Of a stretch of 64,000 bases of DNA, positions 1 to 64,000 are shown piece by piece (position 1 is the stretch's first letter; each line of letters starts with the position of its first letter). The notes under the pieces were generated by a model, which was given only the letters and a program-made list of their open reading frames with translations, did not search any database and had not been told where the DNA came from. The stretch covers positions 160,001-224,000 of the forward strand of contig JAVJQW010000023.1 of assembly GCA_040218735.1 (NCBI GenBank), in the 5' to 3' direction. The position numbers and the translations under genes are program-made. Origin of the DNA: Deltaproteobacteria bacterium. GTDB taxonomy: Bacteria > Myxococcota > Kuafuiibacteriia > Kuafuiibacteriales > Kuafuiibacteriaceae.

Positions 1-432
1 GCGCATCAGCCGGTGCGAGTAGTCGATCGGCATCGGCATCAGCTCCGGCGTCTCGTCGACGGCGAAGCCGAACATCATGCCCTGATCGCCCGCGCCGTCG
101 CGGTCGACGCCCATCGCGATGTCCGGGGACTGCTTGTTGATGGCGTTCAGGACGGCGCAGGACTTGTAATCGAAGCCCATGGCGGAGTCGTCGTAGCCGA
201 TCTTCTCGACGACGCCGCGGACGAGATCCTGCACGTCGACGTAGGTCTTGGACGTGACTTCACCGCCGACGATGACGATTCCGGTCATGCACATCGTCTC
301 GACGGCCACGCGGGAATGGGGGTCGCCGGCCAGCAGGGCGTCGAGGATGGTGTCGGACACCTGGTCGCTGACCTTGTCGGGGTGGCCCTCATTTACGGAT
401 TCTGAGGTGAAGACGAAGTCTTTGAGGCTCAT
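1..432 (-). CDS. metK: S-adenosylmethionine synthetase, N-terminal part (runs off window start)
   Basis: Not in ORF track. Manual translation from ATG at 432 gives [31 protein letters not shown]...[10 protein letters not shown]...[12 protein letters not shown], the MetK signature motifs. Confidence 0.97.
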
Positions 433-566
433 GTTTGCGGATCTCCTTCGGTTCTCGCGCTTCTTCGATGTTGCGAGCAGCGGGCGTATCAACGCCGCCA
501 GCCATCGTCAACTGCAGCAGTCGCGCGCTTGCGGCCGGGTCTAACCCCACGCTACATTTCGAAACG

Positions 567-1946
567 GTGCCACCACCGAGCGCCGCTGAAACAAAACGCT
601 CCGTCTGTCGTGCGTTGACCAACGTCGTCAAGGCGAGCCGCCTGAGCGGATCGATCGATCCCAAGTCGTTCTTCATGATGGTGAACACCAACTTTGGTGT
701 TCTGCATCGAGGAGGGACGGTGGATCTTCGGCCGTTATGGGACGCGCTCGCCGCGAGTCACCCGGCGACGTCCCTGTACGGCCTGTTCCTCAAGTTCGCG
801 GAATCCATGGAGCACCTCGGGTACGCCGTGGAGCTTCCGCCTCAGGTCGAAGCGCTCGACGACGCCAGCCGCGCGAGCGCGTTCCAAACGTTCTCCGAGC
901 ACGGGTCGCAAGCGGACATCGTATTCGGTGACTCGGGCTCGTTCGAGAGCCTGGACGCGCTGGTCGACAACCAGGTGCAGGAGCTGAACCTCGCGACCGG
1001 TGACCTCAAGCCGTTCATCCCGGACGAGACCCGGCGCCAGATTACGCAGTACGTCGTGTACGCCGTGAAGGCCGCGCCCGTCGGGAAGCTCGTCGACGCA
1101 CACCAGCTCGCCTACCTCGTCGACACGAACTTCGAAGACCTCTTCGACGGCCAGCACTTCGACTTCAACCCCGTCCTCCAGGGCATGCGGGAGCTCGGCG
1201 AGTTCAAGGACGACGACGTGTACGTCGCCATCATTCGACTCGAGCAAAAGCTGCACGGGATGGGCTTCGAGCTCGCGCCCGTCACGCTCAACGTCGATCC
1301 GGCGCACGCCGAGGCGCTCCTGAAGGAAGCCGAAGCCCGAGAGCGCCAGGCCGCGCAGGAGGCCGCGAACGCGGTCGCCCAGACCCGCGCGACGTCGGTC
1401 TCGCAGGTCCCCGAGATCGGCGAGCCGGTCAAGGAGGAGACGAGCGACAAACAGACCCGCAAGGATCGCTCGCTCGCCAAGTACGGCATCAAGAAGAACC
1501 GCTCGAAGCGCGCGCAGATGATCCGCTACGCGGTGCTCGGCGTCGCGGCCGTCGGCGTGCTCGTGTTCGGCGTCGTCACCTGGCCGAACCGCTCCGTGGA
1601 TCCAAACGAGTTCTCCACGACCATCCCGCTCGCGGAAGCCAAGATCCGAGCGAACGGGCTGTACGGAAAGCTGAACGACACCGCGTGGTGGAAGCTCAGC
1701 ACCCAGGAACGCACCGCCCGCATCGCGTCCTTCACGACCTACGTGCAAAAGCGCGGCATCGACCGCGACCTGCAGATCCGCGATCAGCAGGATCGGGTGG
1801 TGGTGAGCGCCACCCGCGACGGTCGAATCGTCGCCGCGAAGTTCTTCGAGTTCGGGACCCGCGACGGCACCATCCCCGAAGAGGTCCGCGAGAAGTTGAA
1901 GCAGACGATCCCGGACGACGCGCAGAAGGTCGTCGAAAAGAACTGA
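567..1946 (+). CDS. Hypothetical membrane-anchored protein with two internal repeats of an ~80-aa domain
   Basis: ORF 435..1946 with normal codon usage. Start uncertain (GTG 567 chosen). One TM segment (YAVLGVAAVGVLVFGVVTW). Duplicated V(N/D)TNF...D(L/F)xP(L/V) unit. Confidence 0.7.
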   Translation: MPPPSAAETKRSVCRALTNVVKASRLSGSIDPKSFFMMVNTNFGVLHRGGTVDLRPLWDALAASHPATSLYGLFLKFAESMEHLGYAVELPPQVEALDDASRASAFQTFSEHGSQADIVFGDSGSFESLDALVDNQVQELNLATGDLKPFIPDETRRQITQYVVYAVKAAPVGKLVDAHQLAYLVDTNFEDLFDGQHFDFNPVLQGMRELGEFKDDDVYVAIIRLEQKLHGMGFELAPVTLNVDPAHAEALLKEAEARERQAAQEAANAVAQTRATSVSQVPEIGEPVKEETSDKQTRKDRSLAKYGIKKNRSKRAQMIRYAVLGVAAVGVLVFGVVTWPNRSVDPNEFSTTIPLAEAKIRANGLYGKLNDTAWWKLSTQERTARIASFTTYVQKRGIDRDLQIRDQQDRVVVSATRDGRIVAAKFFEFGTRDGTIPEEVREKLKQTIPDDAQKVVEKN

Positions 1947-1966
1947 ATGCCGGGCGGCCCGAAGCG

Positions 1967-2671
1967 ATGAGCGCCCCCACCCGCGCCGCGTTGGACTCGA
2001 AGCGCTTCGGCGTGGAGGTGTTCCGCAGCCACGTCGAGGACGCGGACGACGCAACCGCCGCGATCGCTTGCGACGCGGACCTCGTCATCACCCGCGTCCG
2101 CACCCACGACGTCGGACTCGTGCAGCGCCTCGAAGGCGCCGGCTTCTTCCTCACCGACACGCTCGTCTACTTTCGTGGAGAGACCGCGTCGTTCGCGGCG
2201 CCCGGCTCCGTCGACGGCCTCCAGATTCGCGAGGTGCACGCGAAGGAACGCGCCCAGCTCGAAGACGTGTCGCGAGGCGCCTTCGCCGACTTCTTCGGGC
2301 ACTACCACACCGATCCTCGCATCGACGCGGCGGTCGCGACGGAGGGCTACGTCGAGTGGTCGTGCTCGGCGCTCGACTGGACGGATGGCTTCGTCCTCGG
2401 CGCGTTCGACGACGAAGTGCTCACCGGGTTCGCCACCGTGAAGATCGACGACGAGGCGGGGGAGATCGTCCTCAACGGCGTCGCGCCCAACTACCAGCGA
2501 CGCGGAATCTACGGCGCGCTCGTGCAGACCATCGGACACCGGCTCCGCGCGCGCGGCACGAATCGAATCTTCTCGTCGACGCAGATCCAGAACCTGGGAC
2601 CACAGAAGACCTGGGCACGCGCGGGGCTGCTCCCCGCCGAGTCCTGGTACACTTTTCACCGCTGGCCGTGA
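1967..2671 (+). CDS. GNAT acetyltransferase (WecD/RffC-like)
   Basis: LDSKRFG N-terminus, HYHTDPRI...YVEW, acetyl-CoA motif VAPNYQRRGIYGALV, STQIQN. Confidence 0.8.
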   Translation: MSAPTRAALDSKRFGVEVFRSHVEDADDATAAIACDADLVITRVRTHDVGLVQRLEGAGFFLTDTLVYFRGETASFAAPGSVDGLQIREVHAKERAQLEDVSRGAFADFFGHYHTDPRIDAAVATEGYVEWSCSALDWTDGFVLGAFDDEVLTGFATVKIDDEAGEIVLNGVAPNYQRRGIYGALVQTIGHRLRARGTNRIFSSTQIQNLGPQKTWARAGLLPAESWYTFHRWP

Positions 2672-2675
2672 GGCC

Positions 2676-4403
2676 TCACAGCCCGTGCTCGGCGAGGCAG
2701 GCTTCGACGTCGCGCGCCGTCGGTAGGCCGCACGCTTCGAGCACCGCGGCGCGACACACCGACGCATCCACGCTCCGCAGCGCGCGCTTCACCAGCGGTA
2801 TCGAGCCGCCGGTCATCGAGAGGCGCTCGAACCCGAGCCCGATGAGGAGCGGCGCTCGATTCGGGTCCCCGGCGATCTCTCCGCAGAGCGTCACCGGCTT
2901 CTTCGCCGCGCGCGCCGACGCCACGATGTTGGCGAGGATCCGCAACACCGCGGGGTGCGTGACGCCGTAGCGCGCGTTGAGCTCGTCATCGCTCCGGTCC
3001 GCGGCGAGGACGAACTGCAGCAGGTCGTTCGTGCCGACGGAGATGAAGTCGACCTCGTGCAGCAGGTGGTCGACGATCATCGCGGCGGCCGGGGTCTCGA
3101 TCATCACCCCCACGGGCACCGGCTGCGCCAGTGGACCATCGCGCGCTTCCACGCGCGCGCGTGCCTCCTCGATCAAGCGGCGCGCGTGGCGCACTTCGTC
3201 GACGGAGGTCACGAAGGGCAGCAACAACTTCACCGGGCCGTAGCGGCTCGCAGCGAGGATGCCTTCGAGCTGCTCGCCGAAGACGTCGGGATCGGCGAGG
3301 CTCCGCCGGATCGCGCGCTGGCCGAGCATCTCGTTCGCGGTCTGAATCGCGTTCACGTCGGCGAAGCTCTTGTCGCCGCCTTCGTCGAAGGTGCGGATCG
3401 TGACCTCGAGCCCGCCCATCGCCTCGATGACCCGCCGGTAGACGCGCGTGTGCGCCTCGGCGCCGTTCAGATCCGGCTCCTCGATGCGCAGGAACTCGGT
3501 GCGGTACAGCCCGATCCCCTCCGCGCCCTTCTCGAGCAGCGGCTGGACCTCGGGGGACACCTCGACGTTGCCGAGCAGGGTCACGCGCTGGCCATCGCGG
3601 GTCTGGGCGAGGGTGTCGCGATCCGCGAGGAGGACCTCGGCTTCTTCCCGCCGACGACGCGCGAGCGCTTCGTACGCCGCCGTGGTTTCGACGGAGGGCC
3701 GCAACACGACTTCGCCGCGCTCGCCGTCGACGATCAGCTCGTCGCCACTCCCGGCGTGGCGCATGATGCCTTCGGTGCTCAGCACACACGGGACGTCCAG
3801 CGCGCGCGCGAGGATCGCGGTGTGTGAAGTCCGCCCGCCGTGCTCGGTGACGAACGCGAGCGCCGCGAACTTGGCGAGCGCGACGGTGTCCGCGGGCGAC
3901 AGATCGTAGGCGACGATGATGGCGTCGTCGGAGACGTGGTCGAGCAGGTCCGTCGCCTCGCCGACGAGGTTGCGCAGCACACGATCCCCGACGATGTCGA
4001 CGTCGCTCCGCCGCTCGCGGAAGTAGTCCTCCTCGAGCCGCTCGAAGAGCCCCTTGATCTGCGCGACGGTGTCCTTGAGCGCCCACTCCGCGTTCTGGCC
4101 GTCGTCGAGGATGCGCTGGATCGTCGTGTCGCGGAGGGCGGCGTCGCGCAGGATCATCCCGTGCGCGGAGAGCAAGGCTTCGACCTGCGACAGCCCGCTC
4201 TTCGACGCGCGCTGCTCGAGCTCTTCGAGCTGCCGCATCGACGCTCCGACCGCGCGCTCGAAGCGCTCCTTCTCACGTTCGCGGTCGCCGTGCGCGACGT
4301 GATAGTGCGGCACGGTCACCCGGCGACGATCCACGAGGTGGACGCGTCCGAACGCGATCCCTGAGCACACCCCGACGCCCCGAAAGGTCCGCGTCAGGCT
4401 CAC
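2676..4403 (-). CDS. ptsI: PEP-protein phosphotransferase (PTS enzyme I)
   Basis: GGRTSHTAILAR phospho-His motif, GIGLYRTEF, GVMIETP, SVGTNDL, CGE. Confidence 0.97.
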   Translation of the reverse strand: MSLTRTFRGVGVCSGIAFGRVHLVDRRRVTVPHYHVAHGDREREKERFERAVGASMRQLEELEQRASKSGLSQVEALLSAHGMILRDAALRDTTIQRILDDGQNAEWALKDTVAQIKGLFERLEEDYFRERRSDVDIVGDRVLRNLVGEATDLLDHVSDDAIIVAYDLSPADTVALAKFAALAFVTEHGGRTSHTAILARALDVPCVLSTEGIMRHAGSGDELIVDGERGEVVLRPSVETTAAYEALARRRREEAEVLLADRDTLAQTRDGQRVTLLGNVEVSPEVQPLLEKGAEGIGLYRTEFLRIEEPDLNGAEAHTRVYRRVIEAMGGLEVTIRTFDEGGDKSFADVNAIQTANEMLGQRAIRRSLADPDVFGEQLEGILAASRYGPVKLLLPFVTSVDEVRHARRLIEEARARVEARDGPLAQPVPVGVMIETPAAAMIVDHLLHEVDFISVGTNDLLQFVLAADRSDDELNARYGVTHPAVLRILANIVASARAAKKPVTLCGEIAGDPNRAPLLIGLGFERLSMTGGSIPLVKRALRSVDASVCRAAVLEACGLPTARDVEACLAEHGL

Positions 4404-5218
4404 GCGGTCCCCTCGTCGAAGCCGGAGGCGAACAGCGCCGCGATGCGCTCGTACGACGCGCGGGCGTCCGGTCCGCTCACCACGATGTCGAGCACGGCAC
4501 CCCGCGCGGCCCCGAGGGTCGTGAGACCGAGGAGGCTCTTCGCGTTCACCATCTGCCCGTCGCGTCCGACCTCGATGTCCGCGGCCAAGCTCCCCGCGAG
4601 CCGTGCGAAGACGTGCGCCGCGCGCAGGTGCAGCCCGCGCTCGTTCACGACCTCGAGCTGACCGCGCACGGTCTCACCGTCCTCGACCGGCGGGGACGAC
4701 GCGGCGGCGGGTGCGGAGGGCTCGGATCCCAGCGGCTCGCCGTGGGCGTTCTTGCGATCGTCGTCGGGGAGGGGCTGCACCACGACCCGGACGCCGCGTC
4801 CCTCGATCGCGGTGATCACGGCGTAGTCCGACTCGCCGAGGTGCACCGACGGGTGCACTTCGCCGCGGCCCGGTGCACTCGGGACGTGCCCGATGTTGAG
4901 CTCGTCGAACAGCAGCCCGAACCGCAACGCAGCGAGCGCCGAATCGAGCGACGAGAACAACACGATCGCGGGGCGGTCCAACACGATGCTCTTCATCGCC
5001 GCGGCGACCTTCGTCTCGCTCGTGAAGCAGACCTCCACCGCGTCCATCGCGGACATCTCCAGGATGGTCCGCTGCCGATCGTTCTTCTCGACCCGCTCGT
5101 CGGCGATGATGATCCACTCTGCGCCGAGCGCCGGGACCCATGCGTTCATCAGCGTCGCGTGAACGAGCCGCGGATCCACGCGGAAGAGAATGGTCCGCGC
5201 CTCAGGCATCCTGCTCAC
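4400..5218 (-). CDS. Fused mannose-type PTS EIIB domain plus HPr
   Basis: N-terminal RVDPRLVH (EIIB-Man). C-terminal VVNERGLHLRAA (HPr His15) and VNAKSLLGL (Ser46), joined by a Pro/Ala linker. Confidence 0.88.
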   Translation of the reverse strand: MSRMPEARTILFRVDPRLVHATLMNAWVPALGAEWIIIADERVEKNDRQRTILEMSAMDAVEVCFTSETKVAAAMKSIVLDRPAIVLFSSLDSALAALRFGLLFDELNIGHVPSAPGRGEVHPSVHLGESDYAVITAIEGRGVRVVVQPLPDDDRKNAHGEPLGSEPSAPAAASSPPVEDGETVRGQLEVVNERGLHLRAAHVFARLAGSLAADIEVGRDGQMVNAKSLLGLTTLGAARGAVLDIVVSGPDARASYERIAALFASGFDEGTA

Positions 5219-5618
5219 GCTCCTTCAGCAGCTCACTCGCGACGATGACGTTGCGCTGCCCGTAGAACTTGAGGAGCTGCGCGAGCGACGACAGGTCCGT
5301 CGACGTCGCGATCGCCGACGACAGCTTGAGCAGCATCGGCAAGTTGCACCCGGTCACGACTTCGATGCGTTGGTCGCCGACCATCCGCAGCGCGACGTTG
5401 GATGCGGTCCCGCCGAACATGTCGGCGAGGATGAGCACGCCGTCCCCGGCGTCGACCCGAACGACCGCGGCGCGGATGCGCTCCTCGACCTCGTTCAGCG
5501 GCTCATGACGCGAGATCGCGAGCGCCTCGGCGGACGGAAAGGGGCCGACGATCTCCCCCGCGGTGCCGAGCAGCGCTTCCGCGAGCTGCCCGTGGCTGAC
5601 GACCAACAGACCGATCAA
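5202..5618 (-). CDS. Mannose/fructose-type PTS EIIA
   Basis: IGLLVVSHG, DMFGGTASN, VVTGCNLPML. Confidence 0.93.
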   Translation of the reverse strand: MIGLLVVSHGQLAEALLGTAGEIVGPFPSAEALAISRHEPLNEVEERIRAAVVRVDAGDGVLILADMFGGTASNVALRMVGDQRIEVVTGCNLPMLLKLSSAIATSTDLSSLAQLLKFYGQRNVIVASELLKEREQDA

Positions 5619-5651
5619 GAACTGCGGATTCTACCCGATCTTCGGGCGGCC

Positions 5652-6524
5652 CTAGCGTGAAACGTCACGATGGCGGACGTGCACGCGACGCCCCCCCTCC
5701 GCGAGGTATTCTGCGACCCGCTCGGCGATCGCGACGGACCGGTGGCGGCCCCCCGTACAGCCGATCGCGACCGTCACGTATGCCTTCCCCTCCTTTTCGT
5801 AGCGAGGGAGGAGGAAGTCGACCATCGGCAGGAGCCGCTCCAGAAAGGCCACCGTATCCTCGTTCGTGAGGACGAACTTCGAGACCTCCGGGTCCTTCCC
5901 GGACTGCTCGCGGAGCCCCTCGACGAAGTAAGGGTTGGGGAGGAACCGGACGTCGAAGACCAGGTTGGCGTCCGAGGGGGTGCCGTACTTGAAACCGAAC
6001 GACGTCACCGTCACGGAGAGCTGCGCCATCCGCTCCGACCCGCCGAAGGCGTGTTGGATCGTCCGTCGCAGGTCGTGCACGGACATCTCGGTCGTATCGA
6101 TCGTCGTGGTCGCGGCCTGCGCGAGCGCCCCGAGGAGCTGGCGCTCCGCGGCGATGCCGGTCTCGACCGAACCGTCGATCGACAGCGGGTGTCGCCGACG
6201 TGTCTCCGAGAACCGACGCTCGAGCGCGGCGTCCGAGGCCTCGAGGAACACGAGGTCGACGTCGTGGCCCCCGGCGCGCGTCACCTCCAGCGCCCTCGGC
6301 ACACTCGCGAGCGCGTGGCCCTCGTCGGTGGCGCCCGCCGTGCGCGAGTCGACGACGAGCGCGACCTTCGACAGCTCGCGGTCCGCCGACGAGAACAGCT
6401 CGACCAACCCGTCGAGCAGGCGGATGGGGAGGTTGTCGATCGCGTAGTAACCGACATCCTCCAACGCACGGAGCGCGTTGGTCTTGCCGCTCCCGCTCAT
6501 CCCCGTGATGACGACGATCTGCAT
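5652..6524 (-). CDS. rapZ: RNase adapter RapZ (YhbJ/YvcJ family)
   Basis: ITGMSGSGK, IDNLP, SFGFKYG, DVRFLPNP, GCTGGRHRSV. Confidence 0.96.
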   Translation of the reverse strand: MQIVVITGMSGSGKTNALRALEDVGYYAIDNLPIRLLDGLVELFSSADRELSKVALVVDSRTAGATDEGHALASVPRALEVTRAGGHDVDLVFLEASDAALERRFSETRRRHPLSIDGSVETGIAAERQLLGALAQAATTTIDTTEMSVHDLRRTIQHAFGGSERMAQLSVTVTSFGFKYGTPSDANLVFDVRFLPNPYFVEGLREQSGKDPEVSKFVLTNEDTVAFLERLLPMVDFLLPRYEKEGKAYVTVAIGCTGGRHRSVAIAERVAEYLAEGGRRVHVRHRDVSR

Positions 6525-7532
6525 CTACTCGACCTCGTCTTCCAGGTGGTCCGTCGCATCGAAGATCGCCTCGGCGACCTGCCCCAGCACCGGCGGTGAA
6601 GTCGGCTCCGACTCCAGCGCTTCCATGATCCTCAGGTTGAGCTGCTGGGGTGCGTTGTGCCCGCGCATGAGCAGCAGCAGGTTGCGGGCGGCGACCTCCA
6701 CGATGTTCGCGACGTTGCGTCCCGGTTGGACGGGAATCAAGAGCGACCGGACCTGGATGCCCAAGATGTCATACGTGCGCTCGTCGAGGCCCGTCCGATC
6801 GTAGGTCGTGCCTTGGGTCCAGGCCTCGAGCTCGACGTGGAGCTCGATGCGTTTGTGATCGCGCGTCGCGACCACGCCGTACAGCTCGGCGACGTTCAGG
6901 ATGCCCAAACCGCGGACCTCGATCAGGTGTTGGATCAACGCGGACGCCTGGCCGACCAGGTCCTCGCCGCGACGTCGGATCTCCACGACGTCGTCCGCGA
7001 CGAGTCTGTAGCCGCGCGACACGAGGTCGAGCGCGCACTCACTCTTGCCGATCCCCGACTTGCCGGTGATCAAGACGCCGACGCCGTTCACGTCGACGAG
7101 CACGCCGTGCACCGAGCAGCGCGGTGACAGCATGTCGTCGAGGTAGCTGAGGATCTTTCGGATGGCCTCCGACGAGGTCATCTGTGTGACGAACAGCGGC
7201 GTCGCCCGCCGCTCGCAGGCACGGATCAGGAGGTCGGGCAGGTGTAGGCCCTTCGTGACGACGACGCAGGCGAGGTCGAGCGCGAGGAAACCTTCGATCG
7301 CCAGCGCCGACGCGGCCTGGTCGAGCGTCGCGAGATAGGACAGCTCCGTCTCGCCGAGGATCTGCACGCGATCGCTGTGGACGAACGACGTGAACCCCGC
7401 GAGCGCGAGCCCCGGTTTCTGGATGCGCGCGCTCTTGAGGTGCCGGTGCATCCCGAAGCCGCCGGCGACCAGCTCCAACCCGATCGGCCCGGACGCGTGC
7501 TCGTAGAAGTCGCGGACGCTGATCTCGACCAT
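6525..7532 (-). CDS. hprK: HPr kinase/phosphorylase
   Basis: HGVLVDVNGVGVLITGKSGIGKSECALDL, LVADD, IEVRGLGI, PGRN. Start trimmed to ATG 7532. Confidence 0.96.
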   Translation of the reverse strand: MVEISVRDFYEHASGPIGLELVAGGFGMHRHLKSARIQKPGLALAGFTSFVHSDRVQILGETELSYLATLDQAASALAIEGFLALDLACVVVTKGLHLPDLLIRACERRATPLFVTQMTSSEAIRKILSYLDDMLSPRCSVHGVLVDVNGVGVLITGKSGIGKSECALDLVSRGYRLVADDVVEIRRRGEDLVGQASALIQHLIEVRGLGILNVAELYGVVATRDHKRIELHVELEAWTQGTTYDRTGLDERTYDILGIQVRSLLIPVQPGRNVANIVEVAARNLLLLMRGHNAPQQLNLRIMEALESEPTSPPVLGQVAEAIFDATDHLEDEVE

Positions 7533-7546
7533 CGCCGGGACGCCTC

Positions 7547-8014
7547 TCACGACAGGGTTGCATCCTTGTCGACCAGGAGGGTCCACATCGTCTCGGGCCC
7601 GTCGGCCACCAGCAGCGCGTCACGGAGCGCGGTGTCCTTGAACAACCGCGACATCCGCGCGAGGGCCTTGAGGTGCAGCCCCGACCCCACCCCTTCGGGC
7701 GCGAGGATCGTCATGAAGAGGAACGTGGGTTTTTTGTCGAGCGCGCCGAACTCGACCCCTTCCCGACTGCGGCCAAAACACGCGACGGGCTGGTCGAGGC
7801 GCTCCAGCCGGGCGTGCGGGATCGCGATCTGCGGGGAGACCCCGGTCGAGGCGATGCGCTCGCGCTCGATCAGGTAGCGGTGCGCGAGGTCGCGATCGAC
7901 CTGGGGGACGTGCTTGGCGATATGGGTCACCAGCTCGCCGAGGACCTCGTCACGCGTACGTGCGCCGAGCTCCGCGACGATGAGATCCTTCGACATCATG
8001 TCGACGACCCGCAT
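7547..8014 (-). CDS. ptsN: PTS EIIA(Ntr)
   Basis: ERERIASTG...IAIPHAR, HLKALARMSR; position in rpoN operon. Confidence 0.93.
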   Translation of the reverse strand: MRVVDMMSKDLIVAELGARTRDEVLGELVTHIAKHVPQVDRDLAHRYLIERERIASTGVSPQIAIPHARLERLDQPVACFGRSREGVEFGALDKKPTFLFMTILAPEGVGSGLHLKALARMSRLFKDTALRDALLVADGPETMWTLLVDKDATLS

Positions 8015-8074
8015 CGCTTCGCGACCCTACTGAAATCCTTGGATCGCGTCCAAGGAAGATTTCGAAGCACACGC

Positions 8075-8623
8075 CTACGCGGCGTGCGCTTCGATCAGGC
8101 CGTATTGGCCGTCGGGCAGTCGGTACACCACGTTCACGTGGTGACTGATCGCGTTCGTGAAAACCAGGAAGTCGGAGTTGAGGAGGTCCATCTTCATGAC
8201 CGCCTCGTCGACGTTCATCTCCTTGGCGACGATCGTCTCCTGCCGAACGATCTGCGGGATCTCGACCTGCTCGTCCTTCTCCTCGACCGCGAGCACCTGG
8301 TGCGGCAGCTCGCGTCCGATGGACGACGACTCGCGGTGGCTCTTGATCTTCTCGCGGTAGCGCTTGACCTGCCGGACGATGCGCTCCACCGCCGCGTCGA
8401 TCGAAGCGTACATGTCCTCGGACTTGTCGATGCCGCGCATGCGCAGCGACCCGTCCGTCAGCAGCTCGATGTGCGCGACGTGAAGATGTTTCTCGACGCT
8501 GAGCACGACCTGCGCTTCGCCTCCCCGGTCGATCAACTTCGTGATCTTGTCGACCTTCTCCTCCGCGTACTCCCGAATCGGGTCGCTGGCTTTCATGTGG
8601 CGAAACGTCACCGAACACTTCAT
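8075..8623 (-). CDS. hpf: Ribosome hibernation promoting factor (long HPF)
   Basis: VTFRHM...IREYAEEK, DMYASID, C-terminal FLVF...VVYRLPDGQYGLIE. Confidence 0.94.
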   Translation of the reverse strand: MKCSVTFRHMKASDPIREYAEEKVDKITKLIDRGGEAQVVLSVEKHLHVAHIELLTDGSLRMRGIDKSEDMYASIDAAVERIVRQVKRYREKIKSHRESSSIGRELPHQVLAVEEKDEQVEIPQIVRQETIVAKEMNVDEAVMKMDLLNSDFLVFTNAISHHVNVVYRLPDGQYGLIEAHAA

Positions 8624-8648
8624 GCGGTCGAGTCCCCTTCTTTCGTTG

Positions 8649-10121
<1,473 letters not shown>

Positions 10122-10206
10122 CGGTGACGACAAGAGATAGCACGTCACGAATCCTCGATAAAGCGATCGGAGGAAAGTTGGCCCGTTTCTTGACGGGGCC
10201 TTGACA

Positions 10207-10941
10207 TCAGAGCCGGAAGTCGTCCCCGAGATATTGGGCGCGCGCCGCTTCGCTGTTGGCGATCGCTTCCTTCGTCCCGTGCTCGAGCACCCGCCCCGTC
10301 ACCAGGATGTACGCGCGCGTGCAGATGCCGAGCGTCTCACGCACGTTGTGGTCGGTGATCAGTACACCGATCCCCCGCTCCGTGAGGCGGGCGATCGAAC
10401 CCTGCAGATCGGCGACCGCGATCGGGTCGATCCCGGCGAACGGCTCGTCGAGCAGCACGAACTTCGGATCCATCGCCAGGCATCGGGCGATCTCCAGCCG
10501 CCGCCGCTCACCGCCGGAGAGCTGCTCGCCGAGGCTGTCCTTCACGTGGCGGATCTCCATCTCGTCGATCAACGCCTCTGCGCGCGCGTGGCGCTCGCTT
10601 CGATTCAGCGTCGTCAGCTCCAGCACCGCGAGCAAGTTGTCCTGCACGCTCATCCGCCGGAACACCGAGGCCTCCTGGGGCAGGTACCCCAGGCCGCGCC
10701 GCGCACGTTCGTGGATCGGGAGCCGCGTCAGCTCGACGCCGCCGAGCCGCACCGCGCCTGCCTCCGGGCGCACCAGCCCCACGACCATGTTGAACGAGGT
10801 CGTCTTCCCCGCCCCGTTCGGACCGAGCAGCCCCACGACCTCGCCGCGGTTCACCTCGAAGGACACCCGGTCCACCACCCGCCGCGCGCGGTAGGACTTC
10901 ACGAGCTCGTGCGCGACGAGCCCCTCCGACGCCTCGCTCAT
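10207..10941 (-). CDS. lptB: LPS export ABC ATPase
   Basis: GLLGPNGAGKTT, YLPQEASVF, LSGGERRR, DEPFAGIDP, ITDHNVRETL. Start at ATG 10941. Confidence 0.96.
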   Translation of the reverse strand: MSEASEGLVAHELVKSYRARRVVDRVSFEVNRGEVVGLLGPNGAGKTTSFNMVVGLVRPEAGAVRLGGVELTRLPIHERARRGLGYLPQEASVFRRMSVQDNLLAVLELTTLNRSERHARAEALIDEMEIRHVKDSLGEQLSGGERRRLEIARCLAMDPKFVLLDEPFAGIDPIAVADLQGSIARLTERGIGVLITDHNVRETLGICTRAYILVTGRVLEHGTKEAIANSEAARAQYLGDDFRL

Positions 10942-11432
10942 GGGCGCGGCTCGGGCGGACACGCCCGCAGGGACGGGGCCTTCTTCCCCTTCGGCTCGAA
11001 CGAGAAGCGGCTCCCCTTCCCCTCCACGGAGAGCTTGTCGCGGCCGATGTCGTAGACGATTCGGTCGCCCGAGAGCATCGCGTCCGGGGCGTAGACCTTC
11101 GCCTTGCCGAAGAGCGTCACGGCGTCGCGCTCGGCCACGAACACCGCGACGTCCGCGCGGGCCATCGTGCCGTCGGGCCGGACGATCACCACGTCGCCGC
11201 GGCAGGTGACGCGCTCGATGCGCTGCTCCGAGTACTTGGCCTCGGCTTCGTCGCAGCAGACGACGACGTCTTCGCGCTCGATCACCACGTCGCCGCGCGC
11301 ACGCCCGACCTTCTTCTCGAGGTCGATCTCCAGCCCGCCGGTCGACCGCATCTGGACCGGACGGTCGTCGGCGAGGCGCTGCGCCGGGGCGGCCAACGTG
11401 AACAGCACCCCGAGCAGGAGCCAGCGCGACAC
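10938..11432 (-). CDS. lptA: LptA/OstA-family LPS transport periplasmic protein
   Basis: Signal peptide, beta-jellyroll pattern (GDVVI..., GDRIVYD), overlaps lptB start. Confidence 0.85.
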   Translation of the reverse strand: MSRWLLLGVLFTLAAPAQRLADDRPVQMRSTGGLEIDLEKKVGRARGDVVIEREDVVVCCDEAEAKYSEQRIERVTCRGDVVIVRPDGTMARADVAVFVAERDAVTLFGKAKVYAPDAMLSGDRIVYDIGRDKLSVEGKGSRFSFEPKGKKAPSLRACPPEPRP

Positions 11433-11463
11433 GCCGGCATCGCACCGCCGATGGCCGTCTCGG

Positions 11464-12606
11464 TCAACTATCGCAGAACAGGTAGTGCCAGCAGCCGTCG
11501 ATCTCGCCGTCGGTCCACGCGCCGCCGCCGTAGCGGACGCGGTACTTCACAGGGCTGTTGGAGGGCTCGTCGAAGTCGCGCTCGGGGGCGTTGTCGACGG
11601 TCGGCCCGCACCCCGCAAACGGGGCGGCACTCGCGGCGTAGTCGGCGTGCGGCAACGCGAGGTGGAAGGAGTCGCACGCGTTGTGGTGGTTCCAACGGTA
11701 GTTCATCACCGCCTCCACCTCGGCCTCCGAGGTGAAGACGTGGGGTACGCGGTCGGCCGGGTCGAGCGCCGCGTTGTCGTCTTCCACGGTGAGGCGGACG
11801 AACCGGTAGCCCTCGGTGTGCCCGCCTCCGAGGAAGAAGCAACCCTGGACCTCGAAACGCGCGGTGCCGAGCTCGAACGTCTCCACACGCGACCACTGGG
11901 TGAGGGGGCAGAAGAGGTCCTCGAGGACGTCCCCGGCGCCGAAACGTCCGACCGTCACGACTGGCGTGTCGTAGTCGATGGTGTCCGCGGTGACCTCGCC
12001 GCGAACCGCCGCCACGAAGTCCTCGTCCCCGTCGAGGACGAGGCCACCCACGCCGAGGACCCGGATGTGCAAGCTGGATTGCACGCCGCCCATCGCGTCC
12101 GCGAGGCCCTCCACGACGAACAGCTCCGAGGGCATCCGCACCTCGGTCACCTCGCCGAGCGGCGTCGTCACCAGGCGCTCGGTCGGTGAGGACACCGTGT
12201 CGTCGACGATCCAGTGTCTGGTGAGGCCGTAGTACAGCCCACCCCAGAGGATGCTCGCGACGCGGGGCGCGCCCCCCGTCGGGCTGCACACCTCGATGCG
12301 GACCAACGAGAGCTGATCCACCTCGGCGGACACGACGTTCGTGGCGGCGGGGAGCTCAGGGAGGCTCAGGTCCATCTCGTGGGGGACCGGCGACACCTCG
12401 AACAGCGAGTACATCGAACGCGCCGCGCCATCGTCGCAGGACGTCGGGACGCCGGCGTCGGTTGGGGCGCCGCCGTCGGCCGGGGCGCCGCCGTCGCGCA
12501 CGCCACCGTCGGGGGCGTTCACACCGCCGTCACGGGCGGGGACCTCGGGGGACGCGGCGCCGCAGGCCACGAGGCAGGGGACGAGGAGGAGGGAGCCGAA
12601 ACGCAC
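11464..12606 (-). CDS. Hypothetical Cys-containing lipoprotein
   Basis: Lipobox LVAC followed by the DGG/DAG low-complexity linker typical of myxobacterial lipoproteins. Confidence 0.7.
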   Translation of the reverse strand: MRFGSLLLVPCLVACGAASPEVPARDGGVNAPDGGVRDGGAPADGGAPTDAGVPTSCDDGAARSMYSLFEVSPVPHEMDLSLPELPAATNVVSAEVDQLSLVRIEVCSPTGGAPRVASILWGGLYYGLTRHWIVDDTVSSPTERLVTTPLGEVTEVRMPSELFVVEGLADAMGGVQSSLHIRVLGVGGLVLDGDEDFVAAVRGEVTADTIDYDTPVVTVGRFGAGDVLEDLFCPLTQWSRVETFELGTARFEVQGCFFLGGGHTEGYRFVRLTVEDDNAALDPADRVPHVFTSEAEVEAVMNYRWNHHNACDSFHLALPHADYAASAAPFAGCGPTVDNAPERDFDEPSNSPVKYRVRYGGGAWTDGEIDGCWHYLFCDS

Positions 12607-12779
12607 GGGACCGACGACCGCAAACCCCGGACCACCGCGCCTGCGTCCGGATTCGGCCGCCCGATCTCGAAAATCCAAGCCCGCAAGGCACTTCGGCCCC
12701 GATCGCAATGAATTGCACGCGACGGCGCCGAATCCCCACCTCGACCGGATCGGAACGGGTGGTGCACAATGGGGCAGCG

Positions 12780-13361
12780 ATGCGGCGTCGGCGCACCCCC
12801 CGGTCCTCCGAAGGTGGCTTCGCGCTGCTCGTCGTCGTCATCCTGCTCGCGCTGATGACCGCCGCGACGGCCCTCTCGCTCGACAACGCGGTGGCCTCGC
12901 TCCGGACCCACGCCGGGGCCCGCGCCTCCGAGATGATCAAGTCGGCCGCCGACTACGGCGTCTCGGAGGCCATCGCCCAGCTGCAGGTCGACGACGTCGA
13001 GGTCATCACCAACCCGCTCGTGTACCCGGGCATCGCGCCCGCCAACAGCTTCGACATCTTCAACGGCGGCGGCGAGGCCGTCTCGCCGACCTCCTACTTC
13101 CCCCTGCCGGGCCAACCGGCGCTGACCTATCCGCCCGCGATGGTGCCGCAGCACCCGATGGAGGGCGACTACGGCGTCCGCGTCGGCCTGCGCACCGCCC
13201 AGCGTGCACGCGCGCCGGCGGGCGAAGACGTACGCTCGGCCTACGGACAGGTCGTCGAGCTCCAGGTCGAGGTGCAGTCGGTCGCCCCGGGCGTGCCACC
13301 CGTGCAGGAGCGCGTGAGCGTCGGCATCGTCATCCCGCGCAAGGTCGCCAACTCGAAGTAA
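12780..13361 (+). CDS. PilX-like minor pilin / pilus assembly protein
   Basis: Prepilin-like EGGFALLVVVILLALMT followed by AADYGVSEAI (PilX N-terminal-like). Confidence 0.65.
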   Translation: MRRRRTPRSSEGGFALLVVVILLALMTAATALSLDNAVASLRTHAGARASEMIKSAADYGVSEAIAQLQVDDVEVITNPLVYPGIAPANSFDIFNGGGEAVSPTSYFPLPGQPALTYPPAMVPQHPMEGDYGVRVGLRTAQRARAPAGEDVRSAYGQVVELQVEVQSVAPGVPPVQERVSVGIVIPRKVANSK

Positions 13362-13367
13362 CGCGCG

Positions 13368-14273
13368 TCAGCGCTTCCACCGCGCGTGGAACCACACCCA
13401 CTCCGCCGGCGATGCGCGGATCGCATCTTCGATCCGCTTCGTGAGCGCCGCGGTCACCGCCTCCACGCGCTCGGCCTTGTCCCCCGACTCGGGCGCGTCG
13501 AAGCGCTCGAGGCGAACCTCGTGTCCGGCGCCGTCCGGACGGCGGCGAATGAACCCCGTGACGATCGGCGCGTTCCGCCGGAGCGCGAGCTCTGCGGCGG
13601 CGACGGGCGTCGACGCGGGCGCGCCGAAGAACGGTACGTGGATCGACGGCACCTTGGTGTCCTGATCCAACAGCACGCCGAGCAGCGCGCCGCGTTTCAT
13701 CGCCGAGAGCATGTCGCGCGCCGCGCGCGGATCGCCGCGGTTGATCGTCGCCAACCCGCCGCGCCGCCGACGCTCCACGATCCACGCGCCGAGGAACGGG
13801 TTCGGCGCGCCGCGCGCGAGCGTGACTGCGTCGAAACCTTCCAGCGCGACACGCTGCGCGAGCAGCTCCCAGTTCCCGACGTGGCCCGTCACGAAGATGA
13901 CCCCGCGCCCCGGCTCGCTCGCCGCCTGGAGGATGCGACGATCCTCCTCCCCGAGCGCGACGTAGTCCGCGAGCCGCGTCGACAACCGAGGTTGCTGCGC
14001 GATCTCCGCGGCGATCATGCCGGCGTTCTCGTAGACGGCGACGGAGAGCCGACGCGCCTCCGCCTCCGACACGCCGAGCCGCTCCACCAGCTGCCGCTCC
14101 GCGCGACGTCGCCCCTCGCCGTCGAAGCGGCGTGCGACGCGCCCGAGCGAACGTCCCAGCGCGAGCGCCCAACGGATCGGCAGCAACGCGATCAAGCCGG
14201 CACCGAGGCGCGCGAGCTGGAACACGAGCCAACGCTTCGCGCGTTTCCTCGCTCGACGACCGGCTCGCCCCAC
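13368..14273 (-). CDS. lpxL: Lipid A late (lauroyl-type) acyltransferase
   Basis: GHVGNWE, LLDQD, VPFFG, EWVWFHARWK. Confidence 0.88.
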   Translation of the reverse strand: MGRAGRRARKRAKRWLVFQLARLGAGLIALLPIRWALALGRSLGRVARRFDGEGRRRAERQLVERLGVSEAEARRLSVAVYENAGMIAAEIAQQPRLSTRLADYVALGEEDRRILQAASEPGRGVIFVTGHVGNWELLAQRVALEGFDAVTLARGAPNPFLGAWIVERRRRGGLATINRGDPRAARDMLSAMKRGALLGVLLDQDTKVPSIHVPFFGAPASTPVAAAELALRRNAPIVTGFIRRRPDGAGHEVRLERFDAPESGDKAERVEAVTAALTKRIEDAIRASPAEWVWFHARWKR

Positions 14274-14316
14274 AGCGCGCGACTACATCAGCTGTCGACG
14301 AGCCGTCGAGGCTCGC

Positions 14317-14520
14317 TCAACGACAGCTGCGGTCCGCCTCGCACGCGGCTCGTGTGCTGTAGGTATCGCCGCAGTCTCCGCTGCACGCGCAGCTGCAGTT
14401 CGACTCCACGCACGCCGTACCGTTCAAGTACCAAGCCGTGATCGGGCAGCAGGACGCGACGGAGAAGGAGACCTGCTTGGCGCTGCAGCTGGCGGGCGCC
14501 GCGCAACTCGGTGGCGGCCG
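14317..14520 (-). pseudogene. Start-less Cys-rich reading frame (Kunitz-like myxobacterial Cys module remnant)
   Basis: Manual translation RPPPSCAAPASCSAKQVSFSVASCCPITAWYLNGTACVESNCSCACSGDCGDTYSTRAACEADRSCR*, 11 Cys, in frame right after the TGA of the PilZ gene. Confidence 0.5.
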
Positions 14521-15291
14521 TCACCGTCGGCGATCGAACAGCCCGTCGAGGCTCGGGCGCTGCACGACCTCCGAGTCACGGTCGAACCCCAGGATGCTCG
14601 CTTCGCGGTCGCGGCGCTGCTGCGGCGCGTCGGCGAGCTCCGCGAGGGCGCGGCGTTCGCCTTCGGAGAGCTTCGTCACCACCGCGACGCCGCGAACGCT
14701 CGCGTCGGCGTAGACCCCCACGACCGTGGAGGCGACCGACACCGCGCGACGGTCCGTCGGCGACACGATCGTCACCCACAGGCTGGTCTCCAGCGGCACC
14801 TGCATCGTGGTCTCGATCAGCAGCTCCCGCCCCGCGAGGATGTCTTCCGCGAGCGCGCGCAGCTCCTTCGGATCCGGGACCGCCACGCGCAGCTCGGGCG
14901 AGGCCGCTTTCACGCGACGGCGCCCGCCCGCGTTGGAGCTCGGCCTCCGTGGCGCGGGTTCACGCGGGCGACGCTCGAGCTCCAGGACGAACTGCGTCCA
15001 CGACGCCTTGGCCTCCGGCTCCAGCACGATGAAGCGCAGCCCGAGCCCGCAGTGTCCGCCGTCCGGATCGGTGCGGTGCACGCCCATTCCCGAGACGCGG
15101 ATCGGTGCACGCCGGTTCGGGAGCACGAGCTCGACCTGCACCAGGCGGAGCAACGGAGGCGCCACGTCGGCGGTGAGGAACATGCCGTCGAACGACACGT
15201 TGCGCACCACGGCCTGGAGCGCCTCTGCGCCCAGCCACATCGTGGCCGACAGCTCGACTTCGTAGCGGGCGGATCGGCGGCGCTCCTTCAC
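14521..15291 (-). CDS. PilZ domain protein (probably two PilZ-like domains)
   Basis: ERRRSAR (RxxxR) and NVSFDGMF (D/NxSxxG) c-di-GMP motifs. Confidence 0.85.
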   Translation of the reverse strand: MKERRRSARYEVELSATMWLGAEALQAVVRNVSFDGMFLTADVAPPLLRLVQVELVLPNRRAPIRVSGMGVHRTDPDGGHCGLGLRFIVLEPEAKASWTQFVLELERRPREPAPRRPSSNAGGRRRVKAASPELRVAVPDPKELRALAEDILAGRELLIETTMQVPLETSLWVTIVSPTDRRAVSVASTVVGVYADASVRGVAVVTKLSEGERRALAELADAPQQRRDREASILGFDRDSEVVQRPSLDGLFDRRR

Positions 15292-15342
15292 GGGTTCGAC
15301 TCTACAGTTCGGAGCGCCGAGGCGGGACTAGAGGGCAGCGCG

Positions 15343-18048
15343 TCAGTTCGGGACGTTCGTCGTCCAGCCGACGGTCCAGTCGTTCGCCGGATCGATCGCG
15401 CCCCGGTACGTGACCTGCTCGAAGAACGTGTCCGCCGGGACGACGGCGCCCGACATCGCGGGGGATCCCGCCGACGGCTTGAAGTCCGGCGACGCGATGT
15501 CGAACGGCGCCCCGAGCATCACCGGCTCGAACGAGTTGCCGGCGTTGGTCTCGAGGAACGTCCGCACCGTGATCGGGTCCTCGGCCTCCTCCTCAGTGAC
15601 GGTCACGCAGTCGAAGACCGAGTGCTCGACGACGAGCGTCCCCGTCAGCGTGCTCCCGTTGACGCCGTGCGCCCAGGTCTCCGGGTGGTCGATGTCGACG
15701 CAGGCGTCGTTCCACCCGAGCACCAACGCGTTGGCGATGTAGGCTCCGGTGCCTTCACGGATCAACATGCCGTAGTCGGACGCATCCGATGCCGGGCTGC
15801 CGATCAGCGTGAGGTTCGACAGCGTCGGGTTCGAACGCGGCAGGTTGTCGCGCTGGTCTTCCTTGTTGTCGGCCTCGATGCCGTTGTCGCCGATGCCTTC
15901 GATCTGCTGCGACACGAAGAACTGCCCGCGCCCCGTCCAGCCCTCGGTCCAGTCGAGGTTGTCGTCGTCGGCCCCCGTCACCATCACGTGTTTGAAGTCG
16001 ACGGTCCCGCCGAAGAACTCGATGCCGTCGTCCTGGCCGCGGTGGATCTGGATGTAGTCGAGCACCGTGTTGCGCCCCACGCCCTGCAGCGCGAGCCCGT
16101 TGAGCTCGTTGTCGGGGCTCAGCAGCTTGCCGGCGAACTCGATGCGCACGTAGCGGAGCACGCCGCTGTTGTCGTCGGGATCGTCGCCGCCGTAGAAGCC
16201 GGTGCCACCTTCACCGAACGCCTCACACGGCGGCGTCTCGCACTGGAGGTTGATCGGCGCGTTGCCGTTGATGATCACGCCGCCCCAGTCCCCGGTCGCC
16301 CGCGAGCCCGGGTTCCGCGAAGACGTGAACACGATCGGCGCGTCGCGCGTTCCGTCGGCGACGATGCGAGAGCCCCGCTTGATCACCAGGACCCCCGTGG
16401 TCTCGGCTTCACCGAGGACGGTCGTGCCCGGGTCGATCGTCAACGTGGTCAGGTCGGTCCCGTTGCCCACGAACACCGTGCCGCGCAGCAACCAACGCTG
16501 GTTCGCGGTCAGGCGTGTGTCCTCGGTCAGCGTGCCGGTGAGGATGCAGACGCCGCCCTCGCAGGTCTCCATCGGCGGCGGCATCGGGTTGCCGGGCTCG
16601 CCGAGGTCGAACGGCTCGGGGCGGCAGGCGTCGTCGAGCTGCGTCGCCCAGATCTTGTCGGTCGCCTGACGCTGGCTCGCGCTGAAGGCGTACGTCGTGC
16701 CGATGCCGAGATCGATGTCGTCCATCGACTCGAACGTGTTCACGAGATCCTCGGTCGCGATCGCCGGCCCGTTGCGCAGCAGGCCTTCGACGAACAGGCG
16801 CGCGACGACGTAACCCTCGAGGCTCACGAAGCCCGGGCGGAGGTTCGGATCGAACGCGGTGAGGTGGTCGCGGTACTGAATCAGCCCCGACGCGTTCGAC
16901 GAGAAGTCCGGCACCACCTGCGTGATCAACACGGACTCGCAGAAGCGCTTGTCACCCGCGAGCGTCTGGTAGGTGCCGAAGCTCTCGAGCTCGTCGGACA
17001 GCTCGTCCGGGCCGCTCGCCGAGAACGCGACGAACACGATCTCGTCGACGGTCAGGATCTCGCCGACCTCCTGCGGGGTCAGGTCGTACTCGAGGCCGGG
17101 CGAGGTGCCGCGCTTGATCCGGAACAGCTCGTCGAGCAGCTCTCGCACGAACGCCGCCGCCGGACGCGCGTGCGCGTTGAGGAAAATCGACGCCACGACG
17201 CTACCGTCGGCGGAGCGCACGCGGTTGCCGTCACCGAGCCAGCGCAGGAAGACTCCGACCGCCGACTCGACGTTCTGCGTCCCGCGCATGTACGTGCCCA
17301 CCGGGACGTCCGCGGCTTCGATGCCACCGAACTGACGCAGCGAAGTCGCGACCGCGTTCAGACCCGACTGCCCGAACGTCGTCGGTACGCCGTCCGTGCC
17401 GGCCGCCTCCACGAACACACCGACGTTCGCGGCGGGGACCGGCGGGTTACGCACCGTCGTCACGAAGCCGACGCCGCGAGTCATCTCGTCCTGCACCGAA
17501 GCGCGCACGTTGAACACGTAGCGGTCGGGTGGATCCTGACGGAGCGCCCCGTCCCCTGAGAGCGGCCCGAATAGGATCCGCTGCGACTGGTTCGCGACCT
17601 CCGCCATCACGCCGGCCGTGTTCGTGCCCACGCCGCCGACGTAGGCGAGCACGCCTTCGCCGCTCGACATCGACTCCATGTTGGAGCGCGCGGTCGTCGG
17701 ATCGTCCCCGTCGTCGAGCGCGACGAGCTCGATCTGCCGGCCGTCGACGCCGCCGTTTTTGTTCACGAAGTCGAAGTAGGCCTCGATGCCTTCCTGCATC
17801 GGCGCACCGAGCCCCGCCGGGCCGGTAGTGAGCGGCCCCGTCATGCCGACGCGGATGCGCTCCGCGGTCACGCCGGGCTCGCTGCTCTCGGGGCGAACAC
17901 ACGCGCCGCGGCGCGTGCTGCATACGAAGTCGGCGGGGCAGTCGGACTGCGCGGCGCAGCTGAAGAGCACGTCGTCGAGCGACGGCGCCGTACACGAAGA
18001 GAGGAGAAATGCGGCGCCCGCAGCGCCGACCCAGTTTTCGAGCCGCAT
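15343..18048 (-). CDS. Lipoprotein: LivJ-type solute-binding domain fused to a beta-helix surface domain
   Basis: Lipobox LSSC and Cys-rich repeat. GVTAERIRVG...GGVDGRQIELVALDD (type I PBP). C-terminal LTIDPGT...APIVFTS...GDWGG...DDNSGVLRYVRIEFAG...NELNGL. Confidence 0.85.
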   Translation of the reverse strand: MRLENWVGAAGAAFLLSSCTAPSLDDVLFSCAAQSDCPADFVCSTRRGACVRPESSEPGVTAERIRVGMTGPLTTGPAGLGAPMQEGIEAYFDFVNKNGGVDGRQIELVALDDGDDPTTARSNMESMSSGEGVLAYVGGVGTNTAGVMAEVANQSQRILFGPLSGDGALRQDPPDRYVFNVRASVQDEMTRGVGFVTTVRNPPVPAANVGVFVEAAGTDGVPTTFGQSGLNAVATSLRQFGGIEAADVPVGTYMRGTQNVESAVGVFLRWLGDGNRVRSADGSVVASIFLNAHARPAAAFVRELLDELFRIKRGTSPGLEYDLTPQEVGEILTVDEIVFVAFSASGPDELSDELESFGTYQTLAGDKRFCESVLITQVVPDFSSNASGLIQYRDHLTAFDPNLRPGFVSLEGYVVARLFVEGLLRNGPAIATEDLVNTFESMDDIDLGIGTTYAFSASQRQATDKIWATQLDDACRPEPFDLGEPGNPMPPPMETCEGGVCILTGTLTEDTRLTANQRWLLRGTVFVGNGTDLTTLTIDPGTTVLGEAETTGVLVIKRGSRIVADGTRDAPIVFTSSRNPGSRATGDWGGVIINGNAPINLQCETPPCEAFGEGGTGFYGGDDPDDNSGVLRYVRIEFAGKLLSPDNELNGLALQGVGRNTVLDYIQIHRGQDDGIEFFGGTVDFKHVMVTGADDDNLDWTEGWTGRGQFFVSQQIEGIGDNGIEADNKEDQRDNLPRSNPTLSNLTLIGSPASDASDYGMLIREGTGAYIANALVLGWNDACVDIDHPETWAHGVNGSTLTGTLVVEHSVFDCVTVTEEEAEDPITVRTFLETNAGNSFEPVMLGAPFDIASPDFKPSAGSPAMSGAVVPADTFFEQVTYRGAIDPANDWTVGWTTNVPN

Positions 18049-18839
18049 CAGAAACGACCTCCCACGACCAACGCGCCGCCATCCTTACCGGGCGCGACGG
18101 AGACGGCGACGTCATCGTCACCACCGCTCAACAGCGCCCAGACCGCGCCGCCCGCAGCGGCGACCACGCCGCCCGCGATCAGCGCGGTGCCGATCGTCTT
18201 CTTCGACTCGCCGGAGTCGGCCAGCTCTTCGGCTTCGACGCGCGTCAGCGGCGCAACGCCGTTCATCGCGTTGGACTTCGCGTCGGCGATCTTCCCGTGG
18301 TCGGAGGCGCCGAGCCCGAAGAAGACGGCGCCCGTCCCCACCAGCGCGACGCCGATGCCGCCGACCACCCACGGCAGCACGCCGGGGCCCTCGGACTTCT
18401 TGGGGTTCGTCGTCACCGTGACCGGAGCTCCGGTGCCCCCTGGTGCGGGCGCGGGTGAAAGCTCCGCGTCGGACGGCGCGACCTTGCTCTTCAGCTTGGC
18501 GGTCCGGAGCATCGACGCGCGCTCGGTGGCCTTCGCGCGTGTGGAGGCGGTCGCCTCTGACGAAGCCGCGCACTTCTCGTAGGCGACCATCGCGCCGTCG
18601 AGATCACCCGACGCTTCCTTCGCCTTACCGATGTTGAACAGCAGGTTCGGCTCGGGGAACAGCCGGTAGGCCTCCTCGAACTTCTCGACCGCCGCCGTGT
18701 ACTTCTGCGCGCGGTAGAGCGCCACGCCCTCCGCGTAGAGCGCCTCGACCTGCGAAGCCGTATCGCCTTGCGCCCGCGCGCTCGTCGCGGGGACCGCCAT
18801 CGCCAGTAGGAGTAAGAGTTTCGGTATCAGGTGCCGCAT
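18048..18839 (-). CDS. Secreted TPR protein with C-terminal hydrophobic/beta segment
   Basis: Signal peptide, TPR pattern (FEEAYRLFPEPNLLFNIGKA), ends VVGGRF. Confidence 0.8.
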   Translation of the reverse strand: MRHLIPKLLLLLAMAVPATSARAQGDTASQVEALYAEGVALYRAQKYTAAVEKFEEAYRLFPEPNLLFNIGKAKEASGDLDGAMVAYEKCAASSEATASTRAKATERASMLRTAKLKSKVAPSDAELSPAPAPGGTGAPVTVTTNPKKSEGPGVLPWVVGGIGVALVGTGAVFFGLGASDHGKIADAKSNAMNGVAPLTRVEAEELADSGESKKTIGTALIAGGVVAAAGGAVWALLSGGDDDVAVSVAPGKDGGALVVGGRF

Positions 18840-18850
18840 CGTGTGTTTCT

Positions 18851-20329
18851 TCAGTCCTCGAGCGTGCCCACGTTCGGTCGTGTCTCGTCGATCGTCCCAA
18901 TCCTGGGTTTGTCGTCGTCGAGCACGTCCAACTGGGGACGGGTGTCTTCGATGATTTCGAGCTTGGGGGCGGGGGCCGCCGCCGGCGGCGCTTCCTCGAC
19001 CTCGGGTTCTTCTTCTTGTTCGGTCACTTCCGCGACCGCCTCGTCTTCGACGGGCGCGCGTCGCCGACGAACCCGACGACGGCGGACCTTCCGCTTGGGC
19101 GCGGCTTCGACCTCCTCAGTGCTCGACGGCTCGACGGTCTCTGCGTCGTCGGCCATCTCCGCGTCCTCCGCGTCCGGCGCCTCGGGCACGGGCGCCTCGG
19201 AGGGCTCGGGCGCGTCGAGCCCCGCGACCTTGGCGCTCGGCTCGGGGTCGTCGACCACGGTCGGCGCGGCGACCGGCGCTGCCTCTTCGCGAACCTCCGT
19301 CGCGGGCCACATCCACCACACCCCGAACAGCAGCAGCGCCGCGGCCGCCGCCATCCAGATCCACGCGCCCCCCTTCTTGCGCTCCTCTTCCTCGTCGAAG
19401 GGGAGCGGCGCCGGGTGCTCGAGCCCGCGCCCGCCCGCCAGGGGGGAAGCGGGCGAGGTGCCCAGGGGGCGCGGCGAAGCCGCGGCGCCGGCCGGGTGCT
19501 CGAGGGGCTCGGCCTGGGCCGCCGGCGCGTTCGCGAACGGCTCCGCCGGATCGATCCGCGTCGCCTCGACGCGCTCCACGACGGTCTTCTCCGTGCCCTC
19601 ACCCGTCGGCGCCGGAACGGGCGCGCTGGTCTCCTCGGGCGACGCCTCCAACGGCTGCGTCGGAACCGGCGGCTCCGGGGTCTCGGACTCCGCCTGCAGG
19701 CGAATCAGCAGATGGTCGGTGCGCCCTTCGATCGTCCGCGGAACGTTCTCGCGCGACGGCGAAGTGTGAATCCGCCCGCTCCGCCCGTGCATGATCTCAC
19801 GCAGCGCCACGAGCCCGGTGTGCTCACCGAGCTCGGCGTGCACGACCTCGCCGCGTTGTACGTGCACGATGCCGTGCGTCCCGACGTGCACGGTGATCGA
19901 GCTGCGCGCGAGCGAGAACGCCTGGAGGATGTCCGGCAACGTCAGGCCGTGGATGTTGCCGTGGTACCCGTCGAGGCAGTCGGTCGCCTTCTCGATCGCC
20001 TGCTGCAAATCCTTCGGCGTGAACGGCTTCGTCAGCACGTCGACCGCGCCCATCGCGATCGCCGCCTTGTAGTCCTGCGCCGTCGCGTACGCGCTCATGA
20101 GCAGCGTGCGTGTGTGCGGCGATGCGCCACGCGCGAGATCGATCAGCTCGATGCCGTCCTTGCCGGTCATCCGCAGGTCGGTCAGCAGGATGTCGATGTT
20201 CTCCGAGAACAGAACCTCGAGGGCGCTCTTCGCCGAGTACACGGGCGTCGCCTCGTGACCGAGGCGCGCGAGCTCGTCCACCACCGCGCGACAGAGGCGC
20301 GCGTCGTCGTCGACCACCAGGATATTCAC
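18851..20329 (-). CDS. Response regulator: REC + DUF4388-like domain + TM + acidic/Pro-rich tail
   Basis: ILVVDDD, LLTDLRM, KPF; GNIHGLTLPDILQ...GEVVHAE; TM WIWMAAAAALLLFGVWW. GTG start overlaps the kinase stop. Confidence 0.85.
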   Translation of the reverse strand: MNILVVDDDARLCRAVVDELARLGHEATPVYSAKSALEVLFSENIDILLTDLRMTGKDGIELIDLARGASPHTRTLLMSAYATAQDYKAAIAMGAVDVLTKPFTPKDLQQAIEKATDCLDGYHGNIHGLTLPDILQAFSLARSSITVHVGTHGIVHVQRGEVVHAELGEHTGLVALREIMHGRSGRIHTSPSRENVPRTIEGRTDHLLIRLQAESETPEPPVPTQPLEASPEETSAPVPAPTGEGTEKTVVERVEATRIDPAEPFANAPAAQAEPLEHPAGAAASPRPLGTSPASPLAGGRGLEHPAPLPFDEEEERKKGGAWIWMAAAAALLLFGVWWMWPATEVREEAAPVAAPTVVDDPEPSAKVAGLDAPEPSEAPVPEAPDAEDAEMADDAETVEPSSTEEVEAAPKRKVRRRRVRRRRAPVEDEAVAEVTEQEEEPEVEEAPPAAAPAPKLEIIEDTRPQLDVLDDDKPRIGTIDETRPNVGTLED

Positions 20330-21348
20330 AGCGCAGCGTCCTCCAGCAGGAACATGCGGTCGGCGCCGCAAAGGAGCCGAACCTCGAAACAGGTGCCGGG
20401 GTCAGGAGTCTCTCGCAGTCGCAGGTCACCGCCCAGCTGACGCGCCGCTTGCCTCGCGAGGCCGAGCCCCATCCCCATCCCGTCGACCTTGGTCGAGAAG
20501 AACGGATCGAAGATGCGCTCGCGCGTCTGCTGGTCGATGCCCGGGCCGTCGTCCATCACGAGGATGTTGTGGCCCTCGCCGTCCACGAGCCGCGAGCGCC
20601 CCGCGGTCACGACCTTGATCGTGACGGGGTCCGGCGTGCTGTGGACGGCGTTCGAGAAGAGGTTGATGAAGATGTGCTCGACCGTGAGCGGCGTGCCACG
20701 CACGGTCGCGGCCGGGTCGACGTCGATGCGCAGTTGGTTGTGATCGCCGCGGAAGAGCGGGCGCAGGATCTCACCGACCCGATCGAGGAGCTGCGCGAGC
20801 GGGATGTCGACGACGTCGGTCGCCGAAGCCGAGCGCACGATCGCGTCGACGGAGCGCTGCTGCAGCTCACACGAGGTCGCGATCTCGTCGAGGAGATCTT
20901 CGATCTCCTCGGTGCGGAGCTCCTTCCAGCGATTGCGGAGGACACCGACGTTGAACGTGAGCGTCGACAGCGGCGAGCGCATGTCGTGTGCGGCGCTGGA
21001 AACGATGCGCGCAAAGAGCGCCTGCGTGCTCTGGTAGATCTGCGCCGACGCGGAGAGATCGGCGCCCGGCGGATCCACCACGACCATCACGTGCTCCGAG
21101 TCGTAGTCGTAATGAAGGAAACTGATCGGTCCGGATGGCGTGAGCCAGTCGACGGTCGCGTTCTGCCGGCTGTTGATCAGCTCCGTCCAAAGCGGCGGCG
21201 GGAATCGGAGGACGCTGTCCTTTTCGACGATGCGCGCTTGTTCGAGGCGCGCCATCGCGGGCGGAGCGATCGACACAACGACACCGTCACGTGTCACGAG
21301 CGCAAACCTGCCGGTGGCCTGAGAGAGTTCCAATGTGCCGCTTCTCAC
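20326..21348 (-). CDS. Cytoplasmic sensor histidine kinase
   Basis: H box AHDMRSPL, NLFSNA, DDGPGI, FDPFFSTK, GMGLGL. Confidence 0.93.
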   Translation of the reverse strand: MRSGTLELSQATGRFALVTRDGVVVSIAPPAMARLEQARIVEKDSVLRFPPPLWTELINSRQNATVDWLTPSGPISFLHYDYDSEHVMVVVDPPGADLSASAQIYQSTQALFARIVSSAAHDMRSPLSTLTFNVGVLRNRWKELRTEEIEDLLDEIATSCELQQRSVDAIVRSASATDVVDIPLAQLLDRVGEILRPLFRGDHNQLRIDVDPAATVRGTPLTVEHIFINLFSNAVHSTPDPVTIKVVTAGRSRLVDGEGHNILVMDDGPGIDQQTRERIFDPFFSTKVDGMGMGLGLARQAARQLGGDLRLRETPDPGTCFEVRLLCGADRMFLLEDAAL

Positions 21349-21612
21349 GCGCCAGCACCCCCGGGCCTGGCGACTCCCCGCTCCGTCGTTCCCCCAGCGA
21401 CGCGCGAGACGTTGCGAATATGTGACGGAAAGGGCGCGGTGTCGACATATCGACGCCCTCGCATCACTCTGAAACGTCGACCGAGTGTGGACTGCGCGAA
21501 AGATCGGGGGATTCTCACGGCGGGCGCACGCGTACCTCGGTGGTGATGTGGGACGCAGACCTCCACACTTCCGCTTGGGCGTGCTCCGCGCGTTGCACTA
21601 AGGTTGTGCGCG

Positions 21613-22092
21613 ATGCTTCGGCGCGCTTCGTCGACCTGCTGCCTCTTGTTCGTCCTCGCCTGCGGCGAGGAGCCGGCTCGCTACCCCGCGAGTGACCCGG
21701 GCTCCAACGGGTCGCAAGCGACGGTGACCGTCGAGTTCGAATATCACGCTGCCACCGCGCGCGACGTCGAGGTCACGAGCCGCGCCGTCGAGTGTGCGGC
21801 GCTAGTGGGCCCGACGCACATCCACACCTCCTGGAACGACTACGAGGCCAAGCCGCTGTTCAAGGCCGGCGAGGAGCTGTGGAAGATCACGTACGAAGAC
21901 GTCCCCGTCGGACAGCTGCGCATCCGCGTCAGTGACGCCAACGTCTGCGACGAAAACGCGACGGGCGCCGTCACCGCGCACGCCGTCTACGCCAACGGCG
22001 TGTTGCTCACCGGACGCGTCGACACGCCGGGCAACGGAATCGAACCCGGATTCAAGATGAGGACCGACGCCCAGGGCAACGTCACCCCCTGA
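21613..22092 (+). CDS. Hypothetical lipoprotein
   Basis: Lipobox VLAC; coding-like codon usage. Confidence 0.7.
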   Translation: MLRRASSTCCLLFVLACGEEPARYPASDPGSNGSQATVTVEFEYHAATARDVEVTSRAVECAALVGPTHIHTSWNDYEAKPLFKAGEELWKITYEDVPVGQLRIRVSDANVCDENATGAVTAHAVYANGVLLTGRVDTPGNGIEPGFKMRTDAQGNVTP

Positions 22093-22098
22093 CGCGCG

Positions 22099-23226
22099 CT
22101 ACGCTTCGTAGGCTTCTTCGCCGCCCTCGGCTTCGCCCTCGCCGCCCTCGTCGTCGCCCCAGAAACAGAACGCGAACTTGAGGTACTTCGGGTTGATCTT
22201 CCCGCGCGCCGCGAGCCGTTCCACCCGCAGCAGCACGAGGTCCTGCAGGCGGCGCAGCTTCGCGTCGTCGAGGTCGTCGTTTTCGTTGAGGCGGTAGACG
22301 TACTGCTTGAGGAGCTTGCCGTGCATCCGCGGGATGCGCTGCGCGAGCTGCTGGACGAAGTGCGGTCGTTCTCCGCGACACGACTGCGCCAACCGGAACA
22401 GCCCCGCCTTCTGGAAGAGCTCGCGTTGGAAGCGCTCCTGCGCGTCCGGCGTGTCGGGGCGCGGCTCGGCCTTGAGCCCGAGCACCATCCGCGACAGGAA
22501 CTCGTTCGCCTCGTTGATGTCCATCGCGTCGCGTTCCTCGGTCTCCTTGACCGCCGCGATCAGCTCCTCGGACGCCTGGCGCGTGAGCTTGCTCCCCAGC
22601 TCTGCGAGCGAACGTCGCCCCATCGTCGAGAACGCGGCCGCGAGCTGGTCGATCCCCATCGCGCGCACGAGCTGGACGAGCTCCCGCGCGTCGAACAGCG
22701 CGATGTCCTTGAAGTAGAAGTTCGTCGGCTCACTCGGCGGCTGCGGCATCGAAGCGAACTTCGATTCGAACTTCTGCCGCACCAGCCGCATGACCTCGAG
22801 CCGCGTCCCCTTCAGGTCTTCCTTGCTCGGGACCTTCTGCCGCACCTTGGTCGGTAGCTGCGACAGGATGCGGCTCCGCGCTCCGGACGACAGCTGCGCG
22901 AGGATGATGCCGATCGTGAGCGGCTGCTCGCCCTTCACCGCCTGCAGCAACCACGAAGGATCGATCTGCTCGAGCCCCGCGAGCCCCGCGAACTGGATCA
23001 ACCGACGCATCTCGCGCACCACCGCCGCGACGCGGTGATCCGGCTCGAGCTCGAGGAGCGCTTCGGCGCGGTCTTGGATGAGGAAGGCGTCGTCGTCGCC
23101 GAGCAGCTCGAGGAGCGGCAAGTCCTCCTGCCCCCCCTGCGTGAAGATGGTCGCGAGGAGCATCGTGTTCCGCGGGTTGAGCGGATAGAACAGGTTCGCG
23201 GAAGCTCCGAGACCCGGCGAGACCAT
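22099..23226 (-). CDS. SctK/FliG-like T3SS sorting-platform adaptor candidate
   Basis: IDPSWL followed by FliG-M-like EQPLTIGIILAQL...RSRILSQLP. Lies directly downstream of sctJ, where SctK usually sits. Confidence 0.6.
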   Translation of the reverse strand: MVSPGLGASANLFYPLNPRNTMLLATIFTQGGQEDLPLLELLGDDDAFLIQDRAEALLELEPDHRVAAVVREMRRLIQFAGLAGLEQIDPSWLLQAVKGEQPLTIGIILAQLSSGARSRILSQLPTKVRQKVPSKEDLKGTRLEVMRLVRQKFESKFASMPQPPSEPTNFYFKDIALFDARELVQLVRAMGIDQLAAAFSTMGRRSLAELGSKLTRQASEELIAAVKETEERDAMDINEANEFLSRMVLGLKAEPRPDTPDAQERFQRELFQKAGLFRLAQSCRGERPHFVQQLAQRIPRMHGKLLKQYVYRLNENDDLDDAKLRRLQDLVLLRVERLAARGKINPKYLKFAFCFWGDDEGGEGEAEGGEEAYEA

Positions 23227-23229
23227 CGC

Positions 23230-24075
23230 TTACTTCCGGTGCTGCTGGAACTGCGCGGTGAGGCGCGTGAGGTCCTTGCGGTAGCGCATCGCGCGGAGCA
23301 CCGCGATCACCGCCATGCCGGCGAGCACACCCGCCACGACGATCGCGCCGAGCAGCAGGTTAATGACCTTCCTCTTGTTGCCCTCGCACAGCGTGATGCC
23401 GATGACCGACTCCTTCTTGCAGTGCGTGCGCGGGTTCGGAGGCGGGGGGTTCGGGTTGTTCGGATCGCGCGTCTTGACGACCGATTCGTTGGACCGCGGC
23501 GTGAGCATCACGCTCACTTCACCCGACTTGATCTCCGGCACCGCGGCGTACGCGAAGCGCTGCACGTCCTCCTGCGTGAACGGGGGCGCACCCGCGTCAT
23601 CCGGCTGGAACACCACGATCACCGACGCCTTCGGGCGCGGCGGCTCCGCCGTCGGGTCGCGCAGCGGGTTGTCGATCGGGATGCTGACCACCGCCTTCAC
23701 GTCGACGACGCGCGGCAGGTCGCGCAGGGCGTTGATGATGTCGCCGCGGATCGCGACCTGCTTCTTCAGGAGCTGCTGCTCGGGCGTGGGGATCATGCCG
23801 CCTTCGAGCAGATCCGCCGACTCCGTCGCCGGTTTGTCCGGCAGGTTGAACTCGCTGAGGATCGACAGTGCCCCGTGGGAGTCCGTCTCGGGGACCATCA
23901 CGTTGAACGCGAGCTCACGCGAGTCCTCGTCCTTGAGCTTCACGGCCTCGACCCCGCGGTCCTTCAGGATCTTCACGATCCGGTTGGCCTGCCGCTCGGT
24001 CTGTTGGTGGGCGATCGTCTCCTGCGCACAGGCCATACCGGTCAGCGCGAGGGCCAAGATCAGGACACGCCACAT
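23230..24075 (-). CDS. sctJ: Type III secretion inner-ring lipoprotein SctJ (YscJ/EscJ/FliF family)
   Basis: Lipobox GMAC; ERQANRIVKIL, ALSILSEFNLP, GMIPTPEQQ, LPRVVDVKAVVSIP, PKASVIV; C-terminal TM. Confidence 0.88.
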   Translation of the reverse strand: MWRVLILALALTGMACAQETIAHQQTERQANRIVKILKDRGVEAVKLKDEDSRELAFNVMVPETDSHGALSILSEFNLPDKPATESADLLEGGMIPTPEQQLLKKQVAIRGDIINALRDLPRVVDVKAVVSIPIDNPLRDPTAEPPRPKASVIVVFQPDDAGAPPFTQEDVQRFAYAAVPEIKSGEVSVMLTPRSNESVVKTRDPNNPNPPPPNPRTHCKKESVIGITLCEGNKRKVINLLLGAIVVAGVLAGMAVIAVLRAMRYRKDLTRLTAQFQQHRK

Positions 24076-24122
24076 CGGAAGACAAGAGGTACCACGGCCG
24101 TTCGGCCCCGAGCAAAAACCGT

Positions 24123-25661
24123 TCAATTACCGCCCCCTCCCGTCAGTGCCCCACCGGCTATCGTCAGCAACGTCTTGAGGTCTTCATCGTTGAACCGGAC
24201 CCCGAGGCCCAGGAAGTAGTCGATCGTGCCCGGGTTCAGCGGGTCGTCGACGCCGCCGTGCGCGTAGACGTGCGGCACGACCTCGAACAGCGCGAGCGCC
24301 TTGGTCCGCGGGAAGCGGGCCTCCTCGCCGAACCGGTTGACGTCCAAGAGGATCTCCAGCCGGTCGTCGAAGAAGTGCATGTTGGCGCCGATGCCGCCGG
24401 TGCCTTCGATGATCCCGAACCGCAGCGACAGCCAGTAGTACCGCTTCGCGAACTGCAGCGAGAAGTTGAGCCCGTCGCGCGTGGTCGTCCGACGCTCGCG
24501 GTACTGGAACGCACGCCCCAGCTCCGGCGAGGTGGTCTGCACGTCCTCGATGACCGTGTCGCGCACGCCGCGTGGATCGTCGACGACCTCGAAGATGTAC
24601 GACTTGTCCTCGCGGGGCGACAGGACGAACTGCACGTAGTTCTTCGTCGACGCGGTGCGGAACTGGTACTCGCTGCGGAGGTTCACCCAGGTCTGCAGCC
24701 GAGAGATGCCGCCCACGAGCGAGTTCACGCCCTCCGCGGCTTCGTTGATGTTCTGGTAGATGCCCTCATCGTTGACGAGCTTGCCGACGGTGCCCTCGCC
24801 TTCGTCGATCTTCGCGGTGATCGAGGCGATGTTCTCCAGCGACCGGTTCATCGTCTCGAGCGTCTGCTTGAGCGACTTCACGGAGTCCTTGATCTCTTCC
24901 TTGTTCTGACCCGCGACGATGGTCTCGATCTGCTCCGACGTCCGCCGCACCGACTCCGCGATCGCGCGGGTGTCGCGGACGATCGCCTCCACGTCGCGTT
25001 CCTTGCCGCGCGAGATCGAAGACAGGTCCGCGGTGAACGACTCGATGTTCGCGAGGATCTTGTCGAGCTTCTCGGTGTTGTCGCCGATGTTCATCGACAC
25101 CTCTTCCAACACCTTGCGCGCGGCCGCCGCCGACCCCTGCACGTCGAGAACGATCTGTTCGAGCGGCGCCGGCTCCCCCGGCCTGCCCTTCACGAGCTTG
25201 CCGATCGACTCCGACATCTCGCGGACCTCCATCACGATGGCGTCCACGTTCGACAGCGACTTCACGTTCTTGATCTCGCCGCCGTTCTGGAGGCGCGCGG
25301 TCGACGGAGAGCCCGGCTCGACGGCGAGCTTGTAGTCACCGAGCAGCGAGATCGCGACCTTCTCGATCGACGCGTCGTCGTAGAGCTGGACCTCCTCGTC
25401 GATCTCCAGCGTCACCTGCGCCTTCCCGTCGACGAGCTTGATCTCCTTGATGCGCCCGATGTCGATGCCGGCGATCTGCACCGGCGACTTCTCCTCGAGC
25501 CCGAGCACGTCGTCGAAGTTCGCGCTCACCTCGTACGCGTCCGCGCTGCCGAGGCTGCGCGTCGAAACGACCTGCATGAACGCGCCGAACGCCACGAACG
25601 ACCCCGCGACGAGCAACCCCACCTTGAACGGGGTCAGGACCTTGGTTGCGCCGTCCGCCAT
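24123..25661 (-). CDS. mlaD: MCE/MlaD family lipid transport protein
   Basis: KVGLLV TM, FDDVLGLEEKSPVQIAGIDIGRI, SLLGDY, GEGTVGKLVND. Confidence 0.9.
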   Translation of the reverse strand: MADGATKVLTPFKVGLLVAGSFVAFGAFMQVVSTRSLGSADAYEVSANFDDVLGLEEKSPVQIAGIDIGRIKEIKLVDGKAQVTLEIDEEVQLYDDASIEKVAISLLGDYKLAVEPGSPSTARLQNGGEIKNVKSLSNVDAIVMEVREMSESIGKLVKGRPGEPAPLEQIVLDVQGSAAAARKVLEEVSMNIGDNTEKLDKILANIESFTADLSSISRGKERDVEAIVRDTRAIAESVRRTSEQIETIVAGQNKEEIKDSVKSLKQTLETMNRSLENIASITAKIDEGEGTVGKLVNDEGIYQNINEAAEGVNSLVGGISRLQTWVNLRSEYQFRTASTKNYVQFVLSPREDKSYIFEVVDDPRGVRDTVIEDVQTTSPELGRAFQYRERRTTTRDGLNFSLQFAKRYYWLSLRFGIIEGTGGIGANMHFFDDRLEILLDVNRFGEEARFPRTKALALFEVVPHVYAHGGVDDPLNPGTIDYFLGLGVRFNDEDLKTLLTIAGGALTGGGGN

Positions 25662-26414
25662 TCAGTTCTTCCTGAACCAGGTCCCCAGGAACTGCTGCAC
25701 GAACTCGTGGTCCGCGGCCTTCACCTTGTCCGGCGCGCCGTACGCCACGATCTCCCCGTTGTAGAGGAACGCGATCCGGTCCGCGATGTTGAAGGACGAG
25801 GCGATGTCGTGGCTGATGACGACACTCGTCACCTTCAGCTTGTCCTTCGCGCGTTTGATCATCTCGTCCACGTAGTCCGTCGTGATCGGATCGAGGCCCG
25901 TCGTCGGCTCGTCGTACAGCACGATCTTCGGGTCCATGATGATGGCACGAGCCAGACCGACACGTTTGCGCATACCACCCGACAAATCGGCGGGGAACTT
26001 GTCTTCGATGCCCTCCAGACCGAACAGCGCGAGCTTCTCGGCCACCAGCTCGCGGACCTGCGCGTCCGTCAGGTCCTTGCGGTGCTCCCGCAGCGGGAAC
26101 GCGACGTTGTCGAGCACGTTCATCGAGTCGAACAGCGCCGCCCACTGGAAAACCATGCCGAACTTCGCGCGCATCCGCGTGAGGTCCTCGCCCTCGAGCT
26201 TGGAGACATCCTCACCGTCGACGACGACCTTCCCCTCGTCGGGGTGCAGCAGGCCGATCAGGTGCTTCATCAGGACGGACTTGCCGCTCCCGGAACCACC
26301 GAGGATCACCGTCGTCGTCCCTACGGGGAAGTCGAGCGAGATGCCGCGCAGGACGTGGTTCCTCCCGAAGCTCTTGTGAACGTTCGTGGTCTGGATGATC
26401 GCCTCGTCGCTCAT
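25662..26414 (-). CDS. mlaF: MlaF ABC ATPase
   Basis: GGSGSGKS, FQWAALFDS, LSGGMRKRVGLARA, YDEPTTGLDP. Confidence 0.93.
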   Translation of the reverse strand: MSDEAIIQTTNVHKSFGRNHVLRGISLDFPVGTTTVILGGSGSGKSVLMKHLIGLLHPDEGKVVVDGEDVSKLEGEDLTRMRAKFGMVFQWAALFDSMNVLDNVAFPLREHRKDLTDAQVRELVAEKLALFGLEGIEDKFPADLSGGMRKRVGLARAIIMDPKIVLYDEPTTGLDPITTDYVDEMIKRAKDKLKVTSVVISHDIASSFNIADRIAFLYNGEIVAYGAPDKVKAADHEFVQQFLGTWFRKN

Positions 26415-27244
26415 CAGTCCCACACCACCAGCAAGAAGCTCGTGAGCACGTAGTCGAGCACGAGGATCATCACCGACCCCGCGACCACGGTGCGCGTCGC
26501 CGCGAGCCCGACACCGCGTGAGCCGCCGCTCGCGTTCATGCCCTTCTGACAGGCGATCAGCGCGATCGCGAAGCCGAACACCGCCGACTTCATCAGCCCG
26601 CCCGCCAGATCCGTGAACTCCACGATCTGGTGGATGCGGCCCATGAACGTGCCCTCGTTGATGCCGGCCTGGAACACCGAGACGATGTACGCGCCCACGA
26701 AGCCGACCGCGTTGAAGAGCATCGTGAGCATCGGCATCATCAGCGTCATCGCGAGCACGCGGGGGACGACGAGGTACTGAACGGGCGACACCGCCATCGT
26801 CGACAGCGCGTCGATCTGCTCGGTGACGCGCATCGTGCCGAGCTCGGTCGCGATCGCGGACCCGGCGCGCCCCGTGACCATCAACCCGGTGAGCACCGGC
26901 GCCAGCTCGCGGCACAGGGAGATGACGACCGTCGCGCCGACCAGCGACTCGGCGGAGAACTTCGCGAACGCAAACGAGGACTGGAGCGCGAAGACCAGGC
27001 CGGTGAACAGACCGGTCAGCAGGACGATGAACAGCGAGCCGACCCCGATGAACTCACACTGGGTGAGGAACAGCCCGATGCGGAACGGGGGCCGGAACAT
27101 CCAGCTGACGCTCTGAAAGAAGAGCATCGCCGTCTCGCCGATCTCGGTGAAGCTCTCGATCACGACCGTGCCGAGGCTCTCGAAGGGCGACCGGAGGACC
27201 TGCACGACCGCGGACGGCTTGTCTTCGGCCGACTCCGACGTCAC
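26414..27244 (-). CDS. mlaE: MlaE ABC permease
   Basis: RELAPVLTGLMVTGRAGSAIATELGTMRVTEQIDAL, GVGLAATRTVV. Confidence 0.94.
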   Translation of the reverse strand: MTSESAEDKPSAVVQVLRSPFESLGTVVIESFTEIGETAMLFFQSVSWMFRPPFRIGLFLTQCEFIGVGSLFIVLLTGLFTGLVFALQSSFAFAKFSAESLVGATVVISLCRELAPVLTGLMVTGRAGSAIATELGTMRVTEQIDALSTMAVSPVQYLVVPRVLAMTLMMPMLTMLFNAVGFVGAYIVSVFQAGINEGTFMGRIHQIVEFTDLAGGLMKSAVFGFAIALIACQKGMNASGGSRGVGLAATRTVVAGSVMILVLDYVLTSFLLVVWD

Positions 27245-27334
27245 GGGCCGGAGGCTAGCGAGTGGCGCGCAGCAAAGCCAGCTATCGACGGGACTGGCTG
27301 AGGTGGCCGGTTTGCCGCTAGGATCCCGCCCGGC

Positions 27335-28927
27335 TTGGCGGACAAGGACGGCAGCGCGGATCGAATCATCGGGATCGACCTCGGGATGACCTCCGTCATC
27401 ACGGCGTTCGTGCCCGGACCAGGCCAGCCGCCGACGGTGATCCCGGCGGAGAAGGGGTTGCCCACCCTCGCCTCGGTGGTGGCCTTCAAGGACGGCGGCC
27501 GCCCCGTCGTGGGCCGCTCCGCCCACGACATGCTCACGACGGCCCCTTCCCAGACCGTCACCGGCATCAAGCGCCTCCTCGGGCGCAAGGCGAAGTCACA
27601 GGCGGTACGGGATCTCGACGCGCGGGTGGGCTTCGAGATCATCGAGACCAAGGGCGGCGACGCGGCGGTGAAGATCGCGGACCGGGAGATCCGGGTGCCG
27701 GAGGTCGCGGGCATCCTGCTCGACCAGGCGCGGCGCTTCGCCGAGAAGCACCTCGAGGACCAGGTCCGGCAGTGTGTGATCGCGGTCCCAGCCTACTTCA
27801 ACGACGTGCAGAAGGCCGCGGTCCGCGAGGCGGGTGAGCTCGCGGGGCTGAAGGTCCGCAAGCTGGTCCACGAGCCGACGGCCGTCGCGCTCGCGTACGG
27901 CTACAACAAGGGCGGGGACGCGCGGATCGTCATCGTCGACATGGGCGGCATCCGGCTGGACGTGTCGGTCATGGAGATCGCCGGCAACGTGTTCGACGTC
28001 GTCGCGACCGGCGGCGATCCGTACCTCGGCGGCGCGAACATCGACGCGCGCATCGCCGAGTGGATCCTGCAGAACATCAAGAAGAAACACGGGCGCGACC
28101 TCACGCAGGAGCCGCGCCTGCTGCAGAAGGTCCGCACTGCGGCGGAACAGGCGAAGCGGGAGCTGTCGCGCTGCAAGGCGGTGGACCTGCAGATCCCGCT
28201 GTCGGTCGGGACGAAGACCTCGAAGGCGAAGCTCGGTCTGCTGCGCCTGCACCTGTCGACGCTCGAGGAGCTCGGTCAGGACATCGTCAAACGCGTGCTC
28301 GACACCGTGAAGCGCACGCTGATGGAGCGCGGGCTCAAGGTGAGCGACGTCGACGACGTCATCCTCGTCGGCGGCGCCACGCGGATGCCGCTCCTCAAGA
28401 AGAGCGTCGAAGGGCTCTTCAACAAGGAGGCGCGCGCGAGCTTGCCGCCGGAGGAGGTCGTATCACTCGGCGCGGCGTTGCTCGCGGACAGCCTGCGGCG
28501 TGACCGGCAGATCAACCTCGACGTCGTCGAAGAGTCGATCGGCATCGCCCTCGCCGACGGCCGCTACATGCGCATCATCGACAAGGACAGCAAGCTCCCC
28601 ATCACGCGCCGCGTGATGATCCCGACGGTGCGCGACAACCAGAAGTCGCTCGAGCTCGACCTGTTCGAGGGCGACGAGGACGACATCATCGAGACCGAGT
28701 ACCTCGGCACGGTCGTCTACCAGGAGATCGGCGACGCGAAGGCCGGCGAGGCAAAGGTCATCGTCGACATGGCGCTCGACCAGGAGCGGGTGTTGAAGAT
28801 CAGCTCACCGGAGGAAGGGCGCGAAGGGGAGTCGTTTGTGTTCCACACGAAGGGCCACAAGAAACGGGCGAAGCGGAAGACGGTGAAGCCGTCGTTCGCG
28901 GTCGCCGAAGGTTCCCCGCGCACCTGA
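27335..28927 (+). CDS. Atypical Hsp70/DnaK-family protein
   Basis: IIGIDLG, VPAYFND, HEPTAVALAYG, GDPYLGG, VILVGGATRMP, TVRDNQ; 530 aa, no lid. Confidence 0.9.
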   Translation: MADKDGSADRIIGIDLGMTSVITAFVPGPGQPPTVIPAEKGLPTLASVVAFKDGGRPVVGRSAHDMLTTAPSQTVTGIKRLLGRKAKSQAVRDLDARVGFEIIETKGGDAAVKIADREIRVPEVAGILLDQARRFAEKHLEDQVRQCVIAVPAYFNDVQKAAVREAGELAGLKVRKLVHEPTAVALAYGYNKGGDARIVIVDMGGIRLDVSVMEIAGNVFDVVATGGDPYLGGANIDARIAEWILQNIKKKHGRDLTQEPRLLQKVRTAAEQAKRELSRCKAVDLQIPLSVGTKTSKAKLGLLRLHLSTLEELGQDIVKRVLDTVKRTLMERGLKVSDVDDVILVGGATRMPLLKKSVEGLFNKEARASLPPEEVVSLGAALLADSLRRDRQINLDVVEESIGIALADGRYMRIIDKDSKLPITRRVMIPTVRDNQKSLELDLFEGDEDDIIETEYLGTVVYQEIGDAKAGEAKVIVDMALDQERVLKISSPEEGREGESFVFHTKGHKKRAKRKTVKPSFAVAEGSPRT

Positions 28928-28978
28928 GTCCTGCGGATAGTCACCCCAAACCGGGGCTAATCCCGGTAGGGTCTGGGC

Positions 28979-31327
28979 GTGCGTCGCCTCGGTCCGATCC
29001 TCGCCCTCGTGCTGTGCGCGTGCCCCGACGCGGGCACCTCCGATCTCATCGGACAAGACGGTAGCGTTTGGCCACCGCCGGACGGCGGGCAGGTCGCGCC
29101 GCGACGCGACGGCGGATCTTCACGCCCGCGCGACGGTGGACGTCGCGACGCAGGCACCCACGACGCCGGCTCGCTGATGTGCCAGACCCCGCCCGACTGC
29201 GACGGCTGCGCCGACGACGGGGAGTGCTGTTACTTCTCACTCAACTGCCGGCCCGAGAGCCGGTGCAACGTGCCGGACGACCCGGCGTACGACCCGAGTC
29301 ATCCGGACGACGTCTGCGTGCGGGGCTGCGCTTCGAACGCCGACTGCACGCCGGGGAGCTACTGCGACAGCACCGGCCGGTGCCTCCCGCGCCCCTGCCA
29401 AGGGCAACACCAGTGCGGCATACGTGAGCTCTGCGTCGGCGGCGAGTGCGTCCCAACCGGCAGCGTCCCGGAGGTCGTCGCGTGCGCAGTCGTCCCAACC
29501 CACGCCGTCACCACGACGGGACGACGGGTCCGCGCACCGGTCGTCGGATACGACGCATCCGGTCGAGGGGTTCCGTTCGCGGGCCTGATCTGGACCTCGA
29601 GCGATAGGATGGTCGCGTCGGTCGCGGCCGGCAGCTTGATCGAAGGCGGCGCGGTGGCCGGCACCGCGACCATCACCGTCACGCACGGAGCCGTCGTGTG
29701 CGACGGCGCGCTCCTCGTCACCAACCACGCGCCGCTCACCGGGCAACAGATCCGCGTCGTGGTGGTCGACGCGCGCACGGAGGCGCCGGTCGCGGGCGCA
29801 AACGTCACCCTCGTCGCGGGCGGCCCGACGGTCGCCTCGACCGACGCGCGGGGGGCGGCGATGTTCATACAGGGCATCGTGGCGCCCACGTCCGTGACCG
29901 TGTCCGCGCCCGGCTACGCGGTCGTCTCGGTCCTGGAGCCGCCGGTGGACGACCTCGTCGTCGCGCTCCCGCCGATCGCACAAACGTCGGCCGCCGGGTT
30001 CCGCGGCACGGTGGACGTGAGCGCGTCGCGCGCCTCGGACATGAAGGTGGCGTTGACGAGCGCCTCGCTGTCCTCGGACATGCTCACGTTGGGCCGGTTC
30101 CCCTTCGGCGGCGCGCCCGAGCCGATCCAGATCAACGCCCCCGAGCTCGGCTTCGACGGGATCTACTCGATGCCGGCCGGGCTCAGCATGGCGCTCGGCA
30201 CCTCCGATCTCACCGGCGGACCGGATCGCTGCTACGGCATCCCGGTGCCGCCGGGTTCGGTGGGGTGCCACCTCGCACGAGGCCGCCACGGCGCCGGTGC
30301 GGGGTGGGCGCTCGGCGGGCAGCTTCGTCTCTCGCAGGTCACGGCGCTCGCGAACGAGCTGTCGGCGATCATGGAGGGCGAACCGGTGCCGCCGTCAGCG
30401 CTGCTCGCGATCGCGCGCCTCGGCTCGGGGCTGCGCCACGGGGTCGCGCCCTACGTGCCGTTCACGCCGACGCCCTACGTGCCGCGCGGCGTGAGTGTCG
30501 ACTGCAGCGACCCCGACCTCGCCGACTACGCCGATGTCTGTCGCCCCGACTTCGGCGCCTGGCCCCGCTTCGACGTGGAAGCCGCGCAGCCGCAGAACGT
30601 CTACGCGACGATCGACGCCCCCGGGCTCCCGCTCACGAGCGGCACCGCCTGCGCCGACACCCTCACGCTCATGGCCGCGACGCGCCTCCCCGGCCGCGGC
30701 ATCGTCCCGCTGGGCTTCGGCGTCGGCTTCGACACCCTCGACGAGACCGGCACGCCCGACTGCGTCGTCGAGGGCGCCGAGCAGCCGTTCGGCCCGACCT
30801 CACCACCGCTCGACGACGGGGAGATCGCGTTGATCTCCGCCACGCGCCACCACGGCCTCGAGGCCGGCGACCTCATGTTGATCGGGATCGCGCGCGACAC
30901 GGACGGCGACCGCTATGGGCGCTCTGTCCGCAGACGGATCGTCGCTGACATCGGGAACCGCACGACCCTGAACGGGGTCCTCATGGCGCGTCCCGACGCC
31001 GAGCTGAGCGTGCCGAGCGCGAGGCTCGCGTTCATCACGAACGCCGGCCACCGGACGCGAACGGAGATCTTCGGCGACGGCTCGGCGTGGATCGTCTACG
31101 CCCCCGCGTTCCCGAAGGAGGTCACGCTCCCCGACGTCCCCGCCGGCCGCGCGGTGCTCGCCTCGATGCAGGGCGCGATCTTCGCGCAGATCGAAATGGA
31201 GCGGAACATCACCGAGCCCTTCGACCTCGCCGCACCGGTCCACGCACACCACACGATCGACTACGTGACCGCGTTCGCGACGAGCTCGTGCGTCCGCAAC
31301 CCGGCCGACACCTGCGCCGCACCGTAG
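28979..31327 (+). CDS. Large Cys-rich lipoprotein with Ig-like (Big_2) and carboxypeptidase-regulatory-like domains
   Basis: Lipobox LCAC, Cys repeats, WTSSDRMVASV, VVDARTEAPVAGANV. Confidence 0.75.
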   Translation: MRRLGPILALVLCACPDAGTSDLIGQDGSVWPPPDGGQVAPRRDGGSSRPRDGGRRDAGTHDAGSLMCQTPPDCDGCADDGECCYFSLNCRPESRCNVPDDPAYDPSHPDDVCVRGCASNADCTPGSYCDSTGRCLPRPCQGQHQCGIRELCVGGECVPTGSVPEVVACAVVPTHAVTTTGRRVRAPVVGYDASGRGVPFAGLIWTSSDRMVASVAAGSLIEGGAVAGTATITVTHGAVVCDGALLVTNHAPLTGQQIRVVVVDARTEAPVAGANVTLVAGGPTVASTDARGAAMFIQGIVAPTSVTVSAPGYAVVSVLEPPVDDLVVALPPIAQTSAAGFRGTVDVSASRASDMKVALTSASLSSDMLTLGRFPFGGAPEPIQINAPELGFDGIYSMPAGLSMALGTSDLTGGPDRCYGIPVPPGSVGCHLARGRHGAGAGWALGGQLRLSQVTALANELSAIMEGEPVPPSALLAIARLGSGLRHGVAPYVPFTPTPYVPRGVSVDCSDPDLADYADVCRPDFGAWPRFDVEAAQPQNVYATIDAPGLPLTSGTACADTLTLMAATRLPGRGIVPLGFGVGFDTLDETGTPDCVVEGAEQPFGPTSPPLDDGEIALISATRHHGLEAGDLMLIGIARDTDGDRYGRSVRRRIVADIGNRTTLNGVLMARPDAELSVPSARLAFITNAGHRTRTEIFGDGSAWIVYAPAFPKEVTLPDVPAGRAVLASMQGAIFAQIEMERNITEPFDLAAPVHAHHTIDYVTAFATSSCVRNPADTCAAP

Positions 31328-31337
31328 CCCTCGACGA

Positions 31338-32468
31338 CTAACCGCGAAGCACCACGCGCCCGTCGTCGACGTCGACCTTCTTCGCGAGTGACTTCGCGGT
31401 GGTCTTCCCGTCCAAGATGACGAGGCCGGCCAACCGGTCGTGCTGCGCGTGGTTCGGATCGGCTTGCGCCGACGCGAGGCCTTCGGCGAAGGCGACGCGG
31501 CGCTTCTTCGCGATGACGTCGCCCGGCGCGTACGTCTTACCGAGCTTCGCATCGACCTCGGCGAGCACGGCCCCCACGGCGAAGTCGACGAAGTTCTGCT
31601 CCTCGGGGCCCTTCAACCACAGCGGGTGAGTCGGCCCGTCGACCTTCCACTTCTTCCCGTCCTTTTCGACCTTGCCGACCGTGTCCCCCGCGAGGCCGCG
31701 GTACGGATGATCTTCGAGCTCGGCGTACTGCGCGGGCGGGTGCGCCGCGACCGTCCCATCGCGCCGCGCGAGGTAGAGCTGCAGGTCCGGATCGTCGCTC
31801 TCGGCGAGCGCCGTCCAGAACGCAGCTTCGTCGAGGTGGGTGAGGTTCGCGACGACGTCGACGTCCACGTCGCGCTTCGCGCCGTGCAGTCGCGCGAGCG
31901 GGCCGGCCTTCTTCTTCAACATCGGCAGCTCGTGCGCGTAGAGCTGGTCCGCGAACCCGAGCAACATCTTGAGGCCGGCGGACTTGTGGTGACCGTCGAG
32001 GAGGACGACGAGCCCGCCCGGTCCGAGGACGACCGGCATCTTCTCGGCGTCGAGCAGCCGGAGCGCACGACCGAGGTCCTTCTTCACGTCGTTCTCCGCG
32101 AGCGCCTTCAACAGCTTCGGCACCTTCTCCCGCGCGCGCGTGAACGACAGCTGCGTCTGCCCGGGTCGCACGGCGAGGAACGGGACGCGGAGGGTGCTGC
32201 CCGGCTTCGCCTGGTGCAGGCGTTTGGCGAGCGCGTCGAGATCCACGAGGCCGGACTCGCCGGACGCGACGAGGGTGACGAGCTCGGGCGTGGTCATCGC
32301 GCCGAGGCGTGCGGTGAGCGCAGCGATCGACGGGTCGCCGCCGACGTCGGTGAGCGCGAGCGGCGGCGCGTCAGGCGCGAGGCGCGGCGCGGCGAGCGGC
32401 GCACGGCCCTGGATCCCGGCGGGTACGGGGATCGCCCCGCGCACCGGTCTGTCGAGGCTCGCCCGCAC
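31338..32468 (-). CDS. ParB-like (ParBc_2-type) nuclease domain protein
   Basis: VRPGQ, MPVVLGPGG..LLDGHH, FWTAL, LEDHPYRGLA, F(V)DF. Confidence 0.7.
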   Translation of the reverse strand: MRASLDRPVRGAIPVPAGIQGRAPLAAPRLAPDAPPLALTDVGGDPSIAALTARLGAMTTPELVTLVASGESGLVDLDALAKRLHQAKPGSTLRVPFLAVRPGQTQLSFTRAREKVPKLLKALAENDVKKDLGRALRLLDAEKMPVVLGPGGLVVLLDGHHKSAGLKMLLGFADQLYAHELPMLKKKAGPLARLHGAKRDVDVDVVANLTHLDEAAFWTALAESDDPDLQLYLARRDGTVAAHPPAQYAELEDHPYRGLAGDTVGKVEKDGKKWKVDGPTHPLWLKGPEEQNFVDFAVGAVLAEVDAKLGKTYAPGDVIAKKRRVAFAEGLASAQADPNHAQHDRLAGLVILDGKTTAKSLAKKVDVDDGRVVLRG

Positions 32469-32520
32469 GGTAGGACGTCATCGGCGATCGGGTGCCGCGC
32501 GTCCGTGACGTGGAGGTGAC

Positions 32521-32634
32521 AGCGGGACATTGTCACATTGCCCCACCCGCGCATTCGGGAGAGACCCGACCGAGACGACCTGCCTCAGCTTGGAGCCCTC
32601 GCCGCGCGGCGCGAGCGCTGGCACGCGCCCTGCG
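32521..32634 (+). promoter_or_regulatory. Putative sigma-54 promoter with upstream tandem repeat
   Basis: TGGCAC-GCGCC-CTGCG at 32619-32634, just before the GGAGG RBS of the OmpA gene. GACATTGTCACATTGCC repeat at about 32526. Confidence 0.5.
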
Positions 32635-32646
32635 TAACGCGGAGGC

Positions 32647-33261
32647 ATGAACACGAAACACATCCTCCTGTCCCTGTGCGTCCCGGCGACGATGATCGCC
32701 TGCTCCAGCAGCGCGACCCGCTCCGGCCCGAGCGCCACGCCGGTCCCGACCGAGCGCGCGGGCGACGGCCCCTCGCCGGTCGCCGACGGCTCGGGGACCC
32801 ACGTGGGCGTCAAGAGCAACCGAACCGGCGACGCGGACGGCATCGAGAAGTGGACCAACATCAACTACTCCAAGAAGACGCCGATGACGGCGAGCCTCGT
32901 GCGCGTCGACGCCGAGACCGCGAAGGCGTGCAACCTCGGCGAGCAGGAGATCTACTTCGCGTACGACTCCGCAAACGTCGAAGGGTTCGCCGCGGACAAA
33001 CTCTCCGCGATCGCGGACTGCCTGAAGAAAGACGACGGCATGATCGAGGTCATCGGCTACACCGACCCGCGCGGCAGTGACACGTACAACGAGGAGCTCG
33101 GCATGAGCCGCGCGCAGAGCGTCGCGAACGTCCTCGAGGCGAACGGCGTCCCTTCGAAGCGCCTCACGACGGACAGCAAGGGTGAGTCGGGCACGCTCGA
33201 GAACCCGGCCGGCTGGCCGATCGCTCGTCGCGTCGAGATCCGCGCGAACGGCGAAGCGTGA
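32647..33261 (+). CDS. OmpA/Pal-family peptidoglycan-binding lipoprotein
   Basis: Lipobox IAC; IYFAYDS, GYTDPRGSDTYNEELGMSRAQSV, RRVEI. Confidence 0.92.
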   Translation: MNTKHILLSLCVPATMIACSSSATRSGPSATPVPTERAGDGPSPVADGSGTHVGVKSNRTGDADGIEKWTNINYSKKTPMTASLVRVDAETAKACNLGEQEIYFAYDSANVEGFAADKLSAIADCLKKDDGMIEVIGYTDPRGSDTYNEELGMSRAQSVANVLEANGVPSKRLTTDSKGESGTLENPAGWPIARRVEIRANGEA

Positions 33262-33486
33262 TCACCGCGCGACGACGCTCACGATCTGATTTGTGTCTGC
33301 GCGCCAGGCCACGTTGACGGTTCGTTTCTCGTCGACCGCGTTCGCGACGCGGTCGACGAGCTCGATCGCGCCCGCGTCGATCCACAGCACGAGCGGCTCG
33401 CGACCGAACCGAACCTCGACGCGCCCGGCGTCGACGTCGGCGCGCATGCCGACGGCGCGGTCCTCGAAGTAGGACAGGTCGCTCAT
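33262..33486 (-). CDS. 74-aa protein resembling the protein-glutaminase pro-domain (candidate inhibitor/immunity)
   Basis: ATGA overlap with the upstream glutaminase gene. GRVEVRF...VANAVDEKRTVNVAWRADTNQIVSV. Confidence 0.65.
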   Translation of the reverse strand: MSDLSYFEDRAVGMRADVDAGRVEVRFGREPLVLWIDAGAIELVDRVANAVDEKRTVNVAWRADTNQIVSVVAR

Positions 33487-35570
33487 AACGATCGCTTCCC
33501 CGTCGCCAGGTCGGCGAGCGCCGCCAGCCCGATCCAACTCTCCGCGACGCTGTCCGCGTACGTCGAGTCGGACATCGCGAGCTCGTAACGGCGCGCCGGC
33601 TCCAGGAAGAACGTCGCGTACTGGTTGCGGTGGGAGAGGAACTGGTGCCCCCACTCCTCGAGGGTCATCGACGCGTCGGAGAACGTCGGGTCGACGATGC
33701 GGATCTGCACCTCGTCGCCCTCGCGCACGAACGCGACGGAAGCGACGTGGTACGTCCAGCTCTCCTCACTCCCCTTGGGCGTGAGGTACTCGCTGCCCAT
33801 CAGCATCCCCTCTTGCGGATACACGAACATCTTCGCCGTCGCGACACCTTGCTCCCGCAACCGCTCGCAGATGTTCTGCGCGCGCGCGTAACACCCGGTC
33901 TTCAGATACGACCGGTGCAGCCGGCGATCGGCGTGCGCCGCCTTCGCGACGGCGTCGACCTCCGCGCGGGTCGCGATGCGCCCGTTCGGCTCCGTGGAGA
34001 TCTCCTCGGCGCACCGCGTGAAGAGCAGGAGCCCGGGCACGATCGACTTCCCCGCCAACGGTGGCTCGCGATAGGCGCGGTCGATCGCTGCGAGCGAACC
34101 CTCGACGACCCACTTCGCCTCCTCATTCGATGAGAAGGGTGGTTCGAAGCTCTTCGGCGCCCCCGGCGCGGCGGGCAGCTCCGCGAGGCTCGCCGCGATG
34201 TTGTTCAGTCCAGCGATCATCGCCTGCGATCGACGCCGCAGCTCGGCGCGCGTGATCTTCGGGTGCGTCGGCTCCTCTTGGTGCCACAGCGCACCGCTGA
34301 GCTGCCGAGCGTCGGCGAGCACACGTCCGGTCTGCGCGTACAGGTCGTCGCGCGCCGCGTCGGGCGGTGCGTGGAGTTGGGCTTCGATCGTCTGGGTGAA
34401 CTGTTGATTCGTCGCCTCGAACACCGCGCCGATCTGCGCCTGGACGGCGCGGACCTCGCTGACCGATGCGGAACGATCGTCGTGTGCGAAGAGCGCGAGC
34501 GGCGACGTGTGAACACCGTCGCCGAGCAGCGCCTGACGGTTGTGTTCGAGGAGCACCTCGACGCCGACGTTCATCGTCGCGCCGTCGTCGTGCCGCATCA
34601 GCACTCCGCCGTCCGCGGGGTGGCCTTCGACGCGCCAGCCCCCCTCGACGATCCCGTCGTCGGGGTTCGGCGCGTACAGCTCGACCCCCACCGGGATCAG
34701 CGCGGGGTTCGCGGCGAGCAGCACCTCGGTCGTCGCCGAGCGCACGCTGTCGCCCTTCGCGAGGAGCACCACCCCGCTGCGTTCGACGAAGCCCTCGATG
34801 CGATGACCGGGCACGCCGCCGTGCGCGACGCTCTGCCCGGCGGAGAAGATCTGGGAGGCGATGCTCTCGGCGAGCGGCGGTGCGCGCAGATCGAGTGGGG
34901 TCTGCGTCTCGATGACGTGGGCCTTCAGCGGCTCCGTCATCAGCTCGCCGTTGTAGTGCGCGAGGAGACCGGCTTCGTCGTCCCGCAACGAGCCGTCGTG
35001 CATTCGAACGCGCACCTGACCATCCGGGGTCAGCGCATGAATCGTGCCCTCCCCCGCGCCCGTCCGGACCCGCGCGCCGAACCGGAAGAACTGCGCGTAG
35101 TGCGAAGGCGGCGATGGCACGTGCGTTTTGACGGTCTCCCCGAGTACGGATCCGTCGAGGATCGCGAGGAGGTTCGCGACGGACGGCGCGCCCGACACCG
35201 CGGGGTGTTTCGCGAACCGCGCGAGCTCGGGGTGCGGCGGCCGAGTGACGAGCGCCTCGCGGAGCGCTTGGCGCTGCCCGTTCGTGAGCGTCGCGAGCTG
35301 GCGCTCGATCGTGTCGCGCTCGAGCGGACGAAGCCCGGGGCGCCCGCCGCGGAACGCTTCGATGCGTGGGCCGTAGCCGTGCGCGTCGACGAACGCGTGC
35401 ACGAGCGCGGGGAGCCCCCGCATCGCGGCGCGGGCGCGCACGTGATCGTCACCGGTGGAGGGCGGCGCGTCCGGCGCGGCCGACACCGGTTTGGACTTCG
35501 CGACGGACGGCTCGGGAGGCGGTGGAACCGATCGCACCTTCGGCGCGCCCCACGGTTTCCACCACGGCAT
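33483..35570 (-). CDS. Multidomain protein with C-terminal protein-glutamine glutaminase (deamidase) domain
   Basis: Cys-His-Asp triad motifs GCYARA, KMFVY, WTYHVA, RIVDPTF...TLEEW. No signal peptide. Confidence 0.85.
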   Translation of the reverse strand: MPWWKPWGAPKVRSVPPPPEPSVAKSKPVSAAPDAPPSTGDDHVRARAAMRGLPALVHAFVDAHGYGPRIEAFRGGRPGLRPLERDTIERQLATLTNGQRQALREALVTRPPHPELARFAKHPAVSGAPSVANLLAILDGSVLGETVKTHVPSPPSHYAQFFRFGARVRTGAGEGTIHALTPDGQVRVRMHDGSLRDDEAGLLAHYNGELMTEPLKAHVIETQTPLDLRAPPLAESIASQIFSAGQSVAHGGVPGHRIEGFVERSGVVLLAKGDSVRSATTEVLLAANPALIPVGVELYAPNPDDGIVEGGWRVEGHPADGGVLMRHDDGATMNVGVEVLLEHNRQALLGDGVHTSPLALFAHDDRSASVSEVRAVQAQIGAVFEATNQQFTQTIEAQLHAPPDAARDDLYAQTGRVLADARQLSGALWHQEEPTHPKITRAELRRRSQAMIAGLNNIAASLAELPAAPGAPKSFEPPFSSNEEAKWVVEGSLAAIDRAYREPPLAGKSIVPGLLLFTRCAEEISTEPNGRIATRAEVDAVAKAAHADRRLHRSYLKTGCYARAQNICERLREQGVATAKMFVYPQEGMLMGSEYLTPKGSEESWTYHVASVAFVREGDEVQIRIVDPTFSDASMTLEEWGHQFLSHRNQYATFFLEPARRYELAMSDSTYADSVAESWIGLAALADLATGKRSL

Positions 35571-35620
35571 CTCGTTGGAGTGTGCCTATCGGCGCCGATG
35601 TGACACCTCCTGAAGCGCCG

Positions 35621-35706
35621 GGGAACCGAACGGTTCCCGCGCGGGGAACCCGACGGTTCCCTGCGGCCCCGCGAGGCGTGTCGAGCCCCGTGGCACACCG
35701 GTTGCT
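35621..35706 (+). promoter_or_regulatory. Sigma-54 promoter with two upstream palindromic activator sites
   Basis: TGGCAC-ACCGG-TTGCT at 35691-35706. GGGAACC-N4-GGTTCCC at 35621-35638 and 35644-35661. Confidence 0.75.
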
Positions 35707-35719
35707 CTTCGGTCCGCGC

Positions 35720-36424
35720 ATGAACCCGAACCGACTCCTCTGCCTCGCCCCGATGTTGATCCTGACCGCCGCGTGCGGCGCCGAGCCCTCCCCCGTCGTG
35801 GTCGGCAACATCTCGACCCAGACCATGCGCCAAGCGCTGAGCGCCGCGTCCCACGACGACGACGAAGGCTTCGAAGGGGACGCCCGCTTCCAGCTCGACA
35901 TCGAGATCAACGGCGACCCACGCGCCGTCGCGCTCGACGTCGACGGCGCGTTCGCCGTCCAAGAGCTCCCGACCGGACAGCTTCACTTCGCGGTCGCGAT
36001 CGAAGGCATCCGCGGCACCCTCGAGCTCGACGACGTGCAGCCCGGCGAGGTGATCGAGATCGGCGTGAGCGCCGCGCCCGGCGCGCTCGAGCTTCGCGTG
36101 GTCCGACGTGACGCGCAGCTCGCACCCGAGGACGCCCCCGTCACGCAGACCGGCGACATCGAGATCCACGGCAAGGACATCGTGCATCACCTCCCGCACG
36201 GACGCATCGAAGGCGACATCATCATCCACGGCCACGACGTCACGGTGGTCGGCCCCGACTACTACGAATGCCGCGAAGGCGGACGCACCGTCGTCGACGG
36301 TCGCCTCATCGTGCACGGCAAGGACGTCCGGGTGATCAACGTCGAGTTCCTCCGCGGCACGCAGATCCACGGGCACGACGTGAAGGTGTACGAGCCCTGC
36401 CGCCGCCGCTACGGACGCGACTGA
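35720..36424 (+). CDS. Hypothetical lipoprotein with C-terminal beta-helix-like repeats
   Basis: Lipobox TAAC; repeated (I/V)HG(K/H)D(I/V) units. Confidence 0.72.
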   Translation: MNPNRLLCLAPMLILTAACGAEPSPVVVGNISTQTMRQALSAASHDDDEGFEGDARFQLDIEINGDPRAVALDVDGAFAVQELPTGQLHFAVAIEGIRGTLELDDVQPGEVIEIGVSAAPGALELRVVRRDAQLAPEDAPVTQTGDIEIHGKDIVHHLPHGRIEGDIIIHGHDVTVVGPDYYECREGGRTVVDGRLIVHGKDVRVINVEFLRGTQIHGHDVKVYEPCRRRYGRD

Positions 36425-36449
36425 TCGGACGCGAGAGAGGAGCCACGCC

Positions 36450-37139
36450 GTGAAACGCATCGCCATCGTCGCCACGCTGCTCGCCGTCACCGGCGAAGCC
36501 GCCGCCCAGGAAGCCGTCGAGTACGGACCGCCCGCGCCCAAGCCGCGGACGCAGCGCAGCTGGGACGTCCTCGCCGGCGGCGTGCAGCGCGGTGACCTCG
36601 CGCACGCGACGTTCGGGTTCTCTCGCCTGCAGCTCGCTTACCACCGGGCCCTCACGGAGGACCTGACGGTCGGCGGCTCGGTCGCGTTCGACTACGCACA
36701 CTGGGCGCCGGCCGACTCGTTCGGCTCCGCGTTCACCGTCGGCGCCCCGGTGCGCTGGTCGGCGTATCAGCGCGATCGCCTGAGCATCGGCCTGTACGGC
36801 GAGCCCGCGCTCTACCTCGGCTTCTCGCAGCCGCGCTTCTCGCAGTTCATCGCCGGGCTCGGACTCCACGTCGGTGGCAACGCGGGTTGGCGCCTCTACG
36901 AGTGGCTACAGGTCGGCGCCGGGCTCGACGTCCCGCTGCTCTTCGGTCTGCCGACGAACGGCCGCGACGCATTCGTCGCGATGCCCGTGCTCATCGGCCC
37001 CACCGCCGAGCTCTACCTCGGCGACGACTGGGCGCTCACGGGCGAAGCGAAGATCGGCCCGCACGTGGTGAGCGACGACTTCTTCGGGACACGCTTCGGC
37101 CTGCGCCTCGTCGCGGGGATCGCGCGACGGTTCCCTTGA
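36450..37139 (+). CDS. Putative outer-membrane beta-barrel protein
   Basis: Signal peptide, amphipathic beta strands, GAGGAG RBS. Confidence 0.7.
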   Translation: MKRIAIVATLLAVTGEAAAQEAVEYGPPAPKPRTQRSWDVLAGGVQRGDLAHATFGFSRLQLAYHRALTEDLTVGGSVAFDYAHWAPADSFGSAFTVGAPVRWSAYQRDRLSIGLYGEPALYLGFSQPRFSQFIAGLGLHVGGNAGWRLYEWLQVGAGLDVPLLFGLPTNGRDAFVAMPVLIGPTAELYLGDDWALTGEAKIGPHVVSDDFFGTRFGLRLVAGIARRFP

Positions 37140-37151
37140 GCTCACGAGGCC

Positions 37152-38066
37152 TCACGGCAGGCAGATGTCGAATTGTGTCGACGCCGATTCGGGCGCGTAG
37201 CCGACGCCCTCCGCGACGATGACGTTTTCGATGGGCTGCCCCGTCCAGCGGAGCCCCTCGAAGGTCCCGACCGTGCACCGACCGCACGCTTCGGCCGACA
37301 CGGAGAGCGTGAGCACCGGCGTCGGCGCCGCGCTCGCGGCGAGGATGATCGGCTCGTGGAACGAGAGCTTCACGACGCTGATCGCCCCGTCCGCCACCGG
37401 CACCGAAGCGCTGTAACCCAGGTGACGAATCCCCGGCGGGTCGTCCCAGATCTCGGCGGCGATCGTGCCTTGGTTGGAGATCGCGTCGATCGTGCAGCCA
37501 TCCGCCGCGAAACCCACCGACCACCCCTGGATGTCCGTCGTGGGGTGCTCGATGGCGACCTGAATCGTCGCCCGCATCGTCCCCCGCTTCTGCGGCTCCA
37601 TCCACTTCCACGCGATCGGCGCGCAGGGTGCATTCTCCCAGTACTCGGAAACCGGATCACACGCACGGCTGTTGAAGCTTCCGCTCAACGGGTGCGCGCC
37701 CGTCGTCAGCCAGGACGTGATCGCGTGACTGTCGTCCGCCTCGACGCGCCCGTCACGATTGAAGTCCGCCGCGGGCTCACAGACCGGTGCGCGCCCCCCG
37801 CGATAGCGATGACTCTCGAGCGCGATCGCGTCGGCGACGTTGACGTGTCCGTCGCCGTTGATGTCACCGCGTTGAAGCTCTGCGTTGGGCGGAGCGCACG
37901 CTTGGGCGACCTCGATCGCGCCGGCGTCGCGCTCACCCGCCCCGCCGTCTCGTATCGAGCCGGCGTCGCGTTCTGCGCTCGGCGGCGAAGGTTCGTCGTC
38001 GGGGCAACCGGTCGTCGCGACAAAAACGATGATGGCGTAAGGTGCCAGTCGATGGGCGCGCATCAT
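37152..38066 (-). CDS. Lipoprotein with type I dockerin-like and cohesin-like domains
   Basis: TTGC lipobox; RGDINGDGHVNVADAI and AADFNRDGRVEADD; IQGWSVGF beta-sandwich. Confidence 0.75.
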   Translation of the reverse strand: MMRAHRLAPYAIIVFVATTGCPDDEPSPPSAERDAGSIRDGGAGERDAGAIEVAQACAPPNAELQRGDINGDGHVNVADAIALESHRYRGGRAPVCEPAADFNRDGRVEADDSHAITSWLTTGAHPLSGSFNSRACDPVSEYWENAPCAPIAWKWMEPQKRGTMRATIQVAIEHPTTDIQGWSVGFAADGCTIDAISNQGTIAAEIWDDPPGIRHLGYSASVPVADGAISVVKLSFHEPIILAASAAPTPVLTLSVSAEACGRCTVGTFEGLRWTGQPIENVIVAEGVGYAPESASTQFDICLP

Positions 38067-39818
38067 CCTCGTCAAAAGGTCTACTCGACATTCCGGACCG
38101 TCGGCAAGGTGCTCCTCGTCGTGACTTGCTTCGGCTGTCAGCCGCAGCGCGCGCTGGAAGTATCACCGCCCGCCGCGCCACGAACCCAGACCGAACGACT
38201 CGCGCTCCGGCAGTTTGCGTCACCCAACATCGGCGGCCTGATGAGTTACGAAGTACATCGCGTCGAGCTGAAGTCACACCCAGATCGAGAATTCTTGAGA
38301 CAACCCATCCGTACACCGGGCAGGCGGGTGTGGAATCCGCCGTCGCCGGTGGGGGAGCTCACGTCGCCGATCGTCGGCGCACGTTTCGTTCAGGAAGGCG
38401 GCGAGGAGATTCAGGCGGCACTGGATGCGCTCCCTCCCGAGCGTCGCGCGCTCGGGCTCGCGGGCATCTCCGTCGAGCTGCTCCACTCCGGCGACGAAGC
38501 CACGCGGATCTGTCGGCCGGCGCACGTCGAATTCGAGCTGATGCACGGCGGCCAGATGTTCGAGGCCCGCTACGAAGCGAACTCCTACTTCCTGCACACG
38601 GAGCCGGTGGTGGAGCTCTACGCGCTGAGCTCGACCTGCACCGACGCGCTCCTCGCGACTTCGGGCGTGGTGGCTGACGCGATCGACAACGGCTGCGCCC
38701 ACGCGGACCAGGCGGCCCACTTCGCGGTGGGGAGCCGGTGCCGCACGTGTCTGGAGATCGACGGCGACCACGGGCGCTGCGTCACCGAAGGTCAGTGCAG
38801 GACCGAGATGGCGCGCTCGGTGCTGGCGGACGTAGACGGCACTACGCAGTGGGTCGACGTCGTCCGCGCGCCGGTGCTGGCGTGCGCGCCGAGTTACATG
38901 GGTGAGCTGATCTACCTGACGCGTGACCTCGGCGACGACAACGAACCACCGGGGCCGTTCGACCACTCACTGATCGAGCAGCTGTGTTTCGAAGCGTGGG
39001 ACGACAGGACGAACGCATTGGAGATGTTCTGCGTGAATCAGCCGCCGCAGTTCATGGGGATCATCAACTTCGCGATCGCGGATCTGTTGATCGGACGCGT
39101 CGAGTATATTCGTCGGCCCGGCGCGACGAACGAGCCGTATCATCACCGCCTCTACCTCTCCGGTCCGATGGAGATCGACGGCATGACCTTCGTCGGAACG
39201 CCGCTGTACCCCGGAGCGCTCGCGGAGGTCTCCCAGACGCCGGGGTGGGGGTACGAGCCCTATGGGTTCCGGCCCGACGGCGAGAGTCGCGCGCGTGACT
39301 ATCTGGCGGTCATCGCGCTCAAGACGGCGACGACGATCGACGGCGTACCGATCGGAACCTACAACCACAACGTCTGCACCGACGCCGAGTGGAGGGGGCC
39401 CGACGCCATGGGCCGCTATCACTGCAAGCTCGACCCCGGCCCCGAGGGCCCGCCGGACCAAGAGGGTTGGGACTACGACTGGGCGGCGCAGCTCTACTCG
39501 GAGAACCCGTTCCGCCTCGACATCTTCCCGCTCGTCACCCTCGGCGCCACCGGCTACTACGACCCGAACATCCCCGGCGGCCACGTGCCGCACGTCCTCG
39601 GGACGTCGGTGCTCGCCAACCCGCTGTGGGACGATTGCGCGTGGCCGGAGCAGTTCGTCCCGGACGAGATTTCGAATCAGGACGGTGTTGGCTTCGACCC
39701 GTACACGTTCACGGGTCAGACGTACCGCTTCGGCAAGGACCCGAACCTCGACCTACGCGTCGTCCTGTCGACGAACTGGCGGCGTGGGTTCTGCTTCGAG
39801 AGCATCGACGGCTTGTAA
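38052..39818 (+). CDS. Hypothetical secreted Cys-containing protein (start uncertain, 38052 or 38109)
   Basis: 3' part of ORF 37173..39818 is coding-like. VLLVVTCFGC is a possible lipobox. Confidence 0.68.
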   Translation: MGAHHPRQKVYSTFRTVGKVLLVVTCFGCQPQRALEVSPPAAPRTQTERLALRQFASPNIGGLMSYEVHRVELKSHPDREFLRQPIRTPGRRVWNPPSPVGELTSPIVGARFVQEGGEEIQAALDALPPERRALGLAGISVELLHSGDEATRICRPAHVEFELMHGGQMFEARYEANSYFLHTEPVVELYALSSTCTDALLATSGVVADAIDNGCAHADQAAHFAVGSRCRTCLEIDGDHGRCVTEGQCRTEMARSVLADVDGTTQWVDVVRAPVLACAPSYMGELIYLTRDLGDDNEPPGPFDHSLIEQLCFEAWDDRTNALEMFCVNQPPQFMGIINFAIADLLIGRVEYIRRPGATNEPYHHRLYLSGPMEIDGMTFVGTPLYPGALAEVSQTPGWGYEPYGFRPDGESRARDYLAVIALKTATTIDGVPIGTYNHNVCTDAEWRGPDAMGRYHCKLDPGPEGPPDQEGWDYDWAAQLYSENPFRLDIFPLVTLGATGYYDPNIPGGHVPHVLGTSVLANPLWDDCAWPEQFVPDEISNQDGVGFDPYTFTGQTYRFGKDPNLDLRVVLSTNWRRGFCFESIDGL

Positions 39819-39820
39819 CT

Positions 39821-41158
39821 TCAGTACTGTTCCACGCGGTCCGCACGTACGCCGTAGGCCTGCGCCCGCGACTCCTGCGGGAACGGGAGCGCGTCGAGGT
39901 CCAGCCCGAGGCGCGGCGCGAAGTCCTTGATCTCCACGCGGCCGCCGTCGACGTTCGCGCCGAACAGGCGACGCACGTCGTTCATCACGGTCTTCTTCGC
40001 CTTGATCGCGTGCGGGTCGACGACGCCCGGTTCGACGAGCGCGATCGGGACCTTGGGATCGAAGCTGACGTTGTCGGCGAGGTCCCACGAGAAGTCGTCT
40101 TCGATGTCCTCCGCCGAATAGGTTCCGTGCGTCGCGGCGCGGTTGAACTTACCGACCACCGCCGCGGTGTCGGTGGACTTCACGCCGAACAACACGCCGT
40201 TGCCGAAGAACAGGTTCTTGCGGATCGCGATCTTCGGTCCGACGTTGTCGTCGTACCCAGGCATGATCGCGCCGCCGACGTTGTGCGCGAAGAGGTTCTC
40301 TTCGATGACGACCTCGGCCGCCGTGTACTTGTTGCCGATCTCCAACGCCGCGGGCTGCGCGGTCGAGGGGTCGGGGTTGTACGGCCAGTTCATGATGAAG
40401 CTATTGCCGTGCACGTGGTAGCGCTTCGGCATGTTGCGGCCGTTCGCCGACTTCACGATCCAAGCGAGGGTGTTGTTCATGATGAAGTTGTTGCGCACGA
40501 CGACCTCCGCCGACGGCGACGCCGCGCGAATCAGCGGCTCGACGCCGCGCTGCGCAGCGTTCATGAACACGTTGTCCGCGACGACGAGGCGCTCCGTCTC
40601 CAGGTAACCGAACTTCAGAATCGGGAAGGTGCAGCTCGCCCCCCGCAACAGTGAGTTCGTCTTCGCGTCGTACTTGTTACCCGGCGCCACGTCGAACACG
40701 AACCCCGACAGGTACAGCTCGGCCAACGCGTGGTTGCGACCTTCGAAGCTGAGGAGGGGCGCGCTCCGCCCTTCGTTCGCGAGCAACACCGACGGCTGTG
40801 AGAAGGGCGCGCGATGCGAGAACTTGTCGTCGTATCCACCCAGGATGCGCAACTTGGCCTGCGGATTCTTCACCTCCGGGAACGACCACTGCCCGGTGCG
40901 CCCCTTCCCTTCGTACGTGCCCGCAGCGACCTTGATCTGCACGACACAAGCGCCGCACGCCCCGAGGTGCTCCACGGCGCGGCCGAACGCCTTGTGCAGC
41001 TTCCGCTCCGCCAGCACGGAGGTACCGTCCGCCATCGACTTCGCGGCGTCGTACGCCGCCGACCCCTTCGGCGCCACGAGGACCGTGAGATCCTTCGCCA
41101 ACGCGCTCGACGACACGAGCACCGCCGCCACCCCAACCGTCCACTGATGAATACGCAT
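39821..41158 (-). CDS. Secreted right-handed parallel beta-helix protein
   Basis: Signal peptide; IKVAAGTY, ILGGYDDKF, repeated xxNNxFxxN units. Confidence 0.75.
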   Translation of the reverse strand: MRIHQWTVGVAAVLVSSSALAKDLTVLVAPKGSAAYDAAKSMADGTSVLAERKLHKAFGRAVEHLGACGACVVQIKVAAGTYEGKGRTGQWSFPEVKNPQAKLRILGGYDDKFSHRAPFSQPSVLLANEGRSAPLLSFEGRNHALAELYLSGFVFDVAPGNKYDAKTNSLLRGASCTFPILKFGYLETERLVVADNVFMNAAQRGVEPLIRAASPSAEVVVRNNFIMNNTLAWIVKSANGRNMPKRYHVHGNSFIMNWPYNPDPSTAQPAALEIGNKYTAAEVVIEENLFAHNVGGAIMPGYDDNVGPKIAIRKNLFFGNGVLFGVKSTDTAAVVGKFNRAATHGTYSAEDIEDDFSWDLADNVSFDPKVPIALVEPGVVDPHAIKAKKTVMNDVRRLFGANVDGGRVEIKDFAPRLGLDLDALPFPQESRAQAYGVRADRVEQY

Positions 41159-41212
41159 TCGTACCTCCACCTCATGGGCATCGGCAGAATGCGCGTGAGC
41201 TTCAGCGCGCGC

Positions 41213-41305
41213 GTCACGGTGACACGACTCGTGACACACGCCGCGTGTCATCGAGGCCGCGGACATCACCGACGGACAGCGCACGCGCTTGGCACGCGCG
41301 GTGCT
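41213..41305 (+). promoter_or_regulatory. Putative sigma-54 promoter with GTGACAC repeats
   Basis: TGGCAC-GCGCG-GTGCT at 41290-41305. GTGACAC at 41219 and 41231 plus inverted GTGTCA at 41245. Confidence 0.55.
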
Positions 41306-41319
41306 CAGGGGCAGCCGCG

Positions 41320-43731
41320 ATGAGCAACTTGATTCCCCTCCTCGACCAGATCGTCAACGATGGCCGCGCCGCCGGCGTCGGGCACTTCACCCTCGAAGAC
41401 AGCAGCCTCGGCGGACGGACGCTGACACTCAACGGGCGCAACGCGCTCAACTTCGGTTCGTGCAGCTACCTCGGTCTGGAGACGAACGAAGCGCTCGTCG
41501 AGGGCACCATCGACGCCGTCCGTCGCTACGGCACCCAGTTCTCGTCGTCGCGCGCGTACGCGTCCGTCACCCTCTACGGCGAGCTCGAAGAACGCCTCAG
41601 CGCGATGTTCGGTCGCCCCACGCTCGTCACCGCCAGCACCACCCTCGGGCACCTCGCGACGCTCCCCGTCCTCGTCGGCGACAACGACGCCGTCATCCTC
41701 GACCACCAGGTCCACGCGAGCATCCAGATGACCGTGCAGCAGCTCAAGGCACGCGGCATCCCGGCGACGATCGTCCGCCACAACGACCTCGACCACCTCG
41801 AGAAGACCATCCGTCAGCTCAAGCCGAAGCACGAAAAGATCTGGTACTTCGCCGACGGCGTCTACTCGATGTACGGCGACTCCGCGCCCCTCGCCGAGAT
41901 CGAGCAGCTCCTCGATCGCCACGAGCAGCTCCACTTCTACGTCGACGACGCGCACGGCATGAGCTGGACGGGCACCCACGGCGTCGGCCACGTGCGCAGC
42001 CGCATGACGCATCACCCGCGCATGGTACAGGCGGTCTCGCTCAACAAGGCGTTCGCGGCCGGCGGCGGCGCGATCATCTTCCCCGACCAGGCCTCGGCGC
42101 AGCTCGTCCGCAACTGTGGCTCCACGCTCATCTTCTCCGGGCCCGTCCAACCGCCGATGCTCGGCGCCGCGATTGCGTCGGCGCGGCTGCACATGTCCGA
42201 CGGGATCGTCGAGCACCAGGAGAAGCTCGCGCTTCGCGTCGCGCACATGAACAAGCGGCTGAACGAGGCCGGGCTCCCTCAGTACGCCGAGAACGACACC
42301 CCGCTGTTCTTCGTCGCGGCGGGGCTGCCGCACCTCGATTACGAGCTCGTGCGGCGAATGCTCGACGACGGCTTCTACATGAACGCCGCGGTGTTCCCGG
42401 CGGTCCCGATGAAGCGCGGCGGCCTCCGGTTCACGGTGACGAACCACCTCGAGCTCAGCGACATCGACGCGATGGTCGACACCATGGCGCGGCACTACGT
42501 CGAGGCGCTCGACGACGCGGGGGTGACCTTCGACGACGTCGCGCGCACGTTCAAGATCCCGCGCTTCGAAGTGCGGGGGCGCAAGGCGGCTCAGGTGGCA
42601 GAGCCCGCCGCGACGCTTTGGTGTGAGCGTGCGACGAGCGTCGATGCGTTCGACCCGCGTGACTGGGACGGACACGCTCGCGGCCACGGCAACTTCACCC
42701 ACGCGGCGCTACGGCGAATCGAAGACGTCTTCGGCGGCAGCACACCCACGGCGGATCGCTGGCCGTTCCACTACCTCACCGTGCGCGACGAGGTCGGCAA
42801 CGTCGTGCTGCGAACGTTCTACACGGCGGCGCGGATCAAGGACGACATGTTCGAGCCCGCGGAGGTCTCCCAGCAGGTCGAGGCGCAGCGCGCGGCGGAC
42901 CCGAATCACCTCACTTCGATCGCCGTGATGTTGGGCTCGATGGCGACGAAGGGCGACCACCTGTACCTCGACCGCAAACACCCGGCGTGGCGCGACGCGA
43001 TCACGATGCTGGTCGAGGAGATGGAGGCGGCGTCGGCGCGCTACGGTGCGACGCAGATCATGATCCGCGACTTCGTGGGCGAACGCGACGTCGCGCTCGA
43101 GAACGCGATGTTGTCCCTCGGCCTCGCGGTGGCCCACCTCCCGGACAACCACTCGATCGAATCCCTCGATTGGGAGGACCACGAAGCCTACGTGCAGTCG
43201 CTCGGTCGCCGGTACCGCTCCGACCTGCGGCGAGAGATCTTGAAGAACGCGGAGGCTTTCGAAGTGCGCACCGGGAAGATGACCGACGCCGAGCTGGAGC
43301 ACGCCTTCGCGCTGTACCAGAGCGTTCACGCCCGAGCGTTCGAGCTCAACGTCTACGAGCTACCGTTCGAGCTCTTCCGCGCGATGCACGACGACGACGC
43401 GTACGACGTGCTCCGCCTGCACGTGAAGGGGGAGGACGAAGCTGTTGCGGTGATGTTCAGCCACTTCGAAGGCGACGACTACAACGCGATGTTCGTCGGC
43501 CTCGACGAGGACGCGATCGAACGCCTCGGCGCCTACAAACAGATCCTCTACCGCACCGTGATGCGCGCGAAGGAGCTCGGCGCCTCGCGCCTCGATCTCG
43601 CGTTCACCGCGAAGCTGGCGAAGCGCAAGGTAGGCGCGTCGCCGCAGCCGGCGCGTGCCTTCGTCCGGGTGGACGACCACTTCAACGCGGCGGTCATCGA
43701 CGCGCTCCCGCGCGGCGCACGGGCGGCGTGA
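41320..43731 (+). CDS. Alpha-oxoamine synthase (BioF/SPT-like PLP enzyme) fused to a GNAT/FemAB-like domain
   Basis: NFGSCSYLGL, HASI, DGVYSMYGD, VDDAHG, SLNKAF (PLP Lys). C-terminal YVQSLGRRYRSDLRR...AKRKVGA. Confidence 0.88.
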   Translation: MSNLIPLLDQIVNDGRAAGVGHFTLEDSSLGGRTLTLNGRNALNFGSCSYLGLETNEALVEGTIDAVRRYGTQFSSSRAYASVTLYGELEERLSAMFGRPTLVTASTTLGHLATLPVLVGDNDAVILDHQVHASIQMTVQQLKARGIPATIVRHNDLDHLEKTIRQLKPKHEKIWYFADGVYSMYGDSAPLAEIEQLLDRHEQLHFYVDDAHGMSWTGTHGVGHVRSRMTHHPRMVQAVSLNKAFAAGGGAIIFPDQASAQLVRNCGSTLIFSGPVQPPMLGAAIASARLHMSDGIVEHQEKLALRVAHMNKRLNEAGLPQYAENDTPLFFVAAGLPHLDYELVRRMLDDGFYMNAAVFPAVPMKRGGLRFTVTNHLELSDIDAMVDTMARHYVEALDDAGVTFDDVARTFKIPRFEVRGRKAAQVAEPAATLWCERATSVDAFDPRDWDGHARGHGNFTHAALRRIEDVFGGSTPTADRWPFHYLTVRDEVGNVVLRTFYTAARIKDDMFEPAEVSQQVEAQRAADPNHLTSIAVMLGSMATKGDHLYLDRKHPAWRDAITMLVEEMEAASARYGATQIMIRDFVGERDVALENAMLSLGLAVAHLPDNHSIESLDWEDHEAYVQSLGRRYRSDLRREILKNAEAFEVRTGKMTDAELEHAFALYQSVHARAFELNVYELPFELFRAMHDDDAYDVLRLHVKGEDEAVAVMFSHFEGDDYNAMFVGLDEDAIERLGAYKQILYRTVMRAKELGASRLDLAFTAKLAKRKVGASPQPARAFVRVDDHFNAAVIDALPRGARAA

Positions 43732-45708
43732 TTAGAGTTGGACGGCGACCGCGGCGGGGTCGCCGTGGTGGAGCGCGGCTTCGAGGGCGTCCTCTTTTGT
43801 TGCGAACGTGACGGTCCGAGCCCCGGCGGGGTCCAGCTCGACGACGGCGAAGTCGACGAGCGCTCGAATCGGCGTCGTGTAGAGCTGCACCACGGTCGTC
43901 CCGCGCCGCGCGCCGGTGTTCACGACGGTGACGTGAACCTCGGCGCCGTCGCGCTCCGCCGCCTGAACCACGAACGTCGTGAAGCCGAGGCCGTACCCGA
44001 ACGGATAGGCCGCTGCGCAACCGTCACGGTCGAGTCTCCGCTGCCCCCACCACCGGTCGTACCGAACGCGCCGGGCGGTGCGCTCGAACGGACCAAGATC
44101 TTCCTCACGCTCGGGGAACGCCACGGGCAGGCGGCCGGGTGAGCTCCGCCCGAGCAATACGTCGGCGATCGCGTGCCCGCCTTCCATGCCGGGGTACCAG
44201 GCGACGACGAGCGCGCGCGGCGTCTTGCGCCAGGGCATCACGACGGCGCCGCCGGTGATCACTACGACGACGGTGTTCGGGTTGGCCTTCGTGACACGCT
44301 CGATCAGCGCCTCTTGCTCCGCGGGGAGTCGGAGTGAGCGCCGGTCGCCGCCGCCGGGGTGCAGCCACCGGCCGACGGTGCGCACGACGCGACTCACGAC
44401 GCGGCGCCCTAGCGCGGTGCGAATCGGGAGGCCAAGGTGGCCGATCATGTCAGGGTCGGTCTCGATGAACGCCTCGCCCTCTTCCTTCGCCGTGTAACCG
44501 ACGACCACCACCGCGACGTCGTGATTCGCGGCGCCAGCGGCGTCGGTGAGACGAACCCTCGCGCCGGGGAGGGCCGCCTTCAGACCGTCGAGCACCGAGG
44601 CCGTCGACGGCGGACGCACGCGCGACGAGCCGATGTCTCCGGTGTTCGCGGTCTGGGCGAGGGGCCCGACGACCGCGATGGACTCCGCCGTAAGCGGGAG
44701 CAGCCCGTCGTTCTCGAGCAGGACACAACCCCGCGCCGCCGCGCGTCGCGCGAGCGCACGGTGCTCGGGGCCGGCGATCTCGACGGTCGGTGTGGGGCCG
44801 ATCTTCGCTGCGTGTTGCAGCTGCGTCGCGAGGATTCGGCGCGCCGACCGCGCGATGTCTTCCGCAGGCAGCTTCGCCCGCGCGCGTTGCTGACGGAACG
44901 GCATCTCCACGTCGAGGCCCGCGGCGAGTGAACGCACCGGATCGCGAAGGCCCCACACGAAGTCGGAGATCACGACCCCCTCGAAGCCCCACCGCTCGCG
45001 CAGCACTTCGGTGAGGAGCCCGCGGTGCTCGCCGCACCACGTCCCGTTGACGCGGTTGTACGCGCTCATCACCGCGTCCGCGCCGGCTTCGATCACTCGC
45101 CGGAAGTGCGGAAGGTACACGTCGTGGAGCACGTCATCGTCGACCTCGACGTCCACGTAGAAACGCGCGTCCTCCATCGAGTTCAGCGCGAAGTGTTTCA
45201 CACACGCCATCACGTTCTCGCGCACGCCGCGCGTGAGCGCAGCGCCCATCGCGCCGAGCAGCACCGGGTCCTCGCCGTAGCTCTCCTGCGCCCTCCCCCA
45301 CGCCGGGTGCCGCGTCAGGTTCACACACACGCCGCCAAAGAAGTTCGCGCCCTGCGCCCGCGCCTCCGCGCCGATCGCTCGACCGACCTCCTCCTCCAGC
45401 GTCACGTCGAACGTCGCCGCGCGTGCGATCGGCACCGGGAAACACGTCGACGCCCCCATCACGACTCCGCGCGGTCCGTCGGTGAATCGAATCCCCGGGA
45501 TGCCGAGCCGCTCCACCGCGCCCGCGACGATGGGTTCGACGTTGTACTGCTTCACCATCGACAGCAGCCCCGGCCAGACCGGGGTGTCGCCGTCGAGGAG
45601 CCACCTGCGTTCGCGCTCGGTGAGTTGTTCGAAGAGCTCGTCCGCGGCTTCGTCCGCAGACTTGTCGCCAGCCCGAACCGCCGCGAGCGCCGCGGCGAAC
45701 GCGCTCAC
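43732..45708 (-). CDS. Glycoside hydrolase family 3 beta-glucosidase
   Basis: FTDGPRG, WGRAQESYGEDP, CVKHF, VMSAYN, ISDF, WYPGMEGG, YPFGYGL. Confidence 0.93.
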   Translation of the reverse strand: MSAFAAALAAVRAGDKSADEAADELFEQLTERERRWLLDGDTPVWPGLLSMVKQYNVEPIVAGAVERLGIPGIRFTDGPRGVVMGASTCFPVPIARAATFDVTLEEEVGRAIGAEARAQGANFFGGVCVNLTRHPAWGRAQESYGEDPVLLGAMGAALTRGVRENVMACVKHFALNSMEDARFYVDVEVDDDVLHDVYLPHFRRVIEAGADAVMSAYNRVNGTWCGEHRGLLTEVLRERWGFEGVVISDFVWGLRDPVRSLAAGLDVEMPFRQQRARAKLPAEDIARSARRILATQLQHAAKIGPTPTVEIAGPEHRALARRAAARGCVLLENDGLLPLTAESIAVVGPLAQTANTGDIGSSRVRPPSTASVLDGLKAALPGARVRLTDAAGAANHDVAVVVVGYTAKEEGEAFIETDPDMIGHLGLPIRTALGRRVVSRVVRTVGRWLHPGGGDRRSLRLPAEQEALIERVTKANPNTVVVVITGGAVVMPWRKTPRALVVAWYPGMEGGHAIADVLLGRSSPGRLPVAFPEREEDLGPFERTARRVRYDRWWGQRRLDRDGCAAAYPFGYGLGFTTFVVQAAERDGAEVHVTVVNTGARRGTTVVQLYTTPIRALVDFAVVELDPAGARTVTFATKEDALEAALHHGDPAAVAVQL

Positions 45709-48700
45709 GCCTCGGACTCGCGGCGCCGCGCGAAGGAGATCGTCCACTTCCCGAAGCGCACGATCGCGCCGTAGACATCCTCGACCAGGCAGATCGTGGT
45801 CGGGAGCAGAACGGTGGTGAGGAACGTCGAGACCACGAGCCCACCCATCAGCACCACCGCGATCGAGTAGTAGTAGACGCCGCCCAGCGCGGGCTTCTGG
45901 ATGACCATCGGAAGGAGCCCGAGCAGCGTCGTCGCGGCGGTCATGAGGATCGGCCGGAGGCGCTCGCGGCCTCCGCGCAACATGGCTTGCATGCGCTCCA
46001 TGCCTTCGCGTCGGTACGTATTGATGTGCTCGACCATCACGATGCCGTTGTTCACGACGATGCCGATCAGGAGCAGCAGCCCGATCGCGGCCGGTTGGTC
46101 GAAGTCGGTGTCGTAGAGATACAGCGCCCAGATCGCGCCGCTCAACGCGAACGGCAGCGCAATCATCAATCCGATCGCCTGCAGCACGGACTCGAACAGC
46201 CCGGCCATCAACCCGAAGATCAACAGCAGCGCAAGGAGGAGGTTCACGAGGAACTCTTCGGACTTCTCCTTGCGCTCGGTTTGCCAGCGCCCGAACGTCC
46301 ACGAGTACCCGTACGGGAACTTCATCGTGGACATCGCCTCCTTCACGCGCTCGGTGTGCTCCTCCTTCGTGCCCTCCTCGTAGCGCGCGCCGACCCACAC
46401 ACTCGTCATCCGCGCGTCGCGCTGGATGCGCTTCGGACCTTTGACGAGTGCGACCTTCGACACGGACGCGAGCGGCACGGCCTCGCCGTCTTCGCTGAGG
46501 AGGTTCAGGTTCTCGAGCTGCGCGACCGACTCCCGCTTCTGCTCGCCGAGGGCCAAACGCATCTCGCGCTCTTCGCCGTACGCGCGGTACCGCGGGAGGC
46601 GACGTCCCCGGAAGGTGAGCCCCACGACCTGCCCGGGCTGGCCGGGCGGCACGTCGTAGCGCGACATCAACGCGCGATCGAGCTGCACGTGGATTTCGTG
46701 CCCGCCCTCCTCGATCGAGGAGAACGAATCGACGAGCCCTTCGACCCCTTCCACCCTGGACCGCGCCTCGCGCGCGAGCTCCGCGAGCACCTCGGTGTCC
46801 TCGCCCACGAGCTGGAACGCGACGCGCTTCCCGCGGTCCGGTCGCCAGAAGTCGCGCTCCGCGGTGACCTCGAGCTTCACGCCCGCGATCTCCGGGAGGA
46901 GCTCACGCAGTCGTTCGCGGACGAGCTTGAGGCTGTCCTCGTTCGCCTCGCCCTCCTTCAGGTACACACGTGTCAGCGCGATGTCCGGAGCCCAGAAGCT
47001 GTAGACCGACCGTGCGAGTAGCTCGTCGTAGTGCGGCTCGAGCGCGGCCTCGACCTGGTCCACGACCTTCTCCTTGAGCTCCAAACTCAGCGGCTCGGAG
47101 ATCTGGTAGTGAATCTGCGCGAACATGTCGGTCTGGCCCGCGTCGAAGTTCATGTCGACCTGCGTCCACGGCCAATACCCAGAGCCAAAGACCGCGAGCC
47201 CGATGATCGGCGTGAGCCACCAGTGTTTCAGGTTCGCCTCGAGGATGCGCTGGTATCGCGCCTCCAACCACAACATCAGCTTCCCGCGCGGGCGCGGCGC
47301 ACGGCGGATGAAGTTCGACGACGCCATCGGGATGAGCGTCTGACTGATGAACAGCGAGGCGAGGAGCGTCACCGAAATCGTGACGGCGAGCTCCTGAAGG
47401 ATGAGATTGAGTTGACTGGGTTTACTGAAAATCAGCGGGAGGAACACGATGACCGAAGTCATCGTCGCGGCGATCACCGCGACCGCGACCTGCTTCGTAC
47501 CCACGAGGGAGGCTGTCTTGCGGTCTTCACCCATCTCCGCGTGGCGGAAGATGTTCTCCATGACCACCACGGCGTTGTCGACGAGCATGCCGACGCCGAC
47601 GATCAACCCGAGCAACGTGAGCGTGTTGAGGCTCTTCCCCTGCACCCAGACCATCCCGCAGGTGACGAGCAGCGAGAACGGCACACACAACACCGCGACC
47701 ATCGTGCTGCTCCACCGTCTCAGGAAGCCGAACAGGATCGCGGTCGCGAGGAGCGCGCCGATGATGCCGGTCCACGCGAGGTCGGCGAGGGTGTTCTTGA
47801 TCTCCTTGGCCTGACTGAACCACACCAGGAACGTCACCCCCTCGAGCTCGGGGTCCGCCTTCATCTCCTCGATGCGCGCTTCGAGGGCCTCACCGACCTC
47901 GACGATGTTCGCCTGCGCCTCCGCGCTGACGCTGATGCCGACCGCGAAGTTGCCGTCGAGGTGGCGCCCGTACTCGAGCTCCGGCTCCTCGAACGTGACG
48001 TCCGCGATGTCCGAGAGCCGCAGCCCCTCTTCGCGGATCGGAAGCGCGGCGATCTGTTCGATGGACTGGAACGTCGCGACGGTGCGCACCGCGAGGCGAC
48101 GGTCGCCCGTGGTGATCTTGCCGAGTGACTCGTCGAAGTTGGAACGCTGGAGGATCCGCTCGACGTCACGGACGTCGACCCCGTGGTGCGCGAGATCCGC
48201 CACGCGCAGATTCACACGCACCTCCTTCGGCTGCACGCCGTCGAGCCGTACCTGCGCGACCCCGGGCACGCGCTGGAGCGGGCGCACAATGCGGCGCTCC
48301 AGGAGGTCGTAGCTCTCGCTCAGGTTGAGCGGCGACGAGAGGCGGCCTTCGAGGATCGGCGTCTCGACCTCGCGCGCGTTCCAGTTGGGGCTGACGGTGA
48401 TGTCACCGATGTCGTCGGGCAGCTCGCTCCGCGCGCGGTCCATGCGCTCCCAGACCTCGACGCGTGCGTGGCGCATGTCGACGGTCCAGTCGAAGTTGAG
48501 CCCGACCATGCCGCCTTCGCGGTCGGCGAAGGCCCACATGTGTTTGATGCCACGGACGGTCCCGAGCGCCTCTTCGACGGGGCGCAGAATCATGCGTTCG
48601 ATCTGCTCCGGCGACGCGCTCGGGTAAGGGACACGCACGAAGATCTGCGGCTCCCGGATGTCGGGCATGAACGCGAGCGGGAGGCGGTACAAGGCCACCG

Positions 48701-48779
48701 CGCCGAGCACCGTCATGCTCAGGAGGAGCATCAACGTCGTGACGGGGCGTTTGACCGCCAGATCCGCGAGCGACCTCAA
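45705..48779 (-). CDS. RND efflux permease subunit (AcrB/MdtBC-like)
   Basis: GMLVDNAVVV, GIVVNNGIV, RLRPILMT; 1024 aa. Confidence 0.95.
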   Translation of the reverse strand: MRSLADLAVKRPVTTLMLLLSMTVLGAVALYRLPLAFMPDIREPQIFVRVPYPSASPEQIERMILRPVEEALGTVRGIKHMWAFADREGGMVGLNFDWTVDMRHARVEVWERMDRARSELPDDIGDITVSPNWNAREVETPILEGRLSSPLNLSESYDLLERRIVRPLQRVPGVAQVRLDGVQPKEVRVNLRVADLAHHGVDVRDVERILQRSNFDESLGKITTGDRRLAVRTVATFQSIEQIAALPIREEGLRLSDIADVTFEEPELEYGRHLDGNFAVGISVSAEAQANIVEVGEALEARIEEMKADPELEGVTFLVWFSQAKEIKNTLADLAWTGIIGALLATAILFGFLRRWSSTMVAVLCVPFSLLVTCGMVWVQGKSLNTLTLLGLIVGVGMLVDNAVVVMENIFRHAEMGEDRKTASLVGTKQVAVAVIAATMTSVIVFLPLIFSKPSQLNLILQELAVTISVTLLASLFISQTLIPMASSNFIRRAPRPRGKLMLWLEARYQRILEANLKHWWLTPIIGLAVFGSGYWPWTQVDMNFDAGQTDMFAQIHYQISEPLSLELKEKVVDQVEAALEPHYDELLARSVYSFWAPDIALTRVYLKEGEANEDSLKLVRERLRELLPEIAGVKLEVTAERDFWRPDRGKRVAFQLVGEDTEVLAELAREARSRVEGVEGLVDSFSSIEEGGHEIHVQLDRALMSRYDVPPGQPGQVVGLTFRGRRLPRYRAYGEEREMRLALGEQKRESVAQLENLNLLSEDGEAVPLASVSKVALVKGPKRIQRDARMTSVWVGARYEEGTKEEHTERVKEAMSTMKFPYGYSWTFGRWQTERKEKSEEFLVNLLLALLLIFGLMAGLFESVLQAIGLMIALPFALSGAIWALYLYDTDFDQPAAIGLLLLIGIVVNNGIVMVEHINTYRREGMERMQAMLRGGRERLRPILMTAATTLLGLLPMVIQKPALGGVYYYSIAVVLMGGLVVSTFLTTVLLPTTICLVEDVYGAIVRFGKWTISFARRRESEA

Positions 48780-51700
48780 ACGTCCTCCTCCACGCTCGAC
48801 GGCACGAGCATGTACGTCGCCGGGATGACGACCAACGTGAGCAGCGTTCCGGCGAGCAACCCACCCGCGACGGTGATCGCGAGCGGCGCGCGCAGCTCGG
48901 CGCCTTCACCCCAACCCACCGCCATCGGGATGAGCGCGAGGATGGTGGTCATCGTGGTCATGAGGATCGGGCGCAGCCGAACGTGCCCGGCGCGCACGAC
49001 CGCTTCGAGCTTGGTCAGACCTTCACGGCGGTAGCGGTTGATCGCGTCGATCAAGACGATCGCGTTGTTCACCACGATACCCACCAACATGATCGCGCCT
49101 ATCAACACGATCACCGTGACCGTGGTGTTGGTAACGAGGAGGGTCGCCACCACGCCGATCAGCGCGAGCGGGATCGTGAACAGGACGATGAACGGGTGGA
49201 TGAGTGACTCGAACGTCGAAGCCATCACCAGGTAGACGAGGAAAATCGCGAGCGCGACCGCGAACCGAAGGCTATTGAAACTCACCTCCATCTCGCGGTT
49301 CTGGCCGCCGATCTCCGAGGTCAGGCCGCGGTCTCCCATCGTCTCGAGTGTGTCCTCCACGGCGCGGACGGCGGCGCCGAGGCTGCGGCCTTCGAGGTTC
49401 GCGGTGATGAGCGCCGCGCGCTGCTGCTGGAGCCGGTGGATCTCGGCGGGACCACGCGCGGCGGAGACGGTCGCGATCGAGAGCAAGCGGATCTGCGCAC
49501 CGTCCGGCCCCGGGAGCACCAGGCGTCGGACGTCCTCGACGGACTGACGGGTGGTCTCGTGGTTGAGGAGGCGAATGTCGATCTGCCGGTCGGCCTCCTT
49601 GAAGCGCGTCGGTACCGCGCCCTGTACGCGGCTCTTGAGTGTGTTCGACATCGTCGCGAGGTCGAGCCCCATCGCCGCGACGCGACGGCGGTCGAACACG
49701 ACCTGGAGCTCGGGGTTGCCGGCTTCGAGCGAGGAGCGAACGTCGACGAACCCATCGAGCTCGGAGAGTCGCTCCGCGAGCTCGAGTGAGTACGCGCGGA
49801 GCGCTTCGAGGTTGTCACCGAACACCACGATCTCGATCGGCACTTGGAGCGAGAAGTAGGTCGGGTAACCGTGGCGAATCTCGGCGTCGGGGATGGTCGA
49901 GAAGCCCTTGCGCAACCTCGACGCGATCGCGTCCTCCGCGACGGTGTCACTTCGGTCCTTCACGACGATGTCGAGCTGCGCGAGGTTCTCGGCCTGGCTG
50001 TTCACGGAGACACCGCCCGAGACCTGCCGACTGCCGACGATCAGGAACTGTTTCTCGACGCCCTCTTCTTTGGCGACGAGCGCCTCCATCTGTTTGACGA
50101 CGCGGTCCGTCGCGGCGAGCGAGGTGCCCTCCGGCATCTCGACGTCGTAGAAGAACTCACCGGAGGAGAGGCGCGGGATGAGCTCGGACTCCAGGTTGAC
50201 CGCGGCGTAGAGCGAACCGGCGAAGAGCCCAGCGGCGACCAGGAGCACCACGATGCGCGCGCGTATCGCGCCGCGCAGGAGTTTGTCGTACGCGCGTGAA
50301 GCGCGCCCGAGCGTGGCGGCCGCTTCTTCGGGATCCGCCGAGAGCTTCGGCGGTTTGTTGGCGCCGCCACGCGCGCTGAGCATGGGGATGACGGTGATCG
50401 CGACGACGAGCGCCGCGATGAGGCTGATGGTGACCGTGACCGCCTGGTCTTCGAAGAGCTGCCCTGCGATGCCCTCGACGAAGACGATCGGGAGGAACAC
50501 CGCGATCGTCGTGAGGGTGGAAGCGACGACCGCCGGGCCGACTTCGGTGGCGCCTTCTATCGCGGCCTCGCGCGCGGTCGCGCCCTCTTGGCGTCGTCGG
50601 TGGATCGACTCGAGCACCACGATCGCGCTGTCGACGAGCATGCCGACGCCGAGCGTCAGACCTCCGAGCGACATGATGTTGAGGCTGACGTCCATGCGGT
50701 ACATCGCCATGAACGTCGCGACGACCGACAGCGGGATCGCGGTCGCGATGACGATGGTGCTCTTGATGTCGCGCAGGAAGAGGAGCAGCACGAGGATCGC
50801 CAGCGCACCGCCGATCAGCGTGGCGTCGCGAACCTCCTCGACGGCCTGCTCGATGTAGCGCGACTGATCGAACAGGACGGTGATTTCGTAACCCTCGGGG
50901 AGCTTCGTTCTCCACGTGTCGAGGCGCTCCTCGAGCGCACGCGCCGCGAACACGGTGTTGGCGTCGCCCTCCTTGAAGATGGCGACTTCGACGGACTCCT
51001 TCCCGTTGAAGCGCGTGATCTCCTCGCGCTCGCGCGCACCGCGGTAGACCTTGGCGACGTCGTTCAGTCGGACGATGCGTCCGTCGGTGTCGGAGATGAT
51101 GAGCTCGGCGATCTCTTCGATGGAGTCGAGCTCGTTGACGGTGCGGATGAGAAACTCGCGGTCGGCGCCGCGGAGCGCGCCGCCCGGTACGTTCACGTTG
51201 GAAGCGCCGATCCTCTGCTCGACGGTCGCGAGCGGGATCTTCAACGCGGCGAGCTTTTCTTGGTCGATCTCGACGCGGATCTCTTCTTCGAGGCCGCCGC
51301 GAAGCTCGGCGGCGGCGATGCCCACGACGGTCTCGAGGTCGGGCTCGATGCGGCGCTCGGCGAAGTGGCGTATCTCGCGGAGGTCGGCGTTGCCGGTGAT
51401 CGCGAGGCGGACGATGGGATCGAGCGACGGGTCGTAGCGCAGGACGATCGGATCGTCGGTGCCCTCCGGGAGGATGATGCGGTCGAGCTTCTCGCGGACG
51501 TCCATCGCGAGGCTGCTCATGTCGGAGCCCCACGCGAACTCCATGCTCACCTCCGAGACGCCGGGGCGCGAGACGGAGTGCATGCGTTCGAGCCCGCGCA
51601 GCACGCCGGCGGCCTCTTCGACCGGCCGCGTAACCATCGTCTCGACCTCCTGCGGCGCGGCGTCCTCGAACTCGGTGCGGATGGTGAGCGTGGGGTACGC

Positions 51701-51823
51701 GATGTCCGGGAACAGCTCGACGGAGAGGCGTTGGTAGCCGACGATGCCGAACGCCGTCACGGCGATGGCGAACATCGTCACGCTGACGCGACGACGGACG
51801 GCGAGCTCGATGAGTCCGCGCAC
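48776..51823 (-). CDS. RND efflux permease subunit (AcrB/MdtBC-like)
   Basis: GMLVDSAIVV, GIVVNNAIVL, RLRPILMTT, PLAITVAGGL. Confidence 0.95.
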   Translation of the reverse strand: MRGLIELAVRRRVSVTMFAIAVTAFGIVGYQRLSVELFPDIAYPTLTIRTEFEDAAPQEVETMVTRPVEEAAGVLRGLERMHSVSRPGVSEVSMEFAWGSDMSSLAMDVREKLDRIILPEGTDDPIVLRYDPSLDPIVRLAITGNADLREIRHFAERRIEPDLETVVGIAAAELRGGLEEEIRVEIDQEKLAALKIPLATVEQRIGASNVNVPGGALRGADREFLIRTVNELDSIEEIAELIISDTDGRIVRLNDVAKVYRGAREREEITRFNGKESVEVAIFKEGDANTVFAARALEERLDTWRTKLPEGYEITVLFDQSRYIEQAVEEVRDATLIGGALAILVLLLFLRDIKSTIVIATAIPLSVVATFMAMYRMDVSLNIMSLGGLTLGVGMLVDSAIVVLESIHRRRQEGATAREAAIEGATEVGPAVVASTLTTIAVFLPIVFVEGIAGQLFEDQAVTVTISLIAALVVAITVIPMLSARGGANKPPKLSADPEEAAATLGRASRAYDKLLRGAIRARIVVLLVAAGLFAGSLYAAVNLESELIPRLSSGEFFYDVEMPEGTSLAATDRVVKQMEALVAKEEGVEKQFLIVGSRQVSGGVSVNSQAENLAQLDIVVKDRSDTVAEDAIASRLRKGFSTIPDAEIRHGYPTYFSLQVPIEIVVFGDNLEALRAYSLELAERLSELDGFVDVRSSLEAGNPELQVVFDRRRVAAMGLDLATMSNTLKSRVQGAVPTRFKEADRQIDIRLLNHETTRQSVEDVRRLVLPGPDGAQIRLLSIATVSAARGPAEIHRLQQQRAALITANLEGRSLGAAVRAVEDTLETMGDRGLTSEIGGQNREMEVSFNSLRFAVALAIFLVYLVMASTFESLIHPFIVLFTIPLALIGVVATLLVTNTTVTVIVLIGAIMLVGIVVNNAIVLIDAINRYRREGLTKLEAVVRAGHVRLRPILMTTMTTILALIPMAVGWGEGAELRAPLAITVAGGLLAGTLLTLVVIPATYMLVPSSVEEDV

Positions 51824-51829
51824 GAGTTG

Positions 51830-52861
51830 TCAGCCTTCGAGGACTTTGATCGGCGCGCCGTCTTCGAGGGAGTGTTGGCCCTTCACGACGACCTTCTCCC
51901 CGGCGGCGACGCCCTTCTTCGCTTCGATGACGTCGTCTTCTTCGAAGCCGATCTCCAGCACGCGACGTTCGACGGCGTCGCCCTTCGCGACGTAGACGAC
52001 GCGGTCCTGGCGTTCCTCGACGATGGCGATGCGCGGCACGAGCGTGGCGGTGTCGCGGCGTTCGGTGACGATGCGAACTTCGGCGAAGTCACCGGCGCGG
52101 GTCCCTTCGGGATATTCGGGGATCTCGATGGAGACCTTCACGGTGCCACTCGTGGGATCGATGACGGGGCTGACGAGGAAGATCTTTCCGATGAGCTCGG
52201 TCTTGTCGCTGTCGACGACGAGCTTCACGGCTTGGCCTTGTTTCAACCGCTTGAGCTCCTTCGCGGGGACGTAGACACGCGCGATGAGCGGCGTGAGATC
52301 GACGATGTCGAACAGCGGCGTTCCGTTGCTGACGGTGCGCCCGACGTCGACGGCGCGTGAGGTGAGTCGTCCGGCGAACGGGGCGCGCACGGTGGTGCGG
52401 GAGAGCTCGAGCCGCGCGATGTCTTCGGCGGCTTTGGCGGCGGCGAGTTGTTGTTTCGTGGTCGCGAGCTCCTCGGCGGGGGCGAGGTCCTTGGCGACGA
52501 GTTTCTGCAGGAGTTTGACTTGGTCGGCGAGGCGTTGGGTCTCGGCTTCGGCTTGCGCGACCTTCAGCCGGTACTCGTCGTTGTCGATGCGGAGGAGGAC
52601 GGCGTTCTCTTTCACGAGGTCGCCTTCTTCGTGCTGGATGCGCTCCACGAGTCCGGCGACGCGCGCGAGCACACTCGCGGTCTTCTGCGGCTCGAGCGTC
52701 GCGGTCGCGACGTAGTACGCGGATATCGGCCCGGTCTTCACTTCGGAGAGCGCGACGGGCGCGGGGGGCCGCTTGGGTTTGTCGCCCTTCGGGGCGTCCT
52801 TGGCGGACACGGAGTCACACGCGAGCACCGCGAACGCGGCGATGAGGAGGAGGGGGCGCAT
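51830..52861 (-). CDS. RND periplasmic adaptor (membrane fusion protein)
   Basis: Lipobox VLAC; EGDLVKENAVL, VRAPFAG, SPVIDPTSGT, GEKVVVKG. Confidence 0.92.
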   Translation of the reverse strand: MRPLLLIAAFAVLACDSVSAKDAPKGDKPKRPPAPVALSEVKTGPISAYYVATATLEPQKTASVLARVAGLVERIQHEEGDLVKENAVLLRIDNDEYRLKVAQAEAETQRLADQVKLLQKLVAKDLAPAEELATTKQQLAAAKAAEDIARLELSRTTVRAPFAGRLTSRAVDVGRTVSNGTPLFDIVDLTPLIARVYVPAKELKRLKQGQAVKLVVDSDKTELIGKIFLVSPVIDPTSGTVKVSIEIPEYPEGTRAGDFAEVRIVTERRDTATLVPRIAIVEERQDRVVYVAKGDAVERRVLEIGFEEDDVIEAKKGVAAGEKVVVKGQHSLEDGAPIKVLEG

Positions 52862-53188
52862 GGGCGGGGGCATGATGCCCGATCGGCGCGAGGGTGCCCA
52901 TGCATTCGTGGGGCGACAAAGTGCAGTGGATTCGCTGCGGTACATGGGTTCGGAGCGTGAAACGCGGCGTGCGGGCGAGATGTTCCGGTGGGCGTCGATG
53001 ACGCAATGCGTACCGCGCGGTCTCGGTCCGGGGCGGGGGCTCGCGCGGGGAGCCCGTCGGCGGGTCGTTGGTCGCGGAGACGCGCGCCGCGCGCAGCGCG
53101 TCTTTCGCGGCGACGTGAGATCGGTCGCCACGACCACATAGTCACTCGCGCTCGCGCTCGCGACAGCGCCGGCGAAAGGACGATCCTC

Positions 53189-54442
53189 ATGCAACGACTC
53201 CTTCGCGCGATCCTCGCGTTCATGATCCTCGGCGCGTCGGCGCGGGTGTACGCGTACGATCTCTACAACGAGGCCAACTGCAACCCGGGGCGAAAGTGGG
53301 GGACCGTCAACACCGTGAAGGTGCGGTTCCTCCAGGACAGCTTCACCGACTACATGTCGGACCGCGGCGTCTCGATCTCCTCGGCGGAGTACTGGGCGGC
53401 GTACTGGCCGATGATGGACGACATCTACGCGGTCATCGACGAGTACAACGCGATCACCGGCATCTCGTTGGAGTTGGAGTACGCGGGGTTGATCACGGGC
53501 GACGACAACCTCGATCCGTTCTCGACAGACGACTTCCAGAACCACTCGATCATCATCGGCTTCAGCGACGGCCCGAACACGAGCAACCTCGCGTGGTCGG
53601 TGCCGCATCCGGACGACGTCTGCACGAACACCGAGGCGCACGTTGCGTTCAAGAAGACATACACCTGGGTCTTCGGGCCGCCGGCGACGACGGACGTCGA
53701 TGGGAAGTACTTCGACGGGGGCTACTCGTTCCGGAGCGTCCTGCTGCACGAGGTCGGGCACGCGGTGGGTTTGGCGCACCCACCGGATGAGTACGCGGTC
53801 ATGGCGAACGGCACGAAGGCGTGGACGCGTGGCCCGGGTGAAGGGCCTCAGGTCGAGCTGCTGCCGGATGACTTGCGCGGCCTCGTCGCGTTGTACGGCA
53901 ACGGCGGTGCGCGCAACTTCGACGTCTCCGTCACGAACACGTGGTTCCTCCCGCTCGGGCACCCGGACAACAACGCGAACGACGCGCTGCAGATCCAGAA
54001 CTGCAAGGTCTCGGCACGCGCGAGCGCGTACGCGCCGCATGAAGACGAAGAGGTCTCCTGCGGCGTGGGGGCGACGAACGACGTCTGCCCAGGTGCGTAC
54101 GTGCAGCTTCGCTACACGATCAACAATAAGTCGACGGAGACGCTCGACATGGTGGAGCAGGTCTGGTTCTCGCTCGACGACGACCTGGAGGTGAACGGCG
54201 CCGCGATGGACGCGAAGTCACCGGACGAGCGCAACTCCACGGTCAACGCAGAGTCGAGCGCCACCATGGGCCGAGTCTTCCGCGTCCCCGCGGGCACGCC
54301 GAACGGTCAGTACCGCGTGTTCGCGCGGGTAGTTCCGTACAGCACGACGGGCGTGAGCCGATGGCCCGACGACGAGGACAAGTGGAACAACAGCATCCTG
54401 GTGCGGAGCTTCATCGACGTGGACACCAACGCATGCCCGTAG
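53189..54442 (+). CDS. Secreted metzincin (matrixin-like) zinc metalloprotease
   Basis: Signal peptide; HEVGHAVGLAH and Met-turn AVM. Confidence 0.88.
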   Translation: MQRLLRAILAFMILGASARVYAYDLYNEANCNPGRKWGTVNTVKVRFLQDSFTDYMSDRGVSISSAEYWAAYWPMMDDIYAVIDEYNAITGISLELEYAGLITGDDNLDPFSTDDFQNHSIIIGFSDGPNTSNLAWSVPHPDDVCTNTEAHVAFKKTYTWVFGPPATTDVDGKYFDGGYSFRSVLLHEVGHAVGLAHPPDEYAVMANGTKAWTRGPGEGPQVELLPDDLRGLVALYGNGGARNFDVSVTNTWFLPLGHPDNNANDALQIQNCKVSARASAYAPHEDEEVSCGVGATNDVCPGAYVQLRYTINNKSTETLDMVEQVWFSLDDDLEVNGAAMDAKSPDERNSTVNAESSATMGRVFRVPAGTPNGQYRVFARVVPYSTTGVSRWPDDEDKWNNSILVRSFIDVDTNACP

Positions 54443-54463
54443 GGTTCGCGGGCTTCAGCCGCC

Positions 54464-54572
54464 TCAAGTTGCTTGGGACCCGTAGTAGCGCCGAATCGCG
54501 TCTTCGACGTCCTGCTTCGATGCGATGAGGACTTCGATGTTGTAGCCGGTGTGGCTCCGAAGCGAATTCTGT
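54464..54572 (-). pseudogene. Fragment of a PilB/GspE N-terminal (T2SSE_N) domain
   Basis: LRSHTGYNIEVLIASKQDVEDAIRRYYG with no usable start of its own. Confidence 0.55.
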
Positions 54573-55028
54573 CTAGCGAACGCTGGATGGTTGGAGTGCG
54601 TCGTCGAGCACCTCCAGGGCGGCGGGCCAGTTGTCCTCGTGTGCTTTGCACGCGGCCTCCGTGCTGAAACCCGAGTGGTGGAGTCTGAGGAGCGTGCCGT
54701 CCCCTCGGGGCTCGAGCTCGACCTCGATGACCGTCTCGTCGCCATAGGTTCCAGGTGCACCCGTCAGCCAAGTCATCTTGACGCGGCGGTCCTTCTCGAG
54801 CTCGAGGAAGCGTCCGTAGTGGGCGTGCCGCCCCCAGTCGTGTCGATTGTAGAAGAAGAACAGGCTCCCTACTTCGGGGGTCATGATCAACTCACCGGGT
54901 TGGGCGAACCACTTATCGAATCTACGGGTCCATGCGTCGTAAATGAGTGTGGCGGCGGTCTTCATCTCGCGCTCTACGGTCATGGAGAAGGGACGTGATG
55001 AGAGATCGGGGACGAAGGGTTCGAACAT
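54573..55028 (-). CDS. SRPBCC/AHA1-like protein
   Basis: IYDAWT...WF, GRFLELE...MTW, VELEPRGDGTLLRLHHSGF...W. Confidence 0.85.
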   Translation of the reverse strand: MFEPFVPDLSSRPFSMTVEREMKTAATLIYDAWTRRFDKWFAQPGELIMTPEVGSLFFFYNRHDWGRHAHYGRFLELEKDRRVKMTWLTGAPGTYGDETVIEVELEPRGDGTLLRLHHSGFSTEAACKAHEDNWPAALEVLDDALQPSSVR

Positions 55029-55047
55029 ACTCACCTCGGATTCTTGG

Positions 55048-55578
55048 CTAGCTCCCGATTCGGAGATAGACCGCGGCCGCGCGGCTGCCGGCGATGACCC
55101 GCTCTCCGGCGTTGTCGTACTCACTCCGCGCTCCGCAGTAGACGTAGATCTTGGAGTCCGCGATGTAGGCCGAAGAGGGGCGACAGACCGAGCTGTTGAT
55201 CGGTCCCAAGCACGTGGCGCCCGCGGGGCATTCGCCGCCTGCCGGGAGCGTATTGTCCGGGTCCCCGATTCCGCCGCAGATGAAGGTCGACAGCACCGGC
55301 GCGTCGGACGGCTGAAGCCCGGGCACGTTGAACTCAGCGTAGCGCTGGATGGAGACCTGGTTCGTCGCTGCGTATCGGGTCGACTGCTCGACCGAGCAAT
55401 CTCCCAGCATGGCGCCCGAGCCCGACTGCGCCCCTGCGTCGTTGGCACCCGCGTCCGCGAGGAACGCGCCGGCGTCCATGAGCGCCTCGCCGATCGATCG
55501 GGAGCCGCACCCAGCTCCGACCGAGAGGCCCAGGGAGGACAACAGGACGGCGAGGATCTGCAGAGGCTTGCGAGGCAT
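55048..55578 (-). CDS. Hypothetical lipoprotein
   Basis: Lipobox GAGC; DAG repeats; several Cys. Confidence 0.6.
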   Translation of the reverse strand: MPRKPLQILAVLLSSLGLSVGAGCGSRSIGEALMDAGAFLADAGANDAGAQSGSGAMLGDCSVEQSTRYAATNQVSIQRYAEFNVPGLQPSDAPVLSTFICGGIGDPDNTLPAGGECPAGATCLGPINSSVCRPSSAYIADSKIYVYCGARSEYDNAGERVIAGSRAAAVYLRIGS

Positions 55579-55633
55579 GGCGAGGATTCAACCACGGAAC
55601 GATCGCCGCCGGTAAGCGAGTCGCTCCGCGCGC

Positions 55634-56140
55634 TCATGCGCAGACGCTTCGAATCTCGTGCTCGATGGCCCGAGCGGCCTCCTTCGCGTCGGTGTCGTTG
55701 GAAACGAAGCGCCCGAAGTCCTTCGTGCGCTGCTCCGCGAGCTCTTTCCATGCGCGTCGAACGTCGTCCGAGGAGGTCTGTCGGCCTCTCTGCTTCGCGC
55801 GCTCTATTGCGACGTCCAGCGGCGTCCAGACGACGAACACCGACAGCTCTGTTTCCGCGTGTATTTGGGAAGTGAATCGCGCGATGTCCGTGGGGTTGCG
55901 GAACACGTAGTCGACGAGCACGAGCTCCGCGCCCATCTCTAGGTATGCGCGCGAGAGCGCTCCTGCAGCGCGATACGTAGATCCTCCTCCGAGGACGGCG
56001 CGGGCATCGGCCGGAGCGAAACGACGAACTGCGTCGCCATCGATGTACACGGCCTCGGGAAAGGCCTCCCGGAGTCGTTGGCAGATGGTGGTCTTCCCGG
56101 CGCCTGGCGGCCCGGTGATTATCGCAATCTTACCGACCAT
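55634..56140 (-). CDS. Small P-loop kinase (AAA_33-like)
   Basis: IITGPPGAGKTT, IDGDAVR, AIERAKQR. Confidence 0.82.
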   Translation of the reverse strand: MVGKIAIITGPPGAGKTTICQRLREAFPEAVYIDGDAVRRFAPADARAVLGGGSTYRAAGALSRAYLEMGAELVLVDYVFRNPTDIARFTSQIHAETELSVFVVWTPLDVAIERAKQRGRQTSSDDVRRAWKELAEQRTKDFGRFVSNDTDAKEAARAIEHEIRSVCA

Positions 56141-56151
56141 GGCACTCCAGA

Positions 56152-56216
56152 CCCCAGCGAGCAGATCCTACCTCAGGCCGCGGTTCGGCCATCGGTTCTA
56201 CGTGGTGCTGTGGGAC
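56152..56216 (-). repeat. Possible degenerate attC site
   Basis: Minus strand GTCCCAC...GCTGGGG (each one mismatch from an AAC/GTT core), 65 bp. GTCCCAC nearly complements the GTTGGAC that opens the cassette. Confidence 0.3.
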
Positions 56217-56242
56217 AGGCGGCGTCGGCTCCATGGTCGCGG

Positions 56243-56830
56243 TTACGATCGCTGAAGCGCGCCGCATACGACGAAGTAGATGCGTCGCTCATCGTCGACG
56301 ATCCTCAGCGCGAGCGCCTTCGCGGTCATCTCGCAGCGCGTCGCGAGGTACGCGCGCTCGGTGTCGTTCGCGAGGCGGATGCTCTTTCCATCCCACCGCG
56401 CCGGGCACTCGACGTAGACGACGTCTTTGCAGAGCAGCTCGAACGTCGCGCCGGAGAAGAAGCCATCGTCGTCACCCTGGAGGACGAGGTCGGCATCTCG
56501 CCCCACCCACCGGAAGTCCATGGACTGTGGAAGCGTGTCGAGCATCGCGCGCGCGTCGTTCTCGAGCGCGGGGTCGAGCCCTGGCACGTTGGAATCCACC
56601 TCCCCGCGGGGAACGAAGCGCGGATCGTCGGGCCACACCCGTACAACGGCATAAGCGTCCGCCTCACGAGCGAGCTCCACCTCAACCAGCTCCCCCACTC
56701 TGAAGTCGTCGACCAAGGCGGCAGCCGCGTCGAAACGAAGGCTCGTCGCGCGCGGCGATGAGATCGTCCCGACCCCAAGTTCTCGATCCCACGACTCAAT
56801 GACCCAACCCACAATTGCTCCTTGTGACAT
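56243..56830 (-). CDS. Hypothetical cassette protein (OB/cold-shock-like N-terminus)
   Basis: GWVIESWDRELGVGTI...FRVGELVEVE; follows attC 56854-56914. Confidence 0.6.
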   Translation of the reverse strand: MSQGAIVGWVIESWDRELGVGTISSPRATSLRFDAAAALVDDFRVGELVEVELAREADAYAVVRVWPDDPRFVPRGEVDSNVPGLDPALENDARAMLDTLPQSMDFRWVGRDADLVLQGDDDGFFSGATFELLCKDVVYVECPARWDGKSIRLANDTERAYLATRCEMTAKALALRIVDDERRIYFVVCGALQRS

Positions 56831-56853
56831 CGTGCAGCACCCTTCGCAGACAT

Positions 56854-56914
56854 GTCCAACACCCGACGTTCAGCGGGGAGGCGATGTATCCGCGACCTTG
56901 AAGAATCGTTGGGG
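56854..56914 (-). repeat. attC site (degenerate stem)
   Basis: Minus strand CCCCAAC-gattcTTCAAG...CTGAAcgtcgggt-GTTGGAC, 61 bp. Confidence 0.6.
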
Positions 56915-57130
56915 TCCATCAATTCGAATGCGGCTTGGGCGTCACGGCGAGTTGTGCGTCGCGATCAGTGTCCCGCGCGTCTGGGAGCTAGCTCAACCGC
57001 CACGGCGGGAGATGGAGTCTTCGAGCTGCGGCCGTACCCGGTACCACGCCACCGCGGCCAACGCGGCCGCTTCGGAGATCCTGGGCGCGTCGTTGGGCGG
57101 CCCGCGGCGGACTATGCCGGTCATGGCATC

Positions 57131-57664
57131 TCAGGCCGCTACCAGATGCCGAAACGTAAGGCTGATGCGGGCGCCTGTCCCGGGAGAGGGACGAATCCCA
57201 TGCTGCCAGTCGGTCTGCACGCTCGCCTTCATGGCGAGAAGGGAGCCGGGCGCGAGTTGAATCGGCCACTCCGTGCCTCGGTCAGAACTTCGTCGAAACA
57301 GAAGTGAACGCGGGGCTCCGAGAGAGACGATGCTTGTGCTGGTGCCGGGCACCACTCCTTCCGCCGAGTCGGAGTGAAAGCCCATGCTCGACTCGCCGTC
57401 GTCATAGAGATTCGCAAGGCAGTTGTTGATGGTATGGCCGACGACGCGCTCGATATCGCATATGACCGGCTGGAGCAGTTCTGGAACTTCCGTAGTGGGA
57501 TATGAGTTCCCTGAGTAGTTGTAGGCGCGTCCGAAGGACGCAGTCTTGCGCGCTCGCATGCGGTCGTTCCAGGCGAACGTCCGCATCGCTTCGGCAAAAA
57601 GGGCGGCCGGATCGGCGATGAACGCGGCCACGTACTCGACCTCGAGGTCCTCTGGGAGATTCAT
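57131..57664 (-). CDS. AlkB-like 2OG-Fe(II) dioxygenase (cassette)
   Basis: YNYSG, NNCLANLY, MGFHSD, SLGAPR, WQHGI, RISLTFR. Confidence 0.9.
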   Translation of the reverse strand: MNLPEDLEVEYVAAFIADPAALFAEAMRTFAWNDRMRARKTASFGRAYNYSGNSYPTTEVPELLQPVICDIERVVGHTINNCLANLYDDGESSMGFHSDSAEGVVPGTSTSIVSLGAPRSLLFRRSSDRGTEWPIQLAPGSLLAMKASVQTDWQHGIRPSPGTGARISLTFRHLVAA

Positions 57665-57691
57665 GCCGAGCTTCACCTGTGCACCCTGGTC

Positions 57692-57755
57692 CGCCAACGC
57701 TCACAATAAACTAAGGGAGCTAAGCCCCCCTCAGTCTTCATTTGTGCTCTTGGGT
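57692..57755 (-). repeat. attC site (mutated copy of the 61-bp family)
   Basis: Minus strand ACCCAAG-agcacaaatgaagactga-GGGGGGCTTAGCTCCC-ttagtttattgtgagc-GTTGGCG; aligns with 61498-61558. Confidence 0.75.
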
Positions 57756-57772
57756 GTCCCGCACCAGCTCAG

Positions 57773-58042
57773 TCATGCGGCCAGGAGTGGCGCCAGGTCT
57801 GCCGACTCGACGGGCTTGGCCCCGAGTTTCTCAAGAAGAGTATTCAGTGGAGCGAGCTGCACAGCGGCCGGGTCGAGAATCTCGATACCAATCGGTGATC
57901 CATCCTCGGAGAAGTCGACAACAAGGGAGTCGTCGAAGCGCTCAACACGAGCGCTCCGCACGTCCCTTGCTCTTGGGAGATACAGATAGGCTGCGAATGC
58001 CTTGCCGCGTCGGAATGTAACTTCAAGATAGCAGCGCTTCAT
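57773..58042 (-). CDS. DUF2283-family putative antitoxin
   Basis: AAYLYL...LVVDFSEDGSPIGIEILD. Confidence 0.82.
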   Translation of the reverse strand: MKRCYLEVTFRRGKAFAAYLYLPRARDVRSARVERFDDSLVVDFSEDGSPIGIEILDPAAVQLAPLNTLLEKLGAKPVESADLAPLLAA

Positions 58043-58048
58043 GACTAA

Positions 58049-58321
58049 TCACTCATTGGGAAATGCGGTGACGATGACCAACAGCTCGACGTCCGGATCG
58101 GGTTCGACAATAACGGTCCAGAGTCGCTTGTCGTGGCGCGTGCCAACCGCCCAACGGCCAACGACCTTGTCTTCGTCCAGCTCGTTGGCATCGAACAGCA
58201 TCTTCCTCAGGTCGACCTCCCCGAAGCCGCGGTCCTCCATCCGGCGCTCGACGTGCGGCGTCAGCTCGAGGTCCCAGTCCCACCACCCCGGCCAGTGCTG
58301 CTGTGCCTTGGTCCGCGTCAC
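58049..58321 (-). CDS. DUF4258-family putative RNase toxin
   Basis: LTPHVERRMEDRGF, C-terminal VIVTAF; 6 bp upstream of the DUF2283 gene. Confidence 0.8.
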   Translation of the reverse strand: MTRTKAQQHWPGWWDWDLELTPHVERRMEDRGFGEVDLRKMLFDANELDEDKVVGRWAVGTRHDKRLWTVIVEPDPDVELLVIVTAFPNE

Positions 58322-58443
58322 GCTCCATCACGTACCATACAGCTTGCATTCCCGCCGTCCCGGACGCCAGGGGTCTGTAAGACTCTGAAACCGCAAGCGA
58401 AACAGCGCGGCGCCTGGCCGGGCTCGCCTCTCGGCGCTGGTTC

Positions 58444-58579
58444 ACCCAACGCCCTGGTGTTCAGCTGCGAAGCGCTCGCGCCGGCGGCGTTCGCGCGGGG
58501 CACGGTGCTCGGTGCCAGACCCTCCGGCGTTCGAGCGTAGCACGCGAGTGCTTCGTCAGACTGCAACATCTTGTTGGAC
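58444..58579 (-). repeat. attC site (long, 136 bp)
   Basis: Minus strand GTCCAAC-aagatgTTGCAGtctgacGAAGCACTCGCG...CGCGAGCGCTTCgcagCTGAACaccagggc-GTTGGGT. Confidence 0.88.
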
Positions 58580-58596
58580 GGCCACGCACACCTCGC

Positions 58597-60576
58597 TCAC
58601 TCCAAGGTCTGCTTCCGTATGTACTCCGACATCGCTGCCGACATCCCTTCTGGAAGCTCAGAGTCGTCCTCGCTTAGATCGTATTGCGAGCCCGTTACCT
58701 TCGCACGCCATTTACCCTCGCTGTCTACCCCCCAAAGGAACGCCTTCGCGCTCTCGTTGGGCGCCACACCAAGGGACACGCCATGAGTTTCTGACCAATA
58801 CTTCTGGGTACTCCGGCTTACAACCAGGCCTTGAGAGGAGAGCCTGTCTTCGATCAGTCTAGTTGTTTCGGCAATTTCTTGAGATACTTGCGAGAAAATA
58901 TCGGCGGTCGATAGAGTTTCAAGAGACGTCGCTGGCAAGTCCCATGTGAAGACAATGAACCCAGCATGTGTCTCAATCGCCGGCGCAACGTTGAGCACCA
59001 TCGCTGATTCGGCGTCGAGTTCATCAGACATGACTTCTTCGTCGCATGTCCATGCGGCGAGGATCTGAATCTCTCGCGAGGAAGGCCTAATTGGAGATGG
59101 AAGCGTGTCCGGGAAGTGCATTATCTCCGCGGTGGAGTGCGTGATTGCGTCCACTGATGGAAACACGTCATGGGACACAAGCCCCACCATGTGGCGCGCC
59201 TGAGTCGGGTCAACCACCCGAACGTCTTCGAGGGCCTGCAGTGCTTCGTGCACCCTTGCGAGTACTTTGCCTGTGTCGGGAATCAATTCTTCCATTGGAT
59301 TCACCCGAAACGAGCGCGGGATCCGTCCATCAGCCAGGAGCGAGCCATCGAACCATGCGCACAAGTAGGCACTCTCGAATGTCCATGGCCAGCTCCGGTC
59401 CGGGGCTGGCACATCAGAGAAATGCCAGTGTTCGGGGTCCTCCTTGACCAACGCAAAGAGGGACCTGTTCCAGCCGAGCGCGGTCGCCTCCGCTTCGGAT
59501 CGAAGCTGAGCCTGCAGTGTTAGACTCGGCCGTCCCACAATCTGGTAGCTTGCCAGAACATCCAGAGATGGCTCAAACAGGCGTATCGCGCCTCCTTCGC
59601 TAACTCGGGCGTCGCACGTGAAAGTCCAGTCGCCCGGGAGCTCAATGAAGAACTCGGCTTCGTCGACGGCAGGAGCGTTTGTAGACTTGACGAACGAGAC
59701 AGGAGCCTGGTCGATCTGCGTCATCGCGCCGGCGCGTTCTCCTTCAAGTGACGAAATGATTGGTCGGCCAACACGCACCGTTATTCTTGGATATTCGCTG
59801 GCGACCCACTCTGCGACGGACCTGGCCACGCAAGCCATTAGCGTCGGCAACTCGAAAAGGTCAACATCACCAAGAAGAGATAGCTCCGTGCCGAAGATCT
59901 CCGGACCCTCACCTTCCTCTGCTGCGAGCGGCTCTGGGTACCTATACGGCTCGAATCGAGTGGTCGCAAGTGCGCCCGGCGAGAACACAACCGAAAGGCT
60001 CGGGAAGACGGCCTTGATGTCGGCGATCACGCTATCCAGGCTTAACTTGGAGCGCAACATGTAGGGCACGATCGGTAAGTCAGACGTGTGTTCGCGAACT
60101 AGGATCGGGAGGTTGAGGGCATTGCCAACTCGATCAACCGAGACGCCGTCGAACCACACGGATCTAAGGAGGGGATTCTGAAGAACCTGCCGCGCCAATT
60201 GGTCTCCGTCAATGAACCGAAGTTCAAAGTCAGGATAGTCGTTGATGTACTCGCGCTTGGCCTGCGGGGATACTTTCGCGTTTGTCACGAACAGTCCTCG
60301 TGCATAGCCCATTTTCAATAGGGCTAGCGGGAGTTCACCAAGTTCGGCACTTGAACAGGTCGCAGACGCCTTCCTGTGGTGTTTGCACTGGGCCACAACA
60401 TCGCGACCATCGGGGGCGCTCGCGTGGACATCACGTCCACCGTCGCCAGGACCATCAGTGATCGTCACGCGCCTATGGCCGGATATCCAGAGCAAGTCGG
60501 CCGTGAGTCGAACGAGCTTGCTCGGGTCAAGGCTGTAGGTGAATCGCGTGAGATCCGTTTCGCCGGCAAGAGACAT
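58597..60576 (-). CDS. Mrr-like restriction endonuclease domain fused to a large unknown region (cassette)
   Basis: LDPSKLVRLTADLL...GPGDGGRDV...VAQCKH...GLFVTN...FIDGDQL (Mrr_cat PD-QxK pattern); lower GC. Confidence 0.82.
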   Translation of the reverse strand: MSLAGETDLTRFTYSLDPSKLVRLTADLLWISGHRRVTITDGPGDGGRDVHASAPDGRDVVAQCKHHRKASATCSSAELGELPLALLKMGYARGLFVTNAKVSPQAKREYINDYPDFELRFIDGDQLARQVLQNPLLRSVWFDGVSVDRVGNALNLPILVREHTSDLPIVPYMLRSKLSLDSVIADIKAVFPSLSVVFSPGALATTRFEPYRYPEPLAAEEGEGPEIFGTELSLLGDVDLFELPTLMACVARSVAEWVASEYPRITVRVGRPIISSLEGERAGAMTQIDQAPVSFVKSTNAPAVDEAEFFIELPGDWTFTCDARVSEGGAIRLFEPSLDVLASYQIVGRPSLTLQAQLRSEAEATALGWNRSLFALVKEDPEHWHFSDVPAPDRSWPWTFESAYLCAWFDGSLLADGRIPRSFRVNPMEELIPDTGKVLARVHEALQALEDVRVVDPTQARHMVGLVSHDVFPSVDAITHSTAEIMHFPDTLPSPIRPSSREIQILAAWTCDEEVMSDELDAESAMVLNVAPAIETHAGFIVFTWDLPATSLETLSTADIFSQVSQEIAETTRLIEDRLSSQGLVVSRSTQKYWSETHGVSLGVAPNESAKAFLWGVDSEGKWRAKVTGSQYDLSEDDSELPEGMSAAMSEYIRKQTLE

Positions 60577-60650
60577 ACCTTTGCGTCCTCATCAGAGCGC
60601 CGAAGTATCGGGGAGTGTAGCACTCGTTGGCTAAGGCGGCCACCTGGTCC

Positions 60651-60712
60651 GTCCAACGCTCACGTTCAGCTGCGGGGCGAAGCCCCGTCAGACTTGAGTG
60701 TGTTGTTTGGGC
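60651..60712 (-). repeat. attC site (61-bp family, 1-nt insertion in R'')
   Basis: Minus strand GCCCAAAC-aacacactcaagtctgac-GGGGCTTCGCCCC-gcagctgaacgtgagc-GTTGGAC. Confidence 0.9.
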
Positions 60713-60724
60713 CGCCTTCCTGGG

Positions 60725-61459
60725 CTACGGCGGAGGCAGGCGAAAGTCTATTGCAAGCGCTTCGCAGACCTCGTTCAGCGCTTCCTCGGCGGGCTTCCAT
60801 CCGCCGCAGCAGTCCGGACTCATTGCGATCGTCAGTGCGATGCATCGCGTAGAATCGACGAGGCGACGAAGTTGTTCTGCGAGAGTCTCGACGGCCTTCC
60901 TGTGCCAGAAGCGGGGATTGGAGTCGGCGGAATCCTGAAAGAAGAAGAGGTCGAGATCGAGGTTCACGATGAAGTCGCCGTGCTGAAGAACGCAGTAGCC
61001 CATCAGGTCGGGTACTTTCCATAGATCGATTTCGACGACGTCTACCTCAGGGAGGTCTTCCTTTCGGATGCTCCCGCACTTCTGCGTCACAAAGACGAGA
61101 TTCTCCACGGTGTCTTCGTACTCATGGAGGTAGAGCGGCAGGTAGTTGTCCCAGCGTAGCACGCGACCGGAGCGTGGGTCCTCATTAGGAATGACCGAGT
61201 CGAGGAAGAACTGAATATCGCCAGTCCAGCGCCCCTTCAAGGCTGGCGACCACTCCGCGATTCGCGAACTGAGCATGTCGTAGTGCGCATCAAGGTGGAG
61301 AATGGAATGTGAGCCTCGCGTGTGTCGGGCCCAGCACCATGCAGCGGCCTGATGGTTGTCCATGATGTAGCGATTGCCATCGCTCCATAAGAAGCACTGC
61401 TTGTTCACGCCTGATTCACCCCGACCAAGAAAGGGGATATGCCACGTCGGTTGAGCCAT
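60725..61459 (-). CDS. UPF0489-family protein (arginase/deacetylase-like fold; cassette)
   Basis: YIMDNHQAAAWCW, LHLDAHYD, WDNY, NLDLDLF, TIAMSPDCCGGW. Track start 61510 lies inside attC, so ATG 61459 was chosen. Confidence 0.8.
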   Translation of the reverse strand: MAQPTWHIPFLGRGESGVNKQCFLWSDGNRYIMDNHQAAAWCWARHTRGSHSILHLDAHYDMLSSRIAEWSPALKGRWTGDIQFFLDSVIPNEDPRSGRVLRWDNYLPLYLHEYEDTVENLVFVTQKCGSIRKEDLPEVDVVEIDLWKVPDLMGYCVLQHGDFIVNLDLDLFFFQDSADSNPRFWHRKAVETLAEQLRRLVDSTRCIALTIAMSPDCCGGWKPAEEALNEVCEALAIDFRLPPP

Positions 61460-61497
61460 CTCGCTTGCTTTGAAGAGGATAGCACGGGCTTCGGTCG

Positions 61498-61558
61498 GCC
61501 CAACGCTCACGCTAAGCTGCGGGGCGAAGCCCCGTCAGTCTTGAGCGTGTTGTTGGGC
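61498..61558 (-). repeat. attC site (intact, 61 bp)
   Basis: Minus strand GCCCAAC-aacacgctcaagactgac-GGGGCTTCGCCCC-gcagcttagcgtgagc-GTTGGGC; perfect R''/R' and central hairpin. Confidence 0.93.
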
Positions 61559-61603
61559 GGCACGGCGCATCGTTCATACGGGAAGTCGCTCGTTGGTTCG
61601 GAG

Positions 61604-62260
61604 CTAGTCGTCATCCGGAAAGATCCGCATTGCTGGCCCGCCATCGAGCCAGGTTCGTTCCAGTCGACAGAGGCGACCGACTGCGGCTTGGCGCCGAAGG
61701 AGGTGCTCTGCTTCCTTCCCGGAGAGGTCGGACCAGTCGTGTCTCACAAGTTTTCCGCTAACATTCTCGTCAAGCCATCGACGGAGTTCGAGCACCAGCG
61801 GTTCTGGGGCAACCCGGGTCGGTTGGCCACGCTCCAGGACGAACTCGATAAGCCAACGGCTCGGCGGGGGGACCCGTGTCTCACCATCGTGGTTTCGGAG
61901 GTCGCCTAGATTGGCATCACCGACTCGGACGGTGGCACTCTCAAGTGAGTCTGAGGCGTGCGCCAACTCGAACACGAATTGGGCAGGAACCCGCCACATG
62001 CGTCTCTCGTCAGCGCACCAAATCGCTCCCGTCGCGAGAACACTTCGGTCGCCGACTAACTCGAAGTGTTCGATCTCGAGTCCATCCTGCCAGTAGCCAG
62101 TAGTCTCTTCGTGGTCACGCCAATGGAGCCAGAGTAGTCGCAAGATCTCCGGCCTAAGCAGCGACGTGTCGGCCGGACTAACGTCGTTTCGGAACTGCCG
62201 CCAAACGGCTACGACCTGCGCTTCAAGTTGCGCAAAGTACTCTGGGTCGGCGTAGATCAT
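61604..62260 (-). CDS. Hypothetical protein, first cassette
   Basis: ORF between GTTGGGC (62281) and attC 61498-61558; ATG 62260 is the first start inside the cassette. Confidence 0.65.
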   Translation of the reverse strand: MIYADPEYFAQLEAQVVAVWRQFRNDVSPADTSLLRPEILRLLWLHWRDHEETTGYWQDGLEIEHFELVGDRSVLATGAIWCADERRMWRVPAQFVFELAHASDSLESATVRVGDANLGDLRNHDGETRVPPPSRWLIEFVLERGQPTRVAPEPLVLELRRWLDENVSGKLVRHDWSDLSGKEAEHLLRRQAAVGRLCRLERTWLDGGPAMRIFPDDD

Positions 62261-62274
62261 CGCTGTACTTGTCC

Positions 62275-62350
62275 GCCCAACGCTACATGTTCGGCCTTGG
62301 AGATCCTCAGGCGTACCCGAGATATCACCGTCGGACATAACGCGTTCTGC
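62275..62350 (-). promoter_or_regulatory. Candidate attI site
   Basis: Minus strand GCAGAACGCGTTATGT...GGCCGAACATGTAGC-GTTGGGC. The core matches the R'' of the first attC, and no attC hairpin lies upstream. Confidence 0.5.
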
Positions 62351-62399
62351 GCCCGCGCCACCACCCCACGCGCATCACCACCAACCTCACGCCACCGAC

Positions 62400-63374
62400 T
62401 CAGCAGCACCCGCCCCCACCATAGAAATAAGTACTCCCAGTCACGAACAGATCCCCCCGCCCCAGCGCCTCCAGCGCCCCGGCGGTCTTGTCACACACGT
62501 TCAGCGGCATGTCGCGCACCAGCGTATGCCCCTTCCCGTCGTCGAAGACCTCATCCTTCCCGAAGTAAGTCGCCGTCCGCCCCGTGAAAATACAAGCCCC
62601 GTCCTCCGGTACCGGGTCCTTGATCGCGCAAACCTCGATGCTCTCCAGCAACAAGTGCGCGTCCAACCCATACCGCTCCTTGTCCAGCAAGCGATAAGGC
62701 ACCTTCGACCGGAGCTCGATCGTTCCGAACCCAGCCTTCACCATCGTCGCCAGGTACTCATCCAGGGTCACCGCGCCCGAGATGCACTCCGCGCGGAGGC
62801 GGTCGTCGGCTGCGAGGTGGTCCGGCATCGGGCGCGTCGCGACCGGGTCCGACATGATGAGTCGGCCGTGCGGCTTCAGGACGCGGTGCATCTCCGTGAG
62901 CGCCTTCAGGAGGTGCTCGCGCGTGAAGATGTTGAAGAGGCAGTTCTGCGCCGCCGTGTCGACCGAGCCCGACTCGATCGGCAGGTCCAGCGCGTTGCCG
63001 CGGCGAATGTCGACGAACTCAGGTGAGAACCAATCGTTCTCCAGCGCCGCCACCTCCAAGTTCGCACGCGCCTTGTCCATCATCTCGTCCACGGTATCCA
63101 CCGCGATGACACTCGACGGGCGACGCGTGAAGTACGCGAACTGAAGCGCCTCCATCCCGCCGCCGACGCCGACGTACAGGACCGTCTGCTCCGGACCCAG
63201 GTCCTTCGCGTTCACCGTGGTGCCGCAGCCGTAGTTCATCTCGAGCATCTGCGTCGGGATGTTCAGGCCCGGCATGCGCCAGACCGGGGAGGTCGTGCAG
63301 CACAGCTTGGACATCGGCGCCTCGGCGGCCTCGCGGTAGAGGTCGTCGACAGCCGACAGATAATTTTCGTTCAT
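62400..63374 (-). CDS. arsM: Arsenite S-adenosylmethionine methyltransferase (arsenosugar-type ArsM)
   Basis: LCCT, MNYGCGTTV, YVGVGGGME, AQNCLFN, RAECISGA, VPEDGACIFTG, VCDKTA, C-terminal GGGCC. Confidence 0.9.
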   Translation of the reverse strand: MNENYLSAVDDLYREAAEAPMSKLCCTTSPVWRMPGLNIPTQMLEMNYGCGTTVNAKDLGPEQTVLYVGVGGGMEALQFAYFTRRPSSVIAVDTVDEMMDKARANLEVAALENDWFSPEFVDIRRGNALDLPIESGSVDTAAQNCLFNIFTREHLLKALTEMHRVLKPHGRLIMSDPVATRPMPDHLAADDRLRAECISGAVTLDEYLATMVKAGFGTIELRSKVPYRLLDKERYGLDAHLLLESIEVCAIKDPVPEDGACIFTGRTATYFGKDEVFDDGKGHTLVRDMPLNVCDKTAGALEALGRGDLFVTGSTYFYGGGGCC

Positions 63375-63383
63375 GAGATCTCC

Positions 63384-64000
63384 TCAGTTGTCGGAACCGC
63401 CGCCGCCCGCGACTTCTCCGGCAAACTTTCGGGACAACAGGATCTCGCGGCCACGCATTTCCACGAAACCACGCTTCTGGAACTCGGACAGGACTCGACT
63501 CACCGTCTCACGGCTCGTCCCGATCATCGAAGCGATGTCCTGCTGCGTCGGACGCTCGCGGATGAGGATGCCCTCCTCCACCTCTTCGCCGTCCTTCTTC
63601 GCCAGGTCGATCATGATGTGCGCCACGCGCCCATACACGTCCAACGTCGCCAGGTTCCCGATGATCTCGTCCGCGCGACGCAGACGCCGCGACAGCTCGG
63701 CCATCACGTTCAACGCCGTCGCCGGACTCACCTTGATGTGCGCCGCGAACTGCTCACGCTTCAGGATGAGGACCGTCGAGTCCTCCAGCGCAATCACGTT
63801 CGCCGAACGCGGCAGGTCGTCCAACAACGACATCTCGCCGAAGAACTCACCCGCCTTCAACAGACCCAGGATCACCTCCCGACCGTTGTCGCCGTAGATC
63901 GAGACCTTCACCCGGCCCTTCGCGATGATGAACAGCGCGTCACCCGGCTCGTCCTGCGTGACGATGTGCGCGTCCTTCGTGACGTCGCGCGTCGACAAGA
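63384..64000 (-). CDS. Crp/Fnr-family transcriptional regulator (5' truncated by window end)
   Basis: FFGEMSLLD..PRSANV, HTH TQQDIASMIGTSRETVSR. Confidence 0.95.
   Translation of the reverse strand, partial: LSTRDVTKDAHIVTQDEPGDALFIIAKGRVKVSIYGDNGREVILGLLKAGEFFGEMSLLDDLPRSANVIALEDSTVLILKREQFAAHIKVSPATALNVMAELSRRLRRADEIIGNLATLDVYGRVAHIMIDLAKKDGEEVEEGILIRERPTQQDIASMIGTSRETVSRVLSEFQKRGFVEMRGREILLSRKFAGEVAGGGGSDN

Follow-up and report, generated by a model that had tools for sequence, protein, structure and literature searches.

Organization of the locus

The window, i.e. the whole stretch of 64,000 nucleotides analyzed, carries on its minus strand two overlapping genes encoding a modular protein of 695 amino acids, P0002, and, directly downstream, a protein of 74 amino acids, P0001 (Table 1). 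The stop codon of the former (TGA, 33485-33483) and the start codon of the latter (ATG, 33486-33484) have four bases in common, and a purine-rich GGGGAAG is found 8 nt upstream of the P0001 ATG. As read from the sequence, the ATGA overlap couples translation of the two genes. The start taken for P0002 is the longest within a 700-aa open frame. A scan of positions 33000-35900 for promoters and terminators found none, such scans being uninformative in so GC-rich a genome. The neighbours of the pair encode a ParB-like nuclease, an OmpA lipoprotein, a dockerin protein and a CarboxypepD_reg protein, with no secretion genes among them.

Table 1. Features of the P0002/P0001 locus (positions in the window)
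Feature	Position	Strand	Basis or remarks
P0002, 695-aa modular protein	33483..35570, stop codon included	(-)	ORF list, translation, Pfam
N-terminal module, about residues 40-150 of P0002	35121..35453	(-)	alignment A5, 37-39% identity
Repeat region, about residues 160-350 of P0002	34521..35093, approximate boundaries	(-)	sister-protein match, weak internal similarity
Gln_deamidase_2 (PF18626) core	33645..33941	(-)	residues 544-642; Pfam E 2.2e-16
Catalytic triad of P0002	Cys560 33891-33893; His608 33747-33749; Asp627 33690-33692	(-)	
ATGA overlap, P0002 stop and P0001 start	33483..33486	(-)	sequence ...cgttATGAgc...
P0001, 74-aa OB-fold protein	33262..33486	(-)	translation, structure model, fold search
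P0001 loop, residues 26-33 (RFGREPLV), predicted on the catalytic Cys and His	33388..33411	(-)	complex model

P0002 ends in a putative protein-glutamine deamidase

A single Pfam family, Gln_deamidase_2 (PF18626), exceeded its cut-off in P0002, with 60.4 bits against a gathering cut-off of 25 and identical coordinates in the genome search. In the alignment, Cys560, His608 and Asp627 are in register with the protein-glutaminase structures PDB 2zk9 and 3a54, and the Cys, His and Asp of this triad are invariant across the 19 PF18626 domain sequences compared. The same domain and triad are present in pre-pro protein-glutaminase (EC 3.5.1.44; PDB 3A56, 3A54, 2ZK9) and in the Flavobacterium enzyme FBPG (8Z3I). 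The match to NF040782, the NCBIfam equivalog for the Chryseobacterium enzyme, was limited to profile positions 165-255 and reached 42.6 bits, below the 250-bit cut-off. The C-terminal domain of P0002 is a Cys-His-Asp enzyme of the protein-glutaminase type and presumably deamidates protein-bound glutamine.

The initial annotation had described a 695-aa protein ending in GCYARA, KMFVY, WTYHVA and RIVDP and overlapping a 74-aa ORF at an ATGA, all of which was confirmed in the sequence. The equivalent motifs it gave for the Chryseobacterium enzyme were seen in the PDB alignment (DGCYARAH, KQFVY, WSYHVA and RIIDP), and its statement that P0002 lacks a signal peptide agrees with a reading of the N-terminus (MPWWKPWGAPKVRSVPPPPEPS...) by eye, in which no hydrophobic core was seen. 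No cis pro-like segment was found inside P0002 (hhalign probability 0.3%), nor did Pfam detect PAAR, Rhs, LXG or any other named trafficking domain.

The part of P0002 preceding the enzyme contains a module that is common to proteins of sister genera carrying other C-terminal enzymes, namely a Fic domain (E 5.9e-13) or an EDR1/CTR1 peptidase-like domain (E 4.4e-12). When the 20 genomes of the class were searched with a profile of this module, 5 of them gave one match each, and one further match was weak. The repeat region that follows probably consists of three small beta-rich repeats: P0002 residues 226-349 align at two separate places of a sister protein (genome G002), and internal similarity within the region is weak. 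Searching a protein atlas with residues 1-520 returned no usable match, and a word-index search with the catalytic region, within a length band of 382-1217 aa, retrieved only the query and one 93% relative.

P0001 is encoded by a conserved gene of a tiny family

The P0001 ORF is judged from its sequence to be more than a chance reading frame, since its GC content by codon position is coding-like (0.74/0.42/0.91; 0.70/0.47/0.89 for the P0002 gene), the overlap is conserved in a congener (G011), where the small protein is 64% identical, the dN/dS is 0.49, and two further homologues exist. The large protein of the congener is 59% identical to P0002, and its gene shows the same -4 overlap, there with a GTG start. 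There is no sign of an arms race, either in the dN/dS values (0.42 for the large gene) or in the identities of the pair, 59-64%, which do not fall below that of a neighbouring gene (52%).

P0001 itself gave only chance-level matches against Pfam, NCBIfam and PDB sequences, as did profiles A1 and A2 against PDB, and at E up to 10 neither the protein nor these profiles had a PDB match to the pro-region. Of the 11 small proteins, none matched NF040782 and none had a meaningful match to any family. Among 1.84 billion representatives searched at E up to 0.001, seven matched P0001, including itself, two real homologues of 73-76 aa (P0005 and P0008, on contigs of 1,153 and 602 bases) and P0007, of 1,777 aa. 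The other three, P0004, P0006 and P0009, were discarded on reading as repeat-protein artefacts. With two real matches in a collection of this size, the close family of P0001 is tiny. For both P0003, which is 93% identical to P0002, and P0011, a 74-aa member of the P0001 cluster, the longest contig has 14,305 bases.

The arrangement of an enzyme gene followed by a small ORF recurs in seven other genomes, the congener and six genomes of the phylum that carry distant relatives of the small protein; among 31 PF18626 ORFs inspected outside the source genome, 7 are directly followed by an ORF of 73-86 aa. The second small-protein family aligns with that of P0001 at an hhalign E of 4.7e-5. When 401 genomes were searched with a profile, each of the eight strong matches (E below 1e-22) lay just downstream of a same-strand PF18626 match, a result that, the profile having been built from those same ORFs, shows only the absence of strong copies elsewhere. 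Scanning genome contigs returned the congener record alone, and scanning metagenome contigs gave no match. A signal-less PF18626 paralogue in the source genome (contig C66) has no small partner nearby, and the same holds for the related signal-less deamidases L017-L020; no second copy of the small protein was found in the source genome (profile A2, E 0.1), and profile A4 had no match in the genomes carrying L017-L020.

P0001 has the predicted fold of a glutaminase pro-region

The structure predicted for P0001 (pLDDT 90.7) was compared with 48,161 chains using VIA-align, and 3a54_A ranked first (Z 11.8, rmsd 1.5 Å, 71 residues). The matched segment, chain residues 20-92, lies inside the pro-sequence, whose length is given as 114 residues in the abstract of PMC6132073. 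Foldseek placed 3a56_B, 3a56_A and 3a54_A at ranks 1-3 (E 2.3e-4, query TM 0.83, rmsd 1.9 Å), and a second glutaminase, 8z3i, ranked eighth of the 48,161 (Z 9.7). Sequence identity to the pro-region in the structural alignments is 17-20%; their sequence similarity is not significant, and the link between the two is structural. According to the model, P0001 corresponds in structure to the pro-region of protein-glutaminase, but as a protein of its own, with the fold and topology of residues about 20-92 of 3A54/3A56. The alignment to 3a54 runs at an offset of +18 and sets R29 of P0001 at pro-region residue 47, which we take to be the site mutated in the A47Q entry 3a54.

Unrelated OB-fold chains came close behind, LT-II B subunits and SilF at Z 10.3-10.8, the best chains of other families lying 1.0-1.5 Z below 3a54_A. 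OB folds are common, with AB5 B subunits, SilF and SSB-type proteins at Z 7-10.8, and no sequence signal joins P0001 to the pro-region, so that the likeness might be convergent and P0001 an ordinary OB-fold protein, such as a nucleic-acid or sugar binder, merely encoded beside an enzyme. We consider such a coincidence very unlikely. The two pro-regions among the first eight ranks are independent of each other, and they take the first two ranks for a PAAR-linked relative of P0001 from genome G030 (3a54_A, Z 10.2; 8z3i, Z 8.8; next, 8.2). The pro-region alignment spans 73 residues of the model and 73 of the chain, whereas the other top matches span 79-91 chain residues; moreover, the small ORF was found exclusively with PF18626 genes across eight genomes, and its predicted interface at the active site, described below, surpasses all controls.

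The initial annotation had read the pro-region pattern in the sequence of P0001, with its GRVEVRF and VANAVDEKRTVNVAWRADTNQIVSV. That pattern was not statistically detectable, but the resemblance was recovered in structure, through the matches to 3a54 and 3a56, and pro-protein-glutaminase indeed heads the fold search.

Predicted placement of P0001 over the active site of P0002

Models of the catalytic domain in complex with P0001 scored 0.79 (0.69, 0.79 and 0.84 over the runs), compared with 0.00 for the best control; this mark was attained by 58 of 80 solved complexes and by 2 of 110 mismatched pairs. The runs have at least 87% of contacts in common, with a pLDDT of at least 87 for the partner. 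The predicted interface sets P0001 residues 26-33 against chain-1 residues 63-67 and 110-114, around Cys560 and His608, with Pro31 against chain-1 residues 64-67 and 111-114, which correspond to 558-561 and 605-608 of P0002. R29 and E30 of P0001 are invariant in four close homologues. The model, built with the alignments of this analysis, may be reproducing the solved pro-enzyme, in which an OB-fold piece of the same topology takes the position predicted here over the active site. P0001 probably binds and blocks the P0002 enzyme.

A protein with the pro-region fold could also act mainly in folding or export, either as a pro-region chaperone in trans or as an effector chaperone for a type III-like gate. 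In favour of such a helper, the genes of type III effectors are often accompanied by one for a small dedicated partner, and the genome contains seven FHIPEP matches, six of them full length. Against it, the contact predicted for P0001 is on the catalytic Cys and His, whereas type III chaperones bind to the N-terminal part, and a small protein of the same kind is found after a type VI PAAR toxin. A mainly chaperoning role is accordingly regarded as improbable. Helper role and inhibition by P0001 could coexist.

Genomic context of the enzyme and its relatives

In genome G030, one of the six with distant relatives of the small protein, the PF18626 enzyme is fused to PAAR (E 1.8e-14) and its gene comes immediately after one for VgrG (Phage_GPD, E 4.6e-64), giving the order vgrG-PAAR-toxin-small ORF, which is a type VI secretion layout; VipB is present in that genome. 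The source genome, which is 96.5% complete, yielded no VipB, Hcp or PAAR. A type III link based on the count of FHIPEP genes was considered and dropped, as all 20 genomes of the class have copies and those with the N-terminal module do not differ in copy number from those lacking it. No recognizable small immunity gene was seen after the sister genes encoding Fic and peptidase domains.

Several traits of polymorphic toxins are found at the locus: PF18626 is C-terminal here and follows PAAR in G030, the N-terminal module occurs with other enzymes elsewhere, and a small same-strand gene lies directly downstream with a 4-base overlap. No recognized trafficking domain or linked secretion-system gene accompanies P0002. 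Together with the missing signal peptide, as read by eye, the missing type VI genes, and a tight 4-base coupling like that of toxin-antitoxin operons, this would also suit a latent intracellular deamidase, from which P0001, as a regulatory inhibitor, would be removed upon a stress or phage signal in the style of toxin-antitoxin or abortive-infection systems. We hold this to be rather unlikely, since the same cassette is elsewhere fused to PAAR behind vgrG, and an N-terminal part of 500 residues including a module common to proteins with different enzymes is typical of delivered effectors.

The proposal of the initial annotation, that an equivalent of the pro-region acts in trans within a toxin-immunity gene order, is thus supported by the fold search, the model of the pair, which puts the P0001 loop on the catalytic Cys and His, and the conserved gene pair. 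As for recurrence of the pair in other genomes, a point it had raised for checking, small genes do lie beside homologous deamidase genes, once in a vgrG-PAAR array, but are absent at the C66 paralogue and at L017-L020.

Discussion

The enzyme of Chryseobacterium proteolyticum is made as one chain comprising a 21-aa signal, a 114-aa pro-sequence and a 185-aa mature enzyme, according to the abstract of PMC6132073. Protein-glutaminase is thus a secreted zymogen, whereas P0002 has neither signal nor cis pro-like segment and the plug is encoded by a separate gene; unlike protein-glutaminase, the catalytic domain of P0002 forms the tail of a 695-aa modular protein. In its gene order, the locus resembles type VI PAAR/VgrG cassettes and polymorphic toxins (Zhang et al. 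2012, PMC3482391), with a C-terminal toxin, a variable delivery part and a small downstream gene on the same strand, but differs from type VI cassettes in that P0002 has no PAAR. The terms 'glutaminase' and 'deamidase' are absent from the first 300,000 characters of the polymorphic-toxin paper PMC3482391.

Pairs of this general design exist for other enzymes. Much as proposed for P0002/P0001, the gene for a papain-like cysteine enzyme lies beside that of its specific, co-transcribed inhibitor in SpeB-Spi of Streptococcus pyogenes and staphopain-staphostatin of Staphylococcus aureus. In barnase-barstar, the producer protects itself from an exported, generally harmful enzyme by a small inhibitor in its cytoplasm, which obstructs the active site; barstar is not known to stem from a pro-region, and folds and chemistry are unrelated to those of P0002/P0001. 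SpeB and staphopain are secreted proteases that keep their own propeptides, whereas P0002 is deamidase-type and effector-like with no cis pro-region. In PMC2873492, Spi is called 'a propeptide analogue' with a suggested role in self-protection, and staphostatins are described as lipocalin-like, not propeptide-like. A literature search found no paper on a deamidase effector with a free-standing pro-domain partner.

Given an enzyme of the protein-glutaminase type and a separate product resembling its pro-piece, P0002 and P0001 are probably a toxin and its antidote. For this pair we infer deamidase activity on a target, inhibition and export. P0002, lacking a Sec signal, would be synthesized in the cytoplasm, and co-translated P0001 would bind its catalytic domain, laying the beta2-beta3 loop (R29-E30-P31) over Cys560 and His608 and keeping the enzyme silent in the producer. 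P0002 is built like a polymorphic effector, in which the N-terminal module stays constant, repeats follow and the C-terminal enzyme can be exchanged, and it is therefore most likely exported, the plug being left behind. We favour the reading of the cassette as a cytoplasmic modular deamidase-type effector silenced by a co-translated counterpart of the pro-region and likely exported, and we lean, with some reserve, towards the pair being an exported toxin with its immunity protein; P0001 would then serve as immunity protein or antidote. A broader and doubtful extension is that the pair represents one allele of an undescribed, class-wide effector family, in which an N-terminal module of ~110 residues would send a deamidase, Fic or EDR1-like peptidase domain to a route other than type VI, perhaps one of up to seven type III-like gates, and the separate pro-domain of the deamidase would be stripped at export, leaving an enzyme active without a protease.

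The N-terminal module in common points to such an effector family, and if this were true, the origin of an immunity protein would be tied to a zymogen pro-region. A protein-glutaminase-type deamidase would be added to the repertoire of bacterial toxin domains, together with an immunity protein matching in structure the pro-region of the enzyme's own zymogen form, so that two means of restraining a harmful enzyme that have been studied apart would be brought together. A plug that can come off would explain how a generally acting deamidase is tolerated in the cytoplasm and yet delivered active without a processing protease. As protein-glutaminase, an enzyme used in the food industry, is produced as a zymogen, a natural trans-acting plug might also give another route to its production or control.

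A glutaminase-type enzyme and its downstream gene

The large protein encoded at this locus, P0002, carries at residues 544-642 the Pfam domain Gln_deamidase_2 (PF18626; E 2.2e-16, 60.4 bits versus a cut-off of 25), which aligned with the Chryseobacterium protein-glutaminase chains 2zk9 and 3a54 with GCYARA, WTYHVA and RIVDP in register. Cys560, His608 and Asp627 were invariant in an alignment of 19 PF18626 domains from the phylum. The glutaminase-type C-terminus proposed in the initial annotation was thus borne out. The claimed absence of a signal peptide agreed with the N-terminus as read by eye from the translation, in which no hydrophobic signal core was seen. The closest relative of P0002 is the secreted pre-pro protein-glutaminase of Chryseobacterium, from which it differs in architecture; scoring 42.6 bits against the NCBIfam NF040782 equivalog cut-off of 250, it is not an equivalog of that enzyme. 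No pro-like segment was found inside P0002 (hhalign probability 0.3%).

The TGA of the P0002 gene and the ATG of the gene for the small protein P0001 have four bases in common (ATGA, 33486-33483), as had been claimed, and a purine-rich GGGGAAG lies 8 nt upstream of that ATG. The source genome (11.6 Mb, ~69% G+C) is 96.5% complete, and the window belongs to its contig C9. In the window, a ParB-like nuclease gene and the OmpA-family lipoprotein gene separate the pair from the gene for a 782-aa CarboxypepD_reg protein, whereas in a congener (G011) the small ORF directly adjoins the homologue of the latter, indicating an insertion or deletion between the two genomes. A gene for a dockerin-type protein is also found near the pair.

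Features of the locus and of related loci
Feature	Position	Strand or orientation	Evidence
P0002 ORF, 695 aa	35570 to 33483	minus	ORF list, translation
P0001 ORF, 74 aa	33486 to 33262	minus	translation
OmpA-family lipoprotein gene	end one base from P0001 stop codon	convergent	E 5.4e-17
ParB-like nuclease gene with OmpA lipoprotein gene	31338-33261	minus (ParB-like)	ParBc_2 E 1.4e-12
Lipoprotein-like gene	start 35720	divergent	
307-aa protein, dockerin type I domain	37152-38075	minus	E 4.3e-7
G030 gene 1, VgrG			Phage_GPD E 4.6e-64
G030 gene 2, 287-aa fusion			PAAR E 1.8e-14, PF18626 E 9.2e-24
G030 gene 3, small ORF, 84 aa			
L006 (genome G354), 84-aa ORF after the gene of a 448-aa canonical-looking glutaminase	~2309-2563	plus	
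L046 (genome G002), 311-aa protein-kinase-like gene	2419-3354	plus	Pkinase E 1.7e-10
FHIPEP (FlhA/SctV) matches, source genome	contigs C23, C59, C41, C70, C38, C9 (330842-332836, outside window), C16		

The P0001 ORF is a real gene. Its G+C content by codon position is 0.74/0.42/0.91, and the same gene pair, with the same 4-base overlap, is present in the congener. Between the two genomes the small and large proteins are 64 and 59% identical, with dN/dS of 0.49 and 0.42, respectively; with 52% identity for a neighbouring gene, the pair shows no unusual rate of evolution. When 1.84 billion representatives were searched exhaustively with P0001 by HMMER, 7 matches reached E <= 0.001: the query itself, two true homologues 76 and 73 aa long, three artefacts due to repeats and one 1,777-aa protein. 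A 93%-identical relative of P0002 and a 74-aa member of the P0001 cluster presumably lie on the same contig, the longest contig of both being 14,305 bases.

The small protein is predicted to fold as a glutaminase pro-region

P0001 matched no sequence family (Pfam, NCBIfam) and no solved chain in PDB sequence searches, profile search included. An AlphaFold2 model from a four-sequence alignment (pLDDT 90.7) showed an OB fold in the order strand-strand-strand-helix-strand-strand. In Foldseek searches of the PDB with this model, the pro-protein-glutaminase chains 3a56_B, 3a56_A and 3a54_A took the top ranks (E 2.3e-4, query TM 0.83, rmsd 1.9 A, identity 19-20%). VIA-align, a method independent of Foldseek, placed 3a54_A first among 48,161 representative chains (Z 11.8, rmsd 1.5 A, 71 residues), with model residues 2-74 mapping to chain residues 20-92. 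The other solved glutaminase, 8z3i from Flavobacterium, scored Z 9.7 at chain residues 36-109. Given a pro-sequence of 114 residues (PMC6132073), both ranges fall within it. OB folds being common, with AB5 toxin B subunits and SilF close behind (Z 10.3-10.8), the match taken alone is suggestive, not proof, of common descent. The proposal that the small ORF is a detached pro-region stood as regards predicted fold, with no significant likeness in sequence, the modelled link being structural only.

The last 201 residues of P0002 (19-row alignment) and P0001 (10-row alignment) were modelled together. The predicted complex scored 0.79 (runs 0.69, 0.79 and 0.84; best control 0.00), a mark attained among solved complexes by 58 of 80 and among mismatched pairs by 2 of 110. 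Independence from the solved zymogen cannot be claimed for this model: the pass may reflect the predictor's training on that pro-enzyme, and it speaks for likeness, not binding. At least 87% of contacts were common to the runs, with partner pLDDT of at least 87. The predicted interface joins chain-1 residues 63-67 and 110-114 (P0002 557-561 and 604-608) to P0001 residues 26-33; it includes Cys560 and His608, both contacted by Pro31 of P0001, so that modelling agreed with the pairing put forward earlier. P0001 R29 and E30 are invariant in four close homologues. By the structural-alignment offset of +18, R29 corresponds to pro-region position 47, the residue altered in the 'A47Q' entry 3a54, which we take to be a significant position.

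Distribution of the pair and a type VI layout

Of 401 genomes sampled from the phylum, 38 carried PF18626. Neighbours were surveyed for 31 PF18626 ORFs outside the source genome, at 30 loci; the remaining 20 of 50 matches listed had no locus. An ORF of 73-86 aa lay directly downstream in 7 of the 31 (gap -26 to +61 nt, -4 in four); six of these constitute a second family, A2, which matched the window family over 60 columns (hhalign E 4.7e-5, probability 68%). A joint profile gave 8 strong matches in the 401 genomes (E < 1e-22), all 8 just downstream of a same-strand PF18626 gene, an association that, the profile having been built from the same ORFs, shows only that there are no strong copies elsewhere. 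Five weaker matches included an orphan 70-aa ORF with no adjoining deamidase gene (G092).

In G030, the partner-bearing enzyme belongs to a vgrG-PAAR array (see table), and a gene for the VipB sheath protein (E 2.9e-119) is present in the same genome. The model of its 84-aa protein (pLDDT 84.9) again matched glutaminase pro-regions, at Foldseek ranks 1-4 and in VIA-align (3a54_A Z 10.2, 8z3i_A Z 8.8, next chain 8.2). Gene order, VipB and this predicted fold argue that, in one lineage or more, the enzyme and its plug probably serve type VI secretion as toxin and immunity protein. The toxin-immunity order claimed for the pair in the window, with the small ORF directly after the enzyme, recurs there.

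Recurrence of the pair held in part: it is found at the seven ORFs noted, that of the congener included, but a signal-less 293-aa PF18626 paralogue on contig C66 of the source genome is followed by a convergent gene instead of a partner, and a search with profile A2 at E 0.1 found no second plug-like gene in that genome. The relatives L017-L020 likewise had no partner nearby, nor did the joint profile match in their genomes. The C66 paralogue (L002), L017-L021 and L023-L026 share an unnamed N-terminal motif, roughly L-R-x-V-F-G-x-x-V-P-x-D then 'ASP..P'; proteins with this motif have a small partner ORF in some cases and lack one in others, including the paralogue.

Other PF18626 architectures were observed. 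The L006 glutaminase has a pro-like segment in cis, and the small-protein family weakly matched the segment just before its catalytic domain (hhalign E 5.5e-4, probability 30%). An 84-aa ORF 28 nt after it looks like the last ~85 residues of that enzyme encoded again as a separate protein, and this is a different, duplicated-module pair. In L007 (G100), ankyrin repeats (Ank_2 E 4.7e-14) come after the PF18626 domain, an architecture suggesting a eukaryote-directed effector. Seven loci, L027-L033 (genus g115 for six, g135 for the twin of L028), encode PF18626 proteins of lipoprotein type that end in a PPC domain (E 6.3e-15 in L030), lack a pro-like partner and are presumably secreted.

N-terminal module and export

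P0002 has no PAAR domain, and searches of its 96.5%-complete genome for VipB, Hcp and PAAR found none of the three; VipB was also absent from four other genomes with the pair. A module spanning residues ~40-150 of P0002 occurs, in a single copy per genome, in 5 of the 20 genomes of the class, with one weak match besides. In G002 it is followed by repeats and an EDR1/CTR1 peptidase-like domain (E 4.4e-12), and in G013 by a Fic domain (E 5.9e-13). Delivered effectors are built in this way, with a shared N-terminal module joined to interchangeable enzymes at the C-terminus, and from this architecture alone we infer that P0002 would be exported. These sister genes have no recognisable plug downstream; a kinase-like gene or an overlapping ORF without family is found instead. 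The kinase-like gene of L046, 13 nt after the G002 module gene, might encode a different sort of partner.

The source genome has 7 FHIPEP matches (6 full length) and 3 flagellin matches, and several of the FHIPEP copies may come from type III-like systems other than flagella. FHIPEP occurs in all 20 genomes of the class (1-7 matches each), and the number of copies in a genome is no guide to whether it has the module.

Relation to known systems

SpeB-Spi, in which a propeptide-like inhibitor is encoded beside a papain-like cysteine enzyme, offers a precedent, and staphopain-staphostatin one with an inhibitor of different fold (both PMC2873492). In the open-access main texts searched, no protein-glutaminase-type toxin with such a partner was described, protein glutaminase and type VI secretion were not treated jointly, and protein glutaminase and polymorphic toxins met only in passing mentions. 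The passage on PF18626 in PMC10318531 mentions only a Dot/Icm neighbourhood; 'glutaminase' and 'deamidase' are both absent from the searched text of Zhang et al. 2012 (PMC3482391).

Fold, complex model and pair conservation support the overall reading of the initial annotation, a glutaminase-type effector with a predicted pro-domain-like partner in trans. We favour reading the pair as a putative effector of deamidase type whose plug, resembling a pro-domain, has become a separate protein; it is a variant of two known kinds, toxin-immunity pairs and propeptide-like inhibitors.

Follow-up and report, generated by a model that had tools for sequence, protein, structure and literature searches.

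The array of co-oriented cassettes on the minus strand at 56.8-62.3 kb of the 64,000-nucleotide stretch analysed here (the window) is very probably a true array of integron cassettes that lacks its own integrase (CALIN) and is part of this genome's integron system. It comprises five clear cassettes, possibly six. Firm ground is given by the attC sites with their folding and family membership, by the cassette rule, by an IntI encoded on another contig and by a swap in cassette content from one strain to another. Since a local array without integrase stands in a genome with an integron of its own, it is to be classed as a CALIN in a genome with an integron, a known kind of satellite array. The CALIN category (attC clusters lacking an integron integrase) was defined in 2016 by Cury et al. 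(PMC4889954), who place half of all CALINs in genomes encoding IntI, and both this category and myxobacterial integrons are established knowledge. Further points, drawn from sequence comparison, are an attI-like motif at all three array starts and, on a metagenome contig, a first cassette swapped at its predicted limits.

Architecture of the array and its attC sites

The array begins about 95 nt past the arsM stop codon, on the minus strand. For the attC sites, the plus strand given below is the folding (bottom) strand.

63384-63998, plus strand: Crp/Fnr-type regulator gene, preceding arsM
62400-63374, minus strand: arsM, arsenosugar-type arsenite methyltransferase (NF038099, 516.4 bits, cut-off 400; GC3 0.88); upstream flank, co-oriented with the array
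62275-62305, minus strand: attI-like array start, GATCTCCAAGGCCG, 10 nt, then G|TTGGGC; crossover box GCCCAAC at 62275-62281 on the plus strand
61504-62280, minus strand: cassette 1, ORF 61604-62260, 218 aa, no family match; ends with attC a
61498-61558, plus strand: attC a, boxes GCCCAAC/GTTGGGC, unpaired spacer, three bases bulging from the 3' arm of the stem
60657-61503, minus strand: cassette 2, ORF 60725-61459, 244 aa, UPF0489 domain (PF12640, 35.1 bits); ends with attC b
60651-60712, plus strand: attC b, of a's family; R'' box with an additional T (GTTTGGGC), two stem mismatches
58450-60656, minus strand: cassette 3, ORF 58597-60576, 659 aa; Mrr-type restriction endonuclease domain at the N terminus
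58444-58579, plus strand: attC c, 136 nt, boxes ACCCAAC/GTTGGAC; family-type arms around a long variable terminal hairpin
57698-58449, minus strand: cassette 4, DUF4258 protein (58049-58321, 90 aa) and DUF2283 protein (57773-58042, 89 aa)
57692-57755, plus strand: attC d, decayed; boxes CGCCAAC/CTTGGGT retained, stem weak
56860-57697, minus strand: cassette 5, ORF 57131-57664, 177 aa, AlkB-like 2OG-Fe(II) oxygenase (PF13532, 77.4 bits)
56854-56914, plus strand: attC e, decayed; family-type 5' arm, degenerate 3' arm
56152-56216: site f, doubtful; boxes off consensus, CCCCAGC/GTGGGAC
55634-56830, minus strand: island tail of low GC3, with a 195-aa ORF (56243-56830), the doubtful site f and a P-loop kinase gene (55634-56140)

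All six proposed attC sites are in place, each between co-oriented minus-strand ORFs as the original prediction had it, although only two of the six, a and b, are statistically secure. We counted as attC a sequence whose R'' (RYYYAAC) and R' (GTTRRRY) boxes are accompanied by an unpaired spacer, by an L region that is paired, with bulges on a single arm of the bottom strand, and by a terminal structure that varies; a and b have all of these, c the boxes and arms, d and e the boxes only, and f does not conform. Scores come from a covariance model, R2, built from 27 sites outside the window only, and from the other model run, R1. Site a, which folds at -24.6 kcal/mol (z -6.2, equalled by 0 of 200 shuffles), reaches 83.1 bits under R1 and 77.4 under R2 (E 1e-19), its opposite strand only 26-28 bits (26.4 with R2). 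Site b folds more weakly (-13.7 kcal/mol, z -2.5) and scores 62.8 and 53.9 bits (R2, E 8e-13). Both are found by R2 on the strand that places the bulged bases on the 3' arm, and the first stem bulge, a C in the main attC family, is a G in the window sites.

The remaining sites are weaker. The match of c to R2 is partial and within noise (11.2 bits) and its fold gives -36.4 kcal/mol (z -2.2); its 3' arm agrees with an attC on contig C67 (C67:343416-343439) at 23 of 24 nt and also matches one at C28:82-103. Site d is marginal (16.7 bits with R1, 17.4 with R2, E 0.016-0.028), at a level that chance can reach, an unrelated hairpin at 2258-2299 scoring 18.2 bits, and it folds no better than its shuffles. 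The claim that three sites share one 61-bp family is firm for a and b and only weak for d. Site e gave no match to R2 at E up to 2 (9.4 bits with R1) and no significant fold (z -0.69), and 19 nt of its 5' arm match positions 3-21 of the attC at C67:343376 at 95%. Neither R2 nor the fold supports f. A search of 50000-64000 against Rfam returned no relevant family, only two unrelated sub-threshold matches.

Across the family, 96.7% of the 450 cells in the alignment are paired, at a mean column identity of 85% over 18 sites, and 8 of the 25 pairs change on both sides, a number that none of 500 shuffles attained; with slid controls, pairing stays at or below 49.9% and such pairs number at most 2.

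With cassette limits taken from the crossover positions in the boxes, the circular-cassette rule that had been predicted is obeyed: in the window, all five informative junctions fit the box of the upstream site better than their own, and the box at the array start complements the R'' box of attC a at 7 of 7 positions. The last box of c complements the first box of b 7/7, and that of d agrees with the first box of c at 6 of 7 positions against 4 of 7 for its own. Over the whole genome, 22 of 28 junctions fit perfectly, among them all 14 in the IntI-linked array, and 20 of the 22 informative ones favour the upstream box, with one favouring its own box and one tie. The fall in GC is likewise real (0.585-0.62 over 57-62 kb, compared with 0.63-0.67 in the flanks and 0.688 in the genome), and GC3 is 0.60-0.84 in the cassettes against 0.86-0.88 in the flanking genes. 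The proposed IntI-type cassette capture agrees with all of this, in bottom-strand attC folds, obedience to the rule and low GC.

Cassette 2 is bounded by both intact attC sites. The cassette 3 protein (GC3 0.63) matches PF04471 with 55.4 bits over residues 15-129, the rest being without assigned domain, and found no match in PADLOC. In Pfam, the products of cassette 4 score 22.6 bits for DUF4258, below the 25-bit cut-off, and 30.4 bits for DUF2283; we take the two to be a likely toxin-antitoxin-type pair. Cassette 5 has 216 nt without a clear gene after its ORF. In the tail, the two genes have GC3 of 0.79 and 0.74, compared with 0.86-0.88 in the flanking host genes, and may also belong to the array: the 195-aa protein is present in 1 of 301 genomes, its own, with no relatives found, and the kinase gene encodes AAA_33 and Zeta_toxin domains (Pfam).

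An integron integrase elsewhere in the genome

The array had been predicted to lack an integrase. This is true of its 781-kb contig, C9, which carries none of the genome's 13 TIGR02249 matches at E up to 0.001, but not of the genome: contig C28 encodes an IntI at 134263-135204 (455.5 bits, cut-off 265), the sole match above the cut-off. It aligns full-length with VchIntIA (2A3V; E 1.6e-87 over residues 6-317), and its residues 180-229, the IntI-specific segment, align to VchIntIA only and are missing from the Xer alignments, so that the recombinase with an IntI-specific insertion that was looked for does exist. Its nearest relatives share 54-65% identity and carry labels from many phyla.

The intI gene lies upstream of attI, co-oriented with the cassettes, and is directly followed by 15 attC sites of the window's family in an 8-kb array that runs off the contig end. 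C28 thus has the long array of a sedentary chromosomal integron, with further sites on C15, C39 and C67. Of 29 matches with at least 62 bits, 16 are on C28, 5 on C15, 3 on C39, 2 on C67, 1 on C59 and 2 on C9, always clustered; the strong copies are therefore gathered in arrays on six contigs, not scattered over the genome as mere repeats would be. In two relatives (G016, G007) the same model finds attC sites downstream of intI, co-oriented and on the intI contig.

The assembly comprises 70 contigs (11.6 Mb, 68.8% GC, 4.65% estimated contamination), and C28 was assigned to the same organism by its GC (0.674; contigs over 20 kb, 0.643-0.697) and the shared attC family. The chromosome is of myxobacterial type, as predicted, with 52 MYXO-CTERM (TIGR03901) matches above cut-off in the genome and 0 in 14 control genomes. 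The belief that integrons are poorly described in Myxococcota did not survive: Ghaly et al. (2022, PMC9668308) list the phylum among those with integron attC sites, and a 2026 preprint (10.64898/2026.09.14.751636) puts the complete integrons of 3,229 myxobacterial genomes at 192. Our own sample of the phylum gave 11 genomes out of 401 with an IntI above the cut-off; inside the family, with the window's genome counted, the figure was 6 of 20.

The array start and cassette turnover

The site at which the array begins is alike in 22 of 31 positions, with equal spacing, to the attI adjoining intI on C28. The pattern TCT[CG]CAAG[AG]CCG-N9-13-GTTRRRY, which was defined after the sites had been seen, occurs three times in the 11.6-Mb genome, exactly at three array starts: that of the IntI-linked array on C28 and those of two integrase-less ones, in the window and at C59:122563-124774. 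Some 12 shared bases make up the motif (TCTCCAAGGCCG), which the relatives do not conserve beside intI; taken by itself, the 12-mer is present at 21 places in the genome.

The evidence for turnover consists of assembled metagenome contigs (Logan), and the swap itself of one contig from one study, belonging to a different strain. This contig (run X2, 44,929 nt) is collinear with the window down to 62275, with 7 differences in 1,726 positions over 62275-64000 (a 99.6% identical arsM flank), and differs beyond; 1,052 other letters replace 61559-62274, after which the match resumes at attC a. The exchange falls exactly at the predicted limits, so that one locus holds different cassettes replaced at attC limits, the mark of mobility. 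Such a comparison of contigs reveals a difference in content at one site and does not capture the event itself. Elsewhere, 741-nt contigs in runs X2 and X4 cover exactly 57750-58454 (cassette 4), a contig in run X3 covers 56984-58146, run X2 has 585 letters in place of 56842-56988 (around attC e), and the 99 nt at 56148-56246, which hold site f, are missing from the X2 and X4 contigs. The bin with attC a reaches a depth of 100, compared with about 17 in the flanks, and continues in several different ways on either side.

Known systems and alternative explanations

The Vibrio superintegron with its VCR repeats is a sedentary chromosomal integron. Like it, the present genome has one homogeneous, lineage-specific attC family, and proteins mostly of unknown function together with a toxin-antitoxin-like pair; unlike it, intI is here co-oriented with the cassettes rather than divergent, and the stems have three bulged bases. 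The window array, with five or six cassettes, is not a long homogeneous array (more than 10-20 cassettes) beside intI, nor has it the adjacent integrase with IntI-specific additional segment of a complete integron. It does have the at least two clustered attC of a CALIN (a and b, 786 nt apart), with c, d and e as further candidates. As described for CALINs (PMC4889954; IntegronFinder 2, PMC9024848), it is a co-oriented attC array without nearby intI, smaller than the IntI-linked array, in a genome with IntI elsewhere; in contrast to a plain CALIN, it starts at a site resembling attI, where a related strain has another first cassette, and these two features together would point to a used platform rather than mere debris. 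For C28, though not for the window, there is a likeness, by orientation, to integrons with reverse-oriented intI, described as typical of Spirochaetota IntIs (PMC9668308): in G000, G016 and G007 the array is downstream of and co-oriented with intI.

It is hardly credible that we are dealing with REP-like repeats or terminators that have nothing to do with integrons, or with an assembly chimera. GC-rich intergenic hairpins 3' of genes would suit such elements, and one terminator-like pattern does overlap site d, but these patterns show no enrichment (5 found, 5.9 expected), strong copies are confined to arrays on 6 of 70 contigs (16 of 29 on C28, 15 of them directly after intI), and the exchange of boxes between neighbouring sites is specific to IntI recombination; independent metagenome contigs, moreover, bridge both flanks into the array. 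Another account, which we judge improbable, makes the array an inert relic, a stranded or translocated fragment of an older integron that the integrase has ceased to use, with its likeness to attI left over from homology or due to chance. The decay of d, e and f, the lack of intI or an intI remnant on C9 and the singleton status of the cassette proteins in the genome would fit it, as would the proposal that CALINs are degraded integrons (PMC9024848); it accounts poorly for a and b, intact and of the current attC family, for the near-identical X2 flank, whose first cassette is another one and is cut precisely at the box, and for the second integrase-less array (C59), which begins with the same motif.

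A somewhat better but still unlikely alternative is capture at an ordinary genomic GTT after arsM (an attG), without a dedicated attI-like site. According to Loot et al. (10.1101/2022.09.11.507474), IntI1 uses genomic sites with a GWT consensus only, and re-excision is possible; like the attG insertions they describe (SALINs, small CALINs), the array lies outside the platform and downstream of a host gene from which it could be expressed, with a GTT crossover, and the box of its first cassette is compatible with crossover insertion. As the 12-mer occurs 21 times, we would expect, by our own estimate, one or two chance sites that have a suitably spaced GTT. Yet the preprint sets attG sites far apart from att sites, whereas the window site agrees with the genome's attI at about 22 of 31 positions; the motif, at its spacing in the true attI, heads both integrase-less arrays (3 of 3 starts, nowhere else), and arbitrary GWT sites would not predict a common motif at the starts. 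A preference of IntI for attI-like genomic sites would make capture at attG and use of attI-like platforms overlap.

By inference, the C28 IntI acts in trans on the window array, with insertion of a folded bottom-strand attC at the attI-like site and removal of cassettes by attC x attC recombination. Under such insertion at the array start, the arsM-proximal cassettes would be the youngest, with intact attC, and the distal ones old, with decaying sites. R1 scores do fall with distance from arsM (83, 63, 11 (partial), 17, 9 and none), not strictly monotonically, and this gradient could reflect foreign attC types instead of age. Since the array is co-oriented with arsM, cassette expression probably depends on read-through from that gene. 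We tentatively suggest, as a possibility somewhat short of even, that one intI serves three platforms, each headed by an attI-like site (TCTSCAAGRCCG, about 10 nt, G|TTRRRY), and that the window and C59 CALINs may be living docking platforms, with insertion and swap of first cassettes in trans, rather than decayed remnants. Were this so, new cassettes arriving at the window would be placed under arsM read-through.

The cassette array beside arsM

The genome under study (11.6 Mb, 70 contigs, 68.8% GC) is assigned to the myxobacteria on the strength of the MYXO-CTERM domain, which is matched 52 times in it and 0 times in 14 control genomes and is not known outside the myxobacteria. In the window, which is positions 160001–224000 of contig C9, all credible genes between 55.6 and 62.3 kb are on the minus strand, and the predicted drop in GC relative to the flanks is borne out: the array has a GC of 0.585–0.62 against 0.63–0.67 in the flanks, and its genes have a GC3 of 0.60–0.84 against 0.86–0.88 for the host-type flanking genes. 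The arsM/regulator region (62400–63998) has a GC of 0.63, under the genome mean, and yet a host-like GC3 (0.87–0.88).

Genes of the array and its upstream flank (window coordinates)
62400–63998 region: arsM of the arsenosugar-biosynthesis type (NF038099, 516 bits against a cut-off of 400), upstream of the array
62400–63998 region: Crp/Fnr-type regulator gene, preceding arsM with a 9-nt gap
Cassette gene, minus strand: 218-aa protein, no family
Cassette gene, minus strand: UPF0489 protein
Cassette gene, minus strand: 659-aa protein, Mrr-type nuclease domain at its N-terminus
Cassette gene pair, minus strand: DUF4258/DUF2283 (DUF4258 under its Pfam cut-off)
Cassette gene, minus strand: AlkB-like 2OG-Fe(II) oxygenase
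56243–56830, minus strand: candidate cassette gene for a 195-aa protein, no family
Candidate cassette gene, minus strand: small P-loop kinase

No array gene has a high-identity paralogue elsewhere in the genome, and the 195-aa protein was found in none of 300 other genomes of the phylum. PADLOC gave two weak partial matches (CARF_2OG and mad8) and called no defence system. Scans returned 2 promoter-like sites (1.2 expected) and 5 terminator-like patterns (5.9 expected), none of them informative. In the 216 nt that separate site e from the oxygenase gene (within window 56842–57130) no gene is convincing; the one ORF there has 43 codons.

The candidate attC sites named in the original prediction, five and a possible sixth, are all present at their coordinates. 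They were sought with blastn-short and covariance models, since an inverted-repeat search with default-like settings misses them, their arms being broken by bulges; Rfam on 50000–64000 gave two unrelated sub-threshold matches and no attC family. The model R2 was rebuilt from 27 sites outside the window alone, and the window was searched with filters off. With arms and folds also considered, sites a and b are secure, c is credible, d and e appear decayed, and f is doubtful.

Candidate attC sites of the window (plus strand) and their matches to R2
Site a, 61498–61558: secure; 77.4 bits, E 1e-19 (its reverse strand, 26.4 bits)
Site b, 60651–60712: secure; 53.9 bits, E 8e-13
Site c, 58444–58579: credible; partial match, 11.2 bits
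Site d, 57692–57755: looks decayed; 17.4 bits, E 0.028, the level of an unrelated hairpin at 2258–2299 (18.2 bits)
Site e, 56854–56914: looks decayed; no match at E ≤ 2
Site f, 56152–56216: doubtful; no match at E ≤ 2

Read along the plus strand, site a has the boxes GCCCAAC and GTTGGGC, set off by spacers of 3 nt and 2 nt, respectively, from an 18-bp stem with a GAA loop. The stem has three bulges of one base each, every one of them in its 3' arm, and the site folds at -24.6 kcal/mol (z -6.2). By a bulge-polarity rule reportedly due to Bouvier et al. in 2009, bulges on this arm make the plus strand the recombining bottom strand of attC, so that cassette genes are expected on the minus strand, where they are indeed found. 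Two extrahelical bases (T and G) are usual in canonical attC sites. The stems here have three bulged bases in the 3' arm of the bottom strand; the first of them is G in sites a and b and in one site of contig C28 (140356), and C in the main family. The arms of site c belong to the sub-type of two sites at contig ends, C28:78-143 and C67:343376-343441, and enclose a much longer terminal hairpin; site e matches the same sub-type over 19 nt of its 5' arm, has a degenerate 3' arm and does not fold. Three further candidates were rejected: a 43-nt palindrome with attC-like boxes (57056–57098), a chance feature that is too short, has no model match and breaks the cassette rule; a supposed remnant behind arsM (62275–62349; -10.0 kcal/mol, z -0.93); and a site after the kinase gene (55579–55640; fold z +0.36).

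IntI cuts the R' box between G and TT. A cassette thus begins with six bases of its own attC, which should complement the R'' box of that attC and not the adjoining box. This circular-cassette rule, claimed for the window, holds: the box opening cassette 1 (62275–62281) complements site a at 7/7 positions, and all 5 informative junctions of the window favour the upstream site. Over all arrays of the genome, 22 of 28 junctions were perfect (7 of 7) to the upstream site, including 14/14 in the C28 array, where even rare box variants were tracked (twice GCCGAAC is followed by GTTCGGC). The informative junctions number 22: the upstream site is favoured by 20 and the site's own box by 1, with 1 tie. 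Such a box-exchange signature is specific to the insertion of cassettes as circles.

The integron on C28 and its attC family

The original prediction described an array with no integrase. This is correct locally, as none of the 13 weaker TIGR02249 matches lies on C9, and wrong for the genome, where a single match exceeds the cut-off (C28:134263-135204, 455.5 bits against 265). The protein aligns to VchIntIA (PDB 2A3V, residues 6–317, E 1.6e-87). The recombinase with an IntI-specific insertion that was to be sought is thus present: residues 180–229 align to IntI and are skipped in two-piece XerC-like and XerA alignments, which marks them as the IntI-specific segment. C28 has a GC of 0.674, inside the range (0.643–0.697) of the 47 contigs longer than 20 kb.

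Complete integron on C28 (coordinates within L009, C28:126000-143933)
7955–9229, plus strand: intI
9367–9373, plus strand: attI box GTTGGAC, ~138 nt past the intI stop, complementing the R'' box of the first attC
9898–17836: 15 attC sites in 8 kb, between plus-strand cassettes, continuing to the contig end

The intI gene lies upstream of the cassettes and co-oriented with them (the 'reverse' layout), not divergent, and the same holds in two related genomes, G016 and G007.

Further copies of the ~61-bp attC were found as near-identical cores with site a as blastn-short query, on C28, C15, C39, C59 and C67. An alignment of 18 sites has a mean column identity of 85%; the proposed structure pairs in 96.7% of 450 cells, and 8 of its 25 pairs vary on both sides, values reached by 0/500 shuffles, while a control with slid partners paired at most 49.9%. 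The L stem covaries as CACGCT/AGCGTG (window), GATGAT/ATCATC (C28) and CCCGTT/AACGGG (C59). The model R1 gave 29 matches of at least 62 bits in the genome (C28 16, C15 5, C39 3, C67 2, C59 1, C9 2) in a search that scored 150 of ~11,400 first-look candidates and may miss weak sites. All 29 are clustered and not scattered through the genome, so the array does not behave as REP-like repeats, the outcome named beforehand as refuting it. The window array is thus without a local integrase in a genome that has the enzyme, together with a main array whose attC sites are of one family with those of the window.

The assembly breaks at repeated attC sites, and attC lie at several contig ends (C28:78-143 and 1870-1933, C39:187-1089, C67:342723-343441, and all of C15). 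The array termini at the C28 start, C39 start and C67 end read inward from the contig ends. Both ends of C28 lie within arrays of the same orientation, and only one intI-linked start was seen; there may be several large arrays, or C28 may close on itself through the array.

Among 41 related genomes, this one counted, 8 have an IntI over the cut-off, and R1-type sites likewise occur in 8; 5 of 19 other members of the family match IntI at E ≤ 1e-30. In a sample of the phylum, 11 of 401 genomes have an IntI over the cut-off, with 0/172 and 0/67 in the two largest families sampled. The closest named relatives of the C28 enzyme share 54–65% identity and come from assemblies labelled as many phyla. 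G016 has one R1 site 734 nt downstream of intI and G007 has two at 2.5–6 kb, all downstream of and co-oriented with the gene, from which it follows that the structured repeat travels with IntI in this lineage. G011, a member of the same taxonomic family, holds 28 R1 sites, 25 of them along ~40 kb of its second contig (C2:3862-43548); those on its first (C1:6130191, 6138336 and 6146482) are spaced by 8,145 and 8,146 nt, which looks like a tandem triplication with one attC-like site.

Array starts and exchange of the first cassette

Upstream of cassette 1, the minus strand reads GATCTCCAAGGCCG, 10 nt and GTTGGGC; the attI adjoining intI on C28 reads GATCTCCAAGACCG, 10 nt and GTTGGAC, so that 22/31 positions are identical at equal spacing. 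GATCTCCAAG occurs 88 times in the genome, and with GTTGG 10–18 nt after it only at these two places. Every array start is expected to carry a site of the form TCTSCAAGRCCG-N10-11-GTTRRRY. A third start belongs to a second integrase-less array, inside a 410-kb contig.

Second integrase-less array, on C59
C59:122563-124774 (~3563–5776 of L013, C59:119000-129000): array
C59:122563-122592: attI-like start
Array attC: one strong (80.5 bits), one weak (27.8 bits), one partial

The cassette rule predicts GTTAGGC as its opening box. The 3.7 kb upstream hold a single copy of this box, 25 nt ahead of the first ORF, with TCTGCAAGACCG before it at a spacing of 11 nt. A relaxed pattern, TCT[CG]CAAG[AG]CCG-N9-13-GTTRRRY, occurs 3 times on both strands of the genome, at exactly the three array starts, a count biased by deriving the pattern from its own sites, although the position of the C59 site was predicted independently; the 12-mer of the motif alone occurs 21 times. 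The motif is not conserved adjoining intI in five relatives, its TTGGTGTT core being found in G016 only, as expected if attI sites are integrase-specific, as attI recognition generally is. The C59 attC has the spacer sub-type 'AACGC...TTGTT' common to sites a and b; the main array has 'AACAC...(A/C)TGTT'.

One sequencing run contains the whole window stretch and may be its source, and 16 others, from five further studies, contain 5–20% of its words, with no RNA run among those listed; four of these were compared as assembled contigs against window 48000–64000. A 44,929-nt contig of run X2 matches 62275–64000 with 7 differences in 1,726; next, 1,052 other letters stand where the window has 61559–62274, after which the contig matches attC a (50/58) and ends. 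Hence the first cassette is another one in a strain whose arsM flank is 99.6% identical, and the change falls at the predicted limits; the metagenome contigs record different content and not an observed event. At the other end, a 42,738-nt contig of X2 matches 48000–56147 (123 differences) and 56247–56841 (37 differences in 595), has 585 other letters in place of 56842–56988, which holds site e, matches 56989–57089 and runs on for ~3.9 kb absent from the window. The intervening 99 nt (56148–56246, from the kinase gene to the 195-aa ORF, with site f) are an indel between close strains: missing in X2 and X4, which have 'AT' instead, and present in an X3 contig. In X2 and X4, 741-nt contigs coincide exactly with cassette 4 (57750–58454). 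The bin with attC a has a depth of 100 in X2, where the flanks have ~17, and is continued in several different ways to either side. For 58680–61349, the four runs offer neither contig cover nor a bridge, which is silent on absence. Independent assemblies link the array to its flank on either side, and it is therefore not an assembly chimera.

Origin and significance of the array

The window array is a CALIN (a cluster of attC without an integron integrase) sensu Cury et al. 2016. That work (PMC4889954) places half of all CALINs in genomes that encode IntI and puts their origin down, perhaps, to rearrangement or to insertion at a secondary site. We favour the reading of the array as a secondary platform, with insertion at its arsM-proximal end, which the C28 integrase would serve in trans. 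Three observations argue for it: the start motif shared with C28, the swap of the first cassette, and the order of sites from intact to decayed with distance from the start (R1 gives 83, 63, 11 (partial), 17 and 9 bits for sites a to e, and none for f). Plain capture at an attG, a secondary genomic insertion site of the kind treated in a preprint by Loot et al., is possible, and so is an inert relic; the same three observations make us prefer a secondary platform to either. The cassettes may have come in a single multi-cassette insertion or serially. A search by synteny for the empty site found ArsM in 1 of 20 relatives (G008, 64% identity) and the left-flank 484-aa protein in 0/20, in a sample whose single same-genus genome is 75% complete.

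In itself, the element is ordinary and of a kind already described. Myxococcota are among the host phyla of integron attC in Ghaly et al. 2022 (PMC9668308); a 2025 paper with an integron integrase in a Myxococcota MAG remarks that prior descriptions are lacking (PMC12772301); a 2026 preprint counts 192 complete integrons, and complete ones only, in 3,229 myxobacterial genomes (10.64898/2026.09.14.751636); and a 2026 paper reports no integrons in its own Myxococcaceae isolates (PMC13616975). Our literature search found no paper on myxobacterial attC families, CALINs or attI sites, and supplementary tables (Tables 6-10 of 10.64898/2026.09.14.751636, data S4 of PMC9668308) may list the lineage. 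To a phylum whose integrons have so far been counted only, without description, our results add a well-documented system in a large myxobacterial genome, which comprises an IntI and a main array as well as two satellite arrays.

The usual view takes CALINs for debris or accidental insertions. The wider value of the present case lies in the satellite arrays, which have the same attI-like start as the true platform, and at one of them a near-identical strain has another first cassette. If this reading is true, one integrase could sustain several stores of cassettes behind different host promoters, and the way in which cassette reservoirs are counted in genomes would change.
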